Below are positions 1 through 64,000 of a stretch of DNA of 64,000 nt, piece by piece. Position 1 is the stretch's first letter; the number at the start of each line of letters is the position of its first letter. The position numbers and the translations under genes are program-made. Below the pieces are notes generated by a model. The model was not told the origin of the DNA, made no database searches, and saw nothing but the letters and a program-made list of their open reading frames with translations. The DNA is from Candidatus Nomurabacteria bacterium (GTDB taxonomy: Bacteria; Patescibacteriota; Minisyncoccia; Phycocordibacterales; UBA918). The DNA is taken from contig CP060227.1 in assembly GCA_023898525.1 (NCBI GenBank), positions 1,021,932-1,085,931 on the forward strand, given 5' to 3'.

Positions 1-525
1 ATTCAAAGTGTTAATGGTAAGCATATAACTTCTTTGCAGGCGGTTTATGTACCAGCTGACGATATTACTGATCCAGCGGTAGCTACTATATTCTCTCATC
101 TCGATACCTCTATAGTTTTATCTAGAAAGGTGGCAGAAAAAGGTATTTACCCTGCTATTGACGTACTAAAGTCCAGCTCGGCTGCTCTCGATCCGGATTT
201 TGTTAGTGAACGGCACTATAAGATAGCAACTGATATTTTAGTGACCTTCCAAAAATACGAAGAATTATCTCACATTATTGCTATTTTAGGAATTGAGGAG
301 ATATCTAAGGCCGATCAAGTGGTTGCTAAGCGCGCTGAAAGATTACAAAGGTTCTTTACACAACCACTACATGTTACCGAGCACTTTACTGGTAAGCCTG
401 GTGTCTCAGTTTCTTTGGATGAGGCGCTGACTGGTTGCGAAAAGATATTAGCTGGAGAATTTGATGAAGAACCTCTAGAATCTTTGTATATGATAGGCTC
501 TTTACCAAAAAAGAAAAAAAGTTGA
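1..525 (+). CDS. atpD: F0F1 ATP synthase beta subunit, 3' portion (5' end lies outside window)
   Basis: Frame is open from nt 1. C-terminal beta-subunit signatures VYVPADDITDPAVATIF, GIYPAIDVLKSSS and ELSHIIAILGIEE. TGA stop at 523-525. Confidence 0.9.
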   Translation: MQSVNGKHITSLQAVYVPADDITDPAVATIFSHLDTSIVLSRKVAEKGIYPAIDVLKSSSAALDPDFVSERHYKIATDILVTFQKYEELSHIIAILGIEEISKADQVVAKRAERLQRFFTQPLHVTEHFTGKPGVSVSLDEALTGCEKILAGEFDEEPLESLYMIGSLPKKKKS

Positions 526-527
526 TT

Positions 528-761
528 ATGAAATGTACAATATCAACCGCTACAAAAACTACAGTCATTGATGAAATAGCAAAAGTTACTGTTCCCACAC
601 CATCCGGTCAAATTGAAATTAGACCAGGTCATGCTGAGTATTATGGAGCAACAACCGAAGGTGTGTTGGTGGTAACTGATAAGGATAGTAAAGAAGGGAA
701 GTATAGCCTGGTGTCGGGGATTTGCGCTGTTAAGAAAGATATTATAACTATATTGCAGTAA
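528..761 (+). CDS. atpC: ATP synthase epsilon chain
   Basis: Small protein directly after atpD in the operon position of atpC. Track start 522 is a TTG. The ATG at 528 is the more likely start, overlapping the atpD stop region. Confidence 0.65.
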   Translation: MKCTISTATKTTVIDEIAKVTVPTPSGQIEIRPGHAEYYGATTEGVLVVTDKDSKEGKYSLVSGICAVKKDIITILQ

Positions 762-805
762 TGTAGCGAAAGTCTACAAAAGTGAAAGCTGAATGTATAA
801 AAAGT

Positions 806-1408
806 TTATAAAAGGAATTGAATAGCTTCTTCCCAGCTTGAAAAGATTTCTTTTGGGTGACCTTTCTTGAGTATATAATCTGGATGATATCCAAAACTAA
901 CAGCATATGATACTAACGATACCTTGTTTGCCTCATTCAGATCACCAAGAGTATCAGTAATAAACAATGCTTCTCTCAACCTTATTCCTTCCATTTGTGC
1001 CAAATGCTTAAACTTTTCAACTTTAGACTCATGAGTTTCTTTGCCTAGTACATGACCAAAATAGTCTCTTATACCGGCGTCCTCTAGTACTCGACTTATA
1101 GCTGATTCAGAATTACTAGACACTATATGCATAGCATATTTTGAGTACAACTTCTCTACATGTGGGAGAAAATTTTTAATGTGGTCGGCTGTTAATCTCT
1201 CACTATATTGTTTAAAAAAGGATTCTTTTGTTTCTTTTGTAAAGGAAACGCTAGGGTTTTCATAAACATTTCCCATATGATGATCAATTCTATACCTACT
1301 CTCTTGGACCTCTGGGTGCAATTCTTTGATTATTTCGTAATTGAATTCAAACGTATCTCCAATTACGCCATCAAAATCAAAAATCAGTATTTCTTTCTTA
1401 TTTTTCAT
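806..1408 (-). CDS. HAD-superfamily hydrolase
   Basis: N-terminal HAD motif I LIFDFDGVIGDT and a C-terminal DxxxD-type motif (ITDTLGDLNEA). Confidence 0.7.
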   Translation of the reverse strand: MKNKKEILIFDFDGVIGDTFEFNYEIIKELHPEVQESRYRIDHHMGNVYENPSVSFTKETKESFFKQYSERLTADHIKNFLPHVEKLYSKYAMHIVSSNSESAISRVLEDAGIRDYFGHVLGKETHESKVEKFKHLAQMEGIRLREALFITDTLGDLNEANKVSLVSYAVSFGYHPDYILKKGHPKEIFSSWEEAIQFLL

Positions 1409-1569
1409 AGATATATCTTATGCTCCATCTCGTTTGTAATAGGTTACTGGCAAATATCAAGATTGTAAATGTCAGAAGTGGCATATAGCCATTGAAAATT
1501 ACTTTTAAAAGCGTGGACAAGTGTATTTTACCCGAGGTTTTATAGCGTACTATATATACAATACTGCTT

Positions 1570-2553
1570 ATGAAAAAAATGTTGGTTGCCTTTGGTTTAT
1601 TGTGTCTACCATTTTTTGTTTCCGCCCATACCAGATGGTTTGCTGAAGAAGAATTAGAACCGTTCCATACTACCGAACCGACCGTCTTATATTTGGCAGT
1701 GTGGGCTGTTATCGCTATTACTATTTTATACATGGCGGTTAAATTTCATGAAAAGGGAATTTTACGCTTGGCTTGGCTAAAACCTAAAAAACCACATGCT
1801 TATGAAAGAGCGGCTTCCACCTTTACGATGGTGGCTGGTAGTTTCTTTTTGATTGCTGGGACACATGAATATTTATTTTCCCCAAATCAGTCAATTGAAG
1901 CCGGTGTACCGTATTACTTAATAGTAGTGCAGATATTTATAGGTCTAGCGTTTTTATTAGGGATTGCCACTCGGACTTCTGCAATTATCTTGGCTCTGAC
2001 TTGGTTGTCTACTTTCTATTATCTTGGTTATGTTTCGGCCTTGGAGGATGTTTGGGTTTTGTCCACGGCAATCTTTATAGCGATTATGGGTAATGATTAC
2101 TTCTCCCTTATTTCGTTTTCGTACTTCAAAAAGGTGTTCAAGCCGTTTAATAGATATGCGTTGTCTATTCTTAGGTTAGGGACTGGTGCGACACTGGTAA
2201 CTCTTGGTTTTACTGAAAAACTTTTATCACCCGAATTTGGAATGAACTTCTTAAAGTTGCACGACTGGAACTTTATGCAGGCTCTTGGTTTACCATACTC
2301 TGATTATTTATTTGTACTTTCGGCTGGTTCGGTTGAAATCTTGCTAGGGCTACTGTTGATTCTCGGTCTGATGACTCGCATAGTGGCTTTGGTAATTGCA
2401 ATTATATTTACTATACCGCTCTTTATTTTAGGTCCAATTGAGCTGGCTGGCCACTTACCGCACTTTGCCGCTGTAGTTTTGCTTTTGATATTCGGAAGTG
2501 GCGGAAGATTTATGTTCTTCCATAGATATAATGATTCCAAGGTTAGGGTTTAG
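1570..2553 (+). CDS. polytopic integral membrane protein, function unknown
   Basis: 327 aa with about 8 hydrophobic helices and an N-terminal signal or first TM. No family motif recognised. Confidence 0.5.
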   Translation: MKKMLVAFGLLCLPFFVSAHTRWFAEEELEPFHTTEPTVLYLAVWAVIAITILYMAVKFHEKGILRLAWLKPKKPHAYERAASTFTMVAGSFFLIAGTHEYLFSPNQSIEAGVPYYLIVVQIFIGLAFLLGIATRTSAIILALTWLSTFYYLGYVSALEDVWVLSTAIFIAIMGNDYFSLISFSYFKKVFKPFNRYALSILRLGTGATLVTLGFTEKLLSPEFGMNFLKLHDWNFMQALGLPYSDYLFVLSAGSVEILLGLLLILGLMTRIVALVIAIIFTIPLFILGPIELAGHLPHFAAVVLLLIFGSGGRFMFFHRYNDSKVRV

Positions 2554-2620
2554 TGCAAGTTAGTACCACCTGGTCAATTTTACGGCTGAAATCTTCGGCT
2601 AGGCGGTTTATACTATTACT

Positions 2621-3349
2621 ATGAGTACGAATTATGTTATTTCTAGTAAACCGTTAATTGTGGGCGGTTCAGACCAAAAATATGTTCTGACCATACGTGA
2701 CTTACCGGCTGATGAGAAACCGCGGGAAAAATTAGTCAAACATGGTCCGTCTGTTTTAACCGCTGTGGAGTTATTGGCAATTGTATTAGGTCAAGGTACA
2801 AAAAAAGAAGAGGTTTTTAGTATGGCAAACAGATTGGTGCAAGAATACGGTGAGCGCAATATTTTTACTCAAACAGATGCTAAAACCTTGGCCGAGAACT
2901 TAGAGATACCGTTAATAAAAGCACTGCAAATCATCGCTGTTGGTGAACTCGGTAGACGTTTCTTTGAGAAAAAGAAAAACGGAGCAACAGTTATACGAAC
3001 GGCCAAAGATGTATTTGACTATGTAGCAGATATGCGGGCTTTGCCAAAAGAATATTTACGGGGCATTTATCTAAATAGTCATTATCAGGTAGTGCACGAT
3101 GAAGTGATTTCTATAGGAACCGTCGACGCCAATATCATTCATCCTCGGGAAGTATTTAGACCGGCTCTTTCTTACTCAGCTTCTGCTCTTATTTTGGTCC
3201 ACAATCATCCTTCCGGAGTATTATCACCAAGCCAAGAAGATGTATTGGTCACGGCGCAAGTCAAGGAAGCCGGTCAGTTATTGGGGATCGAGCTTATTGA
3301 TCATGTGATTGTAACGGTCGATGGTTTTAGTAGTATGTTGTCTAAGTAG
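2621..3349 (+). CDS. radC: RadC-family JAB/MPN domain protein (UPF0758)
   Basis: N-terminal HhH-like region (LTAVELLAIVLGQG) and C-terminal JAMM motif HNHPSG....SxxD typical of RadC. Confidence 0.85.
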   Translation: MSTNYVISSKPLIVGGSDQKYVLTIRDLPADEKPREKLVKHGPSVLTAVELLAIVLGQGTKKEEVFSMANRLVQEYGERNIFTQTDAKTLAENLEIPLIKALQIIAVGELGRRFFEKKKNGATVIRTAKDVFDYVADMRALPKEYLRGIYLNSHYQVVHDEVISIGTVDANIIHPREVFRPALSYSASALILVHNHPSGVLSPSQEDVLVTAQVKEAGQLLGIELIDHVIVTVDGFSSMLSK

Positions 3350-3353
3350 TATT

Positions 3354-3647
3354 ATGTCTGTTATTGAGAATGACTTTTCTTACCAAATAAAAGTTGCTTA
3401 TTGGTTGGTTCGTGATGCCGAAAATGAAGAGGATACACGTTTGAATTTTCATGTTAAAAGTGGTGACTATTTTTCTACTCTAGCTACAATACTCGGTTTT
3501 ATAGAAGAGAAGGTAGGGGAACAAGATTACGGTGGTAGCTTGGACTATGAATTAAACGTATTAAAACGAATGAAGAAAGACTTACTTTATCTGAATGATA
3601 ATTTTGATATAACACGAAAAAATAACAATAAAGCTGATCTAGAGTAG
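3354..3647 (+). CDS. hypothetical protein
   Basis: ORF with ATG at 3354. The track start 3321 overlaps the radC 3' end. No homology recognised. Confidence 0.35.
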   Translation: MSVIENDFSYQIKVAYWLVRDAENEEDTRLNFHVKSGDYFSTLATILGFIEEKVGEQDYGGSLDYELNVLKRMKKDLLYLNDNFDITRKNNNKADLE

Positions 3648-3662
3648 TGCTATAATTTGTTT

Positions 3663-4028
3663 ATGGAAAGCGTACCTCAGGTGCTAATTGGATTAGTAGC
3701 TATCACTCACTTGTACTTTTTTTGGTTTGAGTTTTTTGGGTGGTCAAAAGCCATAACTGTTTTATATAAACAAGAGTTACCCGAAATTTTTCAGTTACCG
3801 ACTAAAGTATTGATGACAAACCAAGGCTTGTACAACGGTTTTTTAGCGGCCGGTTTGATTTGGACATTTTTTATTTCTGATCCCTTGTGGCACACCAGAA
3901 TCAGTGTTTTCTTCTTGGTTTGTGTAATCGTGGCGGGGACTTTTGGGGCAATGTCGCTAGGGAAAAGAGTTTTTATGATGCAAGCTCTGCCGGCAATTCT
4001 GGCCTTGGCAGCCATCTGGTATCTTTAG
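3663..4028 (+). CDS. small integral membrane protein (DUF1304-like?)
   Basis: About 120 aa with 4 predicted TM helices. Track start is TTG at 3657 and the ATG is at 3663. Confidence 0.45.
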   Translation: MESVPQVLIGLVAITHLYFFWFEFFGWSKAITVLYKQELPEIFQLPTKVLMTNQGLYNGFLAAGLIWTFFISDPLWHTRISVFFLVCVIVAGTFGAMSLGKRVFMMQALPAILALAAIWYL

Positions 4029-4092
4029 TCAAGTTACTTTTATAATGTAAAGTTGACTTTACTTCCTGTACGTAGATGTTTATAATATATAC

Positions 4093-5280
4093 ATGAGTGA
4101 TAAGAATTTAATTTTTATAGTGATACTGGCTGTGGCCGTTATTATAATCATCTGGTTCCTGTCAGCTAAATCACCTGTCAATAATACCAATCCAATGCAA
4201 AATATAACTAACAATCAAATAGAAACTCCTACCGATTCTCAGAGCGTTGCCACTGCTACGGCACTGTTGGCTAACGGCTGCTTTTGGTGTGTGGAGCATG
4301 ATCTAGAGGAAGTGAAGGGAGTTATCAATGTCGAGTCTGGTTATGCTGGTGGGTCAACTGAGAATCCTACTTATGAAAATTACGCTGCTGGTGGACATAG
4401 AGAGGTGGTGCTGGTAACTTATGACCCAACCCAGGTTAGCTACGCCAATTTGGTAGAGCATATCCTTAAACACGGCGATCCAACTGATGCTGAAGGGTCT
4501 TTTTATGACCGCGGTCCTCAGTACACACCAGCGATTTATTATGAAAACGAAAAGGAAAAAACCACCGCTTTAGCGGTAATTAAAGCAATTGATGGATTGC
4601 ATGTTTTTGCTGATCCGCTGCCGATTGTTGTTATACCGCGAGTGCAATTTTGGCCAGCAGAAGAATATCATCAGGATTACGCCAAGAAGAATCCTCTTCG
4701 TTATAAGTTTTATCGTAGTTCATCAGGCAGGGACAACTTTATCGAAAAGCACTGGGGTGACGCAGCTGGCGAATTTTCGGTGACTGATTTACCAGTAAAG
4801 GACAGTGCCAAGGTTATCTACAATGAAAATTACTGGGATGGTTACCAAAAGCCGTCTGAAGCTGAACTGCGTTCCGTGTTGACCGATTTACAGTACAAAG
4901 TGACGCAAAAGGAGGGTACTGAGCGACCATTTACTAATGTTTATGATAAGAATTATGAGCAGGGAGTATATGTAGATATTGTGTCGGGCGAACCATTGTT
5001 TTTGTCCACTGATAAGTACGACTCCGGTACCGGTTGGCCGTCGTTTGTAAAGCCGATTTCAGATGAGGCGGTTACGCTGGAAGAAGATAATACTTTATTT
5101 ACTTCGCGCACTGAAGTACGTTCTGCACATGCGGATTCACACCTTGGACACGTGTTTGACGATGGTCCTACTGATCGGGGTGGTAAGCGGTATTGTATGA
5201 ATTCTGCTGCTTTGAAATTTGTTCCTCTAGCTGATATGGAAAATGAGGGTTATGGGTATTTGTTACCGCTTTTTGAGTAG
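4093..5280 (+). CDS. msrAB: fused peptide-methionine sulfoxide reductase MsrA-MsrB with N-terminal membrane anchor
   Basis: N-terminal TM helix. MsrA active site GCFWC. MsrB signatures GWPSF and RYCMNSAAL with the [10 protein letters not shown] motif. Confidence 0.85.
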
Positions 5281-5356
5281 AGAAAGATAGGGAGGACGGT
5301 GAAGGTAAAAAGAGAACCCCACTTTGGATGGGGTTCAGATGGCATTATCTATACTG

Positions 5357-6169
5357 TCACTCACTTATGACGGTACGGTTTCTACCTGTATTTTTGGCTT
5401 TGTATAAAGCTTCGTCTGCTCGTTTGATGACACTATTAACCGTTTCAGTGCTCCTATTGGTTTTTATAAAACTTGCAACCCCACAGCTTATGGTTACTTC
5501 GCGTTTGATTTCTGAGCCGTTTAGCCTGGATGTGTCTATCTTGCTTACATCCTGACGAATACGTTCAGCTATTTTGCTGGCAGCTTCGCGATCACCGTCT
5601 ACAATGACTGCAAATTCTTCACCGCCATAACGAGCAGCTACATCATGATCTCTGATGTTGCTGGTTATACACTTCACAACAGCTTTAATTACCAGATCTC
5701 CAAAAGGATGACCAAGAGTGTCGTTTATGGTTTTAAAATTATCTATGTCAACCAGGACTAATGAAGTCGGGCTACCATTACTGTGAAGGTGTTGTGCAAA
5801 CTCTAACATTTGCTCGTCAAAAAACTTGCGGTTACTCATCTCTGTTAAAGGATCGATTCTCAAGGCTTGTTCAAGCTGCTTTTTTAAATGGATTATTTGA
5901 AGCTCCTTAAGAATATCATCCCAGATTTGCCTATTGAGCAGTGGACATTTTGGTTTCACCAGATCTCCATACAATTCTTTCATATAGAGTAGTCTTTGTG
6001 TGTACAAATAGTCCACTTCTTCTTTGTTCAAATCACATTTCTGCGCAAATTTATACACTCGCTTGCTAGGATCACCATGACTGATTTTCCTACTACAACC
6101 TGATTGGTTCATGAGATCTTCTCCCTGAATGTTTAAGTCCGTTTGGACAATACCATAAATAACATACAT
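5357..6169 (-). CDS. GGDEF-domain diguanylate cyclase with N-terminal uncharacterised sensor region
   Basis: RIDPLTEMSNRKFF plus the active-site RYGGEEFAVIV motif. No TM segments. Confidence 0.8.
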   Translation of the reverse strand: MYVIYGIVQTDLNIQGEDLMNQSGCSRKISHGDPSKRVYKFAQKCDLNKEEVDYLYTQRLLYMKELYGDLVKPKCPLLNRQIWDDILKELQIIHLKKQLEQALRIDPLTEMSNRKFFDEQMLEFAQHLHSNGSPTSLVLVDIDNFKTINDTLGHPFGDLVIKAVVKCITSNIRDHDVAARYGGEEFAVIVDGDREAASKIAERIRQDVSKIDTSRLNGSEIKREVTISCGVASFIKTNRSTETVNSVIKRADEALYKAKNTGRNRTVISE

Positions 6170-6259
6170 TGACTAGAGCTTTTTTGTACCTACAACCAGT
6201 TTTCCGACGAAACATTCTCTGCTATGCTTAAGAGTAATTATTAGCATTTATTTAAATGT

Positions 6260-6916
6260 ATGACTAAAAGAAATATTATTATAGTGGCGGCGGTGGTGAT
6301 TCTGGTTATCGCTTACTTTTTGGTAGTTGGTGCTAACAGAACAGAAAATTTGAGTAACGGTATAAGCGAAGTTGTGACCAAGGAGCAGATGGAGGAAAAG
6401 AAAAACTTATTAGGACAAGGTACTTTGAATGATCTTTTAATGCGTAACGAAAACCTAGAGTGTACCATTAAGTATAAAAAAGATGATGTGTCAGCAGGAG
6501 TGGTTGAAGGTTCGTACTTTACCAGTCAAGAGCGCTTGCGTGGAGACTTTGTTTTTACTGATTCAGGCATGCAGATTGTTTCATCAATGATCATGAAAGA
6601 CGGGGTGATGTACACTTGGTCTGAAATCGATGGGCAAAAATATGGGATGAAAATGATGGTTGGTGAGGTTGAAGATAGTGAAGTGGAGACCAGAGAGGCG
6701 GTGCCACTTGATAAAAATGTCGAGTATGATTGTCATCCTTGGATGAATGTTGATAGTAGTATCTTTGAAGAGCCTAAAGACATTATTTTTAGAGATTTTG
6801 GAGATGTGACGAATACCGGTATGGAGTACGGAAATATCTATAATAATGGTGAGGCGAGCGGTACCATTGATATGGAGGCAATGATGCGGGAGATGGAGAT
6901 GAGGTATGGTGAGTAA
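6260..6916 (+). CDS. hypothetical membrane-anchored protein
   Basis: N-terminal TM followed by a Met/Glu-rich soluble domain. No family recognised. Confidence 0.45.
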   Translation: MTKRNIIIVAAVVILVIAYFLVVGANRTENLSNGISEVVTKEQMEEKKNLLGQGTLNDLLMRNENLECTIKYKKDDVSAGVVEGSYFTSQERLRGDFVFTDSGMQIVSSMIMKDGVMYTWSEIDGQKYGMKMMVGEVEDSEVETREAVPLDKNVEYDCHPWMNVDSSIFEEPKDIIFRDFGDVTNTGMEYGNIYNNGEASGTIDMEAMMREMEMRYGE

Positions 6917-6919
6917 GTA

Positions 6920-6962
6920 GACCAAAAACGGCCGGCAGCTACGCTGCCGGCCGTTTTTGGTC
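6920..6962. terminator. bidirectional rho-independent terminator between convergent genes
   Basis: Perfect hairpin GACCAAAAACGGCCGGCAGC-TACG-GCTGCCGGCCGTTTTTGGTC with A/T runs on both sides. Confidence 0.65.
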
Positions 6963-7702
6963 TACTTCTGATAGGGGTCTTTTTCAGCATAAACAGTAAT
7001 AGTGCGACGTTTACGAGCTCGACCGCGAAAAGCGTGTTTGTGTGATCGGTAGATTTTGTGAACGATAAATTTCTCAGACAAAAAATTAAGCAACTCTTCC
7101 TCGCTGTAGACAAATTCTGCTACACCCATGACTGGGTGGATGTAGGTTCCTTCTTCGGTGGCGGCGTGATCTTTTAAGAGGCGACGGGTATGGAGGTCGT
7201 CGTCTTTAAGAAAAGTTTTCATAAAGAGATAACCGCCCGGCTTAAGGCTTCGGTGGATTTCGTCCCGTAAGGTTAGTCTTTCTGCCTGATTAAGAAAGTG
7301 TGAAGTCATCATATCAAGTGCCAAGTCTTGTGATTCTGGTTCAATTTCCAGTGCTCCGGCGATACTACGTGCTTTGTAGCTCAGCGGCAGTCCTTTTGAA
7401 GCAGCTACCGCTTGGGAAATAGCAGCGGCTGATACGTCATAGCCAATACCTTTGCAGCCAAAGGTTTGTGATAGGTAGATGAGGTTACGGCCATTACCAC
7501 AGCCAACATCAAGTACGCTAGCTTCAGGACCTAAAATGTCCATCCTGTTTCTCCTGTCCAGCCAACGAGTGAATTTTTCCAAATCGGCACTTGGTTTGGT
7601 GGAGAGCTTAAGGTGCTCCGGTTTGCTGTATTCGGAATCCCAAAAGGTGGCGCCGTGCTGCTTGCGCTTTTTCTTGCGGGTAAAGTTAGGTTTGATAGCC
7701 AT
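6962..7702 (-). CDS. class I SAM-dependent methyltransferase
   Basis: Motif I LDVGCGNGRN. Track start 7723 is TTG and the ATG at 7702 (MAIKPNF...) is more likely. Confidence 0.7.
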   Translation of the reverse strand: MAIKPNFTRKKKRKQHGATFWDSEYSKPEHLKLSTKPSADLEKFTRWLDRRNRMDILGPEASVLDVGCGNGRNLIYLSQTFGCKGIGYDVSAAAISQAVAASKGLPLSYKARSIAGALEIEPESQDLALDMMTSHFLNQAERLTLRDEIHRSLKPGGYLFMKTFLKDDDLHTRRLLKDHAATEEGTYIHPVMGVAEFVYSEEELLNFLSEKFIVHKIYRSHKHAFRGRARKRRTITVYAEKDPYQK

Positions 7703-7875
7703 TTGTAGGGTATTAGAACACAAAAAACGTTTTTCATAAAGGGATTACACAAGTGAGATGTAAAACTACCAAGGATATTTGTTAATTGTGACGTTAAGCA
7801 AATTGGTGGATATTAAAAATTACGGCCCTAAAAGTATAATTTTTTAGGACCGAATTAAGCAATTAGAATAATAAA

Positions 7876-8223
7876 TCATGTGGTATAAAGCCACTTTCTC
7901 TCTATATTGTAAGCAGCAATAAGGGACATGCACATAAGTAAACCCGTTTGTGGGCTAACTGCTCCATAGTTAATGTGTATCCAGTTAGTTAGAAACATAA
8001 TGGTAATTAATATGGCTTGTCCCGAAATCATTAGCTTAATAGCATGCGAGGGGGGGTTTACCGTAAGGATAAATATGCCTTGTGCAATAATCAATCCGCA
8101 TGACAACGCAAGCGCTGCCTGAAATGATTCAGAAACTACGCTGGTGCCTGTTCCTAGTAATAATCCTATAACCACCATCTGCATGAAAGGGCGTGCAAAT
8201 ATAAAGAACAATTTTGGTTTCAT
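7876..8223 (-). CDS. small polytopic membrane protein
   Basis: 115 aa, 3-4 hydrophobic helices. Confidence 0.4.
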   Translation of the reverse strand: MKPKLFFIFARPFMQMVVIGLLLGTGTSVVSESFQAALALSCGLIIAQGIFILTVNPPSHAIKLMISGQAILITIMFLTNWIHINYGAVSPQTGLLMCMSLIAAYNIERKWLYTT

Positions 8224-8293
8224 TAATTATTTCTCCTCAGAAGAATTAATTGGACATTTCACATTTAACCAGCTATTAACACTCGTGTCAACC

Positions 8294-10942
8294 TCAACTT
8301 TTTGTTTTTAAATAAGTGTAAGAGAACCATTTTGCAATCTCCACAATTACTACATTTAGTAGTATCCACACGATTACAAATAATAACCAAGGTAAGGTTA
8401 GAGCACTGGTATCAAAGATGTTTTGGAAGAATGGTATGTATAGCGTCATTATCAACAGAGATAGTCCTCCTATTACTCCCAATAACAGTATTTTATTTTC
8501 AGTTAGTGAATACTTATAAATCGGTAGTTCTAAATTTCTAAAAGAAAAAGCGATAAGTAATATATACGAACCAAAACAAGCAAAGATAACATTTTGAGCG
8601 GTCTCTAATGGAACATCAAAGTCCAGTAAGGCGACATATAAGAAGAAAAGTAAGGTGGAGGTGAAAACTCCAACACCGATGGTTAAAAATTTAACCGATG
8701 AGTCAAAGAAGGTTTTGTTTGGCCTGTCTTTAGTTACAGCCTGTTTATCAAAAGCGTAGGCAATGGATGGAATGCTACCAGTAAATAGGTTGACCCATAT
8801 GATCTGAATGGCCGACAAGGGCATGGCTAAGCCGGCAATAATGGCTCCGCCGATTAAGAACACCTCATCTAAGGAATTGGACATAAGATAGACAAAAATT
8901 TTACGGATATTTTGGAGCATTCTTTTGCCTTCTTCTATCGTAGCAACAATGGTTTTGAAGTTGTCATCAAGTAAGACTAGGTCAGCTGTACTTTTGGCCA
9001 CGTCACTGCCGGAACCGACCGCAATCCCGATGTTGGCGGCTTTAAGTGATGGTGTATCGTTTACACCGTCGCCGGTCATGGCAACAATTTCGCAACGGGC
9101 TTGGTAGAGTTTGGTAATGCGAAGTTTGTCCTCCGGCGCTACTCGAGCAAAGATCTTTACGTGATCAAGGGCAGCAGTCAGTTCTTCGTCGTTCATTTGT
9201 TTTACTTGACTACCAGTCAAGATACTATGCTCTCCAACTTCCCAATTTAAGTCCTTGGCTACACTAAGGGCGGTGCCGGGCAGGTCTCCGGTGGCCATAA
9301 CTACTTTAACTCCGTATGAATCAATCTTCTTCAAGGCGTCCAAGACTTCTGGTCTGATTGGGTCGTAAAAACACACTACTCCAACAAAGGTAACGTCGGT
9401 AACGTCTTTTGGTGTAATTTCTGAATCAGTATCTTTGGGTGACATTAGTCCAATTCCCAGGACACGGCGCCCGTTTTGGCTAAGCTGTTCAATCACCTCG
9501 CTGGTTTTTTGATGTTCGTCACTGTCTAGACTGGAATGATTTAACAAGACGTCTGGTGCTCCTAAGATTACGTGCGGATTTTGTATATTTTTAAAATTCT
9601 TTGGGAGAAAGTGGGTGGATATGCTATTTACAGAAAACTTGTATTTTGAACTAAACGGTATAACGACTTTTATTTCACTTTTTTCCTTCTGTTTAAATCT
9701 GATCCCGTGCATCGCGGCACTCTGGACGATGTTTTTCTCTAAAATTGATCCCGTTATTACCCAGTCTTTGGGGTGTAGATCTTCGTCCTCGATAACTACA
9801 TCAGTGCTACATAGAGCTAGGGTCAGCAACTCTTTCTGATTTTCTGAGTATCTCTCTCTGGTACCGGTGAATATAGGTTTTGCTACCAGATCCTCCTGAC
9901 CGATAATATCAACCAGCTCCATCTTAGCTTGAGTTAAGGTGCCGGTCTTGTCGGTCATGATTAGGGTGGTTGAGCCTAGGGTCTCGGCGGCGGTTAGGCT
10001 GCGCATGATGCCGCGTTTTTTGGCAATTTGTTCAACACCAATGGCTAAAACGGCCGTAAGGCCAATCGGTAAGGATTCTGGGACGGCTCCAACGATGATC
10101 GCTATTGATATCAGGAGCATGTCAATAACTGGTTGTTCCTGAAGCAGGCCGAGGATAAAAACCAGCAATACTACCGCTAAAATAACTACCACAATCACCT
10201 TGGTTAGTTTTTCCATCGCTATTTGGAGTGGAGTCTTTTCGGTTACGGTGGTGGCTACCAGTTTGGCCAATTTACCGATCTCGGTTTGGTTACCGGTCGC
10301 GGTAACAATAGCATAAGCTGAACCAACAACCGCCAAGGTTCCAGCGTAGATCATGTTTGTCCGGTCGGCCAGTAAAGTGGTTTCTGAGATTGTTTCAATT
10401 GATTTGGCTTCTGGTATAGATTCGCCAGTTAGTAGCGATTCGTCTACGGTCAGACCGTTTTCCTTAATAATGCGGGCGTCAGCTGTGATACGGGTTCCTC
10501 GGGTAATATGTATTAGGTCACCAGGCACTAAGAGTCTGGCGTCAACCTCGCTTTCTTTTCCGTCTCTAATTACTCTGGCTCGGTCCAAAATATATGATTT
10601 TAAATCAGCAATAGCCCGTTCGGCTTTGTATTCCTGAAAAAATCCCAAAATAGTATTTACTACAATTGCAAAAGATATAACCAGCGCGTCTGCCCATTCG
10701 TTCAGGGTAACGGTTAGGGCCACCGCTATTAACAAGACGATTATCAGGGCATTATTAAATTGGTGAAAAAAAATCTTAAGAGCCCCACGAGTATTATCGT
10801 CGGTAAAAATATTATCCCCATATAGAGATAGGCGGTCTTCGGCTTTTTGGCTGGTTAAGCCAAGGGTTTGGTCGGTACTTAGCTCCTTGGCTAGTTGTGT
10901 ACTGTCTTTTACCCAAGGGTTTATTAACTGGTTCATAGCCAT
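8294..10942 (-). CDS. P-type cation-transporting ATPase (type II, Ca2+/Mg2+-ATPase-like)
   Basis: Phosphorylation motif DKTGTLT. Hinge motif TGDGVNDTPSLKAANIGIAVG. About 10 TM helices, 882 aa. Confidence 0.9.
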   Translation of the reverse strand: MAMNQLINPWVKDSTQLAKELSTDQTLGLTSQKAEDRLSLYGDNIFTDDNTRGALKIFFHQFNNALIIVLLIAVALTVTLNEWADALVISFAIVVNTILGFFQEYKAERAIADLKSYILDRARVIRDGKESEVDARLLVPGDLIHITRGTRITADARIIKENGLTVDESLLTGESIPEAKSIETISETTLLADRTNMIYAGTLAVVGSAYAIVTATGNQTEIGKLAKLVATTVTEKTPLQIAMEKLTKVIVVVILAVVLLVFILGLLQEQPVIDMLLISIAIIVGAVPESLPIGLTAVLAIGVEQIAKKRGIMRSLTAAETLGSTTLIMTDKTGTLTQAKMELVDIIGQEDLVAKPIFTGTRERYSENQKELLTLALCSTDVVIEDEDLHPKDWVITGSILEKNIVQSAAMHGIRFKQKEKSEIKVVIPFSSKYKFSVNSISTHFLPKNFKNIQNPHVILGAPDVLLNHSSLDSDEHQKTSEVIEQLSQNGRRVLGIGLMSPKDTDSEITPKDVTDVTFVGVVCFYDPIRPEVLDALKKIDSYGVKVVMATGDLPGTALSVAKDLNWEVGEHSILTGSQVKQMNDEELTAALDHVKIFARVAPEDKLRITKLYQARCEIVAMTGDGVNDTPSLKAANIGIAVGSGSDVAKSTADLVLLDDNFKTIVATIEEGKRMLQNIRKIFVYLMSNSLDEVFLIGGAIIAGLAMPLSAIQIIWVNLFTGSIPSIAYAFDKQAVTKDRPNKTFFDSSVKFLTIGVGVFTSTLLFFLYVALLDFDVPLETAQNVIFACFGSYILLIAFSFRNLELPIYKYSLTENKILLLGVIGGLSLLIMTLYIPFFQNIFDTSALTLPWLLFVIVWILLNVVIVEIAKWFSYTYLKTKS

Positions 10943-11043
10943 GATCTTAGTTTAACAAAAAAACCAATAATAAGTACTTTATTTTAGTACTATATGTGGT
11001 TTTCTCGTTTGGTGTAGTCCTTATATGCTACAATTATGGCTAT

Positions 11044-11730
11044 ATGAAAAATCCGTGGGTAATAATTGGAGTAATTGTATTAGTATTAGTAGGAGGTTTA
11101 TTCTTGTATTCTGGCAGTAATGGAGAAAAAAATAATGAAGGAGTCGATGCTACCAAGGTCTACACTAAAGGTAATCCAGAGGCATCGGTAAGACTGGTCG
11201 AATACAGCGATTTTCAGTGCCCGGCCTGTGGCGCTTGGCACCCAATCATTAAAGAGGTTTTAAGTAATGTTCAGGAAGACGTCGTCTTTGAGTACAAGCA
11301 TTTCCCTTTACCAATGCATGGATTTGCTGAGGCGGCCGCTAGGGCAGCCGAAGCTGCTGGACAGCAAGGTAAGTTTTACGAATACCATGATCTTTTGTTC
11401 GAAAACCAGTCAATCTGGTCGACCAGTGGTAATCCCACATCAATGTTTATCAAATATGCTGAAGAGCTTGGTTTAGATATAGACACATTTAAGCGTCAGA
11501 TGAAGTCGTCGCTGTTGGTGGACAAAATTGCAAATGATGTTAAGGAAGGACATGAGCTTGGGATCACTGGAACACCAACTTTCTTTATTAATGGTGAAAG
11601 GGTGGTATTTGGTCCTAATATGACCACCGGAGAAGCGGTCAATCAGCTTTATCAACAAATATCCAATGCCGCTAATCCAGAGGTGCAATTTGAATTAAAT
11701 CTACCGAATTTACCTGAAAATACCAATTAA
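11044..11730 (+). CDS. DsbA/BdbD-like thiol-disulfide oxidoreductase, membrane-anchored
   Basis: N-terminal TM and thioredoxin-fold CPAC active site (DFQCPACGAWHP). Track start 10996 is GTG and the ATG is at 11044. Confidence 0.75.
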   Translation: MKNPWVIIGVIVLVLVGGLFLYSGSNGEKNNEGVDATKVYTKGNPEASVRLVEYSDFQCPACGAWHPIIKEVLSNVQEDVVFEYKHFPLPMHGFAEAAARAAEAAGQQGKFYEYHDLLFENQSIWSTSGNPTSMFIKYAEELGLDIDTFKRQMKSSLLVDKIANDVKEGHELGITGTPTFFINGERVVFGPNMTTGEAVNQLYQQISNAANPEVQFELNLPNLPENTN

Positions 11731-11858
11731 TTTGTCAAGACTTGATTTTTGTTCATTTTTGTTCTTTTAAAATTATCTGACAAAAAATGTAGTATGCTGT
11801 TTATTCAAAATTTATTAACGGCGAAGATAAGATTTTAGATTATTTATATCTAAACTTT

Positions 11859-13208
11859 ATGCAAGAAGAAAACATTCAAGACGATACGTCACCAAAGTCA
11901 AAACCAGAAAAAAATATTTTGGTGTACGTTATGAGTATCCCGCCGGGAACAATCAAGAGTATACGTGAATACGAAAAAGTAGCCGGTAGCAAATTTAGGG
12001 TAATGCTGCTTTGGGATTCAAGGGTTAGGGGATTGCCGGAAAGGCTCGAGGTGATTAAGGATCTAGATCTAAGTTTAAGCTGTGACTTAGGAAAATCGGA
12101 CGAAATAGCCAAGGCCCTTTTGCCTTATCAGGACGAACTCCTGGCTATAACTTGCAGACAAGAACAGAGTATAGCTAGATTTGCTGAGGTTATACCTCAT
12201 GTACCTTACCTATCTACGCCAACCACAGAATCATTGCGTTGGGCCAGTGATAAGTACATGATGCGAAAGCGGTTACAAATTTTTGATCCCAAAATTAACC
12301 CTAAGTTTACCTTGGTAAAAAACAACACCAAGAAAGAGCGAGAACGAATAGTTAAGAGTATCGGTTTTCCTATGATGATTAAGCCGACTAACATGGCCGG
12401 TAGTCTTTTGGTGTCCATTTGTTACCACGAGGAGGATTTAGAAAAATCTTTACGCACCACCTTCAAAAAGTTACGAAAAGCCTACGCTTTGGATAAGCGA
12501 GTGGAGGAGCCAAAACTTATTGCTGAAGAATATATGGACGGCGATATGTATTCAGTTGACTCTTATGTTGGTCCTCGAGGTGGTATTGAGCATTGCCCGT
12601 TGGTTAAGGTTGTGACTGGTAAAAAAATTGGACACGATGATTTTTATGGCTATCTTCAGATTACTCCACCGGTGTTCAAAAAAGAGACGATTGAAAAAGC
12701 CGAATTGGTTACCAAAAAAGCTATCCACGCACTGGGACTTAGAAACACTATGACTCACACTGAGTTGATGAAAATTGATGATGAATGGAAGGTGGTGGAG
12801 ATTGGGGCTCGTATGGGCGGTTTTAGACATCTGCTACACAGTTTGACCTGTAATATTGACCACTCTCTAAATGATATCTTAACTAGAATTCCGCAGAAAG
12901 TGACCGTTTCTAAAAAATGCAACAGTTATGCCTGTGCCATGAAGTGGTTTGCCAGTGAAGAGGGTAAAATAACCGAAATGAAAGGCATTAAGAAGATTGA
13001 GCAATTACAATCATTCCATAGTATAGATGTAAATAAGAAAATCGGTGATCGAGCGGTTTTTGCTAGAAATGGTGGGCGTTCTGTCTTTAATCTTATCTTG
13101 CATAATGCTGACCGGTCTAAACTTCTGTCTGATATCAGACGAGTAGAACAATTAGTGGAGATAAAAGTCTCTTCGCGCAAGAAAGGTGGGGAAGCCGCTA
13201 AACAATAG
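11859..13208 (+). CDS. ATP-grasp fold enzyme (carboxylate-amine ligase-like)
   Basis: Central and C-terminal region resembles an ATP-grasp domain (PMMIKPTNMAGS, EEYMDGDMYSVD, IGARMGG). N-terminal roughly 150 aa unassigned. Confidence 0.55.
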   Translation: MQEENIQDDTSPKSKPEKNILVYVMSIPPGTIKSIREYEKVAGSKFRVMLLWDSRVRGLPERLEVIKDLDLSLSCDLGKSDEIAKALLPYQDELLAITCRQEQSIARFAEVIPHVPYLSTPTTESLRWASDKYMMRKRLQIFDPKINPKFTLVKNNTKKERERIVKSIGFPMMIKPTNMAGSLLVSICYHEEDLEKSLRTTFKKLRKAYALDKRVEEPKLIAEEYMDGDMYSVDSYVGPRGGIEHCPLVKVVTGKKIGHDDFYGYLQITPPVFKKETIEKAELVTKKAIHALGLRNTMTHTELMKIDDEWKVVEIGARMGGFRHLLHSLTCNIDHSLNDILTRIPQKVTVSKKCNSYACAMKWFASEEGKITEMKGIKKIEQLQSFHSIDVNKKIGDRAVFARNGGRSVFNLILHNADRSKLLSDIRRVEQLVEIKVSSRKKGGEAAKQ

Positions 13209-13225
13209 TACCTATATCTGGTAAG

Positions 13226-14011
13226 ATGGTGGTAAGTATGATGCGCACTCGTGATTTTTTGCTGTTTCTACTGTCGGCCGGATTTTTGGTGTTGGCGATT
13301 TTAATTACAGCGAAGGATGATGAGACTAATCAGGAACCGGTAAAGTTGTTTGAAGATGGTGTAGAGGAGACTATCTATTCAGCAACGGTTGATGCATTTT
13401 CAGAATTAAATCGTGCCGAAAATTTGGCTCACATGCGAGAGAAATTGGCTGAAAATGGAGTTAGTCAGCAGGTGGCATCCGCCATATCAGCTACCTTGGA
13501 GACTTCAACTGATTTGCCGCTAATAGACAATGTGGATTTGGAGGATGAGGTTGCTGATGAGAACGAGCCGCTTTTATGTGCAAATTATCATACTGCAGCG
13601 CCACTTTGGACACCACAAGGTTTGTCATTTGAGGTGGTCGAAGGAGCGCGCATCTTGTATCGTCATAATGATATAGCTACTTCAGGAAATCAGCTTAATG
13701 GTGAGATGGTTTTACAGCTACCTCTTAGATCTACAGCACAATCTGCTCCCAGTTGTATATCAACTGACGTGGTTGGTGTAGCTCTTGATGGGTCGTTGAT
13801 AAGAAACAACGAGCAGAATTTGTACTCTATTTTTGGTGCTGATTCACTAATCGGCTATGCTCTTGATGGGTTTCCAATTTATGGTTTAAATGAGACAGTT
13901 AAAGCCGATCGTTGTGGTGGCCTTGGTGTAGGTGGTCAGTACCGGTATTACTTATCATCGGAACGTACTAGTGTGCTAGGTTGTTTTGCTGGTGTGCCGG
14001 TTAATCTATAA
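13226..14011 (+). CDS. secreted/anchored YHYH-like domain protein
   Basis: N-terminal TM. GYALDGFPIYG and QYRYY resemble YHYH-domain (PF14240-like) signatures, recalled from memory. Confidence 0.45.
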   Translation: MVVSMMRTRDFLLFLLSAGFLVLAILITAKDDETNQEPVKLFEDGVEETIYSATVDAFSELNRAENLAHMREKLAENGVSQQVASAISATLETSTDLPLIDNVDLEDEVADENEPLLCANYHTAAPLWTPQGLSFEVVEGARILYRHNDIATSGNQLNGEMVLQLPLRSTAQSAPSCISTDVVGVALDGSLIRNNEQNLYSIFGADSLIGYALDGFPIYGLNETVKADRCGGLGVGGQYRYYLSSERTSVLGCFAGVPVNL

Positions 14012-14016
14012 TAAAC

Positions 14017-14742
14017 ATGCCTACCCTTATTTTTGATATTGAAACAGTGGGAGAGAACTGGAGTGGCTTAGATGAAACAACTAAATCCGTTTTAACACAC
14101 TGGCTGGATAAGACCAGTCGCACGACTGAAGAAAAAGAACTAATGCTTAAGGATATTAAGTCAGGGCTGGGCTTTTCACCTTTGACGGGCTTTGTGGTAG
14201 CGATTGGCCTTTATGATTTGGAGAGACGGCAAGGGGTGGTCTACTACACTGGATCAGGCGAAGAAATTGATGAAGAAATTGATGGCTATGTCTACAAACA
14301 ACGAACTGAGAGTGAGATGATTAGTGAATTTTGGGATGGAGCTAAACATTATGATACTTTCGTTACTTTCAACGGCCGTTCGTTTGATGTTCCTTTTTTG
14401 CTACATCGTTCAGTGGTGCATAGCGTTAAGCCGACTAAAAATTTAATGGAGGGACGATATCCAAATCAGCAAAAAAGTTGTCGACATGTTGATCTGCAGG
14501 ATGAGCTAACTTTTTTTGGGGCGATGTATCGTCGGCCAAGTTTGCATCTTTTCTGTCGTGCTTATGGGATAGATAGTCCAAAGGCAGAGGTGAGCGGTGA
14601 TGATGTCGCGGAACTTTTTCTGGGAAAAAAGTTCCGCGACATCGCTCTATACAACGCCCGCGATGTAGTAGCAACTACTGCTCTTTACGAAAAATGGCAC
14701 GATTACCTGCGGTTTGATACTGAGGAAAAGATTGATTTTTGA
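14017..14742 (+). CDS. RNase H-fold 3'-5' exonuclease related to the PolB exonuclease domain
   Basis: Exo I motif LIFDIETVG and exo II-like FNGRSFDVPFL. Stand-alone 241 aa protein. Confidence 0.6.
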   Translation: MPTLIFDIETVGENWSGLDETTKSVLTHWLDKTSRTTEEKELMLKDIKSGLGFSPLTGFVVAIGLYDLERRQGVVYYTGSGEEIDEEIDGYVYKQRTESEMISEFWDGAKHYDTFVTFNGRSFDVPFLLHRSVVHSVKPTKNLMEGRYPNQQKSCRHVDLQDELTFFGAMYRRPSLHLFCRAYGIDSPKAEVSGDDVAELFLGKKFRDIALYNARDVVATTALYEKWHDYLRFDTEEKIDF

Positions 14743-14813
14743 GTAATATTGTGGTTTTATTTAATTAGCTTACTTATATTTATAGAACATTACATTAATG
14801 GTGGGGGGTAAAT

Positions 14814-15221
14814 ATGTTCTTTTCCAAAATTACAAATTTTTTCAGGCCATGGTGGGAAGTAGTTGATCGTGACGAAGTTTCTGAGCAGTATGGAATAAAG
14901 ATAACGGGTGATCCGACTGCTTGGCCCAAATGGATTTTAATTTTATGGCGCTTTCAGCACAAGTGGTGTATCTTCGAAGTTGAAAATAATGATGAATCAT
15001 ACTGGGTTTATTTTGTAGATAGAAAAACTAGTATGATGTATCGAAAGGAGATAATTGGCAAATATTTTGCTGCTCGTATACCAAAACAAGACATTAGGTT
15101 TGTGGCGGTTAACACTTTTAATCTAGAATGTTCGTTTAAGATAAGAGTTGTCGAGACTTGTCTCAGTTATTTGGAGGTCCACGATCATAAATCAGATTTT
15201 CCTGGGCTTGAGCTCATTTAA
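14814..15221 (+). CDS. hypothetical protein
   Basis: 135 aa ORF preceded by a G-rich RBS. No homology recognised. Confidence 0.4.
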   Translation: MFFSKITNFFRPWWEVVDRDEVSEQYGIKITGDPTAWPKWILILWRFQHKWCIFEVENNDESYWVYFVDRKTSMMYRKEIIGKYFAARIPKQDIRFVAVNTFNLECSFKIRVVETCLSYLEVHDHKSDFPGLELI

Positions 15222-15241
15222 TTTTTAACTGCCTGTTTGAG

Positions 15242-15275
15242 AAAGCTGTGTGTTAACTCATACAGCTTTTTGTTA
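15242..15275 (+). terminator. hairpin terminator after the 14814..15221 gene
   Basis: AAAGCTGT...ACAGCTTT 8-bp stem followed by a T-rich run. Confidence 0.4.
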
Positions 15276-15288
15276 TACTTATTCTACT

Positions 15289-16518
15289 ATGGCTGAAAAA
15301 AAATTTCCCGAAGGATTTTATTGGGGCGCGGCTACTTCCGCTTTTCAGGTTGAAGGTGGAATTGAAAATGTTGATTGGTCTAAAGCTGCCAAAGAAGGTA
15401 GGGTACCGGTCTGTGGCAGAGCTTGTGATCATTATCATCGCTATGAAGAGGACTTTGATATTGCTAAAGAACTGGGTCATACCGCTCATCGTTTTTCAGT
15501 TGAATGGGCGAGGATTGAGCCGGAAGAAGGAAAATTTAATGAAGAAACTATCCTGCATTACCGGAAGGTTTTGGAAGCGCTGCATAAGCGTGGAATTAAA
15601 CCGTTTATTACTCTGTGGCACTTTACTTTACCGCTTTGGTTTTCTGAATCAGGGGGTTTTGAGCGTAAGGATGCCCCTGAAATATTTGCTCGTTATTCAG
15701 CCTTTGTAGTATCAGGTCTTGGTGATCTTTGTGGACACTTTTCAACCATGAATGAGCCAAATGTTTTTGGTAGTAATGGTTGGCTTAGAGGTTCCTGGCC
15801 ACCTTTTAAACGTTTCTCTCTGACTGATATGGTGGCGATAACCAATTCGGGTCGCCAGCATGAAGCTAAAGCCAGTAAAGGTATTAAACCTTTGTTTTTG
15901 TATTTTAAAGTGATGAAAAACTTGGCTGATGCACACAATCTGGCTTATCAAGAGATAAAAAAAACTTCGCCACAAACTGAAGTTAGTGTTGTTAAGCACG
16001 TTATAGTTTTTGACGCTAATTGGAATCCTTTTAATAAACTGGCAGCTAAATTCGCTAATTATATTTGGACGCACAAGTTTATGAAGCGTGTATATAAACA
16101 CTGCGATTCCATAGGTTTGAATTATTATTTTTATACTCAATTTGGAGATAAAAGACAATGGCGAAAGACAGATATGGATTGGAATTTTGCACCGGAAAGG
16201 ATTTATGATGCTTTGATTATGCTTAGTCGATACAATAAGCCATTGTTTATTTCTGAAGCTGGGTTGGCCGATGCGTCTGATTCAGGTCGAGAGGAGTATA
16301 TAACAAAGCAAGTAGCAGCTACTTGGCAAGCCATTCAAGAAGAGGTAGATGTTCGTGGTCATTTATATTGGTCACTCTTAGATAATTACGAGTGGGCGCT
16401 GGGCTTTGGAAAAAGATTTGGTCTTGTTGAAGTTAATTACGATACGCTAGAGAGAAAAATCCGACCATCCGCCTACGTGTATAAGAAAATCTGTGAGGAA
16501 AATGGGGTGGTAGAATAA
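15289..16518 (+). CDS. glycoside hydrolase family 1 (beta-glucosidase/6-phospho-beta-glucosidase-like)
   Basis: FPEGFYWGAATSAFQVEGG N-terminal signature. Acid/base region TMNEPNVF. Nucleophile region FISEAGLAD. Track start 15250 is GTG inside the upstream terminator, so the ATG at 15289 was used. Confidence 0.8.
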   Translation: MAEKKFPEGFYWGAATSAFQVEGGIENVDWSKAAKEGRVPVCGRACDHYHRYEEDFDIAKELGHTAHRFSVEWARIEPEEGKFNEETILHYRKVLEALHKRGIKPFITLWHFTLPLWFSESGGFERKDAPEIFARYSAFVVSGLGDLCGHFSTMNEPNVFGSNGWLRGSWPPFKRFSLTDMVAITNSGRQHEAKASKGIKPLFLYFKVMKNLADAHNLAYQEIKKTSPQTEVSVVKHVIVFDANWNPFNKLAAKFANYIWTHKFMKRVYKHCDSIGLNYYFYTQFGDKRQWRKTDMDWNFAPERIYDALIMLSRYNKPLFISEAGLADASDSGREEYITKQVAATWQAIQEEVDVRGHLYWSLLDNYEWALGFGKRFGLVEVNYDTLERKIRPSAYVYKKICEENGVVE

Positions 16519-16522
16519 AGTC

Positions 16523-17455
16523 ATGTCATGGATATTGTTGGCTACTATTGGGCAATTTATCAACGCCATTGTAGCCTTTTTGGACAAATACATAGTGTCA
16601 GATGAAAAGGCTTTACCGCGTCCGTTTGTGTACGCTTTTTATTCCTGTCTTTTGACCGGTTCTTGGCTTTTGGTGTTTTTTGCCGGCTACATTCCGGTTT
16701 TGACTGCTATGGGTATACCGACTTTTGAAAATATCCAAAAACCAACCATACAAGTGGTCGGGATGTCGACTTTAGCGGCCTATACGTTCTTTATGGCTCT
16801 GGTGTCGCTTTACGATGCTTTAAAACAAAATGAAGCAGTTAATGTAATGCCGGTAGTTGGTGCAGTGTCGGCCCTTATGACTTTTGCTATGAGCTATCTG
16901 TTTTTGGGTACGGGTTTATCTCCTAATTTTATGTGGGGTGTATTGGTATTGGCTCTTGGTACTTCTTTGGTTACCCAAAGCATGCCCAAGCAGAGCACTA
17001 TCTTAATTGTTTTTCACAGTGGTCTGTTTTTTGCTCTACATTTCATCGCCATGAAGGGGCTTTTTCTGGAAACAAGCTTTGATGATGGTTTCTTTTGGTC
17101 TAGAGTTGCTCTCGTATTATTTGCTCTATCACTACTTTTGGTACCGGTCTATTACGAAAAGGTTAAGGAGCACACGAAAGGAACTAGTCCAAAAACTGGC
17201 TTCTTAATCATATTCGCTAAAATTTTAGCCGGTATTGCTGCTTTTTTACTTCTAAAAGCCACAGATCTCGGTGATGTGACGGTGGTGCAGGCTCTGGATG
17301 GGCTTAAGTTTGTCTTTATTTTACTCATTACCTTATTCTTTGGTTCACTCATGCCACAAACCTGTGTCAAGGTTGATACTCGGCCGCGAAGAGTGTTTCG
17401 TCAGGTGTTGTATGTCATGGTGATTACTGTTGGTTATTTCATTTTGTTTTTATAG
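16523..17455 (+). CDS. polytopic membrane protein (about 9-10 TM), possibly a transporter
   Basis: Hydrophobicity pattern only. Lies between two glycoside hydrolases with 4-7 nt intergenic gaps. Confidence 0.5.
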   Translation: MSWILLATIGQFINAIVAFLDKYIVSDEKALPRPFVYAFYSCLLTGSWLLVFFAGYIPVLTAMGIPTFENIQKPTIQVVGMSTLAAYTFFMALVSLYDALKQNEAVNVMPVVGAVSALMTFAMSYLFLGTGLSPNFMWGVLVLALGTSLVTQSMPKQSTILIVFHSGLFFALHFIAMKGLFLETSFDDGFFWSRVALVLFALSLLLVPVYYEKVKEHTKGTSPKTGFLIIFAKILAGIAAFLLLKATDLGDVTVVQALDGLKFVFILLITLFFGSLMPQTCVKVDTRPRRVFRQVLYVMVITVGYFILFL

Positions 17456-17462
17456 ATAGGTT

Positions 17463-18470
17463 ATGTATTGGTTTAAAAAAGCAGCTCTCATCTTAGTGTT
17501 CATTGTTTCCTTTTTGGCGTTACTTACGCTCTTCCTGTCTTACGAAAAGAAGCCTGAAACCATTACTTATGGTATGTCGTTTAATGTTCTTTATGCGAAA
17601 GAGCTCGGTCTTGATTGGCAGGAAACATATGATGCGATTTTAGACGACTTAGGGGTTAGACATCTGCGGTTGGCAGCCCACTGGCCGATGGTGGAACCGA
17701 TTAGGGGTGAATATAACTTTACCGAACTGGATTATCAGTTAGCTAGAGCAAAGGAAGTAGGAGCCGATGTTATTTTAGCGGTTGGACGACGGTTGCCACG
17801 CTGGCCAGAGTGTCATGTACCAAATTGGGCGAAGCCGCTTGATCTTGAAGAAAGAAATGCCGAACAGCTGGAATACATGAGGCAAGTAATAGAAAGATAT
17901 AAAGACGACCCGACCATAAAGTACTGGCAGGTTGAAAACGAACCCTTTTTGGAGTTATTTGCTTATGAGTTTTGTGGCAAGCTTGATGTCGGGTTTTTAG
18001 AAGAAGAGATTGCCTTAGTGCATGAACTTGATCCGACTAGACAAGTCATTGTGACTGATAGTGGAAACTTGGGTATGTGGAGTGGTGCTTACAAGCGGGG
18101 CGATATTTTCGGCACCAGTGTCTATGTGCATTTTTGGAATCCTGAACTTGGTCAATTTCGGACTTTGCAGCCAGCTTGGGTTTACCGAGTCAAAAATAAT
18201 TGGAACGCTATGATTTATGGAGAAAAACAAACGTTCTTGATTGAATTATCGGTGGAGCCATGGTTGGTAGCACCGATCTCTGATGTTCCTATTGAAACAC
18301 AGTTTTCGCGTATGGATTTAGAAAAATTTGAAGATATCTTAAAATATGCTGAATCTACTAGATTTGATAAACAATATCTTTGGGGTGCAGAATGGTGGTA
18401 TTGGCTTAAAACCAAAAAACGTCCTGAAATGTGGGAACGAGGACAGGAGTTATTTCTGAAAGAAAATTAA
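17463..18470 (+). CDS. TIM-barrel glycoside hydrolase (GH5/GH42-like), membrane-anchored
   Basis: N-terminal TM. Catalytic-acid motif VENEPF. (beta/alpha)8 glycosidase-like sequence. Confidence 0.55.
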   Translation: MYWFKKAALILVFIVSFLALLTLFLSYEKKPETITYGMSFNVLYAKELGLDWQETYDAILDDLGVRHLRLAAHWPMVEPIRGEYNFTELDYQLARAKEVGADVILAVGRRLPRWPECHVPNWAKPLDLEERNAEQLEYMRQVIERYKDDPTIKYWQVENEPFLELFAYEFCGKLDVGFLEEEIALVHELDPTRQVIVTDSGNLGMWSGAYKRGDIFGTSVYVHFWNPELGQFRTLQPAWVYRVKNNWNAMIYGEKQTFLIELSVEPWLVAPISDVPIETQFSRMDLEKFEDILKYAESTRFDKQYLWGAEWWYWLKTKKRPEMWERGQELFLKEN

Positions 18471-18514
18471 AAACCTTGCGTACAACTAAGTTACAAGCTA
18501 AATAATTTAAATAT

Positions 18515-19714
18515 ATGCAATTACGACAAATCTTTCTTACTATTTTAGTTAGTAGTTTGGTAACCTCCCTGATTTTGATCGGGTATGAATCTAGGTCAAA
18601 TACTGGTATGCAGGTTGTTAGTGGTGATGTAGATCAATCAAACATAACCGACTCTTATATGCCAGAGAACGAGCAAATTATCTCGATGATAGAACACGTA
18701 AATCCAGCTGTGGTTTCGGTGGTGGTAACTAAGGATGTTCCGATTTATGAACGCTATTATGAGCAGTTTGATCCTTGGGGTTTGTTTGGAGGATTTTCTG
18801 TACCACGAACGCGTGAGTTGGGTACCGAAGAGAAGGAGGTCGGTGGTGGTTCAGGGTTTGTTGTAAGCGACAACGGCTTGATTGTCACTAATCGGCATGT
18901 GGTAGATGACCCAGAGGCGCGTTATTCAATTTTAACTAATGATGGAGTAGCTTACGATGTGGAGGTGTTGGCTCGGGATCAACAGTTAGATATCGCTGTA
19001 TTAAAAGTGCTTGATCTGCCTGAAGATGTGGTCTTACCTTCTCTTTCCTTTGGTGATTCTGAAAGTCTTAAGCTCGGGCAGCGGGTAGTAGCTATTGGAA
19101 ATGCTTTGGCTGAATTTAGAAATTCAGTGTCAGTTGGTGTGGTATCTGGGCTGGCTCGCTCGATCACTGCTACAGACGGTAGTGGGAGGAGTGAAAATCT
19201 AGATCAGGTTATACAAACTGACGCAGCTATCAACCCCGGTAATTCCGGAGGCCCGCTTTTGGATATAGATGGTAATGTGATTGGGGTTAATGTTGCTACC
19301 TCACGCGGGGCTGATAACATCGGTTTTGCTTTGCCGGCTCACGTGGTGAAAGGGGTAGTAGAGTCAGTCAAGGAGCATGGTAAGATTGTGAGACCGTTTC
19401 TAGGTGTGCGTTATGTGATGATTGATCCAGAGCTCCAGAAAAAGAATAATATTACTGTTGATTATGGTGCTTTGATTGCTAGGGGTGAGTCACGAGATGA
19501 GTTGGCGGTTATGCCAGGCTCACCGGCTGACAAGGCTGGTTTGGTAGAAAACGATATAATATTATCAATTGATGGAGAAAAGTTGGGTGATAGCGATTTG
19601 GCTACTATCTTGCGGTCCAAGCAGGTAGGGGACACAATAAAACTTACGATTCTTCATAAGGGAGTAGAGGAAACTAAAGCTGTTACGTTAATAGAAATGC
19701 CAAACGGTAATTAA
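18515..19714 (+). CDS. htrA: HtrA/DegP-family serine protease with PDZ domain
   Basis: N-terminal TM. Catalytic His (VTNRHVV). Asp and GNSGGPLLD Ser motif. C-terminal PDZ region. Confidence 0.85.
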   Translation: MQLRQIFLTILVSSLVTSLILIGYESRSNTGMQVVSGDVDQSNITDSYMPENEQIISMIEHVNPAVVSVVVTKDVPIYERYYEQFDPWGLFGGFSVPRTRELGTEEKEVGGGSGFVVSDNGLIVTNRHVVDDPEARYSILTNDGVAYDVEVLARDQQLDIAVLKVLDLPEDVVLPSLSFGDSESLKLGQRVVAIGNALAEFRNSVSVGVVSGLARSITATDGSGRSENLDQVIQTDAAINPGNSGGPLLDIDGNVIGVNVATSRGADNIGFALPAHVVKGVVESVKEHGKIVRPFLGVRYVMIDPELQKKNNITVDYGALIARGESRDELAVMPGSPADKAGLVENDIILSIDGEKLGDSDLATILRSKQVGDTIKLTILHKGVEETKAVTLIEMPNGN

Positions 19715-19744
19715 TACAAGTGATTCTGTTGGTCAAGGTGTTAT

Positions 19745-19786
19745 AATTATCAGCGATACTGCATAAAGTATCGCTGATAATTTTAT
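19745..19786 (+). terminator. rho-independent terminator of htrA
   Basis: AATTATCAGCGATACT-gcataa-AGTATCGCTGATAATT perfect 16-bp stem followed by TTTTAT. Confidence 0.5.
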
Positions 19787-20123
19787 GCCAATGGATAATC
19801 TCAAAAAGGAATTTAATCAAGTGTCTAAAACTGTGGCTAAGGAAGCTTTGCAAACAGCCGATATTTTAGAGTCTGGTGTAGAGAAGACTGTCACTGATGT
19901 AGATCGCTATGTTGAGCCGATTCGCCTTACAGTTTTTAGGCGGTACCCGATTTTGTTTTCAGTGTTGGTTTTATCTGGCGCGGTTATCACTACGTTAGGT
20001 TTCGAATATATACTTCATCGCTACAGTATTTTGGTTAATCACCCTTGGTTAGTCTTCTTAACCGGTCTGGTCATACTGACTTTTACCGGTGGTTTGTATA
20101 AAAACCTTAAAAATAAATTATGA
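19785..20123 (+). CDS. hypothetical membrane protein
   Basis: 112 aa with 2 C-terminal TM helices. Confidence 0.45.
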   Translation: MPMDNLKKEFNQVSKTVAKEALQTADILESGVEKTVTDVDRYVEPIRLTVFRRYPILFSVLVLSGAVITTLGFEYILHRYSILVNHPWLVFLTGLVILTFTGGLYKNLKNKL

Positions 20124-20299
20124 GTTTCTGGCGGTTTGTTTTCTCTTTTTTATATACCCGTAACTGGTACAGTGGGCAAATGGAGTTATCCCGTCCAAGA
20201 GTCGCTTTGTTTGGTTCGGCCTTGTTATTGATTGTGCTCGCGCTACTCCTGATTTCGTTATTGCAAACGCCAATTGAATATAACGCTGCTTCTATATGA
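20120..20299 (+). CDS. small hydrophobic protein (below ORF-track size cutoff)
   Basis: ATGA start/stop overlap with the upstream gene. 59 aa, MSFWRFVFSFLYTRNWY...LLLIVLALLLISLL. Confidence 0.25.
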   Translation: MSFWRFVFSFLYTRNWYSGQMELSRPRVALFGSALLLIVLALLLISLLQTPIEYNAASI

Positions 20300-20414
20300 A
20301 AAGATTTCTAATAACATCTGCTACCTTACTCATTTTAGCGATAATAATTGTAGTATTAGTACATTATTACATCCAAACTACCTTGTAGAATTAAGAGCAA
20401 CTCTTTTAGTTTTT

Positions 20415-22211
20415 TTAGACATAAAACGGCCAAAAATACATTATCATTGGTATAGTGGTAATCACAATAATTATCTCAAGTGGTAAGCCGACTCTTGTAT
20501 AGTCATTAAAGGTATAGCCTCCCGGTCGCATTACAATCGTATTGGATTCGTGTCCAATCGGAGTCAAAAAAGCGCAGGAAGACCCGATAGCAACTGCCAT
20601 CAAGAAGGGGTCAACTGATACTTGCATACTTTGTGCCACCAAGATGGCTATTGGAGCTGTTACTACTGCAGCAGCGGTGGCATTCATGAAGTCTGCGAGC
20701 AGCATAGCAATGATAAGAACAATTAACAGCATTATCATTGGTCCGACAAAGGTGTGGATGCTGAGGAGACCGGTCGCTAGGGCCTTAGCGGCTCCGCTTT
20801 TAAGAAGGGCGTCTCCAAGAGTAATCATTCCAGCTAGTAGGATTAGTACTGTTTGGTCAATACTTTCGTAGGCTTGTCTTAAAGTAATAGTTTTTAAAAG
20901 GATAAGCAATACTGCAGCGACTAAGAATATTACTGGTAATGGAATAATATTGAAGGTGGCAATCAAAATAGCAGTGGTTGAAACGGCTAAGGTGGTGAAA
21001 ATCGAGGTATCGCGTCCCAGTATTACTTCTTCTTGGCGGTCAATTTGTAATAATTGCATAGATTCTATGGTTGATTCAATTGAGTCTATACGTCCTTGTA
21101 ATAGTAGGACATCATTTGGCCAAAAAGTGGTGCTCGCTAGCGGTGTTTCTAGTCTACCTTCTCGGCGATAGAGACTGATAAAATTTGTACCAAAGCGCTT
21201 TGGTAACGGGATGCTGTCCCAGGTTCTACCAATTATCTTTGAGTAGGTTGGCACCATTACTTCTATCGTAGCGTAGTCATCTTCATTGGTAACAAACCGT
21301 TCTTTAGCTCTTAGTCCCACTAAATTTAGATTTAAGAGGCTGGTTTGATCGGTCAAGGCCTCCAGTTCACCTTTTAATATTAAATGGTCATTGGCCATAA
21401 TTTGTGTCTGGTTAATGTCAGCTAGCATAGTAGCGTGTCGGTAAACAGCGACAACTTTTAGGTTGTGGTGACTGCGTGCTTCTACTTCGTGAACATCTAA
21501 GCCAATTAAGTCAGAATCATTCGGAACTGAAACTTCGGTTGTAAAAAAACGCAGAATATCGTTGTCATTATTATTTTCCCGTTGCTTTACCGGAATCAGC
21601 CGCCAAGAAATAAAGATAAGAAAGATAACTCCAATTAAAGCCACTGCTCCACCCACGTAGAAAAAGTCAAACATAGCGAATGGTGAACCTATCGCATCAA
21701 TTCTAAAATCTGAAATCAGTATGTTGCGCGGAGTTCCAATTAAAGTCGTGAATCCACCTAAGTGAGAGGCAAAGGCAAGTGGCAGCAGGAAAAGAGCAAT
21801 TGATTTATTGCTTTTTTTAGCTAAATAAATAGCTATTGGTATAGTAATAGCTAAAGCACCGGCATTATTTATAAAAGCAGATAAAAAAGTAACGAATATT
21901 ATAAGTAGAGCCAAACCAATCATTGGTCTGGTGTAAAACCAGGTCATTCGTCTGGTGAGTGCGTCAATAATCCCGGAGCGAATAAAAGCTTCGCTAATGA
22001 CAAACATGGCCGCGATAATGATGATGGCCGGATGACCAAAATTAGCGAATACTTCTTCATAGCCTAGAACACCGCTGGCAATAATCGCGAGCATTATAAG
22101 GATGGCTACAATATCGTACCGGATGCGGTTTTGTAAAAAAAGTGCTACGGCACCGGCTAGAATAATTAAAGCTAAGGCTTGCGGAAAAACGGTCAAAATG
22201 GCAGGTGTCAT
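20415..22211 (-). CDS. anion permease (SLC13/DASS-like) with two central TrkA-C domains
   Basis: About 12 TM in two repeats flanking a cytoplasmic region with TrkA-C-like segments. 598 aa. Confidence 0.65.
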   Translation of the reverse strand: MTPAILTVFPQALALIILAGAVALFLQNRIRYDIVAILIMLAIIASGVLGYEEVFANFGHPAIIIIAAMFVISEAFIRSGIIDALTRRMTWFYTRPMIGLALLIIFVTFLSAFINNAGALAITIPIAIYLAKKSNKSIALFLLPLAFASHLGGFTTLIGTPRNILISDFRIDAIGSPFAMFDFFYVGGAVALIGVIFLIFISWRLIPVKQRENNNDNDILRFFTTEVSVPNDSDLIGLDVHEVEARSHHNLKVVAVYRHATMLADINQTQIMANDHLILKGELEALTDQTSLLNLNLVGLRAKERFVTNEDDYATIEVMVPTYSKIIGRTWDSIPLPKRFGTNFISLYRREGRLETPLASTTFWPNDVLLLQGRIDSIESTIESMQLLQIDRQEEVILGRDTSIFTTLAVSTTAILIATFNIIPLPVIFLVAAVLLILLKTITLRQAYESIDQTVLILLAGMITLGDALLKSGAAKALATGLLSIHTFVGPMIMLLIVLIIAMLLADFMNATAAAVVTAPIAILVAQSMQVSVDPFLMAVAIGSSCAFLTPIGHESNTIVMRPGGYTFNDYTRVGLPLEIIIVITTIPMIMYFWPFYV

Positions 22212-22357
22212 ATAGGTGATATAGAAAAATTAGTAAATGTATGTTATAGTATGCGACATTATAATTACAGATAAACTATAACATTCATTTAGGGTTTTTT
22301 TGTCCATTATTCGTAAGATATTGTGTATTGATAAATAACCTAAATTATTAGCCAATT

Positions 22358-23455
22358 ATGAAACGTTTACTAATATTTGCTTTTGTCCTGCTCTTGTTGC
22401 CGGCTGTTGCTTGGGGCTCTTCTGTCATGAGAACTGGGGAACTGGTTTCATTGTCACCTGATCAGATTGTTGAGGGTGATTTTTATGGCATGAGTGACAA
22501 TGTTGCTGTTTCTGGTACGGTGACCGAGGATCTCTTAGTTTTGACTGGTGATTTGTCTATAAACGGAAATGTTGGTGCTGATTTAGCTGCTTTGGCTGGA
22601 CAGGTGAATGTACATGGTCTTATTAGTGATGATGCTAGAATTGTGGCTGGTGAGGTTATGGTGGATGGTGAAATTAAGGGTGATTTGGTGGTAATCGCTA
22701 AGTCCCTTAAGGTGTTACCAGAAGCTAAGATTGGCGGCGACATTCTTTTCTTTGGTGGTAGTGCCGATATAGCGGGGGTGGTTGGTGGTAGTGTACTTGG
22801 TTACAATGAAAAACTTCGCATTGATGCCGAGGTTGGTCAAGGGATAGATGTGACCACCAAAGGTTTAGTTCTGGGAGACAAGGCTGATATCGGCGAAAGT
22901 ATAAAGTATGTTAGCGTTACCGAGATAGTTAGATCCCAAAATTCCCATGTGACCGGCAGTATTGTGCGAAGCGATCCGGTATTTGAGGAAAAAAGCGTCG
23001 CTCGTGATGTTTTAATTCCTTTTTTAATTACTACCTTTGCTGCTCTAGTATTGTATCTATTCTTCAAGAGCTTTATTCAGAGAGTGGTGCTCAACTCGCA
23101 ACAACACGCCTTACGCAACATATTGGTTGGCTTAAGTGTGGTATTTGCTGTCCCGATGGTGGCCATGATTCTGGTGTTTAGCACCCTTGGTTTACTGCTT
23201 GGTATAGCACTCATGTTTATATATTTGACCCTACTAGTCGTTAGTTTTGTGCTTGCTGGTATTATTACCGGTTCATTTATCACCAGACCCCTTACGAAGA
23301 CCGGCGAGGTTTCGATACCATTTATTGTATTAGGTGTATTTTCTATTCATGCCTTTGTCTATATACCGGTTGTCGGTTTCATAGTATTGCTTGCTGTGCT
23401 TTTGATGACAGTGGGCTCTGTTAGTGTTCAGTTATATCGTCTGTTGCGTAATTAA
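22358..23455 (+). CDS. bactofilin-like repeat domain fused to a C-terminal 4-TM membrane domain
   Basis: Signal peptide, then reiterated GD(L/I)x(V/I)xGxVxGD beta-helix repeats (bactofilin/DUF342-like), then hydrophobic helices. Confidence 0.5.
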   Translation: MKRLLIFAFVLLLLPAVAWGSSVMRTGELVSLSPDQIVEGDFYGMSDNVAVSGTVTEDLLVLTGDLSINGNVGADLAALAGQVNVHGLISDDARIVAGEVMVDGEIKGDLVVIAKSLKVLPEAKIGGDILFFGGSADIAGVVGGSVLGYNEKLRIDAEVGQGIDVTTKGLVLGDKADIGESIKYVSVTEIVRSQNSHVTGSIVRSDPVFEEKSVARDVLIPFLITTFAALVLYLFFKSFIQRVVLNSQQHALRNILVGLSVVFAVPMVAMILVFSTLGLLLGIALMFIYLTLLVVSFVLAGIITGSFITRPLTKTGEVSIPFIVLGVFSIHAFVYIPVVGFIVLLAVLLMTVGSVSVQLYRLLRN

Positions 23456-23511
23456 TCTAGAGAGTAATCATAAGCTATTTTCCCTCTGTGCTTTTGTGGT
23501 AGTATTTACTA

Positions 23512-24198
23512 ATGAAAAAAGTGGCTTTTTTTGATATCGACGGTACGGTTTTTCGTTCAAGCTTACTCATCGAATTAGTGCATTATTTAATAAAAGCCGG
23601 GGTTTTTCCGTCTGATGCGGTTGATGAATTTGAGTCAGATAAAATATCCTGGCAAAATCGTGAGGGAGCTTACGGAGTTTACGTGGATTCGGTGGTTAGA
23701 ACCTATCTCAAACACATAAAAGGTGTACATTACGGTGAATTAGCGGATATTGGTAGACAAGTGGTAGCGATTCAAAGTCGGCGTGTTTACCGTTATACTA
23801 GAGATCTAATTAAAAGATTAAAGAACGAAGATTACTACATAGTAGCTATTTCTCAGTCTCCTAAAAGAATTTTAGACGATTTTTGTACCCAGTATGGTTT
23901 TGATAAGGTCTATGGTCATATCTATGAAATTGGTCCACAGGATCGTTTTACCGGTGTGGTGACAAATGAACACTTGATTAAAAATAAAGCTAATATTTTA
24001 AAGAGAGTTTTTGACCGTAATCCTGATTTGGTCAAGAAAGATTCTTTGGCAGTAGGGGATACAGAGAGTGATATACCACTGCTTGAATTGGTTGATAATC
24101 CAATTTGTTTTAATCCAAACCAAGCTCTATACAATCACGCCAAAAGAATGAAGTGGGAAGTGGTTGTGGAGCGTAAGGATGTGGTTTATCATCTTTAA
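23512..24198 (+). CDS. HAD-IB family hydrolase (phosphoserine phosphatase-like)
   Basis: Motif I FFDIDGTVF. C-terminal GDTESDIPLL motif IV. Confidence 0.7.
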   Translation: MKKVAFFDIDGTVFRSSLLIELVHYLIKAGVFPSDAVDEFESDKISWQNREGAYGVYVDSVVRTYLKHIKGVHYGELADIGRQVVAIQSRRVYRYTRDLIKRLKNEDYYIVAISQSPKRILDDFCTQYGFDKVYGHIYEIGPQDRFTGVVTNEHLIKNKANILKRVFDRNPDLVKKDSLAVGDTESDIPLLELVDNPICFNPNQALYNHAKRMKWEVVVERKDVVYHL

Positions 24199-25167
24199 TT
24201 ATCTCAGCACTTTAGGGTTATCGGGTGCATAGTATATGCCCAACATACCCATGGCGCCAGTGATGGGTTCCGGGTAGGGATTTGAATAAGTGGCGGTAAT
24301 GGTTATCTGGTCTCCGGCTTTTACACGAAATGACTCTTGGCCGTGAATAGTGTTGTACCCGTATGGTCGGTCAGCCTTTTTGGTGTCGTAATGTTTCAAG
24401 GGTTCTCCGTTTAAATACACGTCCAATGCCTGACCACCCTCCCAACCATGTAAATGGGCGCCCATATAGACAATCGCACCATCACCAGGGAAAGTGTATG
24501 ACGAAAATGATTCGGTTGATGGTGTGCTTGTGCCGGCTATAAATTCATCTGTATTAGCTGGGACTGTAAATGTCGATCCGCATCCTTCTTCCATAATAGC
24601 TAAGAAAATAAAATCGACGGGTTTTAAGTTATTAATTTCTTCTTCGGAGGCTAAGGTCATGGTTATTTTGGTTGAAACATCCTTATATTCCTTGCCAAAA
24701 CCGACTGGTGGTAGTGGGTTATGAAACATGGTTGATAACTGCAGAAATGTATTTTTCGGTATATACTGCGCGTAGCCATCCGGTAGCACTGCTGAAGGAT
24801 TATACATACTGTCCTCACCGATGCTGAGAATCGGTCTAAAGGCATTACATTTTTCATTATATTGGTCTAGTCGGCGCAAATCAGCGTGGTGCAACACAGT
24901 GTCGTCTGCATTTTGTAAATTAAAAGAGATTTTTTTGATCCAGAGGTCATATGGATATGATACCTTTTCTGAGTAAGAAAATTTGTGATGAGTAGCCTGC
25001 ATCATAGAGTCACCATGAGTGTGTTCGTGTGGGTGGAGTTCAGGAATAATTGCTGTCGCTAATTCTACAGTCCTTGGTATGTTGTCTTTTGTGTCTTTTG
25101 GTGTTTCAAATGAAGCAGTTAATATTACTGCAATTGTAATTATCAGGACTGGTGCGATATATTTCAT
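24199..25167 (-). CDS. secreted His-rich hypothetical protein
   Basis: N-terminal signal/TM. HPHEHTHGD and HLHGWEGG motifs suggest metal binding. No family assigned. Confidence 0.45.
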   Translation of the reverse strand: MKYIAPVLIITIAVILTASFETPKDTKDNIPRTVELATAIIPELHPHEHTHGDSMMQATHHKFSYSEKVSYPYDLWIKKISFNLQNADDTVLHHADLRRLDQYNEKCNAFRPILSIGEDSMYNPSAVLPDGYAQYIPKNTFLQLSTMFHNPLPPVGFGKEYKDVSTKITMTLASEEEINNLKPVDFIFLAIMEEGCGSTFTVPANTDEFIAGTSTPSTESFSSYTFPGDGAIVYMGAHLHGWEGGQALDVYLNGEPLKHYDTKKADRPYGYNTIHGQESFRVKAGDQITITATYSNPYPEPITGAMGMLGIYYAPDNPKVLR

Positions 25168-25210
25168 ATTTTTACCAAATTAATTTATTCATAGTACCAT
25201 TTTTTAAGTT

Positions 25211-26410
25211 CTATTTTGTATCGGTAAGCCTAATGGTGGCAAAAATTCCGGTTGTCATGATTAAAGCTAAGATAATAAATATAAGGTTGAATGGTAAAAA
25301 TATGAGGGCTAAACTACCGAGACCGGCTCCAATCAAATTACCGAGTGGTCTGGTAAGACGGAAGAAGCTTATCACGTTGGAGTCGTCACCCTGAACATGC
25401 TTAAAGAAATAGCTTTCTGAGGTGACCTCAACCAGACTGGCTCCAATTCGACTTACAAACATCAATACCATCCAAGTCAGAATATTTGTAGAATCAGTAA
25501 AGGTTATTGTTGCTGAAGCCAAGGCTAAGAATAAAAAGCCGGTGGCCATCATCTCCTTTTCGCCAATTTTTTCGTCGGCTAACCGTCCGGCTGGGTACTC
25601 AACTAAGATAAAAGCAAACAAGCCAGCTGCGATGATTTTACTAATACCACTCCAATCAAAACCGATTTCAGTCGCTAGATATAGAGGGATATAAATAACA
25701 GCCCAAGTAAAAAATAACTGTAATAGAAACTGAGCGTACATCACAATTTTTATATCAAGGTTTTTCAGTGAGTTTATTAAAACAGTTCGTATATCAATTG
25801 CTTCGTAAGGTGGATCGTAAAAATGTCTAAATCTTGCCACTACAAGTATAAATATCAAAAAGGCTATTCCAGCGGCAGAGAAGTAGACTTGGGGTAAGTT
25901 ATTGTCGCCGCCTACAATATAACCCATGGTTAAAGGGGCGCAGAATGAGGCTACACTCATTAAGGATAAAATAATACCGCGTCGGCTACCCGTGGAATGC
26001 TCATCGGTACCGATTAGAGTTTCAAGGAAAATATCAATATTTAAATAGATTTGTGGGAAGGTGGCCATATAAAGGGCAAAGGCTACTACGGTGAGTGTGG
26101 GGGTTGGGGCAAAGCCTAAGAACAACAATAATATAATCAGGCTGAGTATTAAGATTAGTATATAGGCAACGTTACCGATTTTTCGCAGAATGTTTGAAGA
26201 AAGTAAAATAAGTACTATTGCACCAAATGAACCGGTTGCGTAAACAAGGCCAACGTATTCGGCTGGAATAAACTGCTCTAGATAGGTAGAACCGATAAAG
26301 GCGGTTAGTAGAGTCTGAAAAGCAAAAATGGTCGATAACAGATAAATCAGAGCAAAACTAATTGCTTTGTTTGGCTTCTCAGTTAAAAATAAGTGTCGGT
26401 AGTTATCCAT
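25211..26410 (-). CDS. MFS-type transporter
   Basis: 12 predicted TM helices in a 6+6 arrangement. Confidence 0.7.
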   Translation of the reverse strand: MDNYRHLFLTEKPNKAISFALIYLLSTIFAFQTLLTAFIGSTYLEQFIPAEYVGLVYATGSFGAIVLILLSSNILRKIGNVAYILILILSLIILLLFLGFAPTPTLTVVAFALYMATFPQIYLNIDIFLETLIGTDEHSTGSRRGIILSLMSVASFCAPLTMGYIVGGDNNLPQVYFSAAGIAFLIFILVVARFRHFYDPPYEAIDIRTVLINSLKNLDIKIVMYAQFLLQLFFTWAVIYIPLYLATEIGFDWSGISKIIAAGLFAFILVEYPAGRLADEKIGEKEMMATGFLFLALASATITFTDSTNILTWMVLMFVSRIGASLVEVTSESYFFKHVQGDDSNVISFFRLTRPLGNLIGAGLGSLALIFLPFNLIFIILALIMTTGIFATIRLTDTK

Positions 26411-26484
26411 GACTTTGGCTACTGTAATATGTAGTGTACTAGATGTGACGGTAAAGTTGGTGTTTGATTGGTGAAAAATGTGGA

Positions 26485-26525
26485 GACAATAAGGGCACGA
26501 GACGAAGTCTCGTGCCCTTATTGTC
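26485..26525 (-). terminator. rho-independent terminator downstream of rnj
   Basis: GACAATAAGGGCACGAGAC-gaag-GTCTCGTGCCCTTATTGTC perfect 19-bp stem. Confidence 0.55.
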
Positions 26526-26541
26526 TAAGTTTCTACTTAAA

Positions 26542-28500
26542 TTAAATTCCAATCAAAACCGGAATCACCATTGGGGTTTTATGAGTCTTTTGCATTAAGA
26601 AGCCACTCACGACATCGGTCAATTGTTCCTTAACATAATCTAGGTCAATCGGGTTCATATGTTCTGTTTGTTTTTCAACCGTTCGTTTTATTAGGACTCT
26701 GGCTTCAGATAGAAGTTGTTGATTTTCACGTAGGTAAACAAACCCTCGGGAAATAATATCTGGTGACTTGCGTAACTTTCCAGTCTTGCTGTTCACAGTC
26801 GCAATAATTACAAACATCCCATCTTGCGCCAGACTCATACGGTCTCGTAAGACCACTTCTTGCCTAGCTCCAACTGTAAAGCCGTCTACCATCAAAAGTT
26901 CGGTTGGGATCTTCATTGGTTGTTTGATTATTTCCGAACCATTTTTGATATCTATTATGGTTCCGTTGTCTGGAACAACAATATTTTCTTTCGGAAAACC
27001 ATTCTCTATCGCGGCGTAGGTTTGGCTTTTTAGGTGGAAATGGTGTCCATGGACTGGGATTAGGTACTTAGGTTTGATTGTCTGATGTACCCAGACCAGT
27101 TCGCCGGCGTTACCGTGCCCTGAAGAGTGGACGTGAGAACCTTTATAGTTAACAACCTTTACGTTTTTACGGTAAATATTGTCCTTTAATTTCTGTACTG
27201 CTATCTCATTGCCTGGAATAACCGAAGAAGAAAGAACGATCGTGTCACGTTCATTTAAGGTAACAAACTTATGTTTGTCGGTGGCCATACGCATTAGGGC
27301 AGCGAACTCTTCTCCTTGTGCTCCGGTCGAAAGGATAACGATCTTGTCGCTAGGGTAATCCGCCATGTCACCGGCATTGATAAAGGTGCCTGGCTTAACC
27401 TTCATGAGGTTAGCTGCGATGGCAATATCAATGTTGGTCTTAATACTACGTCCCTCAAGCACTACTTTTTTTCCGGTTTCTTCACAAGTGCTAATAATGT
27501 TTATTAGACGATCAAATTGTGAGGCAAAGGTTCCGATGATAAGGCGACCGGTAGCGGCTTTAATAATATTTTCCAAAGTCTCGTATACTTTACTTTCAGA
27601 AGCCGAAAAACCTTCTCGATCAGCGTTGGTTGAGTCACAAAGGAGAGCTAGGTTATTGTTTAGACCAACTTTTTCCCAAGAAGCCCTTTCTTCAACCACA
27701 ACCTTTCCGTCTTCGTGAACTAGCTTAATATCACCAGTAATAACAACATCGCCATGCTTAGTTTCTACGCATACTCCCATGGCGTCTGGTATAGAGTGGG
27801 TGACGCGGAAGGTTTTGATTTTAGTTTTACCGACGGTAAAGCTTTCGCCTTCGCTAATCACGTTGATTTTAACCGGTTCCATATGAGGAAACTCTTCTTG
27901 ACGCTTCAAAATCATAAGTGATGTTAGGTACTGAGTGTAGATTGGCGGGTTACCAATACGTTCCATAATGAAAGGAATGCCACCAATATGGTCAAGGTGT
28001 CCGTGAGTTACGACTAAGGCACGAATTTTGTGCTTTCGTTCCTCTAGATACTGGGTATTAGGCAAAATGTAATTGATGCCAGGAGCGTTACTTTCTTCTG
28101 ATACAAATTGAAAACCGGCATCGATAACAATAATATCGTCCTTGGTTTCAATTATGTTCATGTTACGACCAATTTCTTCTACGCCAGAAACAGGGATGAT
28201 ACGTACTGTGTCTTCGTCGGTTATCTCAGGGATAATTGGGTGTTTTTCAGTTGTAATATTTAGTCGATGAGTCAATGATGGAGCTGCTGTTGGACGCCTC
28301 CTTTGAGCGTGACGTCTACGACCACCGCTTCGACCAGAGGTTGATTTGCTAACAGTAGTAGCTCTATCAGTTTGTTTGCGAGCCGGGTTGACTTTTTGGG
28401 TGTTATACCTGCCCGCTGGTCTGGCGCCTTGTCTTTTTGTTGTACTACCTCCTCGTCGGTAGTTAGGTTTATTGTTTTTTGTTTCTTTTTCTCTGTTCAT
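26542..28500 (-). CDS. rnj: ribonuclease J (metallo-beta-lactamase/beta-CASP) with Arg-rich N-terminal extension
   Basis: HGHLDHIGG motif II. beta-CASP and C-terminal domain. About 85 aa basic low-complexity N-terminus. Confidence 0.85.
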   Translation of the reverse strand: MNREKETKNNKPNYRRGGSTTKRQGARPAGRYNTQKVNPARKQTDRATTVSKSTSGRSGGRRRHAQRRRPTAAPSLTHRLNITTEKHPIIPEITDEDTVRIIPVSGVEEIGRNMNIIETKDDIIVIDAGFQFVSEESNAPGINYILPNTQYLEERKHKIRALVVTHGHLDHIGGIPFIMERIGNPPIYTQYLTSLMILKRQEEFPHMEPVKINVISEGESFTVGKTKIKTFRVTHSIPDAMGVCVETKHGDVVITGDIKLVHEDGKVVVEERASWEKVGLNNNLALLCDSTNADREGFSASESKVYETLENIIKAATGRLIIGTFASQFDRLINIISTCEETGKKVVLEGRSIKTNIDIAIAANLMKVKPGTFINAGDMADYPSDKIVILSTGAQGEEFAALMRMATDKHKFVTLNERDTIVLSSSVIPGNEIAVQKLKDNIYRKNVKVVNYKGSHVHSSGHGNAGELVWVHQTIKPKYLIPVHGHHFHLKSQTYAAIENGFPKENIVVPDNGTIIDIKNGSEIIKQPMKIPTELLMVDGFTVGARQEVVLRDRMSLAQDGMFVIIATVNSKTGKLRKSPDIISRGFVYLRENQQLLSEARVLIKRTVEKQTEHMNPIDLDYVKEQLTDVVSGFLMQKTHKTPMVIPVLIGI

Positions 28501-28544
28501 AAATAAAATTATTATTAATTATTTCTTAAATATTTCACATTTAA

Positions 28545-30260
28545 TTATTCAAAAATTGACCATATTTTCTCACTTTTTGTGTGCCAGTTAGCGATATCTG
28601 TAAATCTATCTGTCGGCTTACTAAAACTGTTAATTGGTGTGATTTGTATATCCTTATTTACAACGTAGGTCACGTTAGGGGCAAACAGGAAGATCGCTGG
28701 TAATTCATCGACTATGATGTCACTTATTTCTGAAAGTATTTTGTTTCTTTCGTCATCATCTTTTGTCACTCTGGATTTTTCCAGTAGTTGGTCCACTGTT
28801 ACGTTTGTGTATTGGGTGATATTTAACCCAGGATCATCTTTTTGTGAAGAGTGCCAAAATGGATATAGGTCTTGAATACGGTTCATATCTAGACCGAACA
28901 ATAAAGCCTGAAAGTCTCGTGGTCTGATAACAGATTTCACTAGTCCTGTTTGTTCATATTGTTCTATTTGCACCTCAACTCCAAGTTTACGCCAATTCTC
29001 AGCCACAATAGCGGTTGTTTTGTCGAAGATTTCTGTGTTGCTGGTGCGGATGGTTACACTAAGTGTTTCTTTTGATTTATCAATCTCTTTTTCCCAAAGT
29101 CCTACTGAGGACTGTGTCCAACCACCCTTAATCAGTATTTCACTAGCTAAAGCAATTGAAGAAGTGGGGCGGTTGTCTGAATCAGTGTTTATAGATTCTA
29201 ACTTATTTGCAGAAATAAGAATAGGTTGATTTGTGGGAACACCGTGGCCACCTAGTACCTCGTTAACAATCTGTTCTCTGTCGATGGCTACATTAAGTGC
29301 TTGTCTAGCCGCTTTATCTCGTAAAGCTGGAGATTTATTTTGGTTGAAAAATATTCCAAAAATCCGTGGTAGCGGCTCAGATATTATTTGTACCGCTTCT
29401 GGGTCAAGCTCAGAGATTACATTTGTGGGTAGAAATACGGTATTGGTTATCTCTTTATTTAGAAAGGCTTCAGTTAAGTCATTTTCGTTTGGATAAAAAC
29501 GAAGTTCCATCTTATCCAAGGCGATTTTAGAGGTTGGACTCAGTTCATAGCTGGAAATGAGACCTGAACTGTTGTGTTTGGTATCCTTAATTGCGAATAG
29601 TCCAGAGCCAATAGGTTCGGTATTATATTGACTGAAGGGTAATTGCTCAATTGGCAAGTCGCCCCAGATATGGTAAGGCATGACACCGACGGTTAGGTTT
29701 TCAATAAATGGTGCATAAGCTTCTTTAAGGATAATATTTAATTCGTATTCGTTGATCTCCTCAATAGCAACATCACTCCAGACGCCCTGCAACGGACTGC
29801 GTAGGATTGGATTTTTAAACAAATCAAAGGTGAAAACAACGTCACGAGCAGTTAGTGGCTTGCCGTCATGAAAGGTGTTGTCTTTCTTAAGTATAACGTG
29901 ATAAATGAGACCGTCATCGGAAATTGTTACACTTTCAGCTAGGTCGGGTTCAAGGTTGCCTGTGCTATTGCTTCTTAGTAGGCCGCTGTAGACTAAAGCG
30001 ACGGTATCCTGGTCAGCTCTGGTCAGAGCTAGGGCTGGGTTAACAAACCTTGGTATACCTACAATACCCTCAATAACTTCACCTCCATCGGCCGGTACAG
30101 ACATGCTGTATTTGTCGTTTAGGGTTAGGAGCAAAAATATACCAGACCCAATAATGACAAAAAATAATATTCGCAAAATCAGTCGGTCACTAGGTCGCTG
30201 TCGTTCAATCAGATCAAGTAGTCTATCGACAATTGAAAAACGTTCAAGACGAGTACGCAT
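28545..30260 (-). CDS. ABC transporter substrate-binding protein, family 5 (Opp/Dpp-like), membrane-anchored
   Basis: N-terminal TM. About 570 aa with SBP_bac_5-like sequence. Confidence 0.7.
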   Translation of the reverse strand: MRTRLERFSIVDRLLDLIERQRPSDRLILRILFFVIIGSGIFLLLTLNDKYSMSVPADGGEVIEGIVGIPRFVNPALALTRADQDTVALVYSGLLRSNSTGNLEPDLAESVTISDDGLIYHVILKKDNTFHDGKPLTARDVVFTFDLFKNPILRSPLQGVWSDVAIEEINEYELNIILKEAYAPFIENLTVGVMPYHIWGDLPIEQLPFSQYNTEPIGSGLFAIKDTKHNSSGLISSYELSPTSKIALDKMELRFYPNENDLTEAFLNKEITNTVFLPTNVISELDPEAVQIISEPLPRIFGIFFNQNKSPALRDKAARQALNVAIDREQIVNEVLGGHGVPTNQPILISANKLESINTDSDNRPTSSIALASEILIKGGWTQSSVGLWEKEIDKSKETLSVTIRTSNTEIFDKTTAIVAENWRKLGVEVQIEQYEQTGLVKSVIRPRDFQALLFGLDMNRIQDLYPFWHSSQKDDPGLNITQYTNVTVDQLLEKSRVTKDDDERNKILSEISDIIVDELPAIFLFAPNVTYVVNKDIQITPINSFSKPTDRFTDIANWHTKSEKIWSIFE

Positions 30261-30353
30261 AATGCATGAATTTAGCAGTCTATCGTCTTAGATAGACTGG
30301 TTTTGACTTAGAAATAACTCTAGTTGATAAGTAAGTTACGTGGATTTTCCGCT

Positions 30354-30599
30354 TTAAACAAGGATATTCAAGAAAGTAGCGATTACAAACAAAACAGCGA
30401 CTCCAACTGAAAATTGGAATAAGAATAGCTCAGCCCCGCGACGCTTATGAAACGATGCGCTGAAGTTGTCACCACCAAACGCTCCACCCAAGCTTGAACC
30501 TCTCTGTTGGAGAAGGATTCCAGCGATAAGCAAAATGGAGAGAATAATCTGTACGTATGGCAATGCCGGTTGCACTGTCTGTATGATTTCCATGTGCAA
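30354..30599 (-). CDS. secG: preprotein translocase subunit SecG
   Basis: Two TM helices flanking the Gly-rich LLQQRGSSLGGAFGG motif. Track start is TTG and an ATG lies 2 codons in. Confidence 0.7.
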   Translation of the reverse strand: MHMEIIQTVQPALPYVQIILSILLIAGILLQQRGSSLGGAFGGDNFSASFHKRRGAELFLFQFSVGVAVLFVIATFLNILV

Positions 30600-30662
30600 G
30601 TATGGTAGCAGAAAGATTCATTGAGTGCAAGGTGACGGTGTTGTGTGTTGACGGAAACATTT

Positions 30663-30691
30663 TTGACACGAAATAAAGCTCGCTTTATAAT
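30663..30691 (+). promoter_or_regulatory. consensus sigma-70-type promoter upstream of groES-groEL
   Basis: TTGACA-17 nt-TATAAT exact consensus about 100 nt upstream of the groES start. Confidence 0.55.
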
Positions 30692-30790
30692 GCTGGCACC
30701 ACGGAGGTAGTATACGATTTTTTGATGTGGTTTTTATGATGTTTTAAAATTTGTTATTTTAATCAGAACTTAATTATTTATTGAAAATTT

Positions 30791-31120
30791 ATGTCAGAAG
30801 ATTCAAAAAAAGTAGTGAGCCCAATTAAGCCACTTGGAGACAGGGTGATCGTGCGTCCACTTAGTGATGAAGAGGCTGGTAACACTTCTGCCTTTGGCAT
30901 AATTATTCCTGATACAGCCAAGAAAGATAAGCCAGAGCAAGGGGTTGTGATAGCGGTTGGTGCCGGAAAGTGGGATGAAGACGGAGAAAAACGTATACCA
31001 ATGGAAGTAAAGGAGGGTGATCGAATTGTTTTCTCTAAGTATGGCTATGATGAAATAAAGATTGGTAACGATGAATACTTTATTGTCTCAGAAAGTAGTG
31101 TTTTAGGTATTATTAGCTAG
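30791..31120 (+). CDS. groES: co-chaperonin GroES
   Basis: IKPLGDRVIVR and mobile-loop sequence. 109 aa. Confidence 0.9.
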   Translation: MSEDSKKVVSPIKPLGDRVIVRPLSDEEAGNTSAFGIIIPDTAKKDKPEQGVVIAVGAGKWDEDGEKRIPMEVKEGDRIVFSKYGYDEIKIGNDEYFIVSESSVLGIIS

Positions 31121-31135
31121 TTATTTAGATATTAG

Positions 31136-32803
<1,668 letters not shown>

Positions 32804-32830
32804 TAGAACTTAATTCTGTAGAGTTAAACA

Positions 32831-32860
32831 AAAAGCGCGGTTTTCCCGCGTTTTTTGTTT
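32831..32860 (+). terminator. rho-independent terminator of groEL
   Basis: AAAAGCGCGG-ttttc-CCGCGTTTTTTGTTT. Confidence 0.6.
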
Positions 32861-32929
32861 ATGGCTGATTAAACTTATGATATAATTAACCGCAATTGAT
32901 GTTTATAAAAGTTTAGGTAATAATATTAT

Positions 32930-33508
32930 ATGAGTTGGATTTTAATTGGAGTAATAGCTGTAGTTGTATTGTATGTTATTTATGCATACAACAACTTTGT
33001 AAGGCTGGTGCAGCGCACCAAAGAGGCGTGGGCAGACATTGATGTGCAGTTGAAGCGTCGCTATGACCTTATTCCAAACCTAGTGGAGACAGTTAAGGGT
33101 TACGCTTCTCACGAACGAGCGGTCTTTGATGAAGTGACAGAAGCGAGAGCTAAGGCAACTCAGGTGCATGTTGATCCGACCAATATTACGGCGGAACAAA
33201 TCACTGCTATGGCTGGTGCGGAGTCGGCTCTTGGCGCCTCTCTAGGTAAACTTCTGGCTGTAGCCGAAGCTTATCCTGACCTAAAGGCAAACCAGAACTT
33301 TGCTCAGCTTCAAACTGAACTAACGGATACCGAAAATAAGATTCAGGCTGCCCGTCGTTTTTATAACGGTAATGTTCGCGACTTGGCTATCGCTTTGCAG
33401 CAATTCCCTTCAAACATTATTGGAAAGACTTTTAATTTCAAGGAGGAACAGTACTTTGAGTTGGAAGAGGGTAGCGAGGAAAAAGAGCCGGTCAAAGTAT
33501 CTTTTTAG
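32930..33508 (+). CDS. lemA: LemA family protein
   Basis: N-terminal TM plus the conserved LemA core (NNFVRLVQRTKEAWADIDVQLKRRYDLIPNLVETVKGY). Confidence 0.8.
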   Translation: MSWILIGVIAVVVLYVIYAYNNFVRLVQRTKEAWADIDVQLKRRYDLIPNLVETVKGYASHERAVFDEVTEARAKATQVHVDPTNITAEQITAMAGAESALGASLGKLLAVAEAYPDLKANQNFAQLQTELTDTENKIQAARRFYNGNVRDLAIALQQFPSNIIGKTFNFKEEQYFELEEGSEEKEPVKVSF

Positions 33509-33518
33509 ATTTTAAACT

Positions 33519-33902
33519 ATGTCTGAAATTACCCGTATCTACTACAACAAACTGGTTCGTGACAATATACCAGACATGATCCGTGCCAAACGCCATGAGT
33601 GTGAGACAACACAAATAACTGATGTGCAGGAGTTTCAACAGGAGCTTTTCAAGAAGATTAAAGAAGAAGCCGCTTCTTTGTCGATGGCCCGCACTAAAGA
33701 AGAGTTCTTGACCGAGTACGCTGATCTCATGATGGTGTTAAACACCATCATGCAACAGTTGGAGATTACAGCCGACGATGTAAAAAAGGCTAAGGAGAAA
33801 AATTATTTGAAAAAAGGCGCTTATAAGCACCGTCAATTCCTTAAATGGTCAGCTGATGTCTCATATGAATCAAATGAGAGTCCGCAAGGTATACCATTAT
33901 AG
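33519..33902 (+). CDS. MazG-like nucleoside triphosphate pyrophosphohydrolase
   Basis: N-terminal YNKLVRDNIPD motif typical of small all-alpha NTP-PPases. Confidence 0.5.
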   Translation: MSEITRIYYNKLVRDNIPDMIRAKRHECETTQITDVQEFQQELFKKIKEEAASLSMARTKEEFLTEYADLMMVLNTIMQQLEITADDVKKAKEKNYLKKGAYKHRQFLKWSADVSYESNESPQGIPL

Positions 33903-33936
33903 TCCCTAGCATTTTAGCGCTTGGTCCCTTAGTAGT

Positions 33937-34312
33937 ATGAAAACTTATAAGACTCTGCATGTTTGGGGAAAGAGTGTTGATTTAGTTACCTATCTTTATT
34001 CAGTAACGCAAGATTTTCCTGAAACCGAGAAATTTGGACTAGTTAGTCAGATGAGGAGATCTGCGATTTCTATTCCCAGCAACATAGCTGAAGGGCATGG
34101 ACGTAAATCTGATGCTGAGTTTGTTCGGTTTTTTAAAAATAGCTTTTGCTTCTAGTTCTGAGCTTGAAACCCAATTAATAATTTCAGAGCGTCTTGGTTT
34201 TATCTCAAAGCAAAAGTTTGATAAAATAGAATCCAAATTGACTGAAGTCAGAATGATGTTGAATAAATTTATATCTAATTTACAAAACACTGTGCTAAGC
34301 GCTAAAGACTAA
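33937..34312 (+). pseudogene. four-helix-bundle protein (TIGR02436-like) interrupted by a +1 frameshift
   Basis: Two track ORFs in different frames (33937..34155, 34097..34312) together recreate the family-typical sequence ...IAEGHGRKSDAEFVRF / LKIAFASSSELETQL.... The frame break lies in a T6-A5 homopolymer near 34127-34137. Confidence 0.6.
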
Positions 34313-34331
34313 AGAACTAATAGCTAAAAAT

Positions 34332-35228
34332 ATGTCAACTATCTACACACAACAAGATAAAAATGTTCAAAAGACTTGGTTTTTAATGACTGCCTTTTTA
34401 GTAGTGGTTATTGCTATTGGCTATGCGGTCAGTTGGTATCTAGAGTCACCGGTTATTCTTTATGTGGCGGTTATATTCGCCCTTCTGATGAATATTGGCA
34501 GTTATTGGTTCTCCGATAAACTAGTCCTTAGTATGACTGGTGCTAGACCAATAGAAAAAGCTCAAGCACCGGAGCTCTACAATATTGTAGAGAATCTTTC
34601 TATTACAGCTGGTCTACCGATGCCAAAGATTTATATTGTTGATGATCCTGTCCCCAACGCCTTTGCTACTGGTCGTGACCCTGAGCATGCAGTCGTTGCT
34701 GCGACCACTGGTCTTTTAAGTATCTTAGACCGTAATGAGCTTGAAGGGGTGATGGCTCACGAGCTGTCTCATGTTGGTAATCGTGATATGTTAGTCATGA
34801 CAGTGGCGGTAGTTTTGGCTGGTTTTGTGGCCATTTTGGCTGACTTCTTTGCTCGTACTTTGATGTATGGTGGTAATAACCGCGATCGGCACCCTGCTTT
34901 CTTGATTATCGGTATTGTTGGTATTATTTTAGCACCATTCGCAGCGAAGTTAATCCAGATGGCAATCTCCCGTAAGCGTGAGTATTTAGCTGACGCATCG
35001 GGCGCTTTGCTGACCCGTTATCCTGAAGGTTTAGCTTCAGCGCTAGAGAAAATCTCAGCACACGCCCACCCGATGCGTCGCGCCTCTCATGCTACCGCTC
35101 ATTTATTCATATCCAATCCGTTTGGCCAAGAGGGGAGAAAATCGTTTGGTCAGAAGTTGAGCGCCTTGTTCTCGACCCATCCACCGGCCGAGGATCGGAT
35201 AAGGATTTTGAGGGAGATGGGGAGGTAG
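34332..35228 (+). CDS. htpX: zinc metalloprotease HtpX (peptidase M48)
   Basis: HELSHVGNRD zinc motif. 4 TM helices. Conserved C-terminal region. Confidence 0.85.
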   Translation: MSTIYTQQDKNVQKTWFLMTAFLVVVIAIGYAVSWYLESPVILYVAVIFALLMNIGSYWFSDKLVLSMTGARPIEKAQAPELYNIVENLSITAGLPMPKIYIVDDPVPNAFATGRDPEHAVVAATTGLLSILDRNELEGVMAHELSHVGNRDMLVMTVAVVLAGFVAILADFFARTLMYGGNNRDRHPAFLIIGIVGIILAPFAAKLIQMAISRKREYLADASGALLTRYPEGLASALEKISAHAHPMRRASHATAHLFISNPFGQEGRKSFGQKLSALFSTHPPAEDRIRILREMGR

Positions 35229-35241
35229 AGAGAGTATAAAT

Positions 35242-35253
35242 GGAGAGATGGCT
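35242..35253 (+). repeat. 12-nt copy of the 5' end of tRNA-Ser (GGAGAGATGGCT)
   Basis: Exact match to the first 12 nt of the tRNA located about 190 nt downstream. Confidence 0.5.
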
Positions 35254-35281
35254 ATTAAATCTAAACCGCTTTAGATTTAAT
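35254..35281 (+). terminator. perfect 12-bp hairpin after htpX
   Basis: ATTAAATCTAAA-ccgc-TTTAGATTTAAT. A second short hairpin follows. Confidence 0.4.
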
Positions 35282-35434
35282 CCGATCGTTCGTTAGAACG
35301 AATTGCCGATGCTTTAGCGAGGTAATAGGGAGTGTTAAATGAAGAAATGAGCGACTAGCGAATATTCTGAATTAATGTTTAATACTCAAATGCTCTGCAG
35401 GTAGTAAAATAGTTACCAAACAATAAAATATTAC

Positions 35435-35521
35435 GGAGAGATGGCTGAGTGGCTGAAGGCGCACGCTTGGAAAGCGTGTATACGTGAAAGCGTATCGGGG
35501 GTTCGAATCCCCCTCTCTCCG
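35435..35521 (+). tRNA. tRNA-Ser (anticodon GGA), type II with long variable arm
   Basis: Acceptor stem GGAGAGA/TCTCTCC. Anticodon stem CACGC/GCGTG with loop TTGGAAA. Long variable arm. T-arm GGGGG-TTCGAAT-CCCCC. Discriminator G. CCA not encoded. Confidence 0.85.
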
Positions 35522-35546
35522 CTGTTTAGAGCTAGCACGAGACATT

Positions 35547-35789
35547 ATGTTACTTAAAGGAAAAGAACTATTAGATCGAGCAGATGAACTTGGTATAGAT
35601 ACCAAGGGTGATTATATATATCAGTCCAGTATGGGACGACGTGATGCTGATGAGTATGAATTGCAACGCAGAGTTATAGAAGCAGAGAGGAGTATTAGAG
35701 AATCCAAACTCTGGATCATTGCTGTAGTGTCAGCCGCCGCATCAGTAGTCAGTGCAGCTACGGCTCTTGTTGCAATACTTTTAAATTAG
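35547..35789 (+). CDS. small hypothetical protein with C-terminal TM helix
   Basis: Track ORF 35484..35789 starts with a GTG inside the tRNA. The ATG at 35547 is more plausible. Lies between the tRNA and its first 3'-end repeat. Confidence 0.3.
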   Translation: MLLKGKELLDRADELGIDTKGDYIYQSSMGRRDADEYELQRRVIEAERSIRESKLWIIAVVSAAASVVSAATALVAILLN

Positions 35790-36016
35790 GCGCTCGAGAC
35801 ACTATCAAACTCAATTTAAAATATAGCTGAATCCGTCAAACAGGGCTTGACCGCCCACGGTTCTAACTCGAGACTGCCAGCAGACGAACGAAGTGAGGGA
35901 AGGTGAGAGGGGGCGCAGCTTTTCGTTTAGAAAAGCGTGGCGCGGATTCGAAGCTGTTTTGAGATAGATTATAAGGAACGAAATAATCTATCCAAAACGG
36001 GTACTGAACATGTAAT

Positions 36017-36038
36017 GTTCGAATCCCCCTCTCTCCGC
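36017..36038 (+). repeat. 22-nt direct-repeat copy of the tRNA-Ser 3' end (att-like)
   Basis: GTTCGAATCCCCCTCTCTCCGC is identical to the tRNA 3' end but lacks the 5' T-stem partner, so it is not a functional tRNA. Confidence 0.6.
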
Positions 36039-36164
36039 ATTAATGTTTAATTATTATATTTTTTATAACAATTAAACATTAAACTAAGAAGATGGGGGAT
36101 GAGAAGCAAGGTGCTGGAACTTATATTTATAACGAGCTTGCGAGTATATAAATAAAGTTGCAGT

Positions 36165-36182
36165 GAATCCCCCTCTCTCCGC
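36165..36182 (+). repeat. 18-nt second direct-repeat copy of the tRNA-Ser 3' end
   Basis: GAATCCCCCTCTCTCCGC. Confidence 0.55.
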
Positions 36183-36355
36183 AGACTAGCGGACTCTCTT
36201 GCAATAAAGTTCCAAGAAGCTATATTGCCATACTTTATAATAGTGCTATCATGAATAAATAAATACTCTTTATGTGGTTAAAGAGGGTGGTTTTGTGTTT
36301 AGTAAGTAAAAAAGAGGGTGGATAAATTGGTAAATTATTTAATAAATTATAAATT

Positions 36356-38467
36356 ATGGATGAGAAATTTTTAAAGCCGTACGACCATACTGGAGTCGAG
36401 GACAATATCTATAAAAAGTGGGAGGAGTCGGGATATTTTAATCCGGATAATTTACCTGGTACCCGTGAAGAAAAATACAGTATCATTATGCCGCCTCCAA
36501 ACGCCAACGGTCGTCTGCACGCCGGACACGGTACAGATATTACTCTGAAGGATATTTTGATCAGATATCAGCGTATGCAGGGCAAGAAGACTCTGCTTTT
36601 GCCCGGTTCTGACCACGCAGGCTTTGAAACGCAGGGTGTTTACGAAAAGAAACTGCAAAAGGAAGGTCGTTCACGCTTTGGGATGGAGCGAGACCAGCTC
36701 TACAAAGAGATTTACGACTTCGTGATGGAAAATAAGCACATTATGGAGGATGATGTGCGCAAGCTCGGGGCCTCTTGTGATTGGTCTAGAAATACGTTTA
36801 CTTTACAGCCTGATGTGGTTTCTAGGGTGCAGGATACATTCATAAAAATGTTTGAAGAAGGTCTTATCTATAGAGGTCTGCGTAGTATTCACTGGAATCC
36901 AAAGTTCCAGACTTCTTTGTCTGATATAGAGACAGATTTTGAGGAAAAGAAAGACTCTTTTTATTACTTCCAATATGGTCCGTTTGTGATTGGTACCGCG
37001 CGTCCGGAAACCAAGTTCGGTGACAAATATGTAGTAGTGCATCCTGACGACAAGCGTTATGCTGAGTATAAACATGGTCAAACCTTTGAAATAGAATGGA
37101 TAAATGGCCCGATGACCGCTACGCTTATCAAAGACGAAGCGGCAGACCCTGAGATGGGTTCGGGAGCCATGACTATCACTCCGTGGCATAGTGCGGTCGA
37201 CTTTGATATTGCCCAAAAACACAACTTAGAGGTAGAGCAAATAATTGATTGGAACGGCAAACTACTACCGATTGCTGAAGAATTTGCCGGCATGCGTATA
37301 GAAGAGGCGAGGCCAAAGATAGTAGAAAAGCTAAAAGAAAAAGGACTTTTGGTAAAAGTAGATGAGGACTATACTCACGCTGTACGTATCTGTGAACGAA
37401 CCGGAGTAGTGGTAGAGCCACAGATAAAAGAGCAGTGGTTTGTAAAGATGGAGCCGCTTACCAAAATGGCGCTAACCTCGCTGGATAAGGGAGAGTATAA
37501 GTTTATCACCGAACAACACGAGAAGATCTTTCGTCACTGGATGAATAATCCAATGGATTGGAATATTTCCAGGCAAATCGTGTGGGGGATCCGTATACCG
37601 GCGTGGTTTAAGGGTGAAGAGATAAAGGTGGCGAAAGAGTGTCCAGGCGAAGGTTGGGAGCAAGATCCTGATACTTTTGATACTTGGTTTTCATCTGGGC
37701 AATGGCCGCTTATGACACTCGGTTATCCGGGCGGCAAAGATATGGAGTATTATCCGACTTCGGTGATGGAAACGGGTGCCGACTTGGTGTTTAAATGGGT
37801 GCCACGTATGATCATGTTTGGTCTTTATTTGACCAAAGAGGTGCCGTTTAAAGACATTTACTTCCACGGTATGATGCTTGATGCAAAAGGTAAGAAGATG
37901 AGTAAATCCAAGGGTAATGTATTGTCGCCGATTGATTTGGCGGCTGAGTTTGGTACCGACGCTACTCGCATGTCGTTTGTGGTGGCTAATCCGCCAGGAG
38001 CCAATATGCCCCTATCTAAAGATAAGGTGCGCGCCTACAAGAAATTTGCCAATAAGCTTTGGAATATCAGTCGTTTTACTTTTGATAATATAGCCGGAGT
38101 CGATTTTAATGAGGAAAAGGAACTGCTAGCGGTCGACGAGGAGCTTATTGCTAATCTTAAAGACGCGGTCAACGGGGCGGCACAAAATATCGAAAAGTAT
38201 CGCCTAGACTTGGCAGCCGATGCATTGTACCACTATGCTTGGCATGATTTTGCTGATAAGATTCTAGAAGATTCAAAACCAATTCTAAATGGAGAGGATG
38301 AAGAGCAGAAGCTTTCCAGACAACATGCTCTGTATCAAATACACGCCAATATATTAAAAGCTCTACACCCATTTATGCCGTTTATTACCGAAGAGATCTG
38401 GCAATCAGTCCCGGCCGGCTACCTGAAAAAAAGTGAACTGTTGATGGTAGAATCGTGGCTTGAATAA
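36356..38467 (+). CDS. valS: class I aminoacyl-tRNA synthetase, valine--tRNA ligase-like (short form, 703 aa)
   Basis: HIGH-region PPPNANGRLHAGHG resembles ValRS PPPNVTGSLHMGH. DWNISRQ motif of Val/Ile/Leu-RS. KMSKS present. Lacks the long C-terminal coiled coil. Confidence 0.6.
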   Translation: MDEKFLKPYDHTGVEDNIYKKWEESGYFNPDNLPGTREEKYSIIMPPPNANGRLHAGHGTDITLKDILIRYQRMQGKKTLLLPGSDHAGFETQGVYEKKLQKEGRSRFGMERDQLYKEIYDFVMENKHIMEDDVRKLGASCDWSRNTFTLQPDVVSRVQDTFIKMFEEGLIYRGLRSIHWNPKFQTSLSDIETDFEEKKDSFYYFQYGPFVIGTARPETKFGDKYVVVHPDDKRYAEYKHGQTFEIEWINGPMTATLIKDEAADPEMGSGAMTITPWHSAVDFDIAQKHNLEVEQIIDWNGKLLPIAEEFAGMRIEEARPKIVEKLKEKGLLVKVDEDYTHAVRICERTGVVVEPQIKEQWFVKMEPLTKMALTSLDKGEYKFITEQHEKIFRHWMNNPMDWNISRQIVWGIRIPAWFKGEEIKVAKECPGEGWEQDPDTFDTWFSSGQWPLMTLGYPGGKDMEYYPTSVMETGADLVFKWVPRMIMFGLYLTKEVPFKDIYFHGMMLDAKGKKMSKSKGNVLSPIDLAAEFGTDATRMSFVVANPPGANMPLSKDKVRAYKKFANKLWNISRFTFDNIAGVDFNEEKELLAVDEELIANLKDAVNGAAQNIEKYRLDLAADALYHYAWHDFADKILEDSKPILNGEDEEQKLSRQHALYQIHANILKALHPFMPFITEEIWQSVPAGYLKKSELLMVESWLE

Positions 38468-38482
38468 TCCTCAATAAAGTTT

Positions 38483-39256
38483 ATGCAAGCAGCAGATACT
38501 CACAACTTTCACGATATAAATAAACTCCCTAAGGAATATGGGATTCTGGTTTTTCCAATTTCTATTTCTCGAGCGCAGAATAAAACTGGTCAAGAACCGG
38601 ATAAGTATGTGGAATATCTTAAATATTTTTCTCCGTCTAAGGTCTCTGCTCCAAAAGCAGGTGTAAATTTTGTTTACAGTGACTCTCTGTATCTACATTC
38701 TGATGAAAGGGCTAGTGTTTTGAAGTACAAATTTATGAATATTGTGCTAAACCACAAGAACTCCATGCAAAAACTGCTTTTTAAAGAACGTCAGAATTTC
38801 CAAATCCAGCATGCTTTTTCTTACGAGGTATGGAATCAGTTTTATCTAAGTTACGATGGTAATTTTGCGTCTGATCTAGCAAGGTTTAAAGAGATTTACA
38901 ATTCGGATGAGAGATTTTTGAAATATCTAAAAGAAGACGCTGATTTTGTGGGGCGCAAACTAGATGAAAACCAAATCAATTTCTTTTTAGAGGAACACTT
39001 AATGATTTATTTAAGCTCAAAAAAGAAAATATCATTACCAAACGAATACATTATGGGGCGTGAGCAATGGGTGTTATGGGCTTATCCCGGTGTACCACTA
39101 AAGGCTCAGCTCTATACTTATCAGCTGAATCCCCTAAATCTGGACGCGCCAGAGAATCCCTATCAAAATCATTCCTATGATCTAGAGTCAAAGGTTCTGA
39201 CCGATGCCCTTAAGGTCGACTTGGATAGTTATAATTACAAATACCCCAAGCAGTAA
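38483..39256 (+). CDS. hypothetical protein
   Basis: 257 aa, no TM, no family recognised. Confidence 0.45.
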   Translation: MQAADTHNFHDINKLPKEYGILVFPISISRAQNKTGQEPDKYVEYLKYFSPSKVSAPKAGVNFVYSDSLYLHSDERASVLKYKFMNIVLNHKNSMQKLLFKERQNFQIQHAFSYEVWNQFYLSYDGNFASDLARFKEIYNSDERFLKYLKEDADFVGRKLDENQINFFLEEHLMIYLSSKKKISLPNEYIMGREQWVLWAYPGVPLKAQLYTYQLNPLNLDAPENPYQNHSYDLESKVLTDALKVDLDSYNYKYPKQ

Positions 39257-39259
39257 GTT

Positions 39260-39973
39260 TTATAGTTTTGTAATAAAACTTTGAGTAAATATATTTTTGG
39301 GTACCTCAATTTCTATCATTTTATAAAGCTCTGGGGGTACACCGATGTCTGCGAGATAAAGTTTGCCTAAGTATTCCTTCGCTGTTGTGGATTTAAAACC
39401 AGTTTTTGGTAGCGCAAGCGTCATAGTGATGTCGGCTCTTATACAGGGATTAAAAGATTGACCACTGGTGGTGTCTAACCCAGATGGGGTGTCTAGCGAA
39501 AGAATAGGTGTGTTAGAAGAATTAGCAGTAGTAATAAGCGAGGCGTATTCGTCCTCAGGATTTCCGGTAAGTGAATAGCCAATCAAAGCGTCGATGATTA
39601 GATCGAACTCATCAAAATTGAGCTTAGACTGAGCTGTTACTACATTTAGACCAATTTCCTCCAGAATATCTAGCTGCCGGCGTGTGGTTTTACTCAGTCC
39701 ATATTTGCTGGTGGCCAGGACGATGGTTACCTGAGCTCCGTGATTCTGGAGGTGCCGGGCGGCCGCTAACCCACCACCACCGTTGCCGCCGGTACCGGCT
39801 AACACTATTACTTTTCTGCCACTGCTATCACCAGCAAAAAATTCATTCTTAGCGATTTCTGCTAGGTTTCTTCCCGCGTTTTCCATCATTTGTAGCAAAT
39901 CAATTCGAAAATACTGAATCATTAAGTGATCAACTTCGCGCATCTGGTCGGTGGTAATGTATGGTATTTCCAT
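39260..39973 (-). CDS. nnrE: NAD(P)H-hydrate epimerase (YjeF N-terminal domain)
   Basis: YjeF-N signature VLAGTGGNGGGGLAAARHL and surrounding conserved region. Confidence 0.75.
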   Translation of the reverse strand: MEIPYITTDQMREVDHLMIQYFRIDLLQMMENAGRNLAEIAKNEFFAGDSSGRKVIVLAGTGGNGGGGLAAARHLQNHGAQVTIVLATSKYGLSKTTRRQLDILEEIGLNVVTAQSKLNFDEFDLIIDALIGYSLTGNPEDEYASLITTANSSNTPILSLDTPSGLDTTSGQSFNPCIRADITMTLALPKTGFKSTTAKEYLGKLYLADIGVPPELYKMIEIEVPKNIFTQSFITKL

Positions 39974-40087
39974 ATGTGTTTTTAATAATCCTAGACCAAA
40001 AACATCAATTTGTCTAAGAAAATTGTTATTTTGCTGTCTTGGGTATGGTATAAAGAAAACAGAACAGTTTTTTTGAGGAGAACAATA

Positions 40088-40435
40088 ATGAAAATACTCA
40101 TATTTAACAGGGAAGTAGATTTGAGTGGTAAGAATGTCGTATTTACACCAGAAAACCCCTCTGATCTGATACAGAATAACCTGCCGCAGATTGTTGGTTG
40201 TAAGTTAAGGGTTAGGTCCGGTTCTGGGAATTTTAATCTGTGTGTAAGTGACCACAGGCTGCAAATATACGTTATGGCAGGAAGTGGTTCTTATATAAAA
40301 CAGTTAATCGACGGTTCTTTTATGGAGTCCAAAGTAGACATAGGGGACGATTTTGTGGTAGAGATAGGTATGAAACATCGGGTAATTCCTGATAGAAGGG
40401 GTTTGTTGCTATGGGTTGATGTTATGATAGAGTAA
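40088..40435 (+). CDS. hypothetical protein
   Basis: Track ORF starts at a TTG (40010). An internal ATG at MKILIF is the more likely start. No family recognised. Confidence 0.3.
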   Translation: MKILIFNREVDLSGKNVVFTPENPSDLIQNNLPQIVGCKLRVRSGSGNFNLCVSDHRLQIYVMAGSGSYIKQLIDGSFMESKVDIGDDFVVEIGMKHRVIPDRRGLLLWVDVMIE

Positions 40436-40639
40436 AATAATAAAAACTAAATAGTAAAGACCTGGCGACGTTATGTCTCTGGGTCTGAATTGTTTTAGTA
40501 AGTATATTGATTTGCCAACTATGCTAATTAATTTGTATGGGAAACAAACGAGGAGCGACCTTTTCTTGTCGCTCATCGCTCCCTTTAAGGTTGCACCTCC
40601 GTTATTTTCTTTGTTTTAATAGATTTAATACTATAGGTG

Positions 40640-41760
40640 CCGGCTTAACTATGAATAATCTCACATACATATGAGACTCCTTAAATAAGGAGTAATGAGA
40701 ATACATAACATTTTAAGGAACACCAGAGGGTTTGCCAAAGCGGCTGATAGTGCTCTAAAGTGGCAGACAATGAAAAACAAACAGGAGGTCGAAAGAAGAG
40801 TTAAAATACTCACGTTTTGGCAAAAACATGGTACTAATACCACCAAAGATGCTTTTGGCGTATCTAGACCAACTTTATTTAGATGGCAAAAAGAACTAAA
40901 TGATAGTAATGGTAATATCCAAGCCCTAGACCCCAAGAGTACTGCTCCTAAGAAACGAAGAGTGAGACAGATATCACCACCACTAGAGCAAGCTATTATC
41001 AACTGGCGTACTAAGCGACCACGGATTGGTGGGAAAAAGCTGGTACCGCTATTGAAGAAGGAAGGATTCAAGGTGTCAGTTTCCTATGTTAATCGCTGTA
41101 TCAGTGATCTTAAAGAACTAGGTAGACTACCGAATCCAGTTAAGCTCTCTTGGTACGCTAAGAGTGGTACACACAAAGAACAAAGAAAAACCAAGGTTAA
41201 AAAACAAAGAAGACCACAAAAACAAGGTTTGGAGATAGACACTATCGTGAGACACATAGATGGCACTAAACGGTACATACTCACCGCCATAGACATAGAA
41301 AGACGGTTTGCTTACGCTCGTACTTATACCAGTCATTCTTCAAATAGTGCTCGAGACTTTCTAAAACAACTTATACACTATACCCCTTTTAGTATAGATG
41401 AGATACAGACTGATAATGGTTCAGAATTCGCTAAATACTTCCACGAAGCTTGTTTAACTCTTAACATCAACCATTATCACACTTATCCACGTTGTCCTAA
41501 GATGAATGCCTATATAGAGCGATTCAATCGTACCGTTCAAGAAGAACACATTATTTATCACCGATCCCTGCTTCGAGATAGTATTCCTGACTTCAATGAT
41601 TCACTGAATGAATGGTTGTATTGGTATAACCATGAGAGACCGCATGAAGGACTGGGTCTTTTGTCGCCCATGGAGTATTATAGAGAACATTATGAGATAG
41701 AGTCTCAAAGGTGGTGAGATCGTACAAACTATTGACTGTACGCTTGAATTATGGCAGTGT
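40640..41760 (+). mobile_element. IS481-family insertion sequence (boundaries approximate, terminal IRs not resolved)
   Basis: Single transposase ORF with a strong SD. Flanking sequence lacks other genes. Ends not identified by eye. Confidence 0.5.
40695..41717 (+). CDS. DDE transposase, IS481 family (HTH + rve integrase core)
   Basis: N-terminal HTH region. DDE triad in AIDIERRF / IQTDNGSEF / YIERFNRTV. TAAGGAG RBS 5 nt upstream of the ATG. Confidence 0.8.
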   Translation: MRIHNILRNTRGFAKAADSALKWQTMKNKQEVERRVKILTFWQKHGTNTTKDAFGVSRPTLFRWQKELNDSNGNIQALDPKSTAPKKRRVRQISPPLEQAIINWRTKRPRIGGKKLVPLLKKEGFKVSVSYVNRCISDLKELGRLPNPVKLSWYAKSGTHKEQRKTKVKKQRRPQKQGLEIDTIVRHIDGTKRYILTAIDIERRFAYARTYTSHSSNSARDFLKQLIHYTPFSIDEIQTDNGSEFAKYFHEACLTLNINHYHTYPRCPKMNAYIERFNRTVQEEHIIYHRSLLRDSIPDFNDSLNEWLYWYNHERPHEGLGLLSPMEYYREHYEIESQRW

Positions 41761-41802
41761 TCTAAGTGAAAGTTTTTTAAATCACCGAAAAAGGGGAATT
41801 AA

Positions 41803-41964
41803 ATGATGAAAATATCTTTTAAAAAAGTCCTAATAGTCATCGGTTTATCCGCATTAATATTCGCGTTATATGAAGTCAATAGCTTTCTGGAAGATTTGGT
41901 TGCTGAAAGAGATGGTGCTACTATTTCCTACCCAGTGAACGGCGAATTTTCTTGGGAAGATTGA
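41803..41964 (+). CDS. small secreted/TM peptide (53 aa, below track cutoff)
   Basis: AAGGGG RBS 7 nt upstream. MMKISFKKVLIVIGLSALIFALYEV... hydrophobic N-terminus. Confidence 0.3.
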   Translation: MMKISFKKVLIVIGLSALIFALYEVNSFLEDLVAERDGATISYPVNGEFSWED

Positions 41965-42006
41965 TTGATAACATATTTTGTCTTGTCTTAGAAATAGGAG
42001 GATAAT

Positions 42007-42360
42007 ATGACTTACCCAAAGAGGTTGACCTTTTTTATGCTAATTCTTCTCTGTTTATATACCTTTCTTATTCTAACGTCACACGTAATTCACATAGAAA
42101 ACGACGTCTCCAAAAGGGAATGTGAGGTAGGTAGGGTTATAGGAATAGACACTGAGATTAATTTTGATGATGATGGTGTAGGTAGTGGCTGGCAGTCATT
42201 GGTTAAAATAAAACTAGAACAAGAGGTTGTTGAGGTCTATCTACCAAATCTCACTGATCTTCTATCTTTTGAATTGCATGATCTGGTAGACTACTGTCAT
42301 GGAGGCAATGAAGAAGAAAGGGTTAGAAAGGTTTGTAATTCTGCTTGTGTTAGTGTCTAA
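42007..42360 (+). CDS. membrane-anchored hypothetical protein
   Basis: GGAGG RBS. N-terminal TM. Cys-containing C-terminal part. Confidence 0.4.
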   Translation: MTYPKRLTFFMLILLCLYTFLILTSHVIHIENDVSKRECEVGRVIGIDTEINFDDDGVGSGWQSLVKIKLEQEVVEVYLPNLTDLLSFELHDLVDYCHGGNEEERVRKVCNSACVSV

Positions 42361-42897
42361 TACAAAAAACTACAGCGCAGTTGTCTACTTACAGACACTG
42401 CGCTGGTTTCATTATACTCATTCTCCGATTACAGGTGGAGGTAGTTTGCGATATGGTCTCAAAGTTCCAGAAATGTTGGTTAGGACTATTATAAAATAGC
42501 ACCAACGCTTAAAAGAATGAAGGTACACTTTTACAACATAATTACCACCCCAAATTCTTTCCTGGTGTATTTTTAGTGTAGTTGCCGTTCTTTCGACGTC
42601 AACACTATCTGTACCTATTAACGACACTATGTGTACTTTATAGACCTCAATTATTTTACTCATTATAGTTTCTTGTACCGCCGCATCGTATGATTTTGTA
42701 TTCATAACAATCTCTCCCTTAACTTAAAATTAAGAATTAAATCTAAAGCGGGTTTAAACTACAAACCACAGTAATTGTACGATAATCGAATATCATTGTC
42801 TATAGTTTAAAACGCTTGATAGGTTAGTATTTTCCTATTATGCTAATATATGGAGTACGGGTATTAAATTTTCCAAACCTAAAGTGGAGGAAGAGAC

Positions 42898-43272
42898 ATG
42901 AGTTACATCTTAAATTTTTTACGGTGTAAAAAACCTAGATTTCGTCCGGTTGATAAATGTGTTAATCAATATGAATTAGAATTGATTTTTAAAAAACATA
43001 GGGATTACATAGCTGCACAATTTTATAATAACTATTCTACGTTCAATTATAAAAGTGCCTGTGATGAAGATGGGGCGAAATTTAAAGAGTCTATCATAAA
43101 GAGTTTGATTGAAAGGTTTGCGAAACTCTTAAATTCCAGTGAAGTTTCAGGTGCGCAGCTCGAAGTGTGGGTAGGTGATGTTTTTCGATTCTGTTATAAC
43201 CCGATGACCGGCAATATGTTACCTATCTCAGCCTTTGCCAATTGGCTTAGAGGCTTACATCCAACTATCTAA
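42898..43272 (+). CDS. hypothetical protein
   Basis: GGAGGAAG RBS. 124 aa soluble protein. No homology recognised. Confidence 0.4.
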   Translation: MSYILNFLRCKKPRFRPVDKCVNQYELELIFKKHRDYIAAQFYNNYSTFNYKSACDEDGAKFKESIIKSLIERFAKLLNSSEVSGAQLEVWVGDVFRFCYNPMTGNMLPISAFANWLRGLHPTI

Positions 43273-43376
43273 TAATGAGCCCATATAATCGGCAGTACAC
43301 TAGAAGTAAAAGTGTACTGCCGTTTTCTGTATTTACAAAACAACCCAGTTTGTGATTAAATTATAATAATTTTTTC

Positions 43377-43670
43377 GTGGGGGAGGTCAAAATGCATATA
43401 ATACTTTGGAGTATTTCGATCATTGATCTTTGTTTTGTACTTATTTTCCTTGGGCTGACGATTTATAAAAATGTAATCCTAGTTAAAGAAAAGGGTGATA
43501 TTGAAGCTGATGATGTCAGGCTTGGACAGTTTCAATTAACTTTCTTGTCCATGATCGTTGTCACTACAGTGATTTTGATTGTCGTCTGGACTTGCGCCTA
43601 CTTAGCAGGTGATCTTAACTCTGTTTGTGACGGGTGTGAGAGGTATTTGACAAATGTCCATTCTGATTAA
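43377..43670 (+). CDS. small 2-TM membrane protein
   Basis: GGGGGAGG RBS. Two hydrophobic helices. CDGCERY motif. Confidence 0.4.
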   Translation: MGEVKMHIILWSISIIDLCFVLIFLGLTIYKNVILVKEKGDIEADDVRLGQFQLTFLSMIVVTTVILIVVWTCAYLAGDLNSVCDGCERYLTNVHSD

Positions 43671-43675
43671 TAACC

Positions 43676-43717
43676 AAAGGCCGGTTTTGCTCGCGCAAAA
43701 CCGGCCATCTTTTATTG
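43676..43717 (+). terminator. rho-independent terminator
   Basis: GGCCGGTTTTGC-tcgc-GCAAAACCGGCC followed by a T-rich tract. Confidence 0.55.
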
Positions 43718-44343
43718 TGACTAACGTGGTTAAGTAGTCTGGAGTCGCAAGTCTTGAATTCCTCTGTCTCCCTTTTTAACGTTGGGGAGCATACTTCTTT
43801 TCACTTCTATTTCTCCACCTATTTCGTCAAATAAAAGAACACGTTCGTCGTTGACATGATGAACTAGCCAGGTTTCGGAATATTCTGCCGAATTTAAGCC
43901 ATCCATACTTGTACAACTAAGGTTTTCTTTGCACATAATTGTCTCCCGCATTTTTGTAAAAAAGTATGTGTCAAAACTCTATGCGTAAATATGTCACAAA
44001 AAGACCGCATTGAAAAGATGTTATCTAAATATTTGTGTGTTGTATTAAAGCTAGTTAACAGGTTAGGAACCGTTAAGGCACAGTTTATACCCGAGTTATA
44101 CATGGGTTATGTACAGGGGCTGGGGATAAAATGAGACTTATTTTTAAGTATTTTGAGTCATTTTATCCCCAGTTTTTGCCTATTTGAGAGCTGTGGATTT
44201 GGTTGTTTTTGACAATTGGCCAAGTGTGTCCTTGGTGTTTTAAACTACTATCATGCAGTGGCGAAACGGGTTGTATGCGTTTTACCTCCGCGTTTTTAAA
44301 AGTGTAATTAGTAGGGTTAATTAATTTATACAACTTAATATTT

Positions 44344-45618
44344 ATGAAAAAAATTATTACAAGTTTGGGAATGATTGTCTTCGTAGGAGCGGTCGTTGTT
44401 GGAGGAACGGGGGCCTTCTTCAGCGACACCGAGACTTCAACCGGCAACGTGTTCACGGCTGGGGCTATTGATTTAAAGGTTGATAGTGTTGGTCATATCA
44501 ATGGCTTAGTTTGTCATGATGATACTGATGATGAGACAGATAACTCACGTTGGATTCCTGAAGATCAGGTGGTCTGGAACCCTGACACAGAGCAGAATGA
44601 ACTAGCGGGTGACGCTAATGTACCAGCTGCTATCGATGAGTACAACGAAGCCAATCCAGCCAATGTACCGCAAGCTGGCGAACCTTGTGGTAGTACTTGG
44701 GCTTTGACTGATTTGTTGGATGGAGTACACACTTTCTTCAACTTTGATGATATCAAGCCGGGCGACGAGGGTGAAAACACGATTTCACTACACATAGACA
44801 ACAACGATGCTTGGATGTGTGTTGATATTGATATCACCAAAAACGATGACGTGTCTTCAACCGAGCCAGAGCTTGAAGATGGTGATGTAGAAGAGGAGGG
44901 TACTGATGATTTTGATGGAGAATTGGCACAACACATGAACTTCTTTGCTTGGCTAGATGATGGGGACAATATTTGGCAAACAGATGAACTGCCACTGTTT
45001 ACAAACACTTCAGGTCCAGCAAGTGATGTGCTAGGTGGACGAACCTACGCTCTAGCCGACTCAACTACCGGTAACGGGCCGATTGCTGGTGGTGAAACAC
45101 ATTACATCGGTCTAGCTTGGTGTGCCGGTGAAATAGACGCTTTAACACCGGGAGTTATCCTTTGTGATGGCTCAACTATGGGTAACGAAGCCCAAACGGA
45201 CATGATGGAAGCTGATATTGCTTTCCGAGTGGAGCAGGCTCGAAATAACGGTGACTTTACTTGTGTGGGGCGAGATGTTCAGTTACCAGCTCCAGCATTG
45301 ACTATAGATAAAGAAGTTACATTTTCTAGTTCAACTATAGTTGGTGTGGAAGTTAGTGATTTTCAGTTAGTTATAACTGGACCTGATGCAGCAACAACCA
45401 CAACTATATTGAGTGACGAAGTCAAAGCTGAAGGATTGGCAGCTGGTGTCTATACTATCAGTGAGGTTTATTCTGGCGACCCATCTGGAGTGGTTTGGGA
45501 CGCTCAGTTTAGTGGAGCTTGTTCTGAAATAGGAGATTCTGATGATGGTACTATTACTTTAGCAAATGGGGATGATCTTCTTTGTAACATAACAAATGTA
45601 ATTTCACCAATTCAATAA
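44344..45618 (+). CDS. TasA/camelysin-like (peptidase M73-type) secreted protein, paralogue 1, with C-terminal Cna-B/prealbumin-like domain
   Basis: Signal peptide ending VGGTGAFFSDTETSTGNVFTAGAIDL, close to the B. subtilis TasA N-terminus and the SipW-cognate signal class. Core FNFDDIKPGDEGENTISLHIDNNDAWMCVDIDIT aligns with TasA NLKPGD...FENNGS. C-terminal GVYTISEVYSGDPSG motif. Confidence 0.75.
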   Translation: MKKIITSLGMIVFVGAVVVGGTGAFFSDTETSTGNVFTAGAIDLKVDSVGHINGLVCHDDTDDETDNSRWIPEDQVVWNPDTEQNELAGDANVPAAIDEYNEANPANVPQAGEPCGSTWALTDLLDGVHTFFNFDDIKPGDEGENTISLHIDNNDAWMCVDIDITKNDDVSSTEPELEDGDVEEEGTDDFDGELAQHMNFFAWLDDGDNIWQTDELPLFTNTSGPASDVLGGRTYALADSTTGNGPIAGGETHYIGLAWCAGEIDALTPGVILCDGSTMGNEAQTDMMEADIAFRVEQARNNGDFTCVGRDVQLPAPALTIDKEVTFSSSTIVGVEVSDFQLVITGPDAATTTTILSDEVKAEGLAAGVYTISEVYSGDPSGVVWDAQFSGACSEIGDSDDGTITLANGDDLLCNITNVISPIQ

Positions 45619-45735
45619 TAATACCTATTTAGCCGTTCCGAATTTCAGCTTTATGGCTGGAATTTGGCGGGCTGAAGGGGGAATCAGTGTGATTGAGGTT
45701 TAAAAACGTATTTATTCAGCCTTAAAAACTTAACT

Positions 45736-47121
45736 ATGCGACGAATATTCTTGAGTTTAGTGATGATTACAGTGGTTGGCGGGGCACTGACCTTCGGGGC
45801 AACTAAGGCCTTCTTCAACGATTCCGAAACTTCGGTAGCTAATGTATTAGCAGCCGGAGCGATTGATCTTTTGATCGACAACGAGAGCTACTATAACGGT
45901 CTTTTTAATGAAAATACCTCTTGGGAAAAGAAGGATTTGACCATTGAGAAATTCTTTGACTTTGATGATGTAAAGCCGGGGGATTATGGTGAGGATACTA
46001 TATCGGTACATGTCGAAAATAACGACTCATACATGTGTGCTGATGTGACTTTGACTTCCAATAACGAAAACGGGCAGACTGAGCCGGAAGCACTGGTAGA
46101 CCAAACTACCGGAGAAGATGAGGGTGAGTTAGCTGGTTTAGTCAATTTTATCTGGTGGGCTGACGATGGAGATAATGTACTGGAAGATGATGAGGAAGTT
46201 ATCTCCGGTCCGGGGCCAATCGGGGCTTTGCCACTAAATGAACCGTACTCAATCACACTGGCTGATGCCACGAAGAATATATGGAACGAGGATCAGCTAC
46301 CCGGTCCGGTAAATGGTGCCGAAACCTACTATATCGGCAAGGCTTGGTGTTTTGGTGAAATAGTACCTGATCCGCTTCCGCAAGACGGCGAAGCTGACGA
46401 CTGGTCTCCGGCCGATGACAATAACGGCAATCAGAAGTCAGGTGAGCCGTCTGATGGTGGTTTCCTTTGTAGCGGGGCTGAGCTCGGCAATGAAAGTCAG
46501 ACTGACTCGCTGACTGCTGATGTTGCCTTCAGTGCTGTGCAAGCTCGTCATAACCCCAACTTCATGTGTGAGCCAGTTGATCTGACTTGTGATCCGGAGC
46601 AATCATATGCAACTAAGGTAGTGGCCTTTTCACAAGGAGTTCGCAGAAACGGCACTCCGGTAGACCCGAGTCGCTCAAATCCAACTTTTGCTCTTGGAGC
46701 GCCACAGAGTGCTGGAACGTCGTTTGATAATCCAGTGGTTCCAAACAGCTTCTTTAGTCTAGGATTCAATCCAGACGCACAGCAGCTTGAAGGTGGTTGG
46801 ATCGTAGTTGAGTTTGAAGATGGATATATTGTGGATGGTCCAGGTAATGACCTTAGAGCTTGGGAAGTGACTGGTGGTAATAGTTATCCAGTCGAAAAGA
46901 TAAAGATTGAAGTGAGTCAAAACGGCTCAGATTGGCACTTGGTATCCGCTAGTTTAGATCGGGATGTAGAGGCAGACTTGGCTTCGTCTGGTTTAGCGTG
47001 GGCCAAGTATGTCAGAGTGACCGATGTATCACCACGCGCACCGTTTGAAGCAACTGCTGATGGTTATGATTTGGATGCTTTCAGTGCACTTAACTGTGCT
47101 ACGTTGCCACCAAATATATAA
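45736..47121 (+). CDS. TasA/camelysin-like secreted protein, paralogue 2, with extra C-terminal domain
   Basis: Signal peptide ending GATKAFFNDSETSVANVLAAGAIDL. Core FFDFDDVKPGDYGEDTISVHVENNDSYMCADVTLT. Conserved acidic block EPEALVD...GELAGLVNFIWWADDGDN. About 150 aa extra C-terminal region. Confidence 0.75.
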   Translation: MRRIFLSLVMITVVGGALTFGATKAFFNDSETSVANVLAAGAIDLLIDNESYYNGLFNENTSWEKKDLTIEKFFDFDDVKPGDYGEDTISVHVENNDSYMCADVTLTSNNENGQTEPEALVDQTTGEDEGELAGLVNFIWWADDGDNVLEDDEEVISGPGPIGALPLNEPYSITLADATKNIWNEDQLPGPVNGAETYYIGKAWCFGEIVPDPLPQDGEADDWSPADDNNGNQKSGEPSDGGFLCSGAELGNESQTDSLTADVAFSAVQARHNPNFMCEPVDLTCDPEQSYATKVVAFSQGVRRNGTPVDPSRSNPTFALGAPQSAGTSFDNPVVPNSFFSLGFNPDAQQLEGGWIVVEFEDGYIVDGPGNDLRAWEVTGGNSYPVEKIKIEVSQNGSDWHLVSASLDRDVEADLASSGLAWAKYVRVTDVSPRAPFEATADGYDLDAFSALNCATLPPNI

Positions 47122-47170
47122 AAGAGGAGTGGTCTAAAGGGAGAGGGAGGTTCAATAACTTTCATTATAT

Positions 47171-48199
47171 ATGCCAAAAATATTCTACCAAAAAGGAGTT
47201 AAAATCACGCTTTTAGGTGGAATTTTGGTGTTTCTTGTGGTGATCTTGTCGGCTAGTGGTGTCAGTGCAGGCTATACCTTTGCGACCTATAACGATGGTT
47301 ATGATGGTAAACACAAAAAAAGTGGTCATGGTAAGGGTCTGGAACTCACGATTGACAGCCGCGCTGTCTACAATGGAGTTTTGCAACCTGCTTTGACTTG
47401 GGACTTAAAACACCTAGTACCGGGAGTGGATCACTTCTTTGATTTTGACGATGTGAAGCCGGGGGATATGGGCGAGCATACCATCAGTCTTCATGTGAAG
47501 AAAAGTGCCGCTTATGCCTGCTTGGATTTTCAGAACTTGGTAGATGATGAAAATGGCATGAACGAGCCGGAAGCGCTGGTAGACGATGAGGAGGGTGGAG
47601 AATTGTCGCAATATCTTGAGTTTTTTGGTTGGCGCGACGATGGTGATGGAGAGTTTGAGGTTGGAGAGAAGGTGTTGTTTGGTTTGGAGGATCAGGCGGC
47701 TAGTGTTTTGCTAAATGACACGACTTATCCAATCGAGGATACTTATACCGGTAAGAGCTGCAAGATGAACTCGGTTAATTATGTGGGCATAATCTGGTGT
47801 GCTGGAGACCTTATGGTAGACGTCGACACGGCCGAAGTTAGTTGTAGTGGAGAAGGGTTGGGCAATGTCATACAGACCGATTCTATGAGTGTGGACGTGC
47901 GCCTAAGAGCAGTTCAATCTAGCTACAACAACGGTTTTAGGTGTTCTGCAAAATCAAAGCCAAAGAAACCAAAGGGTAATAATGGTCACGGTAACGATGA
48001 GGATCATAATGATGACTCAAACCCCGGCAATTCTAATGACGAAGATGATCATACTGATGATGATGGAGTGCCTCCGGGTCAGGAAGAGGAGATTGAAAGT
48101 GAGCGTTTTACTCGAGTTAGTGATTTGCGTCGAGAATCGCCAAGCTTCCGCAATAATCTATGGAGTAATCTAGCCGTCTTAATGGGTCGAAATATGTAA
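47171..48199 (+). CDS. TasA/camelysin-like secreted protein, paralogue 3 (divergent N-terminus, His/Asp-rich tail)
   Basis: Strong GGGAGAGGGAGG RBS. Core FFDFDDVKPGDMGEHTISLHVKKSAAYACLD and acidic block EPEALVDDEEGGEL...FGWRDDGDGEF shared with paralogues 1-2. C-terminal HGNDEDHNDDSNPGNSNDEDDH tail. Confidence 0.65.
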   Translation: MPKIFYQKGVKITLLGGILVFLVVILSASGVSAGYTFATYNDGYDGKHKKSGHGKGLELTIDSRAVYNGVLQPALTWDLKHLVPGVDHFFDFDDVKPGDMGEHTISLHVKKSAAYACLDFQNLVDDENGMNEPEALVDDEEGGELSQYLEFFGWRDDGDGEFEVGEKVLFGLEDQAASVLLNDTTYPIEDTYTGKSCKMNSVNYVGIIWCAGDLMVDVDTAEVSCSGEGLGNVIQTDSMSVDVRLRAVQSSYNNGFRCSAKSKPKKPKGNNGHGNDEDHNDDSNPGNSNDEDDHTDDDGVPPGQEEEIESERFTRVSDLRRESPSFRNNLWSNLAVLMGRNM

Positions 48200-48200
48200 T

Positions 48201-49847
48201 ATGAAAGCTTTTTTCTCAACAATATTATATACACTGTTTGGTCTCATAGTAATTGGTTTGACGGTGTTGTTTGTGGCACCTGCTACTCCTCTACTCTCTG
48301 GTTTTGATGTGAAGATTGTAAAATCAGGTTCGATGGAACCGCAGATTATGACTGGAGCAGTAGTCGTAATAAAAGAGAGTGTACAGTACGGGGTTGGAGA
48401 CATTATTACCTTTAACAATACTGATACTGAGATTCCAACTACCCATCGTATTGTTGGTACCGAGAGTGTTGATGGAGTTAGTTATTTTGTCACCAAAGGG
48501 GATGCAAATGAAGAGCGGGACATGAGTCTGGTGGCGGTCGGTGATGTTATTGGTAAGGTGATGGTTAATGCGCCTTACGCCGGTTATGTACTTGACTTTG
48601 CAAGGCAACCGCTAGGTTTTGTGCTTTTGGTGGGGATACCAGCGCTTTTAATTGTCTTGGATGAATTGGTGAATATCTGGCAGGAGGTTAAAAGAATGCG
48701 CAGACCTAAAGTAGCTAGGAAAGTTACGACACCACTGGAAGTGGCTCCTTATAGTCCAAGGGGACTTGATAAAACGCGGCCGGCTAAGCTAATGGATATA
48801 ACTCCTATTGTAAGAAACGAACTGGGTGCTAGGGAGGAGGTAAAAGCAGCTACACAGCCTCGAATGTATCATGATATTAGACCAAAGATGTCCGCTTTGG
48901 TCACATCGGTGCTTGTGTTTGCGCTCGTGACTGGTTTTACTAGTCTGGAAGACATATCAACTCTGTCTTACCCGATGGATATTGAGGCCAGTTTGGATAA
49001 TTCTATGCAAGCTAAGCGGGTTGATTTTTCAGTGTCGCCCACTACTTCCGAGATAGATTTTTCTATTGAGAAGGTAACTAATATCGAGGTGATTGTTACG
49101 CCAGACGGGGTTTCGGCCACTGAATTGGTTTATGATGTGGCGGTGGAGAAGGTAAGTGGTGATTCTGCTTTTTGTGATGATGTACTCGTAGATGCAGAAT
49201 CGCCACTTATTTACGCCGATCAATTTAAAAATCTAGCCGATAGTGGAGTTTCTTTCATCGGTTCCTGGCCACTTAATTTTTCGATGGCAGGAGTACATAA
49301 TTCAGGAGAGACTTGTAGCTTCAATCTAGTGTTTAACGGATATTTGGCTGGCACTGATGGTATGACCGGCTATATTGATACGGAGATAGTGAGTCTGAAC
49401 TTTATAGCTGAAACCGCCTTGCCGCTTGTACCAAGTTCGAGTCCTCAAGCTACATTCACAGCTTTGCTACCGGTTGGTACTTCTACTCCACAACCCGGAG
49501 CGATGTCGGAAGAAGTCTCGGGAACATCTTCTACTGCTAAAGAGGCAAGTTCTACTGAAGAGATTATTGACTCTGAAATTACTGGTGAAGGAGAGGGAAG
49601 AGAAGAAAATAACGACAATGATCAAGGAATTGTGGTTGAGGAAAAGGTACAAGAACCACCTGTAGAGGATATAGAGGAGGTAAAGGATAATACTGGCCAA
49701 GAAGCAAAAGAGGAAGAGAATACACCGGAAGACGAAGAGGTTGTGAGAGAGGAGGCTCAAGATACAGAAAACGAGGCGGTAGAAGTTCCGCAAAAAGAAA
49801 CTGCTAGCGTGGTGGATGATGAGACTAGAGCAGGTGTTGGGCTTTAG
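48201..49847 (+). CDS. archaeal/ER-type signal peptidase I (SipW-like) fused to long C-terminal extracytoplasmic Glu-rich extension
   Basis: Starts 1 nt after the upstream stop. Catalytic boxes SGSMEP, GDIITF, THRIV (His), TKGDANEERD. Two TM helices around the catalytic domain. Third TM near residue 225. Acidic Glu-rich tail, 548 aa. Confidence 0.8.
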   Translation: MKAFFSTILYTLFGLIVIGLTVLFVAPATPLLSGFDVKIVKSGSMEPQIMTGAVVVIKESVQYGVGDIITFNNTDTEIPTTHRIVGTESVDGVSYFVTKGDANEERDMSLVAVGDVIGKVMVNAPYAGYVLDFARQPLGFVLLVGIPALLIVLDELVNIWQEVKRMRRPKVARKVTTPLEVAPYSPRGLDKTRPAKLMDITPIVRNELGAREEVKAATQPRMYHDIRPKMSALVTSVLVFALVTGFTSLEDISTLSYPMDIEASLDNSMQAKRVDFSVSPTTSEIDFSIEKVTNIEVIVTPDGVSATELVYDVAVEKVSGDSAFCDDVLVDAESPLIYADQFKNLADSGVSFIGSWPLNFSMAGVHNSGETCSFNLVFNGYLAGTDGMTGYIDTEIVSLNFIAETALPLVPSSSPQATFTALLPVGTSTPQPGAMSEEVSGTSSTAKEASSTEEIIDSEITGEGEGREENNDNDQGIVVEEKVQEPPVEDIEEVKDNTGQEAKEEENTPEDEEVVREEAQDTENEAVEVPQKETASVVDDETRAGVGL

Positions 49848-49866
49848 TACCTATAAGTATAAAAAT

Positions 49867-49900
49867 ACGTCCGTCATTTGAATGTGACGGACGTTTTTCT
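49867..49900 (+). terminator. rho-independent terminator ending the TasA-like/SipW-like operon
   Basis: ACGTCCGTCA-tttgaatg-TGACGGACGT followed by TTTTT. Confidence 0.65.
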
Positions 49901-49923
49901 CAAGGATAATTTGGTTAAAAAAA

Positions 49924-50340
49924 TTAATCAGATCTATCTTGTAGCTCTAGTATAAGAGCTTTGTGTGATGTGATGCTTGTTCTGAAACCTGTATGATTTA
50001 ATACATTATCTACCCAACTAACCTCATTGTTGTTTACTGTAATCTTGCAGCCCGCAGGAACCAGTGCTTTTCTGGTAAATATACAGTACACGTACTGAGG
50101 TTTGTGGTCATCACCATATTTGATTCCTGTGATTTGCACATCACCAGGCTCTGGTGTTATTTCTTGGGTTTGAAATAACTGTAAAAGCAAGTCTGTTATA
50201 TAATTCAGAAAGATTACATCTAACTGTTTGTTTTTTAAAATAGCATTGCTACAATGGTTTGAATGCTCCATTTTTATCTCCCCTTTCACTATTTGTTTTA
50301 AAAAAACTGTACCTTGAGATACAGGTACTTTATACCACAC
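49924..50340 (-). CDS. hypothetical protein co-transcribed with HxlR-type regulator
   Basis: 115-138 aa depending on start. No family recognised. Confidence 0.4.
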   Translation of the reverse strand: MWYKVPVSQGTVFLKQIVKGEIKMEHSNHCSNAILKNKQLDVIFLNYITDLLLQLFQTQEITPEPGDVQITGIKYGDDHKPQYVYCIFTRKALVPAGCKITVNNNEVSWVDNVLNHTGFRTSITSHKALILELQDRSD

Positions 50341-50421
50341 CTAACTAGACTTTACAAACTCCATGTTGCGTAAAAATATTGATCGTAATCTATAATGATA
50401 GAGTTATTACTTAACTAACAT

Positions 50422-50757
50422 TTACACATACCACGTCTCGTACCAGTCTTGTAATTGCAGAAGGACTCTTTCTAGCTCTTTTCCTTTATCAGTAAGTGAA
50501 TACTCCACTCGGGGAGGTATTTCACTGTAAACTTTTCGTCTGATTAGGCCTGACTTTTCAAGCTGTTTTAGGGTTACGGTCAAGGTTCCGGTGTTTAAAT
50601 TACCTAGTACTTTTCTTAGCTCGCCAAAACGTAACACCTGATGCTTTAAGAGTTCGTTAAAGATTAAAATAGAATGCTTTTGTCCAATTATGCCAAGTGC
50701 CTTACGAATAGAGCAGTCCTTATTGAATTCTATCCCCACTTCTTTTTCTTTCTTCAT
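50422..50757 (-). CDS. HxlR-family winged-helix transcriptional regulator
   Basis: C..IRKALGIIGQKHSILIFNELL...RFGELRK..G....TLT..LKQLEKSGLIRRKVY matches the HxlR/MarR-like HTH consensus. Confidence 0.8.
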   Translation of the reverse strand: MKKEKEVGIEFNKDCSIRKALGIIGQKHSILIFNELLKHQVLRFGELRKVLGNLNTGTLTVTLKQLEKSGLIRRKVYSEIPPRVEYSLTDKGKELERVLLQLQDWYETWYV

Positions 50758-50892
50758 ATTTGTAACACAATAAAACTTTAGTGAACTAAATTAGGTTGCT
50801 AAATTATAGCTACTTTAAAACATAAATCAATAGGCATATACTCTGTGGACATGTTGCTAACATGATTTTAAAAAAATTAGAAAATCTTAAAT

Positions 50893-51573
50893 ATGAATAA
50901 TAAATTTTTAGTAGGTGGTATTATCGTTGTCGTTTTGATCGGACTGTTTGTTTTTGTCAATAATGATAAGGCTGAAGTAATGGTCGACAATAACGATCAA
51001 AAAACACAAGAGACAAAGGAAGTCGTTAAGACTAATGTAGTTAATGGTCATGAAGAGATCAATCATCATTTAAAAGAAGCTCAAGTGACAAGAGAGTCAA
51101 ACTCACTAACAGCAGATTTTACTTCTCTGGGAGTAATGCCACTTTTGGGTGAAAGTGGAGCGGTTGGTTATGGTGTAATTACTGATAAAGGAACTGATCA
51201 AGTGATTGTTTCCACTACCCATGCGGGCGTCTTGGATAGCGAAACGCAGAAAGATGCTTCTGATCCGGTGTGGCACAACCATATTGTAAGACTAGGTGAA
51301 GTGGCTCTTTGTGGTGAAAACCCAGGTGTAATTGACATAACCTTCGAATCTCCGGGTGACGTCACGGTAAAAGAGCGTGGGTTGGTTGTGGCAAAGGTAC
51401 CGGCTAGCTTTAGTGGTACTCATAGTTTGACTAGCCAAAAAATATCTTTTGCTCCAGGTACAGACGTTAAAGGGGTTGTGCAATTTAATTTAGAGCCAAA
51501 GTTTAATGCTGAAAATGAATTGCAAGCAGTCTGTGTAACTCATATAGAAGAAATCGACTTTGATGTATTATAG
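50893..51573 (+). CDS. secreted hypothetical protein
   Basis: N-terminal signal/TM. 226 aa. Confidence 0.45.
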   Translation: MNNKFLVGGIIVVVLIGLFVFVNNDKAEVMVDNNDQKTQETKEVVKTNVVNGHEEINHHLKEAQVTRESNSLTADFTSLGVMPLLGESGAVGYGVITDKGTDQVIVSTTHAGVLDSETQKDASDPVWHNHIVRLGEVALCGENPGVIDITFESPGDVTVKERGLVVAKVPASFSGTHSLTSQKISFAPGTDVKGVVQFNLEPKFNAENELQAVCVTHIEEIDFDVL

Positions 51574-51578
51574 TAGTA

Positions 51579-52124
51579 TTGAGTATGGACTCAAAAAATA
51601 CTATCAAAGATAAGGTGTGTGTTGAGGGTGTCTGCGAAATAGAGACTACCGAAAATAAAGATGTTACAACCATGGAATTAGTGGTAGCTGAGTGGTTGAA
51701 CACTGATGGAAAGGAAATAAAATTGTCTGAACTTAAAGGCAAGGTTGTATTAATTGAGGTGTTTCAAATGCTGTGTCCAGGGTGTGTTACTCATAGTTTG
51801 CCACAAGCAAAGCGTTTGCATTCAATCTTTAGAGATAGGGAAAAAGTGGTGGTGCTTGGTCTGCATTCGGTTTTTGAGCACCATGAAGCGATGCGGAAAG
51901 AATCATTACACGCTTTTCTTTCAGAATTTCGGTATGATTTTCCAGTAGCTATTGATCAACACAAAGACAATGATCGTTTACCAGAGACTATGAAAAAGTT
52001 TGATTTAAATGGTACTCCTTCCTTAATCATTATTGATAAAAAAGGAGAATTGCGTGAGATTGTTTTTGGTGCAATTGATGATTTAGTGTTAGGCATTAAA
52101 ATTGGAAAACTCTTAGCTGAGTAA
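51579..52124 (+). CDS. thioredoxin-fold redoxin (TlpA/ResA-like thiol-disulfide oxidoreductase)
   Basis: CPGC active-site motif (FQMLCPGCVTH) in a thioredoxin-like fold context. Confidence 0.65.
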   Translation: MSMDSKNTIKDKVCVEGVCEIETTENKDVTTMELVVAEWLNTDGKEIKLSELKGKVVLIEVFQMLCPGCVTHSLPQAKRLHSIFRDREKVVVLGLHSVFEHHEAMRKESLHAFLSEFRYDFPVAIDQHKDNDRLPETMKKFDLNGTPSLIIIDKKGELREIVFGAIDDLVLGIKIGKLLAE

Positions 52125-52180
52125 GTTTCCCATTGTTTAGTGATATAATATTTTCATTATTAGTTTTCTTATCTAATTGT

Positions 52181-52582
52181 ATGAAAAAATACTACACAGC
52201 TAATATCGAAGAAGAAACACTCCAGAATTCGGATTACCGCCGAGTTTTGTACACGGCTCGCTATATGCAACTGGTTTTGATGAATGTGAGGCCAGGTGAG
52301 GAAATTGGTAATGAAATCCATGGTCTAGACCAGTTTATTAGAGTGGAGGCTGGCAAGGGTAAGGTGATCTTAAATGATAAAGATGAATATGAGCTACCGG
52401 CTGACCATGCGCTTATTATTCCGGCTGGTACTTGGCATAATATAATTAACGAAGGAGAGGAAGAGTTAAAACTTTATACTATTTACTCTACTCCGGAACA
52501 TAAAGATGGTACAGTACAACCAACCAAGGCGGATGAGAAAGAGGAACATTTTGATGGAGTCACGACCATGGATCGAGGATAG
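52181..52582 (+). CDS. cupin-domain protein
   Basis: Cupin motifs (GEEIGNEIHGLDQFIRVEAG ... GTWHNIINEG). Track start 52133 is TTG and the ATG is at 52181. Confidence 0.5.
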   Translation: MKKYYTANIEEETLQNSDYRRVLYTARYMQLVLMNVRPGEEIGNEIHGLDQFIRVEAGKGKVILNDKDEYELPADHALIIPAGTWHNIINEGEEELKLYTIYSTPEHKDGTVQPTKADEKEEHFDGVTTMDRG

Positions 52583-52604
52583 TGGTTGGGTAGAGGCTTA
52601 GAGT

Positions 52605-52645
52605 GGAAAATGCCCGGCGCCTATGGCGCCGGGCATTTTCTTGTT
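52605..52645 (+). terminator. rho-independent terminator after the cupin gene
   Basis: AAAATGCCCGGCGCC-tatg-GCGCCGGGCATTTTCTT. The track ORF 52586.. reads through it from a TTG. Confidence 0.55.
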
Positions 52646-52669
52646 ATAACCAATGCTATAATTTATATT

Positions 52670-53182
52670 ATGATACTCATGACCAGACAAGATACACTTA
52701 GCGTACTTATTACTTTTGTTATTGGCTTAGTGGCTGGTGGTTATTATTATATAACCGGATTTTCATTTAAGGATTCTGACGTTTCTACGAAAGATACCTA
52801 CAGCGATTTCGCAATTGTGGGAAAGGCTTACGGAAATTGTCAAAGTGATGGCTGTTTATCATTTCAATTGTTGTCAGACGGCACCTATCGAGTATTGCTG
52901 AACAAGGCTGACGTTGGAGAGGTTAGTAAGGAGGGAGTGGTACCGAAAACTCTAAGAAAGGAATTAACTGACAATATAGAGACACTTGCTTTGAAGCAGT
53001 TATCTAAGAAAGTTTCAACCAAGAACTGTTCTTCAATGGAGGGTGGGGTTGACTATAATTTTAAGATCACTCGCGCTGGAACTGATTATGAATTAGATAC
53101 TTGCAAAACTAATATCAACTACAACACTGAGGCTTGGTCTAGTCTTGCAAAACTATGGAACTATTTTGAAACTATAGAATAG
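52670..53182 (+). CDS. membrane-anchored hypothetical protein
   Basis: ATG at 52670 downstream of the terminator. N-terminal TM then a Cys-containing soluble domain. Confidence 0.45.
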   Translation: MILMTRQDTLSVLITFVIGLVAGGYYYITGFSFKDSDVSTKDTYSDFAIVGKAYGNCQSDGCLSFQLLSDGTYRVLLNKADVGEVSKEGVVPKTLRKELTDNIETLALKQLSKKVSTKNCSSMEGGVDYNFKITRAGTDYELDTCKTNINYNTEAWSSLAKLWNYFETIE

Positions 53183-53266
53183 CGAAAGATTTTATCAACT
53201 GGTACGTATAAATAATTGTGAGAAGTGAGATTCTCACAATCTTTTTTTACTTGGATAAATTGAAAA

Positions 53267-53875
53267 TTGAATATGCAATCAAAATCATTACTAATTGCAC
53301 TAGCAGCCTTTGCAGTTACGGCTACCGGAGTACAGGCATATATAGGAATTGATGAGTTAAATAAGGCTGGATTTTCTCGCGATCAAATTGAAGCTTTTTC
53401 GCAAGCACGTGAATACCGTTCAAAAGGAGAGGATGAAAAAGCTAGAGATGTATTGCTAGAGGCTGGTGTAGACGAAGCTAAGTTGGATAGTTTACGTCAG
53501 ATATCTAGGGAGTCACACATGAAACTTCATAAAACCTTAGAGGATTCTGACTATGAAGGATTTAAGGCGGTAATCAGTGGTTCGCCATTAGCTGACATCA
53601 TAACGACCAAGGAAGATTTCTTGCAATTTAAGGCTGCTCATGAGATGAGGCAAGAAGGTAATTATGAGCAGGCAAAAATTATATACAATGAACTTGGGCT
53701 AACTAAAGACGCTAAAGCAGGTCATTATAAGTCTAGCCACAATACTCAACATAGGTATTTTGATCTAACAGATGAACAGCGTGATGCTCTTAGAGCAGCT
53801 CATCAAGCAAACGACCGAGAGACTGTGCGAGCGATTCTTGAGGAGGCGGGTTTGGTGGACAGTAATAGTGTATAA
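53267..53875 (+). CDS. secreted hypothetical protein
   Basis: Signal peptide MNMQSKSLLIALAAFAVTATGVQA. Repeated helical segments. Confidence 0.45.
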   Translation: MNMQSKSLLIALAAFAVTATGVQAYIGIDELNKAGFSRDQIEAFSQAREYRSKGEDEKARDVLLEAGVDEAKLDSLRQISRESHMKLHKTLEDSDYEGFKAVISGSPLADIITTKEDFLQFKAAHEMRQEGNYEQAKIIYNELGLTKDAKAGHYKSSHNTQHRYFDLTDEQRDALRAAHQANDRETVRAILEEAGLVDSNSV

Positions 53876-53955
53876 GCAGGTTGTCCGTAAATAGAATATG
53901 TTTGCGTGTTATGTGCTTTAGTGCTTGATCACGAGGGGGGGGTAGTGAACAACAC

Positions 53956-53995
53956 AAAAGCGTCGCGTCCTTTAGGGCGCGACGCTTTTCTGCTA
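53956..53995 (+). terminator. rho-independent terminator
   Basis: AGCGTCGCGTCC-ttta-GGGCGCGACGCT followed by TTTTCT. Confidence 0.5.
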
Positions 53996-54005
53996 TCATT
54001 ATCTA

Positions 54006-54668
54006 ATGAAATTAAATTATCTTTTTCTCCTACTAATTTTTCTCTTACCAACAGCTACTACGCAAGCCTATAATCCGGTTATTAACATCGTTACAGTCCC
54101 GTATTCGGTTACGGCGGTTGGCGGCAGCTTGTCACTACAAAGAGAATTTTTGGGCGAGTTAAAAAACGATCCGCATATGTATGAATTTGTAGTGGGTAGT
54201 TCAACAGAACTATACTTGCGTTTAGCTCAACTTGAATCAGATAAGCTGGTCCCTTTTTCCTTGATTCTAGTACAACAAAATGAGAATCGTGGTGGAGTTA
54301 CTGAAATTGGTCGCACGAACAACGTAAAAGCTAAGTGGGAGCCAATCCACGATGATTTGCTAGGTCTTACCATGGACTATTCAGATCCTTTTGTTGTTAC
54401 CCTAAAGCCGGGTGTTTATAGAGTAGAAGTCAGTACTCCTGATAATGTTGGTAAATATGTGCTGATCGTGGGACAAGAGTCAGTTGATAATGGGTACTTT
54501 AGTGAACTCTCCAATGTACGTACAATCCAATCTTTTTTTGGAAAATCAATGTTTTCAATGCTTAAGTCAAGTTACGTTTATTATCCGATTGGTATTGTAG
54601 TCTTATTAATTGTCATTTATCAAACCTGGCGCCGACGACAGCAAATAAGTAACATCAATCATGCTTAA
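54006..54668 (+). CDS. secreted protein with C-terminal TM anchor, function unknown
   Basis: N-terminal signal peptide. C-terminal hydrophobic helix followed by RRRQQ. Confidence 0.45.
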   Translation: MKLNYLFLLLIFLLPTATTQAYNPVINIVTVPYSVTAVGGSLSLQREFLGELKNDPHMYEFVVGSSTELYLRLAQLESDKLVPFSLILVQQNENRGGVTEIGRTNNVKAKWEPIHDDLLGLTMDYSDPFVVTLKPGVYRVEVSTPDNVGKYVLIVGQESVDNGYFSELSNVRTIQSFFGKSMFSMLKSSYVYYPIGIVVLLIVIYQTWRRRQQISNINHA

Positions 54669-54737
54669 ATTTATCGTAATAGTTATATTCATTACTATTT
54701 TTGCCTGGTATGCTAACCAAGCTTTTAATGGTGGTTT

Positions 54738-55022
54738 ATGAAAATAAAAAATGATAAAACTTGGTACGTCTACATGCTGAGATGTTCTGATGATACTCTA
54801 TACACTGGAATAACCACCAATCTTGGCCGTCGGATAAACGAGCATAATGAAGGAAAAAGCGGTGCTAAGTACACTCGCGCTCGCCGCCCGGTTGAGTTGG
54901 TTTACAGCGAATCTCTACATGGTCGCCAACTAGCGAGTAAAAGAGAAGTTGAGTTGAAAAACTTTACTAAATCTGAAAAAGAGAAAATCTTGACAGATTA
55001 TAGATATTCTGCAATAGTTTGA
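54738..55022 (+). CDS. GIY-YIG nuclease family protein (UPF0213)
   Basis: WYVYMLRC..DTLYTGITTNLGRRINEHN is the canonical GIY-YIG motif. Confidence 0.8.
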   Translation: MKIKNDKTWYVYMLRCSDDTLYTGITTNLGRRINEHNEGKSGAKYTRARRPVELVYSESLHGRQLASKREVELKNFTKSEKEKILTDYRYSAIV

Positions 55023-55042
55023 TTTGCGCACGTCAGTAATTC

Positions 55043-55249
55043 ATGGGAGGTAATAAGATGCTAGCGAAGCTAGATGTTTTGATTGAGGAATTGGGTATGG
55101 TACTTTATGTACTGCTGGTTCTGGGTGTGATTGGGTTCATTGGGTTGGAGGTTTATGAAAACTGGGATTTTTACAAAGCCGTCTTAGTTGTTTCATTCCC
55201 TGTTTTGGTCGCAGTCTCGTTCTTCATTTTAGTTGTCTGTAGCAGTTAA
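55043..55249 (+). CDS. small 2-TM membrane protein
   Basis: 68 aa, hydrophobic. Confidence 0.35.
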   Translation: MGGNKMLAKLDVLIEELGMVLYVLLVLGVIGFIGLEVYENWDFYKAVLVVSFPVLVAVSFFILVVCSS

Positions 55250-55403
55250 GTTAAGTATAGACAAAGTTAGGTTTTATCGGTATGATAGTGGCACTTTTGG
55301 GCGCGTTTGGCTTCATTGGTAATACGCGTCCTTTCTCGTTTAAGGATTATGGTAAGCGGGTAATGGAGGTTTTAATATTTTAATTTTAATCATTTTTTTA
55401 TAT

Positions 55404-57188
55404 ATGGCACAGGAAATTCGTAATATCGCTATCATCGCACACGTAGACCATGGTAAAACTACTTTGACTGATGCTTTGATGGAGCAGACTGGGGCACGTG
55501 AAGGAGAAAGCTCAATGGACAGTAACGCGCTAGAGCGTGAGCGTGGTATTACGATTTATGCCAAAAATACTTCAATCGAGTATAAGGGTACTAAAATCAA
55601 TATAGTAGATACACCGGGTCACGCGGATTTTGGCTCTGAGGTGGAGCGCGTCTTGCGCTCTATTGACTCAGTTCTTTTGGTGGTAGATGCGCAGGAGGGT
55701 CCGATGCCACAAACTCGCTTTGTACTCAAAAAATCACTAGAACTAGGACTAAAGCCAATAGTAGTCTTAAACAAGATCGACAAGCCGGCCGCTGACCCAG
55801 AGCGAGCTGAGGAGCAGGTGTTGGAGCTCTTCTTGGAATTAGGGGCTGATGATGATCAATCGGACTTTACGGTGGTATACGCAATTGGTCGTGATGGAGT
55901 AGCTAAGCGCAAGATGGAAGATGAGCTAAAAGACCTATCGCCACTGCTTGATGTGATATTGGAAGAGGTGCCAGCCGCTCGTGCTTATACAGAAGGTGAA
56001 AATCTGCGTGCTCAGGTGTTCAATCTTGGTTATGACAACTTCCTTGGACGTCTGGCGATTGCTCGCATCTACGAAGGATCTGTGAAGGCGAATCAGCCTT
56101 TGTTTATAAAGCATAAGGGTACCGAAACCGGAAAAGGTAAAGTGGTAAAACTTTCTACTTTTAAGGGTATACAGAAAGTCGATGTTCAGGAGGCTTTTGC
56201 TGGTGATATTGTGATGATTGCCGGATTTGCTGATATTAATATCGGAGATACTTTGACTGATAGTGAGTCAGCTGAGCCATTACCAGCGATTGCGGTAGAC
56301 GAACCAACCATTGCTTTGCAGTTTATGCCTAACTCTTCACCTTTCGCGGGACGAGAAGGTAAGTATGTAACTTCACGTCAGATTCGTGAACGTTTAGAAA
56401 GAGAATTGGAGATAAACGTGGGTTTGCAGGTGGACTTCTCTCAAGGTGACACTTTTGAAGTGCGAGGACGTGGTGAAATGCATATTGCAATTTTGCTTGA
56501 AAATATGCGTCGTGACGGTTATGAACTAGCGGTGTCGCAACCGCAGGTAATTATTAAGGAGGAAGAAGGACAAAAAATGGAGCCGTTTGAGGAAGTAACG
56601 ATTGATATACCTGTAGAATTCCAGGGCGCGGTGATTGAGCGTCTTGGAAATCGTGGCTTTGTCATGATGAATATGGTGCCACACGACAATCAGGTAAGAC
56701 TTATTTTTGAAGGGCCAACTCGCGGACTTCTAGGCTATAAGAATCAATTTATCGTTGATACCAAGGGTGAGGGTATTCTGGCTTCTCGTGTACTTGGTTT
56801 TCGTCCTTATGCTGGTGAAATCAAAAAACGCCAGGTTGGCTCAATGATATCAATGATTCAAGGGAAAGCGCTTGGTTTTGCTTTGTATGGACTACAAGAT
56901 CGTGGTCAGCTATATATCGGAGCCGGTACCGAGGTGTATGAGGGTATGGTGATTGGTAACACTTCCAAGGGTGAGGAGATGACGGTAAATCCAACCAAAG
57001 GTAAGCAGCTCACTAATATGCGTGCTTCTGGCTCAGATGATGCTATTAACCTAGTGCCACCAAAGACCATTACTATCGAGCTTGGGCTGGAAATCATGGC
57101 GGATGATGAATATTTAGAGATTACACCGGAAAGCACCAGACTACGCAAGGCTTTACTGAAAGAAAGTGAGCGAAAGAGAGGGAAGTAA
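55404..57188 (+). CDS. typA: translational GTPase TypA/BipA
   Basis: G1 AHVDHGKTT. DTPGHADF. NKIDKP. EF-G-like domains. 594 aa. Confidence 0.9.
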   Translation: MAQEIRNIAIIAHVDHGKTTLTDALMEQTGAREGESSMDSNALERERGITIYAKNTSIEYKGTKINIVDTPGHADFGSEVERVLRSIDSVLLVVDAQEGPMPQTRFVLKKSLELGLKPIVVLNKIDKPAADPERAEEQVLELFLELGADDDQSDFTVVYAIGRDGVAKRKMEDELKDLSPLLDVILEEVPAARAYTEGENLRAQVFNLGYDNFLGRLAIARIYEGSVKANQPLFIKHKGTETGKGKVVKLSTFKGIQKVDVQEAFAGDIVMIAGFADINIGDTLTDSESAEPLPAIAVDEPTIALQFMPNSSPFAGREGKYVTSRQIRERLERELEINVGLQVDFSQGDTFEVRGRGEMHIAILLENMRRDGYELAVSQPQVIIKEEEGQKMEPFEEVTIDIPVEFQGAVIERLGNRGFVMMNMVPHDNQVRLIFEGPTRGLLGYKNQFIVDTKGEGILASRVLGFRPYAGEIKKRQVGSMISMIQGKALGFALYGLQDRGQLYIGAGTEVYEGMVIGNTSKGEEMTVNPTKGKQLTNMRASGSDDAINLVPPKTITIELGLEIMADDEYLEITPESTRLRKALLKESERKRGK

Positions 57189-57204
57189 TTTGGTTTGTAG
57201 AGGT

Positions 57205-57245
57205 AAAAAATAGGGCGGAACCTACGGTTCCGCCCTATTTTTAAT
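57205..57245 (+). terminator. rho-independent terminator of typA
   Basis: AAAAATAGGGCGGAACC-tac-GGTTCCGCCCTATTTTTAAT. Confidence 0.6.
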
Positions 57246-57322
57246 CTAGTCATATAGATGATTACGTGTTATAAATTGCAATAGAAGCACGATTATATCA
57301 ACTAAATTAGGAGAACATAAGA

Positions 57323-57769
57323 ATGTTTGAATTAAAAGACCAACATTTTAATGAGATTTTAGGTTTTTTAAAAAGTAGGGGTATGCTTATCATAGATGTT
57401 TGCTCGGATAAGCGGATGTCTGATAATAAAAGTACTAAAATTTTAGTAGCTCCAGAAATGGGTCTTTACACAGAAGATCAATTGAATGAGCTTATGCAAA
57501 AGCTGCGGGCACTTGGAGAAGATTACACTGTTGTCGGTAAAGATTTTCATTTGTCACCGCTTGGTAACTTCTGTTATGGAACTCTGTCTATAACCTACAA
57601 TACCTATTTGCAGCAGAGTGAGACAAGGGTAACTGTGTTTGTTTACCCGGACCACTTTCTAAGTGTATTGGGTAAAAAGTACAGAAAATACGATATATTT
57701 TATCCTATGTGGAAGTTTAGTATATACAGAGTTCTGATGACGTTACGGAATCTTTTAACCAACATCTAG
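57323..57769 (+). CDS. hypothetical protein
   Basis: GGAGAACATAAG RBS region. 148 aa, no family recognised. Confidence 0.4.
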   Translation: MFELKDQHFNEILGFLKSRGMLIIDVCSDKRMSDNKSTKILVAPEMGLYTEDQLNELMQKLRALGEDYTVVGKDFHLSPLGNFCYGTLSITYNTYLQQSETRVTVFVYPDHFLSVLGKKYRKYDIFYPMWKFSIYRVLMTLRNLLTNI

Positions 57770-57818
57770 AACTGTATTGAAAGACGGTCTCACTTTGGGA
57801 CCGTTTTTAATATATGGC

Positions 57819-58514
57819 TTATAATTCCAGACTTTTTAACAAAACCTGCAATTCTTCACCACCTATCTTTCGATACTGATTTGGCTTTAGACTTCCTAGT
57901 TCAATATTCATGATTCTAACTCGCTTCAAGTTTTGGACTTGAAATCCCAAAGCGGCACACATGCGACGGATTTGATGTTTTTTACCTTCGGTAATAGTTA
58001 GTTTAAAACGCTTGTTATTCTTTGGATTTGCTTTTGTTTTAGCAGGCTTAGTTTTGTAGCCTTCTATGTCGACTCCGGTTTCCATGAGTTTAGTAAACAT
58101 TCCAGTTACAGGTTTATCAACCGTTACATCGTACTCTTTTTCATGGTTAGCTTCTGTGTCCAATAGTGGTCCAGTTAGGCGACCGTCGTCCGTTAGAATC
58201 ATTAATCCCTCAGAATTTTTGTCCAGGCGACCAATCGGATTTACTCCGGTTATTCCATAATCTTTTTTGAGTCTGGTGGCTATATCAATCTCATGCTCAG
58301 CTGGTGAGTGGGTAATAACACCGCGACCTTTGTAATAAGCTAAATAGGTATGTTTTTTAGGCTTACCAATGAGCTCGACAGTGTCACCCTTCGCTACTTG
58401 CTGTCCAAGAGTAGCTTTTTTGCCGTTTATCAATACTTTTCCAGACTCAATCAAAGCATCTGCCTCACGTCTGGAGGCAACTTTTTGTTCAGCTAGATAT
58501 TTATTTATCCTCAT
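57819..58514 (-). CDS. pseudouridine synthase (RsuA/RluB family) with N-terminal S4 domain
   Basis: S4 motif MRINKYLAEQKVASRREADALIESGKVLING. Catalytic region GRLDKNSEGLMILTDDG. The ATG at MRINKY was chosen over the upstream track start. Confidence 0.8.
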   Translation of the reverse strand: MRINKYLAEQKVASRREADALIESGKVLINGKKATLGQQVAKGDTVELIGKPKKHTYLAYYKGRGVITHSPAEHEIDIATRLKKDYGITGVNPIGRLDKNSEGLMILTDDGRLTGPLLDTEANHEKEYDVTVDKPVTGMFTKLMETGVDIEGYKTKPAKTKANPKNNKRFKLTITEGKKHQIRRMCAALGFQVQNLKRVRIMNIELGSLKPNQYRKIGGEELQVLLKSLEL

Positions 58515-58639
58515 CGGAAAATTCATGCCTATAGATTGCAATAAAAAAAACAATATTGCAAATTTGAACATGGCACAAAGGAGGTCAGTAATTATTTTGT
58601 CTTTTGTTTGAAACTATGCGACCATAATAAATAGGCTTT

Positions 58640-59218
58640 ATGCAAGACAATCCACCAACTGACATAGAATTGGTAAAAATGACGCTGCAACAGCGTAGTT
58701 CGTTTGGTTTTATTGTGGATCGTTATGAAGCCAAGCTCAAACGTTACATTAACCGGCTTGGTGTAAGGAATCCTGACGATCAGTTGGATGTTTTGCAGGA
58801 AATATTTATAAAGGCCTATAAAAATCTTAATAGTTTTGATACTTCATTATCTTTCTCAGCTTGGATTTATCGTATTGCTCACAATGAGGCAATCAGTTGG
58901 TATCGTAAGCATAAAGTTCGTCCTGAAGGGCATATGATTGCGGATAGTGAGGAGGTGTTGGGTTTAGTGAGTTCGTCTGCGGATGCACCTGACCTAGTCT
59001 TTGATCAAAACATAAATGCGGAAATATTAAATAAAGCCCTGCATAAGATTGACGAAAAATATCGCGAAGTTTTAATTTTGCGGTATTTTGAACACCTAGA
59101 ATACGACCAAATATCAGATGTATTAAAAATCCCCATTGGTTCAGTCGGTACTTTGTTGCATCGTGGTAAAAAACAACTTTATGATGTACTAAATCATGAA
59201 TCTATACGTATTACATAA
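58640..59218 (+). CDS. ECF-type sigma-70 family RNA polymerase sigma factor
   Basis: Region 2 (IFIKAYKNLNSFD...FSAWIYRIAHNEAISWYRK) and region 4 HTH (LEYDQISDVLKIPIGSVGTLLHRGK). Confidence 0.75.
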   Translation: MQDNPPTDIELVKMTLQQRSSFGFIVDRYEAKLKRYINRLGVRNPDDQLDVLQEIFIKAYKNLNSFDTSLSFSAWIYRIAHNEAISWYRKHKVRPEGHMIADSEEVLGLVSSSADAPDLVFDQNINAEILNKALHKIDEKYREVLILRYFEHLEYDQISDVLKIPIGSVGTLLHRGKKQLYDVLNHESIRIT

Positions 59219-59223
59219 AAAAT

Positions 59224-60105
59224 ATGGAAGATAAAACCAAAAATGAATTAAGACAAGTGGTTTTGGATAAAATTACTGAAAATGAAGTCCAGCCAATACC
59301 AAGAATAATGTTCACTGCTCTGGATGTTTTGATGTGGCTTTTGTGGATGCTGACGACACTTTTTGGTGCGTTGGCGGTGGCTGTGGTGATGTTTGTGGTT
59401 CAATCTCGTTGGTACTCATTCTACGAAGCTACTCATGAGGACTTTTTTACCTTCATGATAGAGGTCTTGCCGTATCTATGGATCTTTGTTCTGGTTTTTG
59501 TGATATTTTTATCTATTAAGCATATTAGACACACTAAGAGTGGTTATCGGTACCCAGTGGGGCTTGTGTTGGTTGTAAGCGTAACTTCAAGTCTCTTTGG
59601 AGGTTTAGTCTTACACCTTATGGGGGTTGGTTTTGGTGCAGATCGTTGGTTGGGGTTGGTCATACCGGCTTATGAGTCGCAAGAAAGAATGGAAAGGAAT
59701 CTATGGCAACAACCGCAAAGAGGTCTTTTGGTTGGTCATGTACAAAATAAGGATCTAGATAAACCAGCGATGGCGATATTATTTGAGGATATTGATGGAA
59801 GAAATTGGGATATGGGGGTTTCAGATCTTAATGAGGAAGAGCTTGAATTTCTAGCTGCTGGTAGTAACGTGCGAGTCGTGGGGCAGGTTTTGCGTATATC
59901 TCCACCAAAATTCTATGCCTGTGCTGTTTTTCCGTGGACGTTTGATAATCCAAGAACCATTTCTGAGTTGAGGGAAACAAGAGAGAATATGATATCAAGA
60001 ATGCTCCGTTACCAGGATACCAAAATAACAGATATAGATAACAAGACCAGTTTAAGTGCAGTTTGTGCTCAGATTGCGCCGGTGCATCGCCTGCATTTTC
60101 AATAA
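59224..60105 (+). CDS. 4-TM membrane protein, candidate anti-sigma factor
   Basis: Starts 3 nt after the sigma-factor stop. The anti-sigma role is inferred from position only. Confidence 0.4.
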   Translation: MEDKTKNELRQVVLDKITENEVQPIPRIMFTALDVLMWLLWMLTTLFGALAVAVVMFVVQSRWYSFYEATHEDFFTFMIEVLPYLWIFVLVFVIFLSIKHIRHTKSGYRYPVGLVLVVSVTSSLFGGLVLHLMGVGFGADRWLGLVIPAYESQERMERNLWQQPQRGLLVGHVQNKDLDKPAMAILFEDIDGRNWDMGVSDLNEEELEFLAAGSNVRVVGQVLRISPPKFYACAVFPWTFDNPRTISELRETRENMISRMLRYQDTKITDIDNKTSLSAVCAQIAPVHRLHFQ

Positions 60106-60200
60106 TCTATCTCAAATTAAACTTTTCCCCAACATTTTTTGCTTGTCTTAAGAGTTTCCTAATATAATCAAAAACATATTAGTCTTAATCAGGTTCTTTT

Positions 60201-61307
60201 ATGCATAATCAATCAATATCGTGGTTTTACCTCAGTTTGTCCATAGCTTTGGTACTTTCACTTTCTTTTTTATCAAACTTATTGTTGGTGGAAGCGGCAG
60301 ATGAGGTGTTGTTTTCTCAGGAAACAGAAAGTGTTAGTAACAGCTCTAGCTTTATTTCACCAAGTATCGACGCTAGTGACTATAGTGAGTTGGAATTTAG
60401 TTTTACCTATGATTCAACCAAATTAGACTTCGGTCCACCACAAGACAGCTTCTCTTATGGTTATAGTATTGGTGGACAAGAGTTTGTGCTGGGTACTGTG
60501 CTAGGTTTAGCTGGTAGTAGTACAGACGAGCATGGCATTATAAATACACTCTTACCTCCTGAGGCAGCTGTTCCAAATATGGCCTTATTTATAAAGGTGG
60601 AGGCGAACTCAGGCGCTTCAAGCGACAAAGTTGTGATAACAAACATCTCTCTTCAAGGTACAGCAGCAGCCGCTACAGACATGTGTCCTAATATTGAAGG
60701 TAACCAAGCTGAAGTACCAGCGGGTTATGAGGTTCTGGACGGAGGAGACTGTCAAATGATCGAAATTGTCGATGAATCAGTCGACTTATGTCCTAATTTA
60801 GATGGTTTGCAGGAAGTTGTGCCTGATGGTTATGAGCTAGTGGATAATATCTGTACGATAGACGATCTGGAAGACGATTCTGTTGTAGAACCAGTGTCTG
60901 GAGATGATGACGAAGGGACGCAAGATGATGAAAGTATAGTTGATGAAGGAGAGAAAGACGTTGATGGTAAAAATCAGGAGGATGAAGATGGCCAGATAGG
61001 AGATCAAGAGACAGAGGAATCTGACGGGGTGAGTGGTCCAAGTGAAGAGTCAGAATCAGAAGATAGTTCTTCAGACAGTGACACTGGGTTATGTCCACCA
61101 GGGTATGCTAAATGGGTTGATCGCTTAAATGGCGGAAGTTTTTGGCAAGCCGACGATGTATATCAATCAGTGATATTGGTGGGGCGTGGTCATGCAAATA
61201 GGCGTAATTATGGCGTTAGTCGTCACGTCTATATTCCAGGACCAACCGAGGTTGGTGACCGGTATTACAATCGATTTGCGAGAATATCCCATGTTTGCGT
61301 GAGATAA
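60201..61307 (+). CDS. secreted acidic protein with tandem Cys-bracketed repeats
   Basis: Signal peptide. Repeats CPNIEGNQAEVPAGYEVLDGGDC / CPNLDGLQEVVPDGYELVDNIC / CPPGYAKWVD. Long D/E/S-rich linker. Confidence 0.5.
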   Translation: MHNQSISWFYLSLSIALVLSLSFLSNLLLVEAADEVLFSQETESVSNSSSFISPSIDASDYSELEFSFTYDSTKLDFGPPQDSFSYGYSIGGQEFVLGTVLGLAGSSTDEHGIINTLLPPEAAVPNMALFIKVEANSGASSDKVVITNISLQGTAAAATDMCPNIEGNQAEVPAGYEVLDGGDCQMIEIVDESVDLCPNLDGLQEVVPDGYELVDNICTIDDLEDDSVVEPVSGDDDEGTQDDESIVDEGEKDVDGKNQEDEDGQIGDQETEESDGVSGPSEESESEDSSSDSDTGLCPPGYAKWVDRLNGGSFWQADDVYQSVILVGRGHANRRNYGVSRHVYIPGPTEVGDRYYNRFARISHVCVR

Positions 61308-61420
61308 CTTAATTCTCAATAAGATCTAAATAGATAAAAAACGAGACTTTTTGTCTCGTTTTTTAATACTAAGTAAGAAAAATCATTGTAATACGTCATC
61401 GGTGCTACAATATAAATATT

Positions 61421-62614
61421 ATGAATAAAAAACACATTTTTGGACTGAAAAAGCAAATTGCTTTAGTATTTACACTGTCAATTCTACCTTTTCAGTCAGT
61501 TGCTGCGTCTGGAATAGAAGTTTCTGGCTGGATACCGTGGTGGCAAGATGAGGCGGGAATCCAAAGTGCAACTAAAAATATTAAAAAGCTAGACACAATA
61601 CGCCCCTTTGTTTATGAGATTGATAACAAGGGAGATATCATTGAAAAAACTGACATCCACAGTGATGAGTGGGAGGATTTTTTGAGGATTGCCAAGAGAA
61701 ATAATGTAGAAGTCGTGCCTACAATTTCCTGGTTTGACGGGCAGCAAATCCATGAGACTTTAAGTGACAGGAAGCTAAGGAAGGCCCATATAAACGATAT
61801 TGTGCGTTTGGTAAAATCAGAAGGATATGATGGAATAGAGATTGATTATGAACAAAAAGAGGCTGAAACAATAGATTATTTCTCAACTTTTCTAAAGGAG
61901 CTTAATAGAGCTTTGGGAAACAAAGATCTCAGCTGTGCAATAGAGGCTAGGACTCCACCAGAGGACCGTTTTAGGACGGTCCCCGAGGTACTAGAGTACG
62001 CCAATGACTACAAGGCGATTGGTCGCTACTGTGATCATGTGGAGATTATGGCCTATGACCAGCAGAGGGCTGACTTAACTTTAAATTCAGCCCGGGCCGG
62101 TGTTCCTTATATGCCTGTAGCGGATAAAGATTGGGTTGAAAAAGTCTTAAAATTAGCTCTCAAGGATATTCCGGCAGATAAAATCCAGCTTGGCATTTCC
62201 ACCTATGGTCGTGTTTGGGATGTTTCCGTTGCGCCAAATTGGTATCGAGATTATAGGTTGGTCGCTACTCTCAATGTGCCTAGATTACGAGAACTTTCTA
62301 AGGAATATTCAACTCCAAGAGGTCGGACTAGTAGTGGAGAGATGATATACAGTTACTTTCCGGTGACGTCACCATATGTCGGTCTAACAGTCCTGCCTAT
62401 ACCGTCTGGTACACCTAAGGGTTTTGAAAATGCAGCTAGAGCCCTAATGTTTGCTGATATCACAAAGCAAGAAGTGGTGGTCCGGTTTGCAACTTACTCT
62501 GATGCTGGTGCGGCTAAGGATAAAGTAAAACTAGCTGATAAGTATAAAATAGGAGGTGTTAGCTACTTCAAAATTGATGGTGAAGAAGATCCGAAAATCT
62601 GGCAGCTACACTAA
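61421..62614 (+). CDS. glycoside hydrolase family 18-like (chitinase/YaaH-like), secreted
   Basis: Signal peptide. Catalytic motif [10 protein letters not shown] (DxxDxDxE). Confidence 0.65.
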
Positions 62615-62654
62615 AACAAAACCTGCAAAAATAAGGATATAATATATAAAAGAC

Positions 62655-62690
62655 ATAAAGGACACCATAAAAATGGTGTCCTTTATCAAT
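62655..62690 (+). terminator. rho-independent terminator
   Basis: AAAGGACACCAT-aaaa-ATGGTGTCCTTT perfect 12-bp stem. Confidence 0.5.
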
Positions 62691-63232
62691 GTATAATCGT
62701 TGAGTAGTCGTTATGTTAATACTAGAATTATAATTATTAAGGCGGCTAAAATAAATAAATGTAGCTTCTTGTAAAAGATAACACTACCTACGCCAGAGTC
62801 TGTTACATGAAAATTTGAAATTTAATGGATTATGATTTTAGGACCCTGGATGGAGATTTGATTATTATTATAAAGTTATAGGTCACTCGCATTTATGCAA
62901 ACTAGTGTTAAAGTTTGTTAGCGACAATTGTATTTGATACTACTTCATGACTCTGACTTCTATAATCTTGTATTATGGGAATTTATATAGTTATCTTTAT
63001 TACTTTTGTCTTATTTAGTAGAACTTATCAACAGCACGAATCAGACAGTTTGTCTTAACTTGGCTATAATGTCTATCAGACGATTGAAGTGATGCAAAAT
63101 AATTGGCTGAGACTTTTCAAAAAATTATCTAGCATCTCTCCACAACAGACTTCAATCGGCCAGTTCTATAAATTTTGAGCATCTCAAGATTATAGGACTT
63201 TAAGTTATTTAGTAATTTTAATATAAATAAAT

Positions 63233-64000
63233 ATGTTCGTAATACCAACAAATGTTGGCTTTACGCACCGGGTAGTCGCGATGCTCGTTGCGTGTGCGGT
63301 GGTGCTCTGGTCACTCGGAGCCTACGGAATTGCACAAGCAGCTAACCTTACAGATATTAGTAATACTTTAAGCGACTCGGGTCCAAGTGTGACATCAAGT
63401 CACGATATCAAGTTTAAGCCCGCATCAGGATTGGGAGCAGGTGATACAATCAGTATTATTTTCCCATCTGGCTTTACAGGAGTGGCTTCGACGTTAGTGG
63501 GGGACATCACCGTAACAGTAGATGGTGGCGGTGCCTCGCCAGGCGCGTTCTCAGCAGTAGGTCAGACGATATCGTTTAATAACATCACGGCTACTTCTAC
63601 GCAAGAAGTACGAGTAGTTGTTAACGATGGAATAATCACCAATCCGGCTGGCATTCAGTCCTATGAGTTTCAGGTAACCACACCTCTTGATTCAGGTAGA
63701 ATGAGAGTAGCGATTGTAGATTATGTTACCGTTAGTGCGATTGTAAATACCAGCTTTGACTTTACAGTGTCCGGCCTAGCAACATCTACAGTAATTAATA
63801 ACGCTACCACAACCGGACTTTCTTCAACTACTACAATTCCATTTGGAGTTCTGTCAGCCGATACAGTTTACATGCTTGGACAGGAGCTAAGAGTTTCAAC
63901 CAATGCGATTAATGGCTTTGTAGTAACAGTTCAGCAGGATGGAAACCTACGTTCATCCACCCTAGCTGATATTGATGGGTTTAGTGATGGTACATATGTC
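63233..64000 (+). CDS. large secreted/surface protein, 5' portion (continues beyond window)
   Basis: Signal peptide MFVIPTNVGFTHRVVAMLVACAVVLWSLGAYGIAQA. Thr/Ser/Val-rich beta-type sequence. No stop before the window end. Confidence 0.5.
   Translation, partial: MFVIPTNVGFTHRVVAMLVACAVVLWSLGAYGIAQAANLTDISNTLSDSGPSVTSSHDIKFKPASGLGAGDTISIIFPSGFTGVASTLVGDITVTVDGGGASPGAFSAVGQTISFNNITATSTQEVRVVVNDGIITNPAGIQSYEFQVTTPLDSGRMRVAIVDYVTVSAIVNTSFDFTVSGLATSTVINNATTTGLSSTTTIPFGVLSADTVYMLGQELRVSTNAINGFVVTVQQDGNLRSSTLADIDGFSDGTYV

What the first reader, a model, noticed from the sequence alone, without database searches (positions are those of the whole stretch)
44344..49900. Operon of three TasA/camelysin-like secreted paralogues followed by a SipW-type signal peptidase
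Three consecutive genes encode proteins whose N-termini end in GGTGAFFSDTE...FTAGAIDL or GATKAFFNDSE...LAAGAIDL. These closely resemble the SipW-processed N-terminus of B. subtilis TasA (GGGTWAAFNDI...FASGTLDL) and the camelysin/TasA core (KPGD...xNNxS). The next gene starts 1 nt after the third paralogue and encodes an archaeal/ER-type (His-dependent) signal peptidase I with SGSMEP, GDIITF, THRIV and TKGDAN boxes. The unit ends in a strong terminator.

In Bacillus, tapA-sipW-tasA builds biofilm amyloid-like fibres. Here the order is tasA-like x3 then sipW-like, there is no TapA, and the peptidase is fused to a large extracellular domain. In a small-genome, possibly epibiotic lineage this could be a dedicated surface-fibre or adhesin system. 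That functional reading is inference.
Basis: partly seen in the sequence, partly recalled or inferred. Interest (0 to 1): 0.85.

Follow-up and report, generated by a model that had tools for sequence, protein, structure and literature searches.

The report
TasA-like fibre operon with SipW peptidase
A small candidate-phylum bacterium carries a self-contained gene cassette that most likely builds a TasA-type surface fibre, and the cassette appears to include a starter, a stopper and a conserved RNA hairpin that nobody has described.

Summary
The four genes, the peptidase motifs, the 1-nt junction and the terminator are real. The window comes from a Candidatus Nomurabacteria (Patescibacteria/CPR) genome.

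- **p3** is a core paralogue, but it lacks the 17-residue N-terminal strand that p1/p2-like proteins carry (0 of 31 against 157 of 167). It belongs to a subfamily found almost only directly upstream of sipW.
- **The domain fused to the peptidase** is a fifth conserved component. In about half of 69 related loci it is a separate downstream gene. It has its own signal-anchor, the same TasA-type N-terminal strand, an Ig-like sandwich and a disordered acidic tail. That makes it a TapA-like analogue.

A covarying RNA hairpin that matches no Rfam family follows p1 and recurs in 35 loci.

Best model (inferred): a donor-strand-exchange fibre with an initiator (p4 C-terminal half), elongators carrying adhesin-like modules (p1, p2), a terminator (p3) and a dedicated peptidase. 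TasA homologues in Patescibacteria were already noted, so this is a new variant of a known kind.

The parts
43679..43706 (.). Bidirectional terminator-like hairpin that closes the upstream unit. It marks the left boundary of the roughly 640-nt leader/promoter region of the cassette.
   Evidence: 12 pairs, 8 of them G-C, found on both strands.
44344..45618 (+). p1, a TasA-superfamily subunit (proposed elongator). Signal peptide is residues 1-24, with predicted cleavage at GTGA|FF. The conserved 17-residue N-terminal strand is residues 25-41 (44416-44466). It has a jelly-roll core with a roughly 60-aa insertion, and a weak SpaA_2 prealbumin-like module at residues 319-416.
   Evidence: TIGR04088 26.7 bits (cut-off 19) and PF12389 24.7 bits (cut-off 22.5). 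Paralogy. Cleavage site placed by alignment to the TasA mature N-terminus. SpaA_2 E 6.5e-4 here, but 20 of 56 relatives reach as low as 1.9e-22.
45621..45694 (+). Conserved intercistronic RNA stem-loop directly after the p1 stop. It has a near-invariant base helix UAGCCG...CGGGCUG, a covarying apical helix of 10-13 bp, and a small 3' hairpin with a purine-rich loop. Proposed to act as a processing, stabilising or attenuating element that sets subunit ratios.
   Evidence: - MFE -39.1 kcal/mol, z -3.9.
- 8 of 24 pairs compensatory in 6 sequences.
- The covariance model finds 42 matches in 35 loci, all on the operon strand.
- 94.2% of cells are paired, against at most 51.5% in the slid controls. 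21 of 24 pairs show double changes.
- 38 of 42 matches lie within 111 nt downstream of a p1/p2-like gene, and none follows a p3-like gene.
- Single copy in the window.
- No Rfam family matches.
45736..47121 (+). p2, a TasA-superfamily subunit (proposed elongator). Signal peptide is residues 1-25, with predicted cleavage at ATKA|FF. The 17-residue strand is residues 26-42 (45811-45861). The jelly-roll core runs to about residue 280. The C-terminal region has a weak discoidin (F5/8 type C)-like match at residues 354-429.
   Evidence: - PF12389 22.9-24.6 bits over residues 9-148.
- AF2 model of residues 1-281: pLDDT 83.2, pTM 0.76, with residues 21-39 below pLDDT 50.
- Foldseek top hit 8aur_A, E 1.5e-3, probability 1.00.
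- F5_F8_type_C E 0.0057; neuropilin E 0.14.
47171..48199 (+). p3, a core paralogue without the N-terminal strand (proposed acceptor-only terminator or end subunit). It has a longer signal-anchor and a conserved G-x-T-F-A|T site (cleavage predicted after A38). An 18-residue non-conserved Gly/Lys/His linker then leads to LELTIDS. The tail is acidic and His-rich.
   Evidence: - No Pfam or NCBIfam hit, yet 31-37% identical to the p1 core with all invariant blocks and the conserved cysteines.
- The p3-like subfamily holds the last position before sipW in 30 loci and occurs elsewhere once.
- The strand motif is present in 0 of 31 p3-like proteins, against 82 of 87 and 75 of 80 for p1- and p2-like.
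- The spacing from cleavage site to IDLKxDS is exactly 17 in 161 of 161 p1/p2-like proteins, but 3-26 (median 7) in p3-like.
48201..48710 (+). p4 N-terminal half: SipW/Sec11-type (S26B) signal peptidase I. TM1 is residues 8-26. The catalytic residues are Ser44, His82 and Asp101. TM2 is residues 139-157.
   Evidence: - TIGR02228 98.1 bits (cut-off 51.85); NF046067 SipW 110.7 bits, below its 190 equivalog cut-off.
- SEC11A 7p2p E 1.5e-7, with SGSMEP, HR(I/V) and GD(A/N)N aligned.
- Hydropathy and motif positions.
48711..49844 (+). p4 C-terminal half, a fused fifth component (proposed TapA-like initiator or anchor).
- K/R-rich cytoplasmic linker, residues 158-230.
- TM3, residues 231-249.
- Predicted cleavage at T-L-S256|Y257.
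- 17-residue strand YPMDIEASLDNSMQAKR, residues 257-273 (48969-49019), then VDF.
- Ig-like beta-sandwich, residues about 275-403, with conserved Cys325 and Cys372.
- Acidic disordered tail, residues 431-548.
   Evidence: - A separate ORF directly downstream of a short sipW in 31 (plus 5 overlapping) loci, fused in 23, among 69 loci.
- 209 representative clusters in the exhaustive search, a mix of fused and stand-alone.
- The motif G-x-T-[VI]-S-Y-F-x-D-x-E-x-S-x-x-N is conserved.
- hhalign to the core family aligns only this N-terminal segment: probability 92.6%, E 4.5e-7.
- AF2 pLDDT 84.8.
- Topology and composition.
49867..49894 (+). Intrinsic terminator-like hairpin that ends the cassette.
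   Evidence: 11 pairs, 6 of them G-C, followed by TTTTTCTC. Genes beyond it are on the other strand and are not conserved with the cassette.

Best explanation
This is a self-contained TasA-superfamily fibre cassette of Patescibacteria.

Shown:
- p1, p2 and p3 are secreted paralogues with a divergent TasA-like jelly-roll core.
- p4 begins with an intact SipW/Sec11-type signal peptidase.
- p4 ends with a member of a separate conserved family. That family carries its own signal-anchor and the same 17-residue N-terminal segment as p1 and p2.
- p3 belongs to a subfamily that lacks this segment and is found almost only directly upstream of sipW.
- A covarying RNA hairpin follows p1.

Inferred mechanism:
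1. All four exported parts go through Sec and are cut by the SipW domain at T-x-A|F (p1, p2), T-F-A|T (p3) and T-L-S|Y (p4 C-terminal half, in cis or in trans).
2. The freed N-terminal strand of one subunit completes the beta-sheet of the next. This is donor-strand exchange, as in TasA.
3. The Ig-like p4 C-terminal protein can only donate a strand. It therefore starts the fibre, and perhaps tethers it, as TapA does.
4. p1 and p2 both accept and donate, so they elongate the fibre. They display prealbumin-like and discoidin-like adhesin modules.
5. p3 can accept but not donate, so it ends the chain.
6. The hairpin after p1, together with the gene order, would keep the major subunit abundant and the end pieces and peptidase scarce.

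The likely role is attachment to surfaces or host cells.
For: Family assignment:
- PF12389 and TIGR04088 score above their cut-offs for p1 and p2. At E<=0.01, 47 of 56 relatives match PF12389 and 39 of 56 match TIGR04088.
- hhalign aligns the signal peptide end plus N-terminal strand with verified B. subtilis TasA. This places the cleavage site at the experimentally known A27|A28.

Donor strand:
- The strand segment has low confidence in the monomer model, with residues 21-39 below pLDDT 50. That is what would be expected of a donor strand that is free in the monomer.
- Its length is invariant at 17 residues in 161 of 161 p1/p2-like proteins.
- TasA residues 28-38 are the donor strand, and deleting them abolishes fibres. 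The TapA N-terminus resembles that strand and nucleates assembly (PMC9674648; PMC10151520).

Peptidase:
- TIGR02228 at 98 bits, with Ser/His/Asp aligned to SEC11A.
- A related genome has lepB as well as sipW, so sipW is a dedicated extra peptidase.

Fifth component and p3 subfamily.

Synteny: between 1 and 6 core genes are followed by sipW on the same strand in all 69 loci that reach a sipW gene. The flanks are not conserved.

Expression: in cultured Ca. Microsyncoccus PMX.50, sipW is gene 00004 and is expressed. The gene just upstream of it is a core-family member (L077 3374-4627). By gene order this corresponds to PMX.50_00003, which is among the five most highly expressed signal-peptide genes.

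RNA element.
Against: - No fibre has been seen and no multimer was modelled.
- Sequence similarity to TasA is significant only over the signal peptide and strand. Profile searches against PDB sequences find nothing.
- The window's own p4 strand has Pro at P2' (YPMD instead of YFxD), so cleavage or strand function could differ here.
- 10 of 69 loci show no fifth component, and about half lack a p3-like gene. The three-role scheme is therefore not universal.
- The polarity could be the reverse, with p3 as the cell-proximal acceptor and the p4 C-terminal protein at the tip.
- The effect of the RNA hairpin on expression has not been tested.
- The covariation counts come from a model-fitted alignment.
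Confidence: 0.6

Rival explanations
1. These are non-polymerising surface or secreted adhesins. p1-p3 and the p4 C-terminal protein are exported, trimmed by a dedicated SipW and stay monomeric on the envelope. The conserved N-terminal segment serves only as a SipW recognition or export element.
For: - The C-terminal adhesin-type modules (SpaA_2/4, VWA, discoidin, choice-of-anchor C) could act on their own.
- The TasA monomer is stable and soluble (PMC9674648).
- The fold match to TasA is only modest.
Against: - A recognition element would not need an invariant 17-residue length extending well past the cleavage site.
- It would not be selectively deleted in one position-specific paralogue that keeps the cleavage site.
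- It would not be shared with an otherwise unrelated Ig-like protein.
- Every structurally characterised TasA-superfamily member cited in the papers read here forms a filament by strand complementation (PMC9245690, PMC9674648, PMC12518558).
Confidence: 0.2
2. The parts are the same but the polarity is the opposite. p3 is the cell-proximal acceptor at the base of the fibre. The p4 C-terminal protein, with its long acidic tail, is the distal tip that plugs the last open groove.
For: p3-like proteins have longer, more charged N-regions and longer hydrophobic segments than p1 and p2. The p4 C-terminal protein carries a long disordered tail that could act as a tip. Nothing tested here fixes the direction.
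Against: - The T-F-A|T site is conserved in p3-like proteins, which argues for cleavage and release.
- The p4 C-terminal protein is physically linked to the membrane peptidase in a third of loci.
- The B. subtilis counterpart TapA is cell-associated and acts at the start of the filament (PMC10151520).
Confidence: 0.12
3. The product is a calcium-dependent two- or three-dimensional matrix or tube, like archaeal AbpX lattices or cannulae, rather than a capped linear fibre.
For: The proteins are very acidic (17-19% D+E) and have invariant acidic loops: FDFDD, TEPE and WxDDGDN. The title and text of PMC12518558 report that calcium-ion coordination helps drive polymerisation of cannulae, whose subunits belong to the TasA superfamily. 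The same paper notes that archaeal TasA-like genes often sit next to signal peptidase I.
Against: No calcium site was modelled. The existence of donor-only and acceptor-only classes fits a linear polymer with defined ends better than a lattice.
Confidence: 0.06
4. These are camelysin-type (Peptidase M73) secreted metalloproteases.
For: The Pfam family that matches is named Peptidase_M73.
Against: There is no HExxH motif in any of the four proteins. The match covers the signal, strand and early sandwich region, not a catalytic site. The family's structurally characterised members are fibre subunits (PMC9674648).
Confidence: 0.02

Closest known systems
Bacillus subtilis tapA-sipW-tasA (TasA biofilm fibres)
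   Same: - A dedicated archaeal-type signal peptidase is encoded with its substrates.
- The substrate has a T-x-A| cleavage site, followed by an aromatic-rich N-terminal strand and an (I/L)DL anchor.
- The jelly-roll subunit is the best structural match.
- An accessory protein has a long signal-anchor, a TasA-like N-terminal strand, an Ig-like domain with a Cys pair and a disordered tail.
- The peptidase and accessory genes are tightly coupled: overlapping codons in Bacillus, fused here.
   Different: - The gene order is (subunit)n-sipW-accessory.
- There are two to five subunit paralogues, each with extra C-terminal adhesin-like modules.
- The cores are larger (about 260-310 aa), with four conserved cysteines.
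- There is a donor-strand-less paralogue.
- The accessory protein is not detectably homologous to TapA and is fused to SipW in this genome.
- A conserved intercistronic RNA is present.
- The proteins fall far below the TasA and SipW equivalog cut-offs.
Bacillus cereus sipW-calY1-bc1280-calY2 (camelysin/CalY fibres)
   Same: Several TasA paralogues share one operon with sipW and there is no TapA homologue. One paralogue is thought to take the TapA role (PMC10151520).
   Different: sipW comes first. According to the cited paper, the extra factor BC1280 is exclusive to the B. cereus group. In the papers read here, no donor-less paralogue, adhesin-module fusions or peptidase fusion is described.
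Archaeal TasA-superfamily filaments (AbpA/AbpB bundling pili, AbpX, CanX cannulae, Sulfolobus 0406 thread)
   Different: They are more distant than TasA in structure. The ABP operon has no dedicated peptidase. They come from different lineages with different accessory genes.
Chaperone-usher and type V pili of diderm bacteria
   Different: There is no usher, no periplasmic chaperone and no outer membrane. Fold similarity at this level is generic Ig-like and is not evidence of homology.

Membership tests
TasA/camelysin family (Pfam PF12389 Peptidase_M73) | Score at or above the Pfam gathering cut-off (22.5 bits) | tested here: met
   - p1: 24.7 bits, but only over residues 15-48.
- p2: 22.9 bits full length, 24.6 bits for the core, over residues 9-148.
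- p3: no hit, so not met for p3.
- 47 of 56 relatives match at E<=0.01.
TasA/camelysin family | SipW-cognate signal peptide (TIGR04088, cut-off 19 bits) | tested here: met
   - p1: 26.7 bits.
- p2: not reported, although the motif is visible and aligns to TasA.
- p3: none.
- 39 of 56 relatives match.
- hhalign to verified TasA over 45 columns: E 4.1e-5, probability 70%.
TasA/camelysin family | TasA-type jelly-roll fold | tested here: met
TasA/camelysin family | Polymerisation by N-terminal donor-strand exchange | not testable with these tools
   Only indirect evidence is available. The strand is conserved at an invariant 17 residues and has low confidence in the monomer model. No multimer prediction or experiment was available.
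TasA orthologue (NCBIfam NF046066 BioflmMtrxTasA equivalog) | Score at or above 450 bits | tested here: not met
   p2 scores 12.6 bits; p1 and p3 have no hit. These proteins are superfamily members, not TasA orthologues.
Archaeal/ER-type signal peptidase I (TIGR02228; MEROPS S26B, SipW/Sec11) | Score at or above the cut-off, with the catalytic Ser, His and Asp conserved | tested here: met
   98.1 bits against a cut-off of 51.85. Ser44, His82 and Asp101 align with the SGSMEP, HRV and GDNN motifs of human SEC11A, 7p2p.
Bacillus SipW equivalog (NF046067) | Score at or above 190 bits | tested here: not met
   110.7 bits. It is SipW-like, but not an orthologue by NCBI's criterion.
TapA (TasA anchoring/assembly protein) | Sequence or specific fold homology to TapA (PDB 6HQC/6QAY) | tested here: not met
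TapA (functional analogue) | A long signal-anchor cut by SipW, an N-terminal segment resembling the subunit's donor strand, a complete Ig-like domain, a disordered C-tail and coupling to sipW | tested here: met
   - Signal-anchor with a cytoplasmic region of about 40-50 aa.
- The strand aligns to the core family's strand: probability 92.6%, E 4.5e-7.
- Ig-like sandwich, pLDDT 84.8.
- Two conserved cysteines.
- Acidic tail with 39 D/E in 118 residues.
- Fused to or directly downstream of sipW in 59 of 69 loci.
- Actual cleavage and nucleation could not be tested.
Sortase-anchored Gram-positive pili | An LPxTG-type sorting signal and a sortase gene | tested here: not met
   None of the four proteins has LPxT[GAS]. 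No neighbouring gene is conserved with the cassette.
Known RNA families (Rfam 15) for the 45621-45694 hairpin | Match to any covariance model | tested here: not met
   Nothing at gathering score. At E<=1 there is only a chance U6 hit on the opposite strand.

The most novel reading that the evidence does not exclude
Patescibacteria carry a minimal pilus system that needs no chaperone or usher and whose logic can be read from sequence. It has four elements:
- an initiator that can only donate a strand and is fused, or translationally coupled, to the peptidase that activates every part;
- elongators that carry interchangeable adhesin modules;
- a terminator that can only accept a strand;
- a dedicated intercistronic RNA that fixes their ratios.

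With thousands of family members and high expression in a cultured archaeon-parasitising relative, this could be a principal attachment organelle of the Paceibacteria-type CPR lineages.
Probability: 0.3. Interest if true: 0.8.

Novelty: new variant of a known kind. Interest (0 to 1): 0.62.

Why it matters
CPR/Patescibacteria are a large share of bacterial diversity and mostly live attached to other cells. Apart from type IV pili, their attachment machinery is poorly known. This cassette is very common in them: at least 2,937 core-family proteins among the candidates scored, and 80 loci across Paceibacteria, Microgenomates and relatives. It is self-contained, and a homologue is highly expressed in a cultured parasite.

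If the three-role model holds, it gives a compact test case for how chaperone-free donor-strand fibres are started and stopped. That question is still open for TasA, where TapA's role was settled only recently and no terminator is described in the papers read here.

The RNA hairpin is a new, strongly covarying candidate regulatory element in a lineage where few have been described. In the public records looked up here, p1-p3 and the fifth component are labelled only 'hypothetical protein' or 'uncharacterized', and p4 'signal peptidase I'. The reading therefore also improves annotation.

Tried and rejected
- **Word-indexed homology search with the p4 C-terminal domain alone** found nothing. The exhaustive HMMER search then found 209 clusters, so the first result was a sensitivity artefact.
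- **Sequence-profile searches against PDB chains** found no TasA or TapA. This applied to the core alignments of 3 and 56 sequences and to the C-domain family. The C-terminal modules of p1 and p2 gave only non-significant hits.
- **Cluster look-ups of distant C-domain relatives** returned no names or taxonomy, so I cannot say whether that family exists outside Patescibacteria.
- **Metalloprotease reading** rejected: no HExxH.
- **Sortase-dependent pilus** rejected: no LPxTG and no conserved neighbour.
- **Dispersed-repeat (REP-like) reading of the hairpin** rejected: it is single copy in the window and always lies on the operon strand after a subunit gene.
- **Canonical intrinsic terminator for the hairpin** judged unlikely: no U-run follows it.
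- **Upstream leader (43707-44343)** shows only weak, patchy DNA similarity to two relatives, and the promoter scan was no better than shuffles. No promoter is claimed.
- **Not run:** a collection-wide scan for the RNA motif. Its short invariant parts would give hundreds of chance matches.


Full report
**What is in the sequence**

Window 44344-49847 holds four ORFs on the + strand:

| ORF | Coordinates | Length |
|---|---|---|
| p1 | 44344-45618 | 424 aa |
| p2 | 45736-47121 | 461 aa |
| p3 | 47171-48199 | 342 aa |
| p4 | 48201-49847 | 548 aa |

- p4's ATG follows p3's TAA after one base.
- A terminator-like hairpin lies at 49867-49894, and another at 43679-43706 closes the preceding unit.
- Exact matches in public data name the source as a Candidatus Nomurabacteria MAG on a 1.09-Mb contig. 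There p1-p3 are 'hypothetical protein' (locus tags H6779_05370, _05375 and _05380) and p4 is 'signal peptidase I' (USN87799.1).
- The cassette has a higher G+C content (0.42-0.47) than its flanks (0.36-0.38).

**The three paralogues**

p1, p2 and p3 share a core of about 260-310 residues. They are 31-41% identical over full length and 37-49% over the core. Invariant blocks are FFDFDDVKPGDxGExTISxH, TEPE, GEL, WxDDGD, YxGxxWCxGE and CxGxxGNxxQTD, and four cysteines are invariant across 56 relatives.

Family matches:
- p1 passes TIGR04088 (SipW-cognate signal peptide) at 26.7 bits against a cut-off of 19.
- p1 passes PF12389 at 24.7 bits against 22.5, and p2 passes it at 22.9-24.6 bits over residues 9-148.
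- p3 matches nothing.
- All three are far below the TasA equivalog cut-off.

Structure of the p2 core (residues 1-281, 56-sequence alignment):
- The AlphaFold2 model is confident: pLDDT 83.2, pTM 0.76.
- The exception is residues 21-39, the segment just after the signal peptide.
- The TasA fibre subunit 8aur_A is the best PDB match by Foldseek (E 1.5e-3, probability 1.00, TM 0.38/0.44).

Profile searches against PDB sequences found nothing. It is identical to 8aur_A over residues 28-261. hhalign then aligned the family profile to it over the end of the signal peptide and the N-terminal strand (45 columns, E 4.1e-5). In that alignment p1 A24|F25 and p2 A25|F26 fall on the known TasA cleavage site A27|A28.

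These are therefore divergent TasA-superfamily members, not TasA orthologues.

**The peptidase**

- p4 residues 1-170 score 98.1 bits on TIGR02228, against a cut-off of 51.85. They score 110.7 bits on the Bacillus SipW equivalog, which is below its cut-off of 190.
- They align with human SEC11A (7p2p, E 1.5e-7), with SGSMEP, HR(I/V) and GD(A/N)N in register.
- That alignment places the catalytic residues at Ser44, His82 and Asp101.
- The 'would refute' condition about a missing Ser/His dyad is not met.

**First correction: p3 is a different kind of subunit**

I fetched 80 loci from GTDB genomes, all from Patescibacteria or from MAGs whose contigs carry the same cassette. In every one of the 69 loci that reach a SipW gene, between 1 and 6 core genes are followed by sipW on the same strand.

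Sorting the core genes by their best match to p1, p2 or p3 gave these results:
- p3-like genes occupy the last position before sipW in 30 loci and occur elsewhere only once.
- The N-terminal motif A-F-F-x-D-x-E-x-S-x-x-N is present in 82 of 87 p1-like and 75 of 80 p2-like proteins. The misses are start-codon artefacts or near-variants. It is present in 0 of 31 p3-like proteins.
- The distance from the predicted cleavage site to the (I/L)DLKxDS anchor is exactly 17 residues in 161 of 161 p1/p2-like proteins.
- In p3-like proteins a conserved G-x-T-F-A|T is followed by only 3-26 non-conserved, Gly-rich residues, with a median of 7.

In TasA, residues 28-38 are the donor strand that completes the next subunit's sheet, and deleting them abolishes fibres (PMC9674648). 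By that analogy, p3-like proteins keep the acceptor body and the cleavage site but have lost the donor strand.

**Second correction: the 'large extracellular domain' of p4 is a fifth component**

p4 has three hydrophobic segments:
- TM1, residues 8-26
- TM2, residues 139-157
- TM3, residues 231-249

A K/R-rich linker (17 K/R against 10 D/E) lies between TM2 and TM3. This fits an in-out-in-out topology with the C-terminal part outside the cell.

After TM3 comes S-T-L-S|YPMDIEASLDNSMQAKR-VDF. Again there are 17 residues between a T-x-S site and a (V/L)DF anchor.

Distribution in relatives:
- In 31 loci (plus 5 with overlapping ORF calls) this part is a separate ORF directly downstream of a short sipW of 167-260 aa.
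- In 23 loci it is fused, as it is here.
- In 10 loci it was not detected.
- An exhaustive HMMER search found 209 representative clusters, a mix of fused (about 500 aa) and stand-alone (about 300 aa) forms.

The stand-alone proteins have, in order:
- a cytoplasmic N-region of about 40-50 aa;
- a membrane segment;
- the motif G-x-T-[VI]-S-Y-F-x-D-x-E-x-S-x-x-N-x-L-x-A-x-x-L-x-F;
- a beta domain of about 150 residues with two conserved cysteines;
- a Pro/Glu-rich tail.

The fused forms keep the motif. The window's clade has the variant YPxD.

Relationship to the core family and to known folds:
- Profile-profile comparison with the core family aligns only this N-terminal segment (probability 92.6%, E 4.5e-7).
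- 6 of 36 members touch TIGR04088 weakly, and one hits PF12389 at E 2e-5.
- The AF2 model (pLDDT 84.8) is an Ig-like sandwich.

TapA itself has a 43-residue signal sequence and an N-terminal segment (residues 44-57) that resembles the TasA donor strand and is sufficient for function. It also has a stable Ig domain with a C92-C188 disulfide that cannot accept a strand, a dispensable disordered C-terminus, and a gene that overlaps sipW (PMC10151520; PMC9674648).

The fifth component matches this architecture point for point, but without detectable homology. I call it a TapA-like analogue, not a TapA.

**A conserved RNA between p1 and p2**

- The 117-nt p1-p2 spacer folds into a long stem-loop: -39.1 kcal/mol, z -3.9.
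- It is more conserved at the DNA level than the flanking genes, with 96% identity to L079.
- Six copies already show 8 compensatory pairs out of 24.
- A covariance model found 42 matches in 35 loci, all on the operon strand.
- On that alignment, which was fitted to the model, 94.2% of cells pair, against at most 51.5% when partners are slid by one to three columns. 21 of 24 pairs show double changes, and no shuffle out of 500 reaches any measure.
- 38 of 42 copies lie within 111 nt of the stop of a p1- or p2-like gene, and usually overlap the stop. 37 of those are followed by another strand-bearing subunit gene, and none follows a p3-like gene.
- The base helix UAGCCG...CGGGCUG is nearly invariant and the apical helix covaries freely. 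A small 3' hairpin, CUGR-(purine loop)-YCAG, also seems to covary, but I judged that by eye and did not test it.
- No U-run follows the structure.
- It is single copy in the window and matches no Rfam family.

I propose, as an inference, that it is a processing, stabilising or attenuating element that keeps the first subunit or subunits more abundant than the downstream end pieces and the peptidase.

**Wider context**

- The core family is large. At least 2,937 proteins score E<=1e-3 among the 8,000 candidates scored, and nearly all named ones come from Parcubacteria, Paceibacterota or relatives.
- The C-terminal modules vary: SpaA_2 in 20 of 56, SpaA_4 in 8, F5/8 type C in 5, VWA in 3 and choice-of-anchor C in 10. 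This suggests subunits that display adhesion domains.
- p1's own SpaA_2 match and p2's discoidin match are weak.
- None of the cassette's flanking genes is conserved across the loci, so the unit is self-contained.

Expression evidence comes from the cultured archaeon-parasite Ca. Microsyncoccus PMX.50 (L077):
- The paper's supplement lists PMX.50_00004 as sipW (K13280), expressed, alongside a separate lepB.
- The ORF directly upstream of sipW in L077 is a core-family member (L077 3374-4627).
- The paper names PMX.50_00003 among the five most highly expressed signal-peptide genes and describes it as a 'galactose-binding domain fold' (PMC10936435).
- Equating PMX.50_00003 with that ORF rests on gene order.

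**Model**

The best explanation is a TasA-type donor-strand-exchange fibre with four roles:
- a dedicated peptidase (p4 N-terminal half);
- an initiator or anchor that can only donate (p4 C-terminal half);
- elongators that carry adhesin-like modules (p1, p2);
- an acceptor-only terminator (p3).

An intercistronic RNA would help to set the stoichiometry.

The following are shown:
- the family relationships;
- the intact catalytic residues;
- the conserved and the missing strands;
- the fusion/split relationship of the fifth component;
- the synteny;
- the RNA covariation.

The following are inferred:
- the cleavage sites;
- polymerisation;
- the three roles;
- the polarity;
- the function of the RNA.

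**Novelty**

Wang et al. 2022 (PMC9245690) already listed Patescibacteria among phyla with PF12389 homologues. NCBI names a few relatives 'TasA family protein' or 'SipW-dependent-type signal peptide-containing protein'. The basic identification is therefore not new.

Four things appear undescribed in the searchable literature:
- the conserved cassette architecture;
- the donor-less paralogue;
- the TapA-like fifth component and its fusion to SipW;
- the RNA element.

I rate this a new variant of a known kind, of moderate to high interest.

Noticed in passing
window 45621-45694 (+); 42 copies in 35 related loci, e.g. L079 3917-3990, L002 6890-6963 and 8489-8562: A strongly covarying RNA stem-loop that is in no Rfam family. 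It sits directly after the stop codon of strand-bearing TasA-like genes and always lies on the operon strand. The base helix UAGCCG/CGGGCUG is invariant. A second small hairpin with a purine-rich loop seems to follow it.
   Followed up: yes
window 40695-41717 (+): An IS-type transposase lies 2.6 kb upstream of the cassette (rve_3 E 8e-16, rve E 4e-12, HTH_32 E 8e-9). Between it and the cassette are several small ORFs with no family match (42007-43670). This stretch and the downstream flank have lower G+C (0.36-0.38) than the cassette (0.42-0.47), which may indicate a variable or recently rearranged region.
   Followed up: partly
window 43707-44343: An unusually long non-coding leader of about 640 nt lies upstream of p1, in a compact genome. 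It has only weak, patchy similarity to two relatives (L079, L012). No convincing sigma-70 promoter is present, and there is no Shine-Dalgarno sequence directly before the p1 ATG.
   Followed up: partly
window p1-p3 cores; alignment A3: The proteins are very acidic (17-19% D+E). Invariant acidic loops (FDFDD, TEPE, WxDDGDN) and four invariant cysteines suggest calcium sites and two disulfides. Calcium dependence is reported for archaeal TasA-superfamily cannulae. No metal site was modelled here.
   Followed up: no
L077 (Ca. Microsyncoccus archaeolyticus PMX.50) 1992-6654: A cultured archaeon-parasitising relative has the same cassette: two core genes, a 167-aa sipW and a separate fifth gene. 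By gene order, its highly expressed 'galactose-binding fold' protein PMX.50_00003 appears to be the core gene next to sipW. That paper did not link it to TasA.
   Followed up: partly
window 44565-45008 (-): An antisense ORF of 147 aa inside p1 'matches' 36 loci. This is simply the reverse-strand shadow of the conserved p1 coding sequence, not a gene.
   Followed up: yes
loci L004, L005, L010, L013 and others: Many GTDB records that carry this Paceibacteria-type cassette are titled 'uncultured Candidatus Saccharibacteria', 'Gammaproteobacteria', 'Bdellovibrionales' or 'Pseudomonadales'. These titles look like automatic mislabels of MAGs, so record names in this collection should not be used for taxonomy.
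   Followed up: no

What the first reader, a model, noticed from the sequence alone, without database searches (positions are those of the whole stretch)
48201..49847. SipW-like signal peptidase fused to a roughly 370-aa extracytoplasmic and Glu-rich extension
Canonical SipW-type peptidases are about 170-190 aa. This ORF continues for about 370 further residues, with a third TM helix near residue 225, a Ser/Thr-rich predicted extracellular region and a highly acidic Glu-rich C-terminal tail. The ORF is uninterrupted, so this is a genuine fusion rather than two genes. The extension may substitute for the TapA anchoring/assembly function or tether the fibre. That is speculative.
Basis: partly seen in the sequence, partly recalled or inferred. 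Interest (0 to 1): 0.55.

Follow-up and report, generated by a model that had tools for sequence, protein, structure and literature searches.

The report
Signal peptidase fused to its substrate
In this ultra-small bacterium (Candidatus Nomurabacteria) the dedicated signal peptidase of a TasA-type surface-fibre operon is fused to the neighbouring gene, a TapA-like minor fibre protein that has its own internal signal peptide, so enzyme and likely substrate are made as one chain.

Summary
ORF 48201-49847 (+, 548 aa) is uninterrupted. Residues 1-175 are an archaeal/SipW-type signal peptidase I, followed by a third hydrophobic helix (229-250), a folded domain, a Ser/Thr-rich stretch and a Glu-rich tail.

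The extension is not generic low complexity. Residues about 200-410 are a conserved module I call EXT, with 1047 clusters at E<=1e-10. In most Patescibacteria it is a separate gene directly downstream of a 170-200 aa sipW: 63 split versus 13-15 fused among 88 peptidase genes. It always closes an operon of 2-5 TasA/camelysin-like genes.

Helix 3 is an internal SipW-type signal peptide. It is followed by the same motif as the TasA-like subunits, T-x-[AS]|[YF][FY]-x-D-x-E-x-S-x-x-N-x-[FL]-x-A-x-x-L-D-[FL]. Next comes a confidently predicted Ig-like beta-sandwich with two invariant cysteines.

This matches the layout of B. subtilis TapA: SipW-cleaved signal peptide, free N-terminal donor strand, complete Ig domain with a disulfide, disordered tail. 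Homology of the Ig domain to TapA was not detectable.

Best reading: a real, recurrent fusion of SipW with a TapA-like fibre initiator or anchor, probably cleaved at S256|Y257. Cleavage and function are inferred. New variant of a known kind, of moderate interest.

The parts
44344..45618 (+). TasA/camelysin-like fibre subunit paralogue 1 (424 aa). It has a SipW-dependent-type signal peptide and the canonical N-terminal motif GGTGA|FFSDTETSTGNVFTAGAIDL, plus a C-terminal prealbumin-like (SpaA_2-like) domain.
   Evidence: PF12389 24.7 bits and TIGR04088 26.7 bits, both above cutoff; SpaA_2 weak; motif table.
45736..47121 (+). TasA/camelysin-like fibre subunit paralogue 2 (461 aa), with the canonical motif GATKA|FFNDSETSVANVLAAGAIDL.
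   Evidence: PF12389 22.9 bits; alignment A3.
47171..48199 (+). Divergent TasA-like paralogue 3 (342 aa). It has a long signal-anchor-like N-terminus, a degenerate N-terminal motif, and a His/Asp/Asn-rich tail.
   Evidence: Aligns with paralogues 1-2 over the jelly-roll core. The TASA HMM hits it but the EXT-motif HMM does not. The same holds in 18 of the related loci (among them L001, L002 and L007-L013) for the gene immediately upstream of sipW.
48201..49847 (+). Fused gene: SipW-type signal peptidase I plus the EXT (TapA-like) module, 548 aa plus stop.
48201..48725 (+). Peptidase module, residues 1-175: TM1 (7-29), extracytoplasmic catalytic domain, TM2 (137-160). The presumed catalytic residues are Ser44 (SGSMEP), His82 (PTTHRI) and Asp101/Asp107 (GDANEExD).
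   Evidence: TIGR02228 98.1 bits against cutoff 51.85. H82, D101 and D107 are invariant and S44 is at least 90% conserved in 36 sequences. AF2 pLDDT is about 75-94. Hydropathy.
48681..48884 (+). Cytoplasmic linker, residues 161-228, net positive (16 K+R against 8 D+E) and predicted disordered. It contains a conserved (R)MMDI-like motif (KLMDI, 197-201). It corresponds to the end of sipW plus the N-terminal cytoplasmic region of the separate EXT gene in split genomes.
48885..48950 (+). Third hydrophobic helix, residues 229-250. This is the h-region of an internal SipW-dependent-type signal peptide.
   Evidence: AF2 helix 227-247; Kyte-Doolittle peak 231-249. The homologous segments of P0041 and P0119 pass TIGR04088 (23.5 and 19.4 bits, cutoff 19). 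In split genomes the same segment is an ordinary 29-33-aa N-terminal signal peptide (L043, L074, L047).
48951..49022 (+). c-region, predicted cleavage site T254-L-S256|Y257, and the donor-strand-like motif YPMDIEASLDNSMQAKRVDF.
   Evidence: Y257, D260, E262 and N267 are at least 90% conserved. The motif is in register with the TasA-like subunits and with the TapA A43|A44 site. It is unstructured with lower confidence in both AF2 models (pLDDT <50 in the full-length model, about 58-78 in the extension-only model), i.e. not packed on the domain.
49023..49430 (+). EXT globular domain, residues 275-410: an Ig-like beta-sandwich with invariant Cys325 and Cys372.
   Evidence: AF2 pLDDT 85-98. C325 and C372 are invariant. 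There are 1047 representative clusters at E<=1e-10. The only Foldseek matches are weak Ig-like ones.
49431..49844 (+). Disordered tail: Ser/Thr/Pro-rich 411-460 and Glu/Asp-rich 461-548. It is not conserved in sequence. In relatives it is replaced by Pro/Thr-rich tails or by LTD and Ig-like modules.
49867..49894 (+). Terminator-like hairpin 20 nt after the stop codon, marking the end of the four-gene operon. A matching hairpin at 43679-43706 lies upstream of the operon.

Best explanation
The gene is a natural fusion of two adjacent genes of a Patescibacterial TasA-type fibre operon. One is the dedicated SipW-type signal peptidase. The other is the gene that normally follows it, called EXT here, which encodes a TapA-like minor fibre protein. 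Proposed mechanism: TM1 and TM2 place the Ser-His peptidase domain on the outer face of the membrane, where it removes the SipW-type signal peptides of the three upstream TasA-like subunits (inferred from family knowledge). The positively charged linker stays in the cytoplasm. Helix 3 acts as an internal signal peptide that exports the rest of the chain (topology inferred from hydropathy and charge). Just after helix 3 lies a canonical SipW site, T254-x-S256|Y257, followed by the same strand motif that TasA, BsaA and TapA use as an N-terminal donor strand. The Ig-like domain that follows folds on its own without that strand. So, like TapA, the module can donate a strand to the first TasA-like subunit but probably cannot accept one. 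That would make it a fibre initiator or cap at the groove end of the fibre. I consider it more likely than not (about 55%) that the peptidase cuts its own chain, in cis or in trans, at S256|Y257. That would release the TapA-like protein in 1:1 stoichiometry with the enzyme. If it is not cut, the same strand would tether the fibre base to the membrane through the peptidase. The acidic tail is a variable, disordered spacer or surface module. Shown: the domain architecture, conservation, synteny, split and fused states, and motif register. Inferred: cleavage, strand donation, and a role in fibre initiation or anchoring.
For: Peptidase identity and catalytic residues. Conserved extension: homologues typically cover about 67-80% of the query, ending near residue 405-410. 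The A2 profile finds 2047 clusters at E<=1e-3 and 1047 at E<=1e-10. Synteny of 2-5 TasA-like genes, then sipW, then EXT holds in essentially all loci. Of 88 peptidase genes, 63 are split, 13 fused and 2 fused with the motif only. Fused forms sit at three or more positions of the peptidase tree. Split pairs typically overlap by 4-50 nt. The short sipW genes end exactly after TM2 and the basic stretch. On the signal-peptide nature of helix 3, TIGR04088 is passed by homologous segments. The EXT HMM hits the first ~50 residues of nearly all canonical TasA-like proteins at 22-42 bits. hhalign of EXT against the window's TasA-like proteins gives probability 83.8% and E 7.8e-6, starting in the signal peptide. 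In the position-by-position motif table, T(-3) is 55/60, [AS](-1) 56/60, D 57/60, E 58/60 and N 58/60. Some stand-alone EXT proteins have ordinary 29-33-aa signal peptides. Structure: the Ig-like domain has pLDDT 85-98, and the motif segment is unstructured. For the TapA parallel, PMC10151520 reports a signal peptide 1-43 cut by SipW, an essential unstructured N-terminus 44-57 that complements TasA, a complete Ig fold with a C92-C188 disulfide, a dispensable C-terminus, abundance as low as SipW, and a tapA/sipW stop-start overlap. The only hhalign stretch between EXT and TapA puts T-x-S|Y on T41-S-A43|A44. The TapA sequence was verified against PDB 6QAY. PMC11580942 models donor-strand exchange at the membrane before SipW cleavage for C. 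perfringens BsaA.
Against: There is no direct evidence of cleavage or of strand donation. The window's own motif is divergent: Pro at P2' (YPMD), and no TIGR04088 hit for this copy alone. The Ig domain has no detectable homology to TapA or TasA. hhalign gives probability 1%. The best Foldseek hits are only E~3e-4 with TM 0.35-0.46, to chaperone-usher chaperones and pilins. The resemblance to TapA is therefore architectural and could be convergent. Many stand-alone EXT proteins have long (60-85 aa), partly conserved cytoplasmic N-termini, which is unusual for a cleaved signal peptide and may point to a retained membrane anchor. Many EXT proteins carry LTD and Ig-like modules, which could mean an adhesin role independent of fibre initiation.
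Confidence: 0.6

Rival explanations
1. Uncleaved anchor. Helix 3 is a permanent third transmembrane helix. The EXT domain stays covalently attached to the peptidase and tethers the base of the TasA-like fibre, or simply decorates the cell surface, so the protein is a combined processing and anchoring platform.
For: Long, partly conserved cytoplasmic N-terminal regions of 60-85 aa occur in many stand-alone EXT proteins, and the conserved MMDI-like motif in the fused linker suggests the N-terminal part has a function of its own. The window copy has Pro at P2'. BsaA oligomers are membrane-anchored in C. perfringens (PMC11580942). TapA is described as an anchoring protein that colocalises with the membrane (PMC10151520).
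Against: The -3/-1 small-residue pattern (T 55/60, A/S 56/60) is conserved as strictly as in the TasA-like substrates. Some family members have plain 29-33-aa signal peptides typical of cleaved proteins. TapA, which also has a long 43-aa signal peptide, is cleaved.
Confidence: 0.25
2. Just another SipW substrate. EXT is a surface protein or adhesin that uses the SipW-type signal only for export and processing. It has no role in fibre initiation. The fusion merely reflects translational coupling of neighbouring genes.
For: The C-terminal parts are hypervariable and often carry LTD and bacterial surface Ig-like domains. There is no detectable homology to TapA. A 4-nt overlap makes accidental fusion easy.
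Against: The conserved motif extends more than 20 residues past the cleavage site and matches the donor strand of the fibre subunits position by position, including the strand-forming hydrophobic pattern. EXT is found as the last gene of TasA-like operons in almost every locus examined. The Ig domain leaves that strand free in the models.
Confidence: 0.2
3. Periplasmic-chaperone-like function. The Ig-like domain holds unassembled TasA-like subunits at the membrane, in the manner of PapD/FimC/Caf1M, rather than being part of the fibre.
For: The top Foldseek hits are chaperone-usher chaperones FaeE, Caf1M, FimC and PapD. Roske et al. describe TapA as a chaperone analogue.
Against: The matches are weak (TM 0.35-0.46, rmsd 5-8 A, 8-14% identity) and mix chaperones with pilins and unrelated Ig-like proteins. 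Chaperone-usher chaperones have two Ig domains, whereas EXT has one.
Confidence: 0.08
4. Artefact. A sequencing or assembly frameshift has joined sipW and the downstream gene in this MAG.
For: Most relatives have two genes, typically overlapping by 4-50 nt, so a single-base error could fuse them.
Against: The fused frame is found in 13 loci (the window included) from different assemblies, including complete genomes (CP064968.1), with 33-47% identity and a conserved in-frame linker. The homologue P0004 is on 24 or more contigs. The identical protein is on 2 contigs.
Confidence: 0.02

Closest known systems
Bacillus subtilis tapA-sipW-tasA operon: SipW (archaeal/ER-type signal peptidase I) with TapA and TasA
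   Same: A dedicated Ser-His-type signal peptidase is encoded with TasA/camelysin-family subunits that carry the SipW-cognate signal peptide. A minor protein shares the TapA layout: SipW-type signal peptide, free N-terminal F-x-D-x-E strand, a self-sufficient Ig-like domain with a Cys pair, and a disordered acidic tail. The peptidase and minor-protein genes are adjacent and overlapping.
   Different: Here the gene order is tasA-like x3, then sipW, then the TapA-like gene, and the last two are fused into one polypeptide with an internal signal peptide. The Ig domain shows no detectable sequence or fold homology to TapA. The peptidase scores below the Bacillus SipW equivalog cutoff (110.7 against 190). 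The host is a Patescibacterium with three fibre paralogues.
Clostridium perfringens sipW-bsaA-bsaB-bsaC (BsaA donor-strand exchange with isopeptide lock; PMC11580942)
   Same: A SipW-dependent TasA-family fibre with an N-terminal donor strand containing a key Asn followed two residues later by a hydrophobic residue. The published model has assembly taking place at the membrane next to SipW.
   Different: There is no peptidase fusion. The accessory protein is a vWA protein. The N-E-K isopeptide triad has not been tested for the Patescibacterial proteins.
Split sipW + EXT gene pairs of other Patescibacteria (annotated 'hypothetical protein' or 'LTD domain-containing protein', e.g. OHA18799.1)
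   Same: The two modules are homologous, occupy the same operon position, and share the motif and the Ig-like domain.
   Different: They are two separate polypeptides. EXT then has an N-terminal rather than internal signal peptide and often extra LTD or Ig-like modules in place of the acidic tail.
Chaperone-usher pilus chaperones and pilins (FaeE, Caf1M, FimC, CsuA/B, PsaA)
   Same: Ig-like beta-sandwich fold, and the logic of donor-strand complementation. These are the best, though weak, structural matches.
   Different: They belong to a diderm outer-membrane usher pathway. TM-scores are only about 0.35-0.46 and identity about 10%. This is an analogy, not membership.

Membership tests
Archaeal/ER-type (SipW-type, S26B) signal peptidase I | Match to the family model above its curated cutoff | tested here: met
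   TIGR02228 scores 98.1 bits against cutoff 51.85, over residues 7-156.
Archaeal/ER-type (SipW-type, S26B) signal peptidase I | Catalytic Ser and His (not Ser-Lys) plus conserved Asp residues | tested here: met
   S44 in SGSMEP is at least 90% conserved. H82 in PTTHRI and D101/D107 in GDANEExD are invariant in 36 sequences.
Archaeal/ER-type (SipW-type, S26B) signal peptidase I | Catalytic domain flanked by an N-terminal and a C-terminal transmembrane helix | tested here: met
   Hydropathy peaks at 8-26 and 139-157; AF2 helices 2-28 and 137-167.
Archaeal/ER-type (SipW-type, S26B) signal peptidase I | Proteolytic activity on cognate signal peptides | not testable with these tools
   Needs biochemistry.
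Bacillus SipW equivalog (NF046067) | Score above the equivalog cutoff | tested here: not met
   110.7 bits against cutoff 190. It is SipW-like but not an equivalog of Bacillus SipW.
Bacillus SipW equivalog (NF046067) | Encoded with TasA/camelysin-family substrates that carry TIGR04088 signal peptides | tested here: met
   Three upstream TasA-like genes. PF12389 is above cutoff for paralogues 1 and 2 and TIGR04088 for paralogue 1; paralogue 3 is assigned by alignment only. The same synteny holds in related loci.
SipW-dependent-type signal peptide class (TIGR04088), applied to residues ~229-275 | Match to TIGR04088 above cutoff | tested here: inconclusive
   The window's own segment gives no hit at E<=1. 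The homologous segments of P0041 (23.5 bits) and P0119 (19.4 bits) pass cutoff 19, and a third scores 12 bits.
SipW-dependent-type signal peptide class (TIGR04088), applied to residues ~229-275 | Hydrophobic core, then T/small at -3 and A/S at -1, then aromatic-aromatic-x-D-x-E-x-S-x-x-N | tested here: met
   The family table is in register with 120 TasA-like proteins. The window has T254-L-S256|Y257-P-M-D-I-E-A-S-L-D-N.
SipW-dependent-type signal peptide class (TIGR04088), applied to residues ~229-275 | Actual cleavage by SipW | not testable with these tools
   Inferred only.
TapA (TasA anchoring/assembly protein) | Sequence or fold homology of the central Ig domain to TapA (PDB 6HQC/6QAY) | tested here: not met
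   hhalign probability 1%, E 0.049, with only 27 columns aligned, all in the signal peptide and motif. No TapA entry appears in the top 50 Foldseek PDB hits. No PDB sequence hit.
TapA (TasA anchoring/assembly protein) | Architecture: SipW-type signal peptide, unstructured N-terminal strand, complete Ig fold with a Cys pair, disordered C-terminus | tested here: met
   compared with PMC10151520. Disulfide formation itself is inferred.
TapA (TasA anchoring/assembly protein) | N-terminal strand complements TasA and nucleates filaments | not tested
   Would need multimer modelling or experiments.
TasA/camelysin (PF12389) jelly-roll subunit, applied to the extension | PF12389 match over the globular domain, or a TasA-like fold | tested here: not met
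   Only the first ~40 residues (signal peptide plus motif) give weak PF12389 hits in homologues (E 0.017-0.16), and none in the window copy. No TasA appears among the Foldseek hits.
Chaperone-usher chaperone or pilin | Significant structural superposition and two-domain chaperone architecture or pilin groove | tested here: not met
   Best E 3e-4, TM 0.35-0.46, rmsd 5-8 A, and a single domain.

The most novel reading that the evidence does not exclude
The fused protein is a self-processing 'enzyme plus first substrate' polyprotein that also serves as the assembly platform. The peptidase cuts its own internal signal peptide in cis and releases a TapA-like primer exactly where TasA-like subunits emerge. 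The invariant Asn of the shared strand motif (N267 here) may then lock covalently onto a Lys of the first subunit, as in BsaA. This would be a minimal, usher-free, membrane-coupled donor-strand assembly machine in ultra-small episymbiotic bacteria.
Probability: 0.15. Interest if true: 0.75.

Novelty: new variant of a known kind. Interest (0 to 1): 0.55.

Why it matters
TasA-type fibres are now known to assemble by donor-strand exchange. How assembly is started, anchored and coupled to SipW is still debated for B. subtilis TapA and C. perfringens BsaA. A recurrent natural fusion of SipW with a TapA-like protein works as a Rosetta-stone argument that the peptidase and the fibre initiator or anchor act together at the membrane in 1:1 amounts. 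It also defines a large uncharacterised protein family (EXT), with more than 1000 clusters at 50% identity. These are currently annotated 'hypothetical' or 'LTD domain-containing', or are hidden inside 'signal peptidase I'. EXT is the conserved third component of TasA-like operons in Patescibacteria, organisms whose surface appendages are thought to mediate attachment to hosts but are almost unstudied. An internal signal peptide placed downstream of the peptidase that probably cleaves it is also an unusual topology, and it is directly testable.

Tried and rejected
- Pfam and NCBIfam scans of the extension alone gave nothing for the window copy. Homologues gave only the short TIGR04088/PF12389 N-terminal hits.
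- A PDB sequence search with the EXT profile gave only insignificant CopC hits, E>=0.097.
- Foldseek against PDB, with both the full-length and the extension-only models, gave only weak generic Ig-like matches and no TasA, TapA or AbpA. I therefore rejected 'the extension is a TasA jelly-roll' and 'the extension is a TapA homologue' as membership claims.
- hhalign of EXT against TapA was not significant.
- The search for related loci with the EXT alignment failed for lack of a conserved stretch, so the full-length alignment was used instead.
- Literature searches for camelysin, TasA-like or SipW together with CPR/Patescibacteria, or with gene fusion, found no description of this fusion or of the EXT family. 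The library is limited to open-access papers.
- The frameshift-artefact reading was considered and rejected.
- The reading of the extension as generic low complexity was considered and rejected. Only residues 411-548 are low complexity and unconserved.
Full report
**1. The observation**

The window region 48201-49847 (+) is one uninterrupted ORF of 548 aa. Its ATG lies 2 nt after the stop of the upstream gene.

Residues 7-156 match the archaeal-type signal peptidase I model TIGR02228, at 98.1 bits against a cutoff of 51.85. Residues 6-171 match the Bacillus SipW model NF046067 at 110.7 bits, which is below its equivalog cutoff of 190. Pfam S24/S26 hits are only weak. The family models are 158-189 positions long, so about 373 residues are extra.

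Hydropathy gives three peaks, at 8-26, 139-157 and 231-249. The linker 161-228 has 16 K+R against 8 D+E. Residues 411-460 are 36% Ser+Thr. Residues 461-548 are 36% Asp+Glu, with 27% Glu.

The identical protein is USN87799.1, 'signal peptidase I', from a Candidatus Nomurabacteria MAG. The window is thus from a Patescibacterium (CPR).

**2. The extension is conserved and structured**

A homology search returned 254 proteins, and most of the 120 best listed are 440-640 aa. They typically cover about 67-80% of the query, that is up to about residue 405-410, at 30-47% identity.

An alignment of 36 of them (A1) shows an invariant peptidase core: H82, D101, D107, with S44 at least 90% conserved. After the third helix there is a strongly conserved motif, G-[ST]-T-x-S-Y-x-x-D-x-E-x-S-x-x-N-x-L-x-A-x-x-L-D-F. 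In the window, Y257, D260, E262 and N267 are at least 90% conserved. There are also two invariant cysteines, C325 and C372. The Ser/Thr-rich and acidic tail is unalignable and variable.

AlphaFold2 with this alignment gives the following:
- a confident peptidase domain;
- TM2 as helix 137-167;
- a disordered linker 187-226;
- helix 227-247;
- a low-confidence, unstructured segment 248-269 (the motif);
- a beta-sandwich at 270-410, with pLDDT 85-97;
- a disordered tail from 413 onward.

A second model of residues 228-415 alone gave mean pLDDT 86 and pTM 0.70, with the same picture.

**3. What the third helix and the motif are**

The three upstream ORFs (44344-45618, 45736-47121, 47171-48199) are TasA/camelysin-like. 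PF12389 is above cutoff for the first two. TIGR04088, 'SipW-dependent-type signal peptide', is above cutoff for the first.

Their N-termini read GGTGA-FFSDTETSTGNVFTAGAIDL and GATKA-FFNDSETSVANVLAAGAIDL. This is the same motif, in the same register, as the segment after helix 3 of the fused protein. The evidence is as follows:
- TIGR04088 is passed by the homologous segments of P0041 (23.5 bits) and P0119 (19.4 bits) against cutoff 19. The window's own, more divergent copy gives no hit.
- A profile of the extension against a profile of the three TasA-like proteins gives hhalign probability 83.8% and E 7.8e-6. The alignment starts in the hydrophobic region.
- An HMM of the extension hits the first ~50 residues of nearly every canonical TasA-like protein in 80+ loci, at 22-42 bits.
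- In a position table, the extension family has T at -3 (55/60), A/S at -1 (56/60), Y/F at +1 and F/Y at +2. It then has D (57/60), E (58/60), S (49/60) and N (58/60). The TasA-like proteins have T-G-A|F-F-S-D-T-E-T-S-T-G-N.

B. subtilis TasA is cut by SipW with Phe at P2' (PMC10269814 abstract). TapA is cut at A43|A44 (PMC10151520). The only stretch that hhalign aligns between the extension profile and TapA puts T-x-S|Y on T41-S-A43|A44. That alignment is statistically insignificant, with probability 1%.

Its predicted cleavage site is S256|Y257.

**4. The extension is a separate gene in most relatives**

A profile search with the extension alone (A2) against 1.84 billion representatives found 2047 clusters at E<=1e-3 and 1047 at E<=1e-10. 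Besides the fused proteins there are many stand-alone proteins of 235-400 aa with the domain at about residues 45-225. There are also longer ones of 540-600 aa.

Their contexts show a 181-192-aa gene immediately upstream and overlapping. That gene translates to a complete SipW-type peptidase ending just after TM2 and the basic stretch.

I then collected 80 loci from GTDB species genomes with the peptidase motifs. All ORFs were scanned with HMMs for the peptidase, the extension (EXT) and the TasA-like proteins. Of 88 peptidase genes:
- 63 are split, with sipW of 168-294 aa (mostly 170-200) followed by an adjacent EXT gene. The commonest arrangement is a 4-nt overlap.
- 13 are fused.
- 2 are fused but retain only the motif.
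- 10 have no EXT nearby, several of them at contig ends or in the most distant lineages.

The loci are the closest relatives of the query, so the fused share is if anything over-estimated.

In a neighbour-joining tree of the peptidase domain the fused genes fall in three or more places:
- a main clade comprising the window, L001 (a complete Kaiserbacteria genome, CP064968.1), L002 and L007-L012;
- a second region of the tree holding L013 and L016 (sisters) and L021 (sister to the split L018);
- L003/L019, and L014.

This suggests recurrent fusion of overlapping genes.

In nearly all loci the order is 2-5 TasA-like genes, then sipW, then EXT. In the window, terminator-like hairpins at 43679-43706 and 49867-49894 bracket the four-gene operon.

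Stand-alone EXT proteins have either ordinary 29-33-aa signal peptides (L043, L074, L047) or long 60-85-aa N-terminal regions. The long forms often carry a lamin-tail domain, with or without a bacterial surface Ig-like domain, after EXT. Public annotations are 'hypothetical protein' or 'LTD domain-containing protein'. The fused ones are called 'signal peptidase I'.

**5. What the globular domain resembles**

Foldseek against the PDB gave only weak hits, with best E 3e-4, TM 0.35-0.46, rmsd 5-8 A and 8-14% identity. This held for both the full-length and the extension-only models.

The hits are dominated by chaperone-usher chaperones (FaeE, Caf1M, FimC, PapD) and pilins (CsuA/B, PsaA, CfaE/CfaB). 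No TasA, TapA or archaeal AbpA appears in the top 50. A sequence profile search of the PDB found nothing significant, and Pfam found nothing.

So the domain is a single Ig-like beta-sandwich of a family that has no model in Pfam-A or NCBIfam.

**6. Mechanism proposed**

According to PMC10151520, TapA has these features:
- a SipW-cleaved signal peptide (1-43);
- an unstructured N-terminus whose residues 44-57 are essential and complement TasA by strand donation;
- a complete, stable Ig fold (71-190) with a C92-C188 disulfide that cannot accept a strand;
- a dispensable C-terminus.

TapA is as scarce as SipW, and the tapA stop codon overlaps the sipW start.

The EXT module has the same layout: a SipW-type signal peptide, a free conserved strand, a self-sufficient Ig-like domain with an invariant Cys pair, and a disordered tail. 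It sits next to sipW, overlapping it or fused to it.

I therefore propose three things:
- The peptidase module processes the three TasA-like subunits.
- Helix 3 exports the EXT module.
- The strand 257-275 complements the acceptor groove of a TasA-like subunit, making EXT an initiator or cap, or the membrane anchor, at the groove end of the fibre.

The strict conservation of the -3/-1 residues, and the existence of family members with plain short signal peptides, make cleavage at S256|Y257 somewhat more likely than not. The fused protein would then be a self-processing polyprotein that delivers enzyme and primer 1:1.

The C. perfringens BsaA work describes donor-strand exchange at the membrane before SipW cleavage (PMC11580942). 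That makes a physical coupling of peptidase and fibre base plausible.

Shown: architecture, conservation, synteny, split/fused distribution and motif register. Inferred: topology, cleavage, strand donation and role.

**7. Rivals**

- An uncleaved anchor. The long conserved cytoplasmic N-regions and Pro at P2' in the window's subclade speak for it.
- A mere SipW substrate or adhesin with no role in assembly. The variable LTD/Ig modules speak for it. The 20-residue strand motif and the strict operon linkage speak against it.
- A chaperone-like role, supported only by weak fold matches.
- An assembly artefact, effectively excluded by 13 independent fused loci (counting the window), the more than 100 fused homologues, and the conserved in-frame linker.

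**8. Comparison and novelty**

The system is a member of the SipW/TasA kind. The peptidase passes the archaeal-type signal peptidase I tests but not the Bacillus SipW equivalog cutoff. The extension works like TapA but fails the homology test, so it should not be filed as TapA.

I found no paper describing the fusion or the EXT family. The ABP paper notes only that TasA homologues occur in Patescibacteria (PMC9245690).

I rate it a new variant of a known kind, with moderate interest of 0.55. It gives a Rosetta-stone argument for SipW-TapA coupling, an unusual internal signal peptide downstream of its own peptidase, and a large uncharacterised family in CPR surface-fibre operons.

Noticed in passing
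window 47171-48199 (+): The third TasA-like paralogue lacks the canonical N-terminal D-x-E-x-S-x-x-N strand motif. It reads GYTFATYNDGYDGKHKKSGHGKGLELTIDS, has a long signal-anchor-like N-terminus and ends in a His/Asp/Asn-rich tail. A paralogue of this kind sits immediately upstream of sipW in 18 of the related loci, including L001, L002 and L007-L013. It could be a subunit that accepts but cannot donate a strand, that is the opposite fibre end cap.
   Followed up: partly
window 44344-47121 and related loci: The Asn of the strand motif is invariant in 120/120 TasA-like proteins and 58/60 EXT proteins, and is followed two residues later by Phe or Leu. This is the same spacing as N35 and F37 of C. 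perfringens BsaA, where N35 forms an intermolecular isopeptide bond with K74. The TasA-like proteins also have an invariant FDFDDVKPGDxGE block containing Lys and Glu. An isopeptide lock was not tested.
   Followed up: no
L025, L031, L038, L051, L053, L063, L070, L073 (EXT genes); P0147, P0155, P0162: In many split genomes the EXT protein continues into a lamin-tail domain (PF00932), and sometimes a bacterial surface Ig-like domain (PF16403), reaching up to 1440 aa. One fused protein (P0115, 723 aa) also carries an LTD.
   Followed up: partly
window 44344-45618 and 45736-47121: The two canonical TasA-like paralogues carry different C-terminal add-ons. One is a prealbumin-like SpaA_2-type domain (E 6.5e-4). 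The other is a weak F5/8 type C-like region (E 5.7e-3). This suggests functionally differentiated fibre subunits.
   Followed up: no
window 40695-41717 (+): This is a 340-aa ORF that looks by eye like an IS481/IS3-type DDE integrase (rve-like C-terminal half). It lies about 2.6 kb upstream of the fibre operon. GC content rises to 0.42-0.47 across the operon, against 0.36-0.38 in the flanks.
   Followed up: no
L001 42-1953: In the Kaiserbacteria genome a SpaA-like protein and a sortase gene lie directly upstream of the TasA-like operon. Two different fibre systems are therefore adjacent there.
   Followed up: no
L004 7942-9525 (-): Genes with N_methyl (type IV pilin-like prepilin) motifs lie immediately downstream of the split sipW-EXT pair. 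This recalls the reported dependence of BsaA secretion on type IV pilus proteins in C. perfringens.
   Followed up: no
L073 14248-14769: There is a second SipW-type peptidase gene, without an adjacent EXT gene, in the same locus as a split sipW-EXT pair.
   Followed up: no
window 35435-35521 (+); 36356-38467 (+): A single tRNA gene was found by Rfam. A 703-aa ORF looks by eye like a class I aminoacyl-tRNA synthetase (KMSKS motif). These are ordinary housekeeping context.
   Followed up: no
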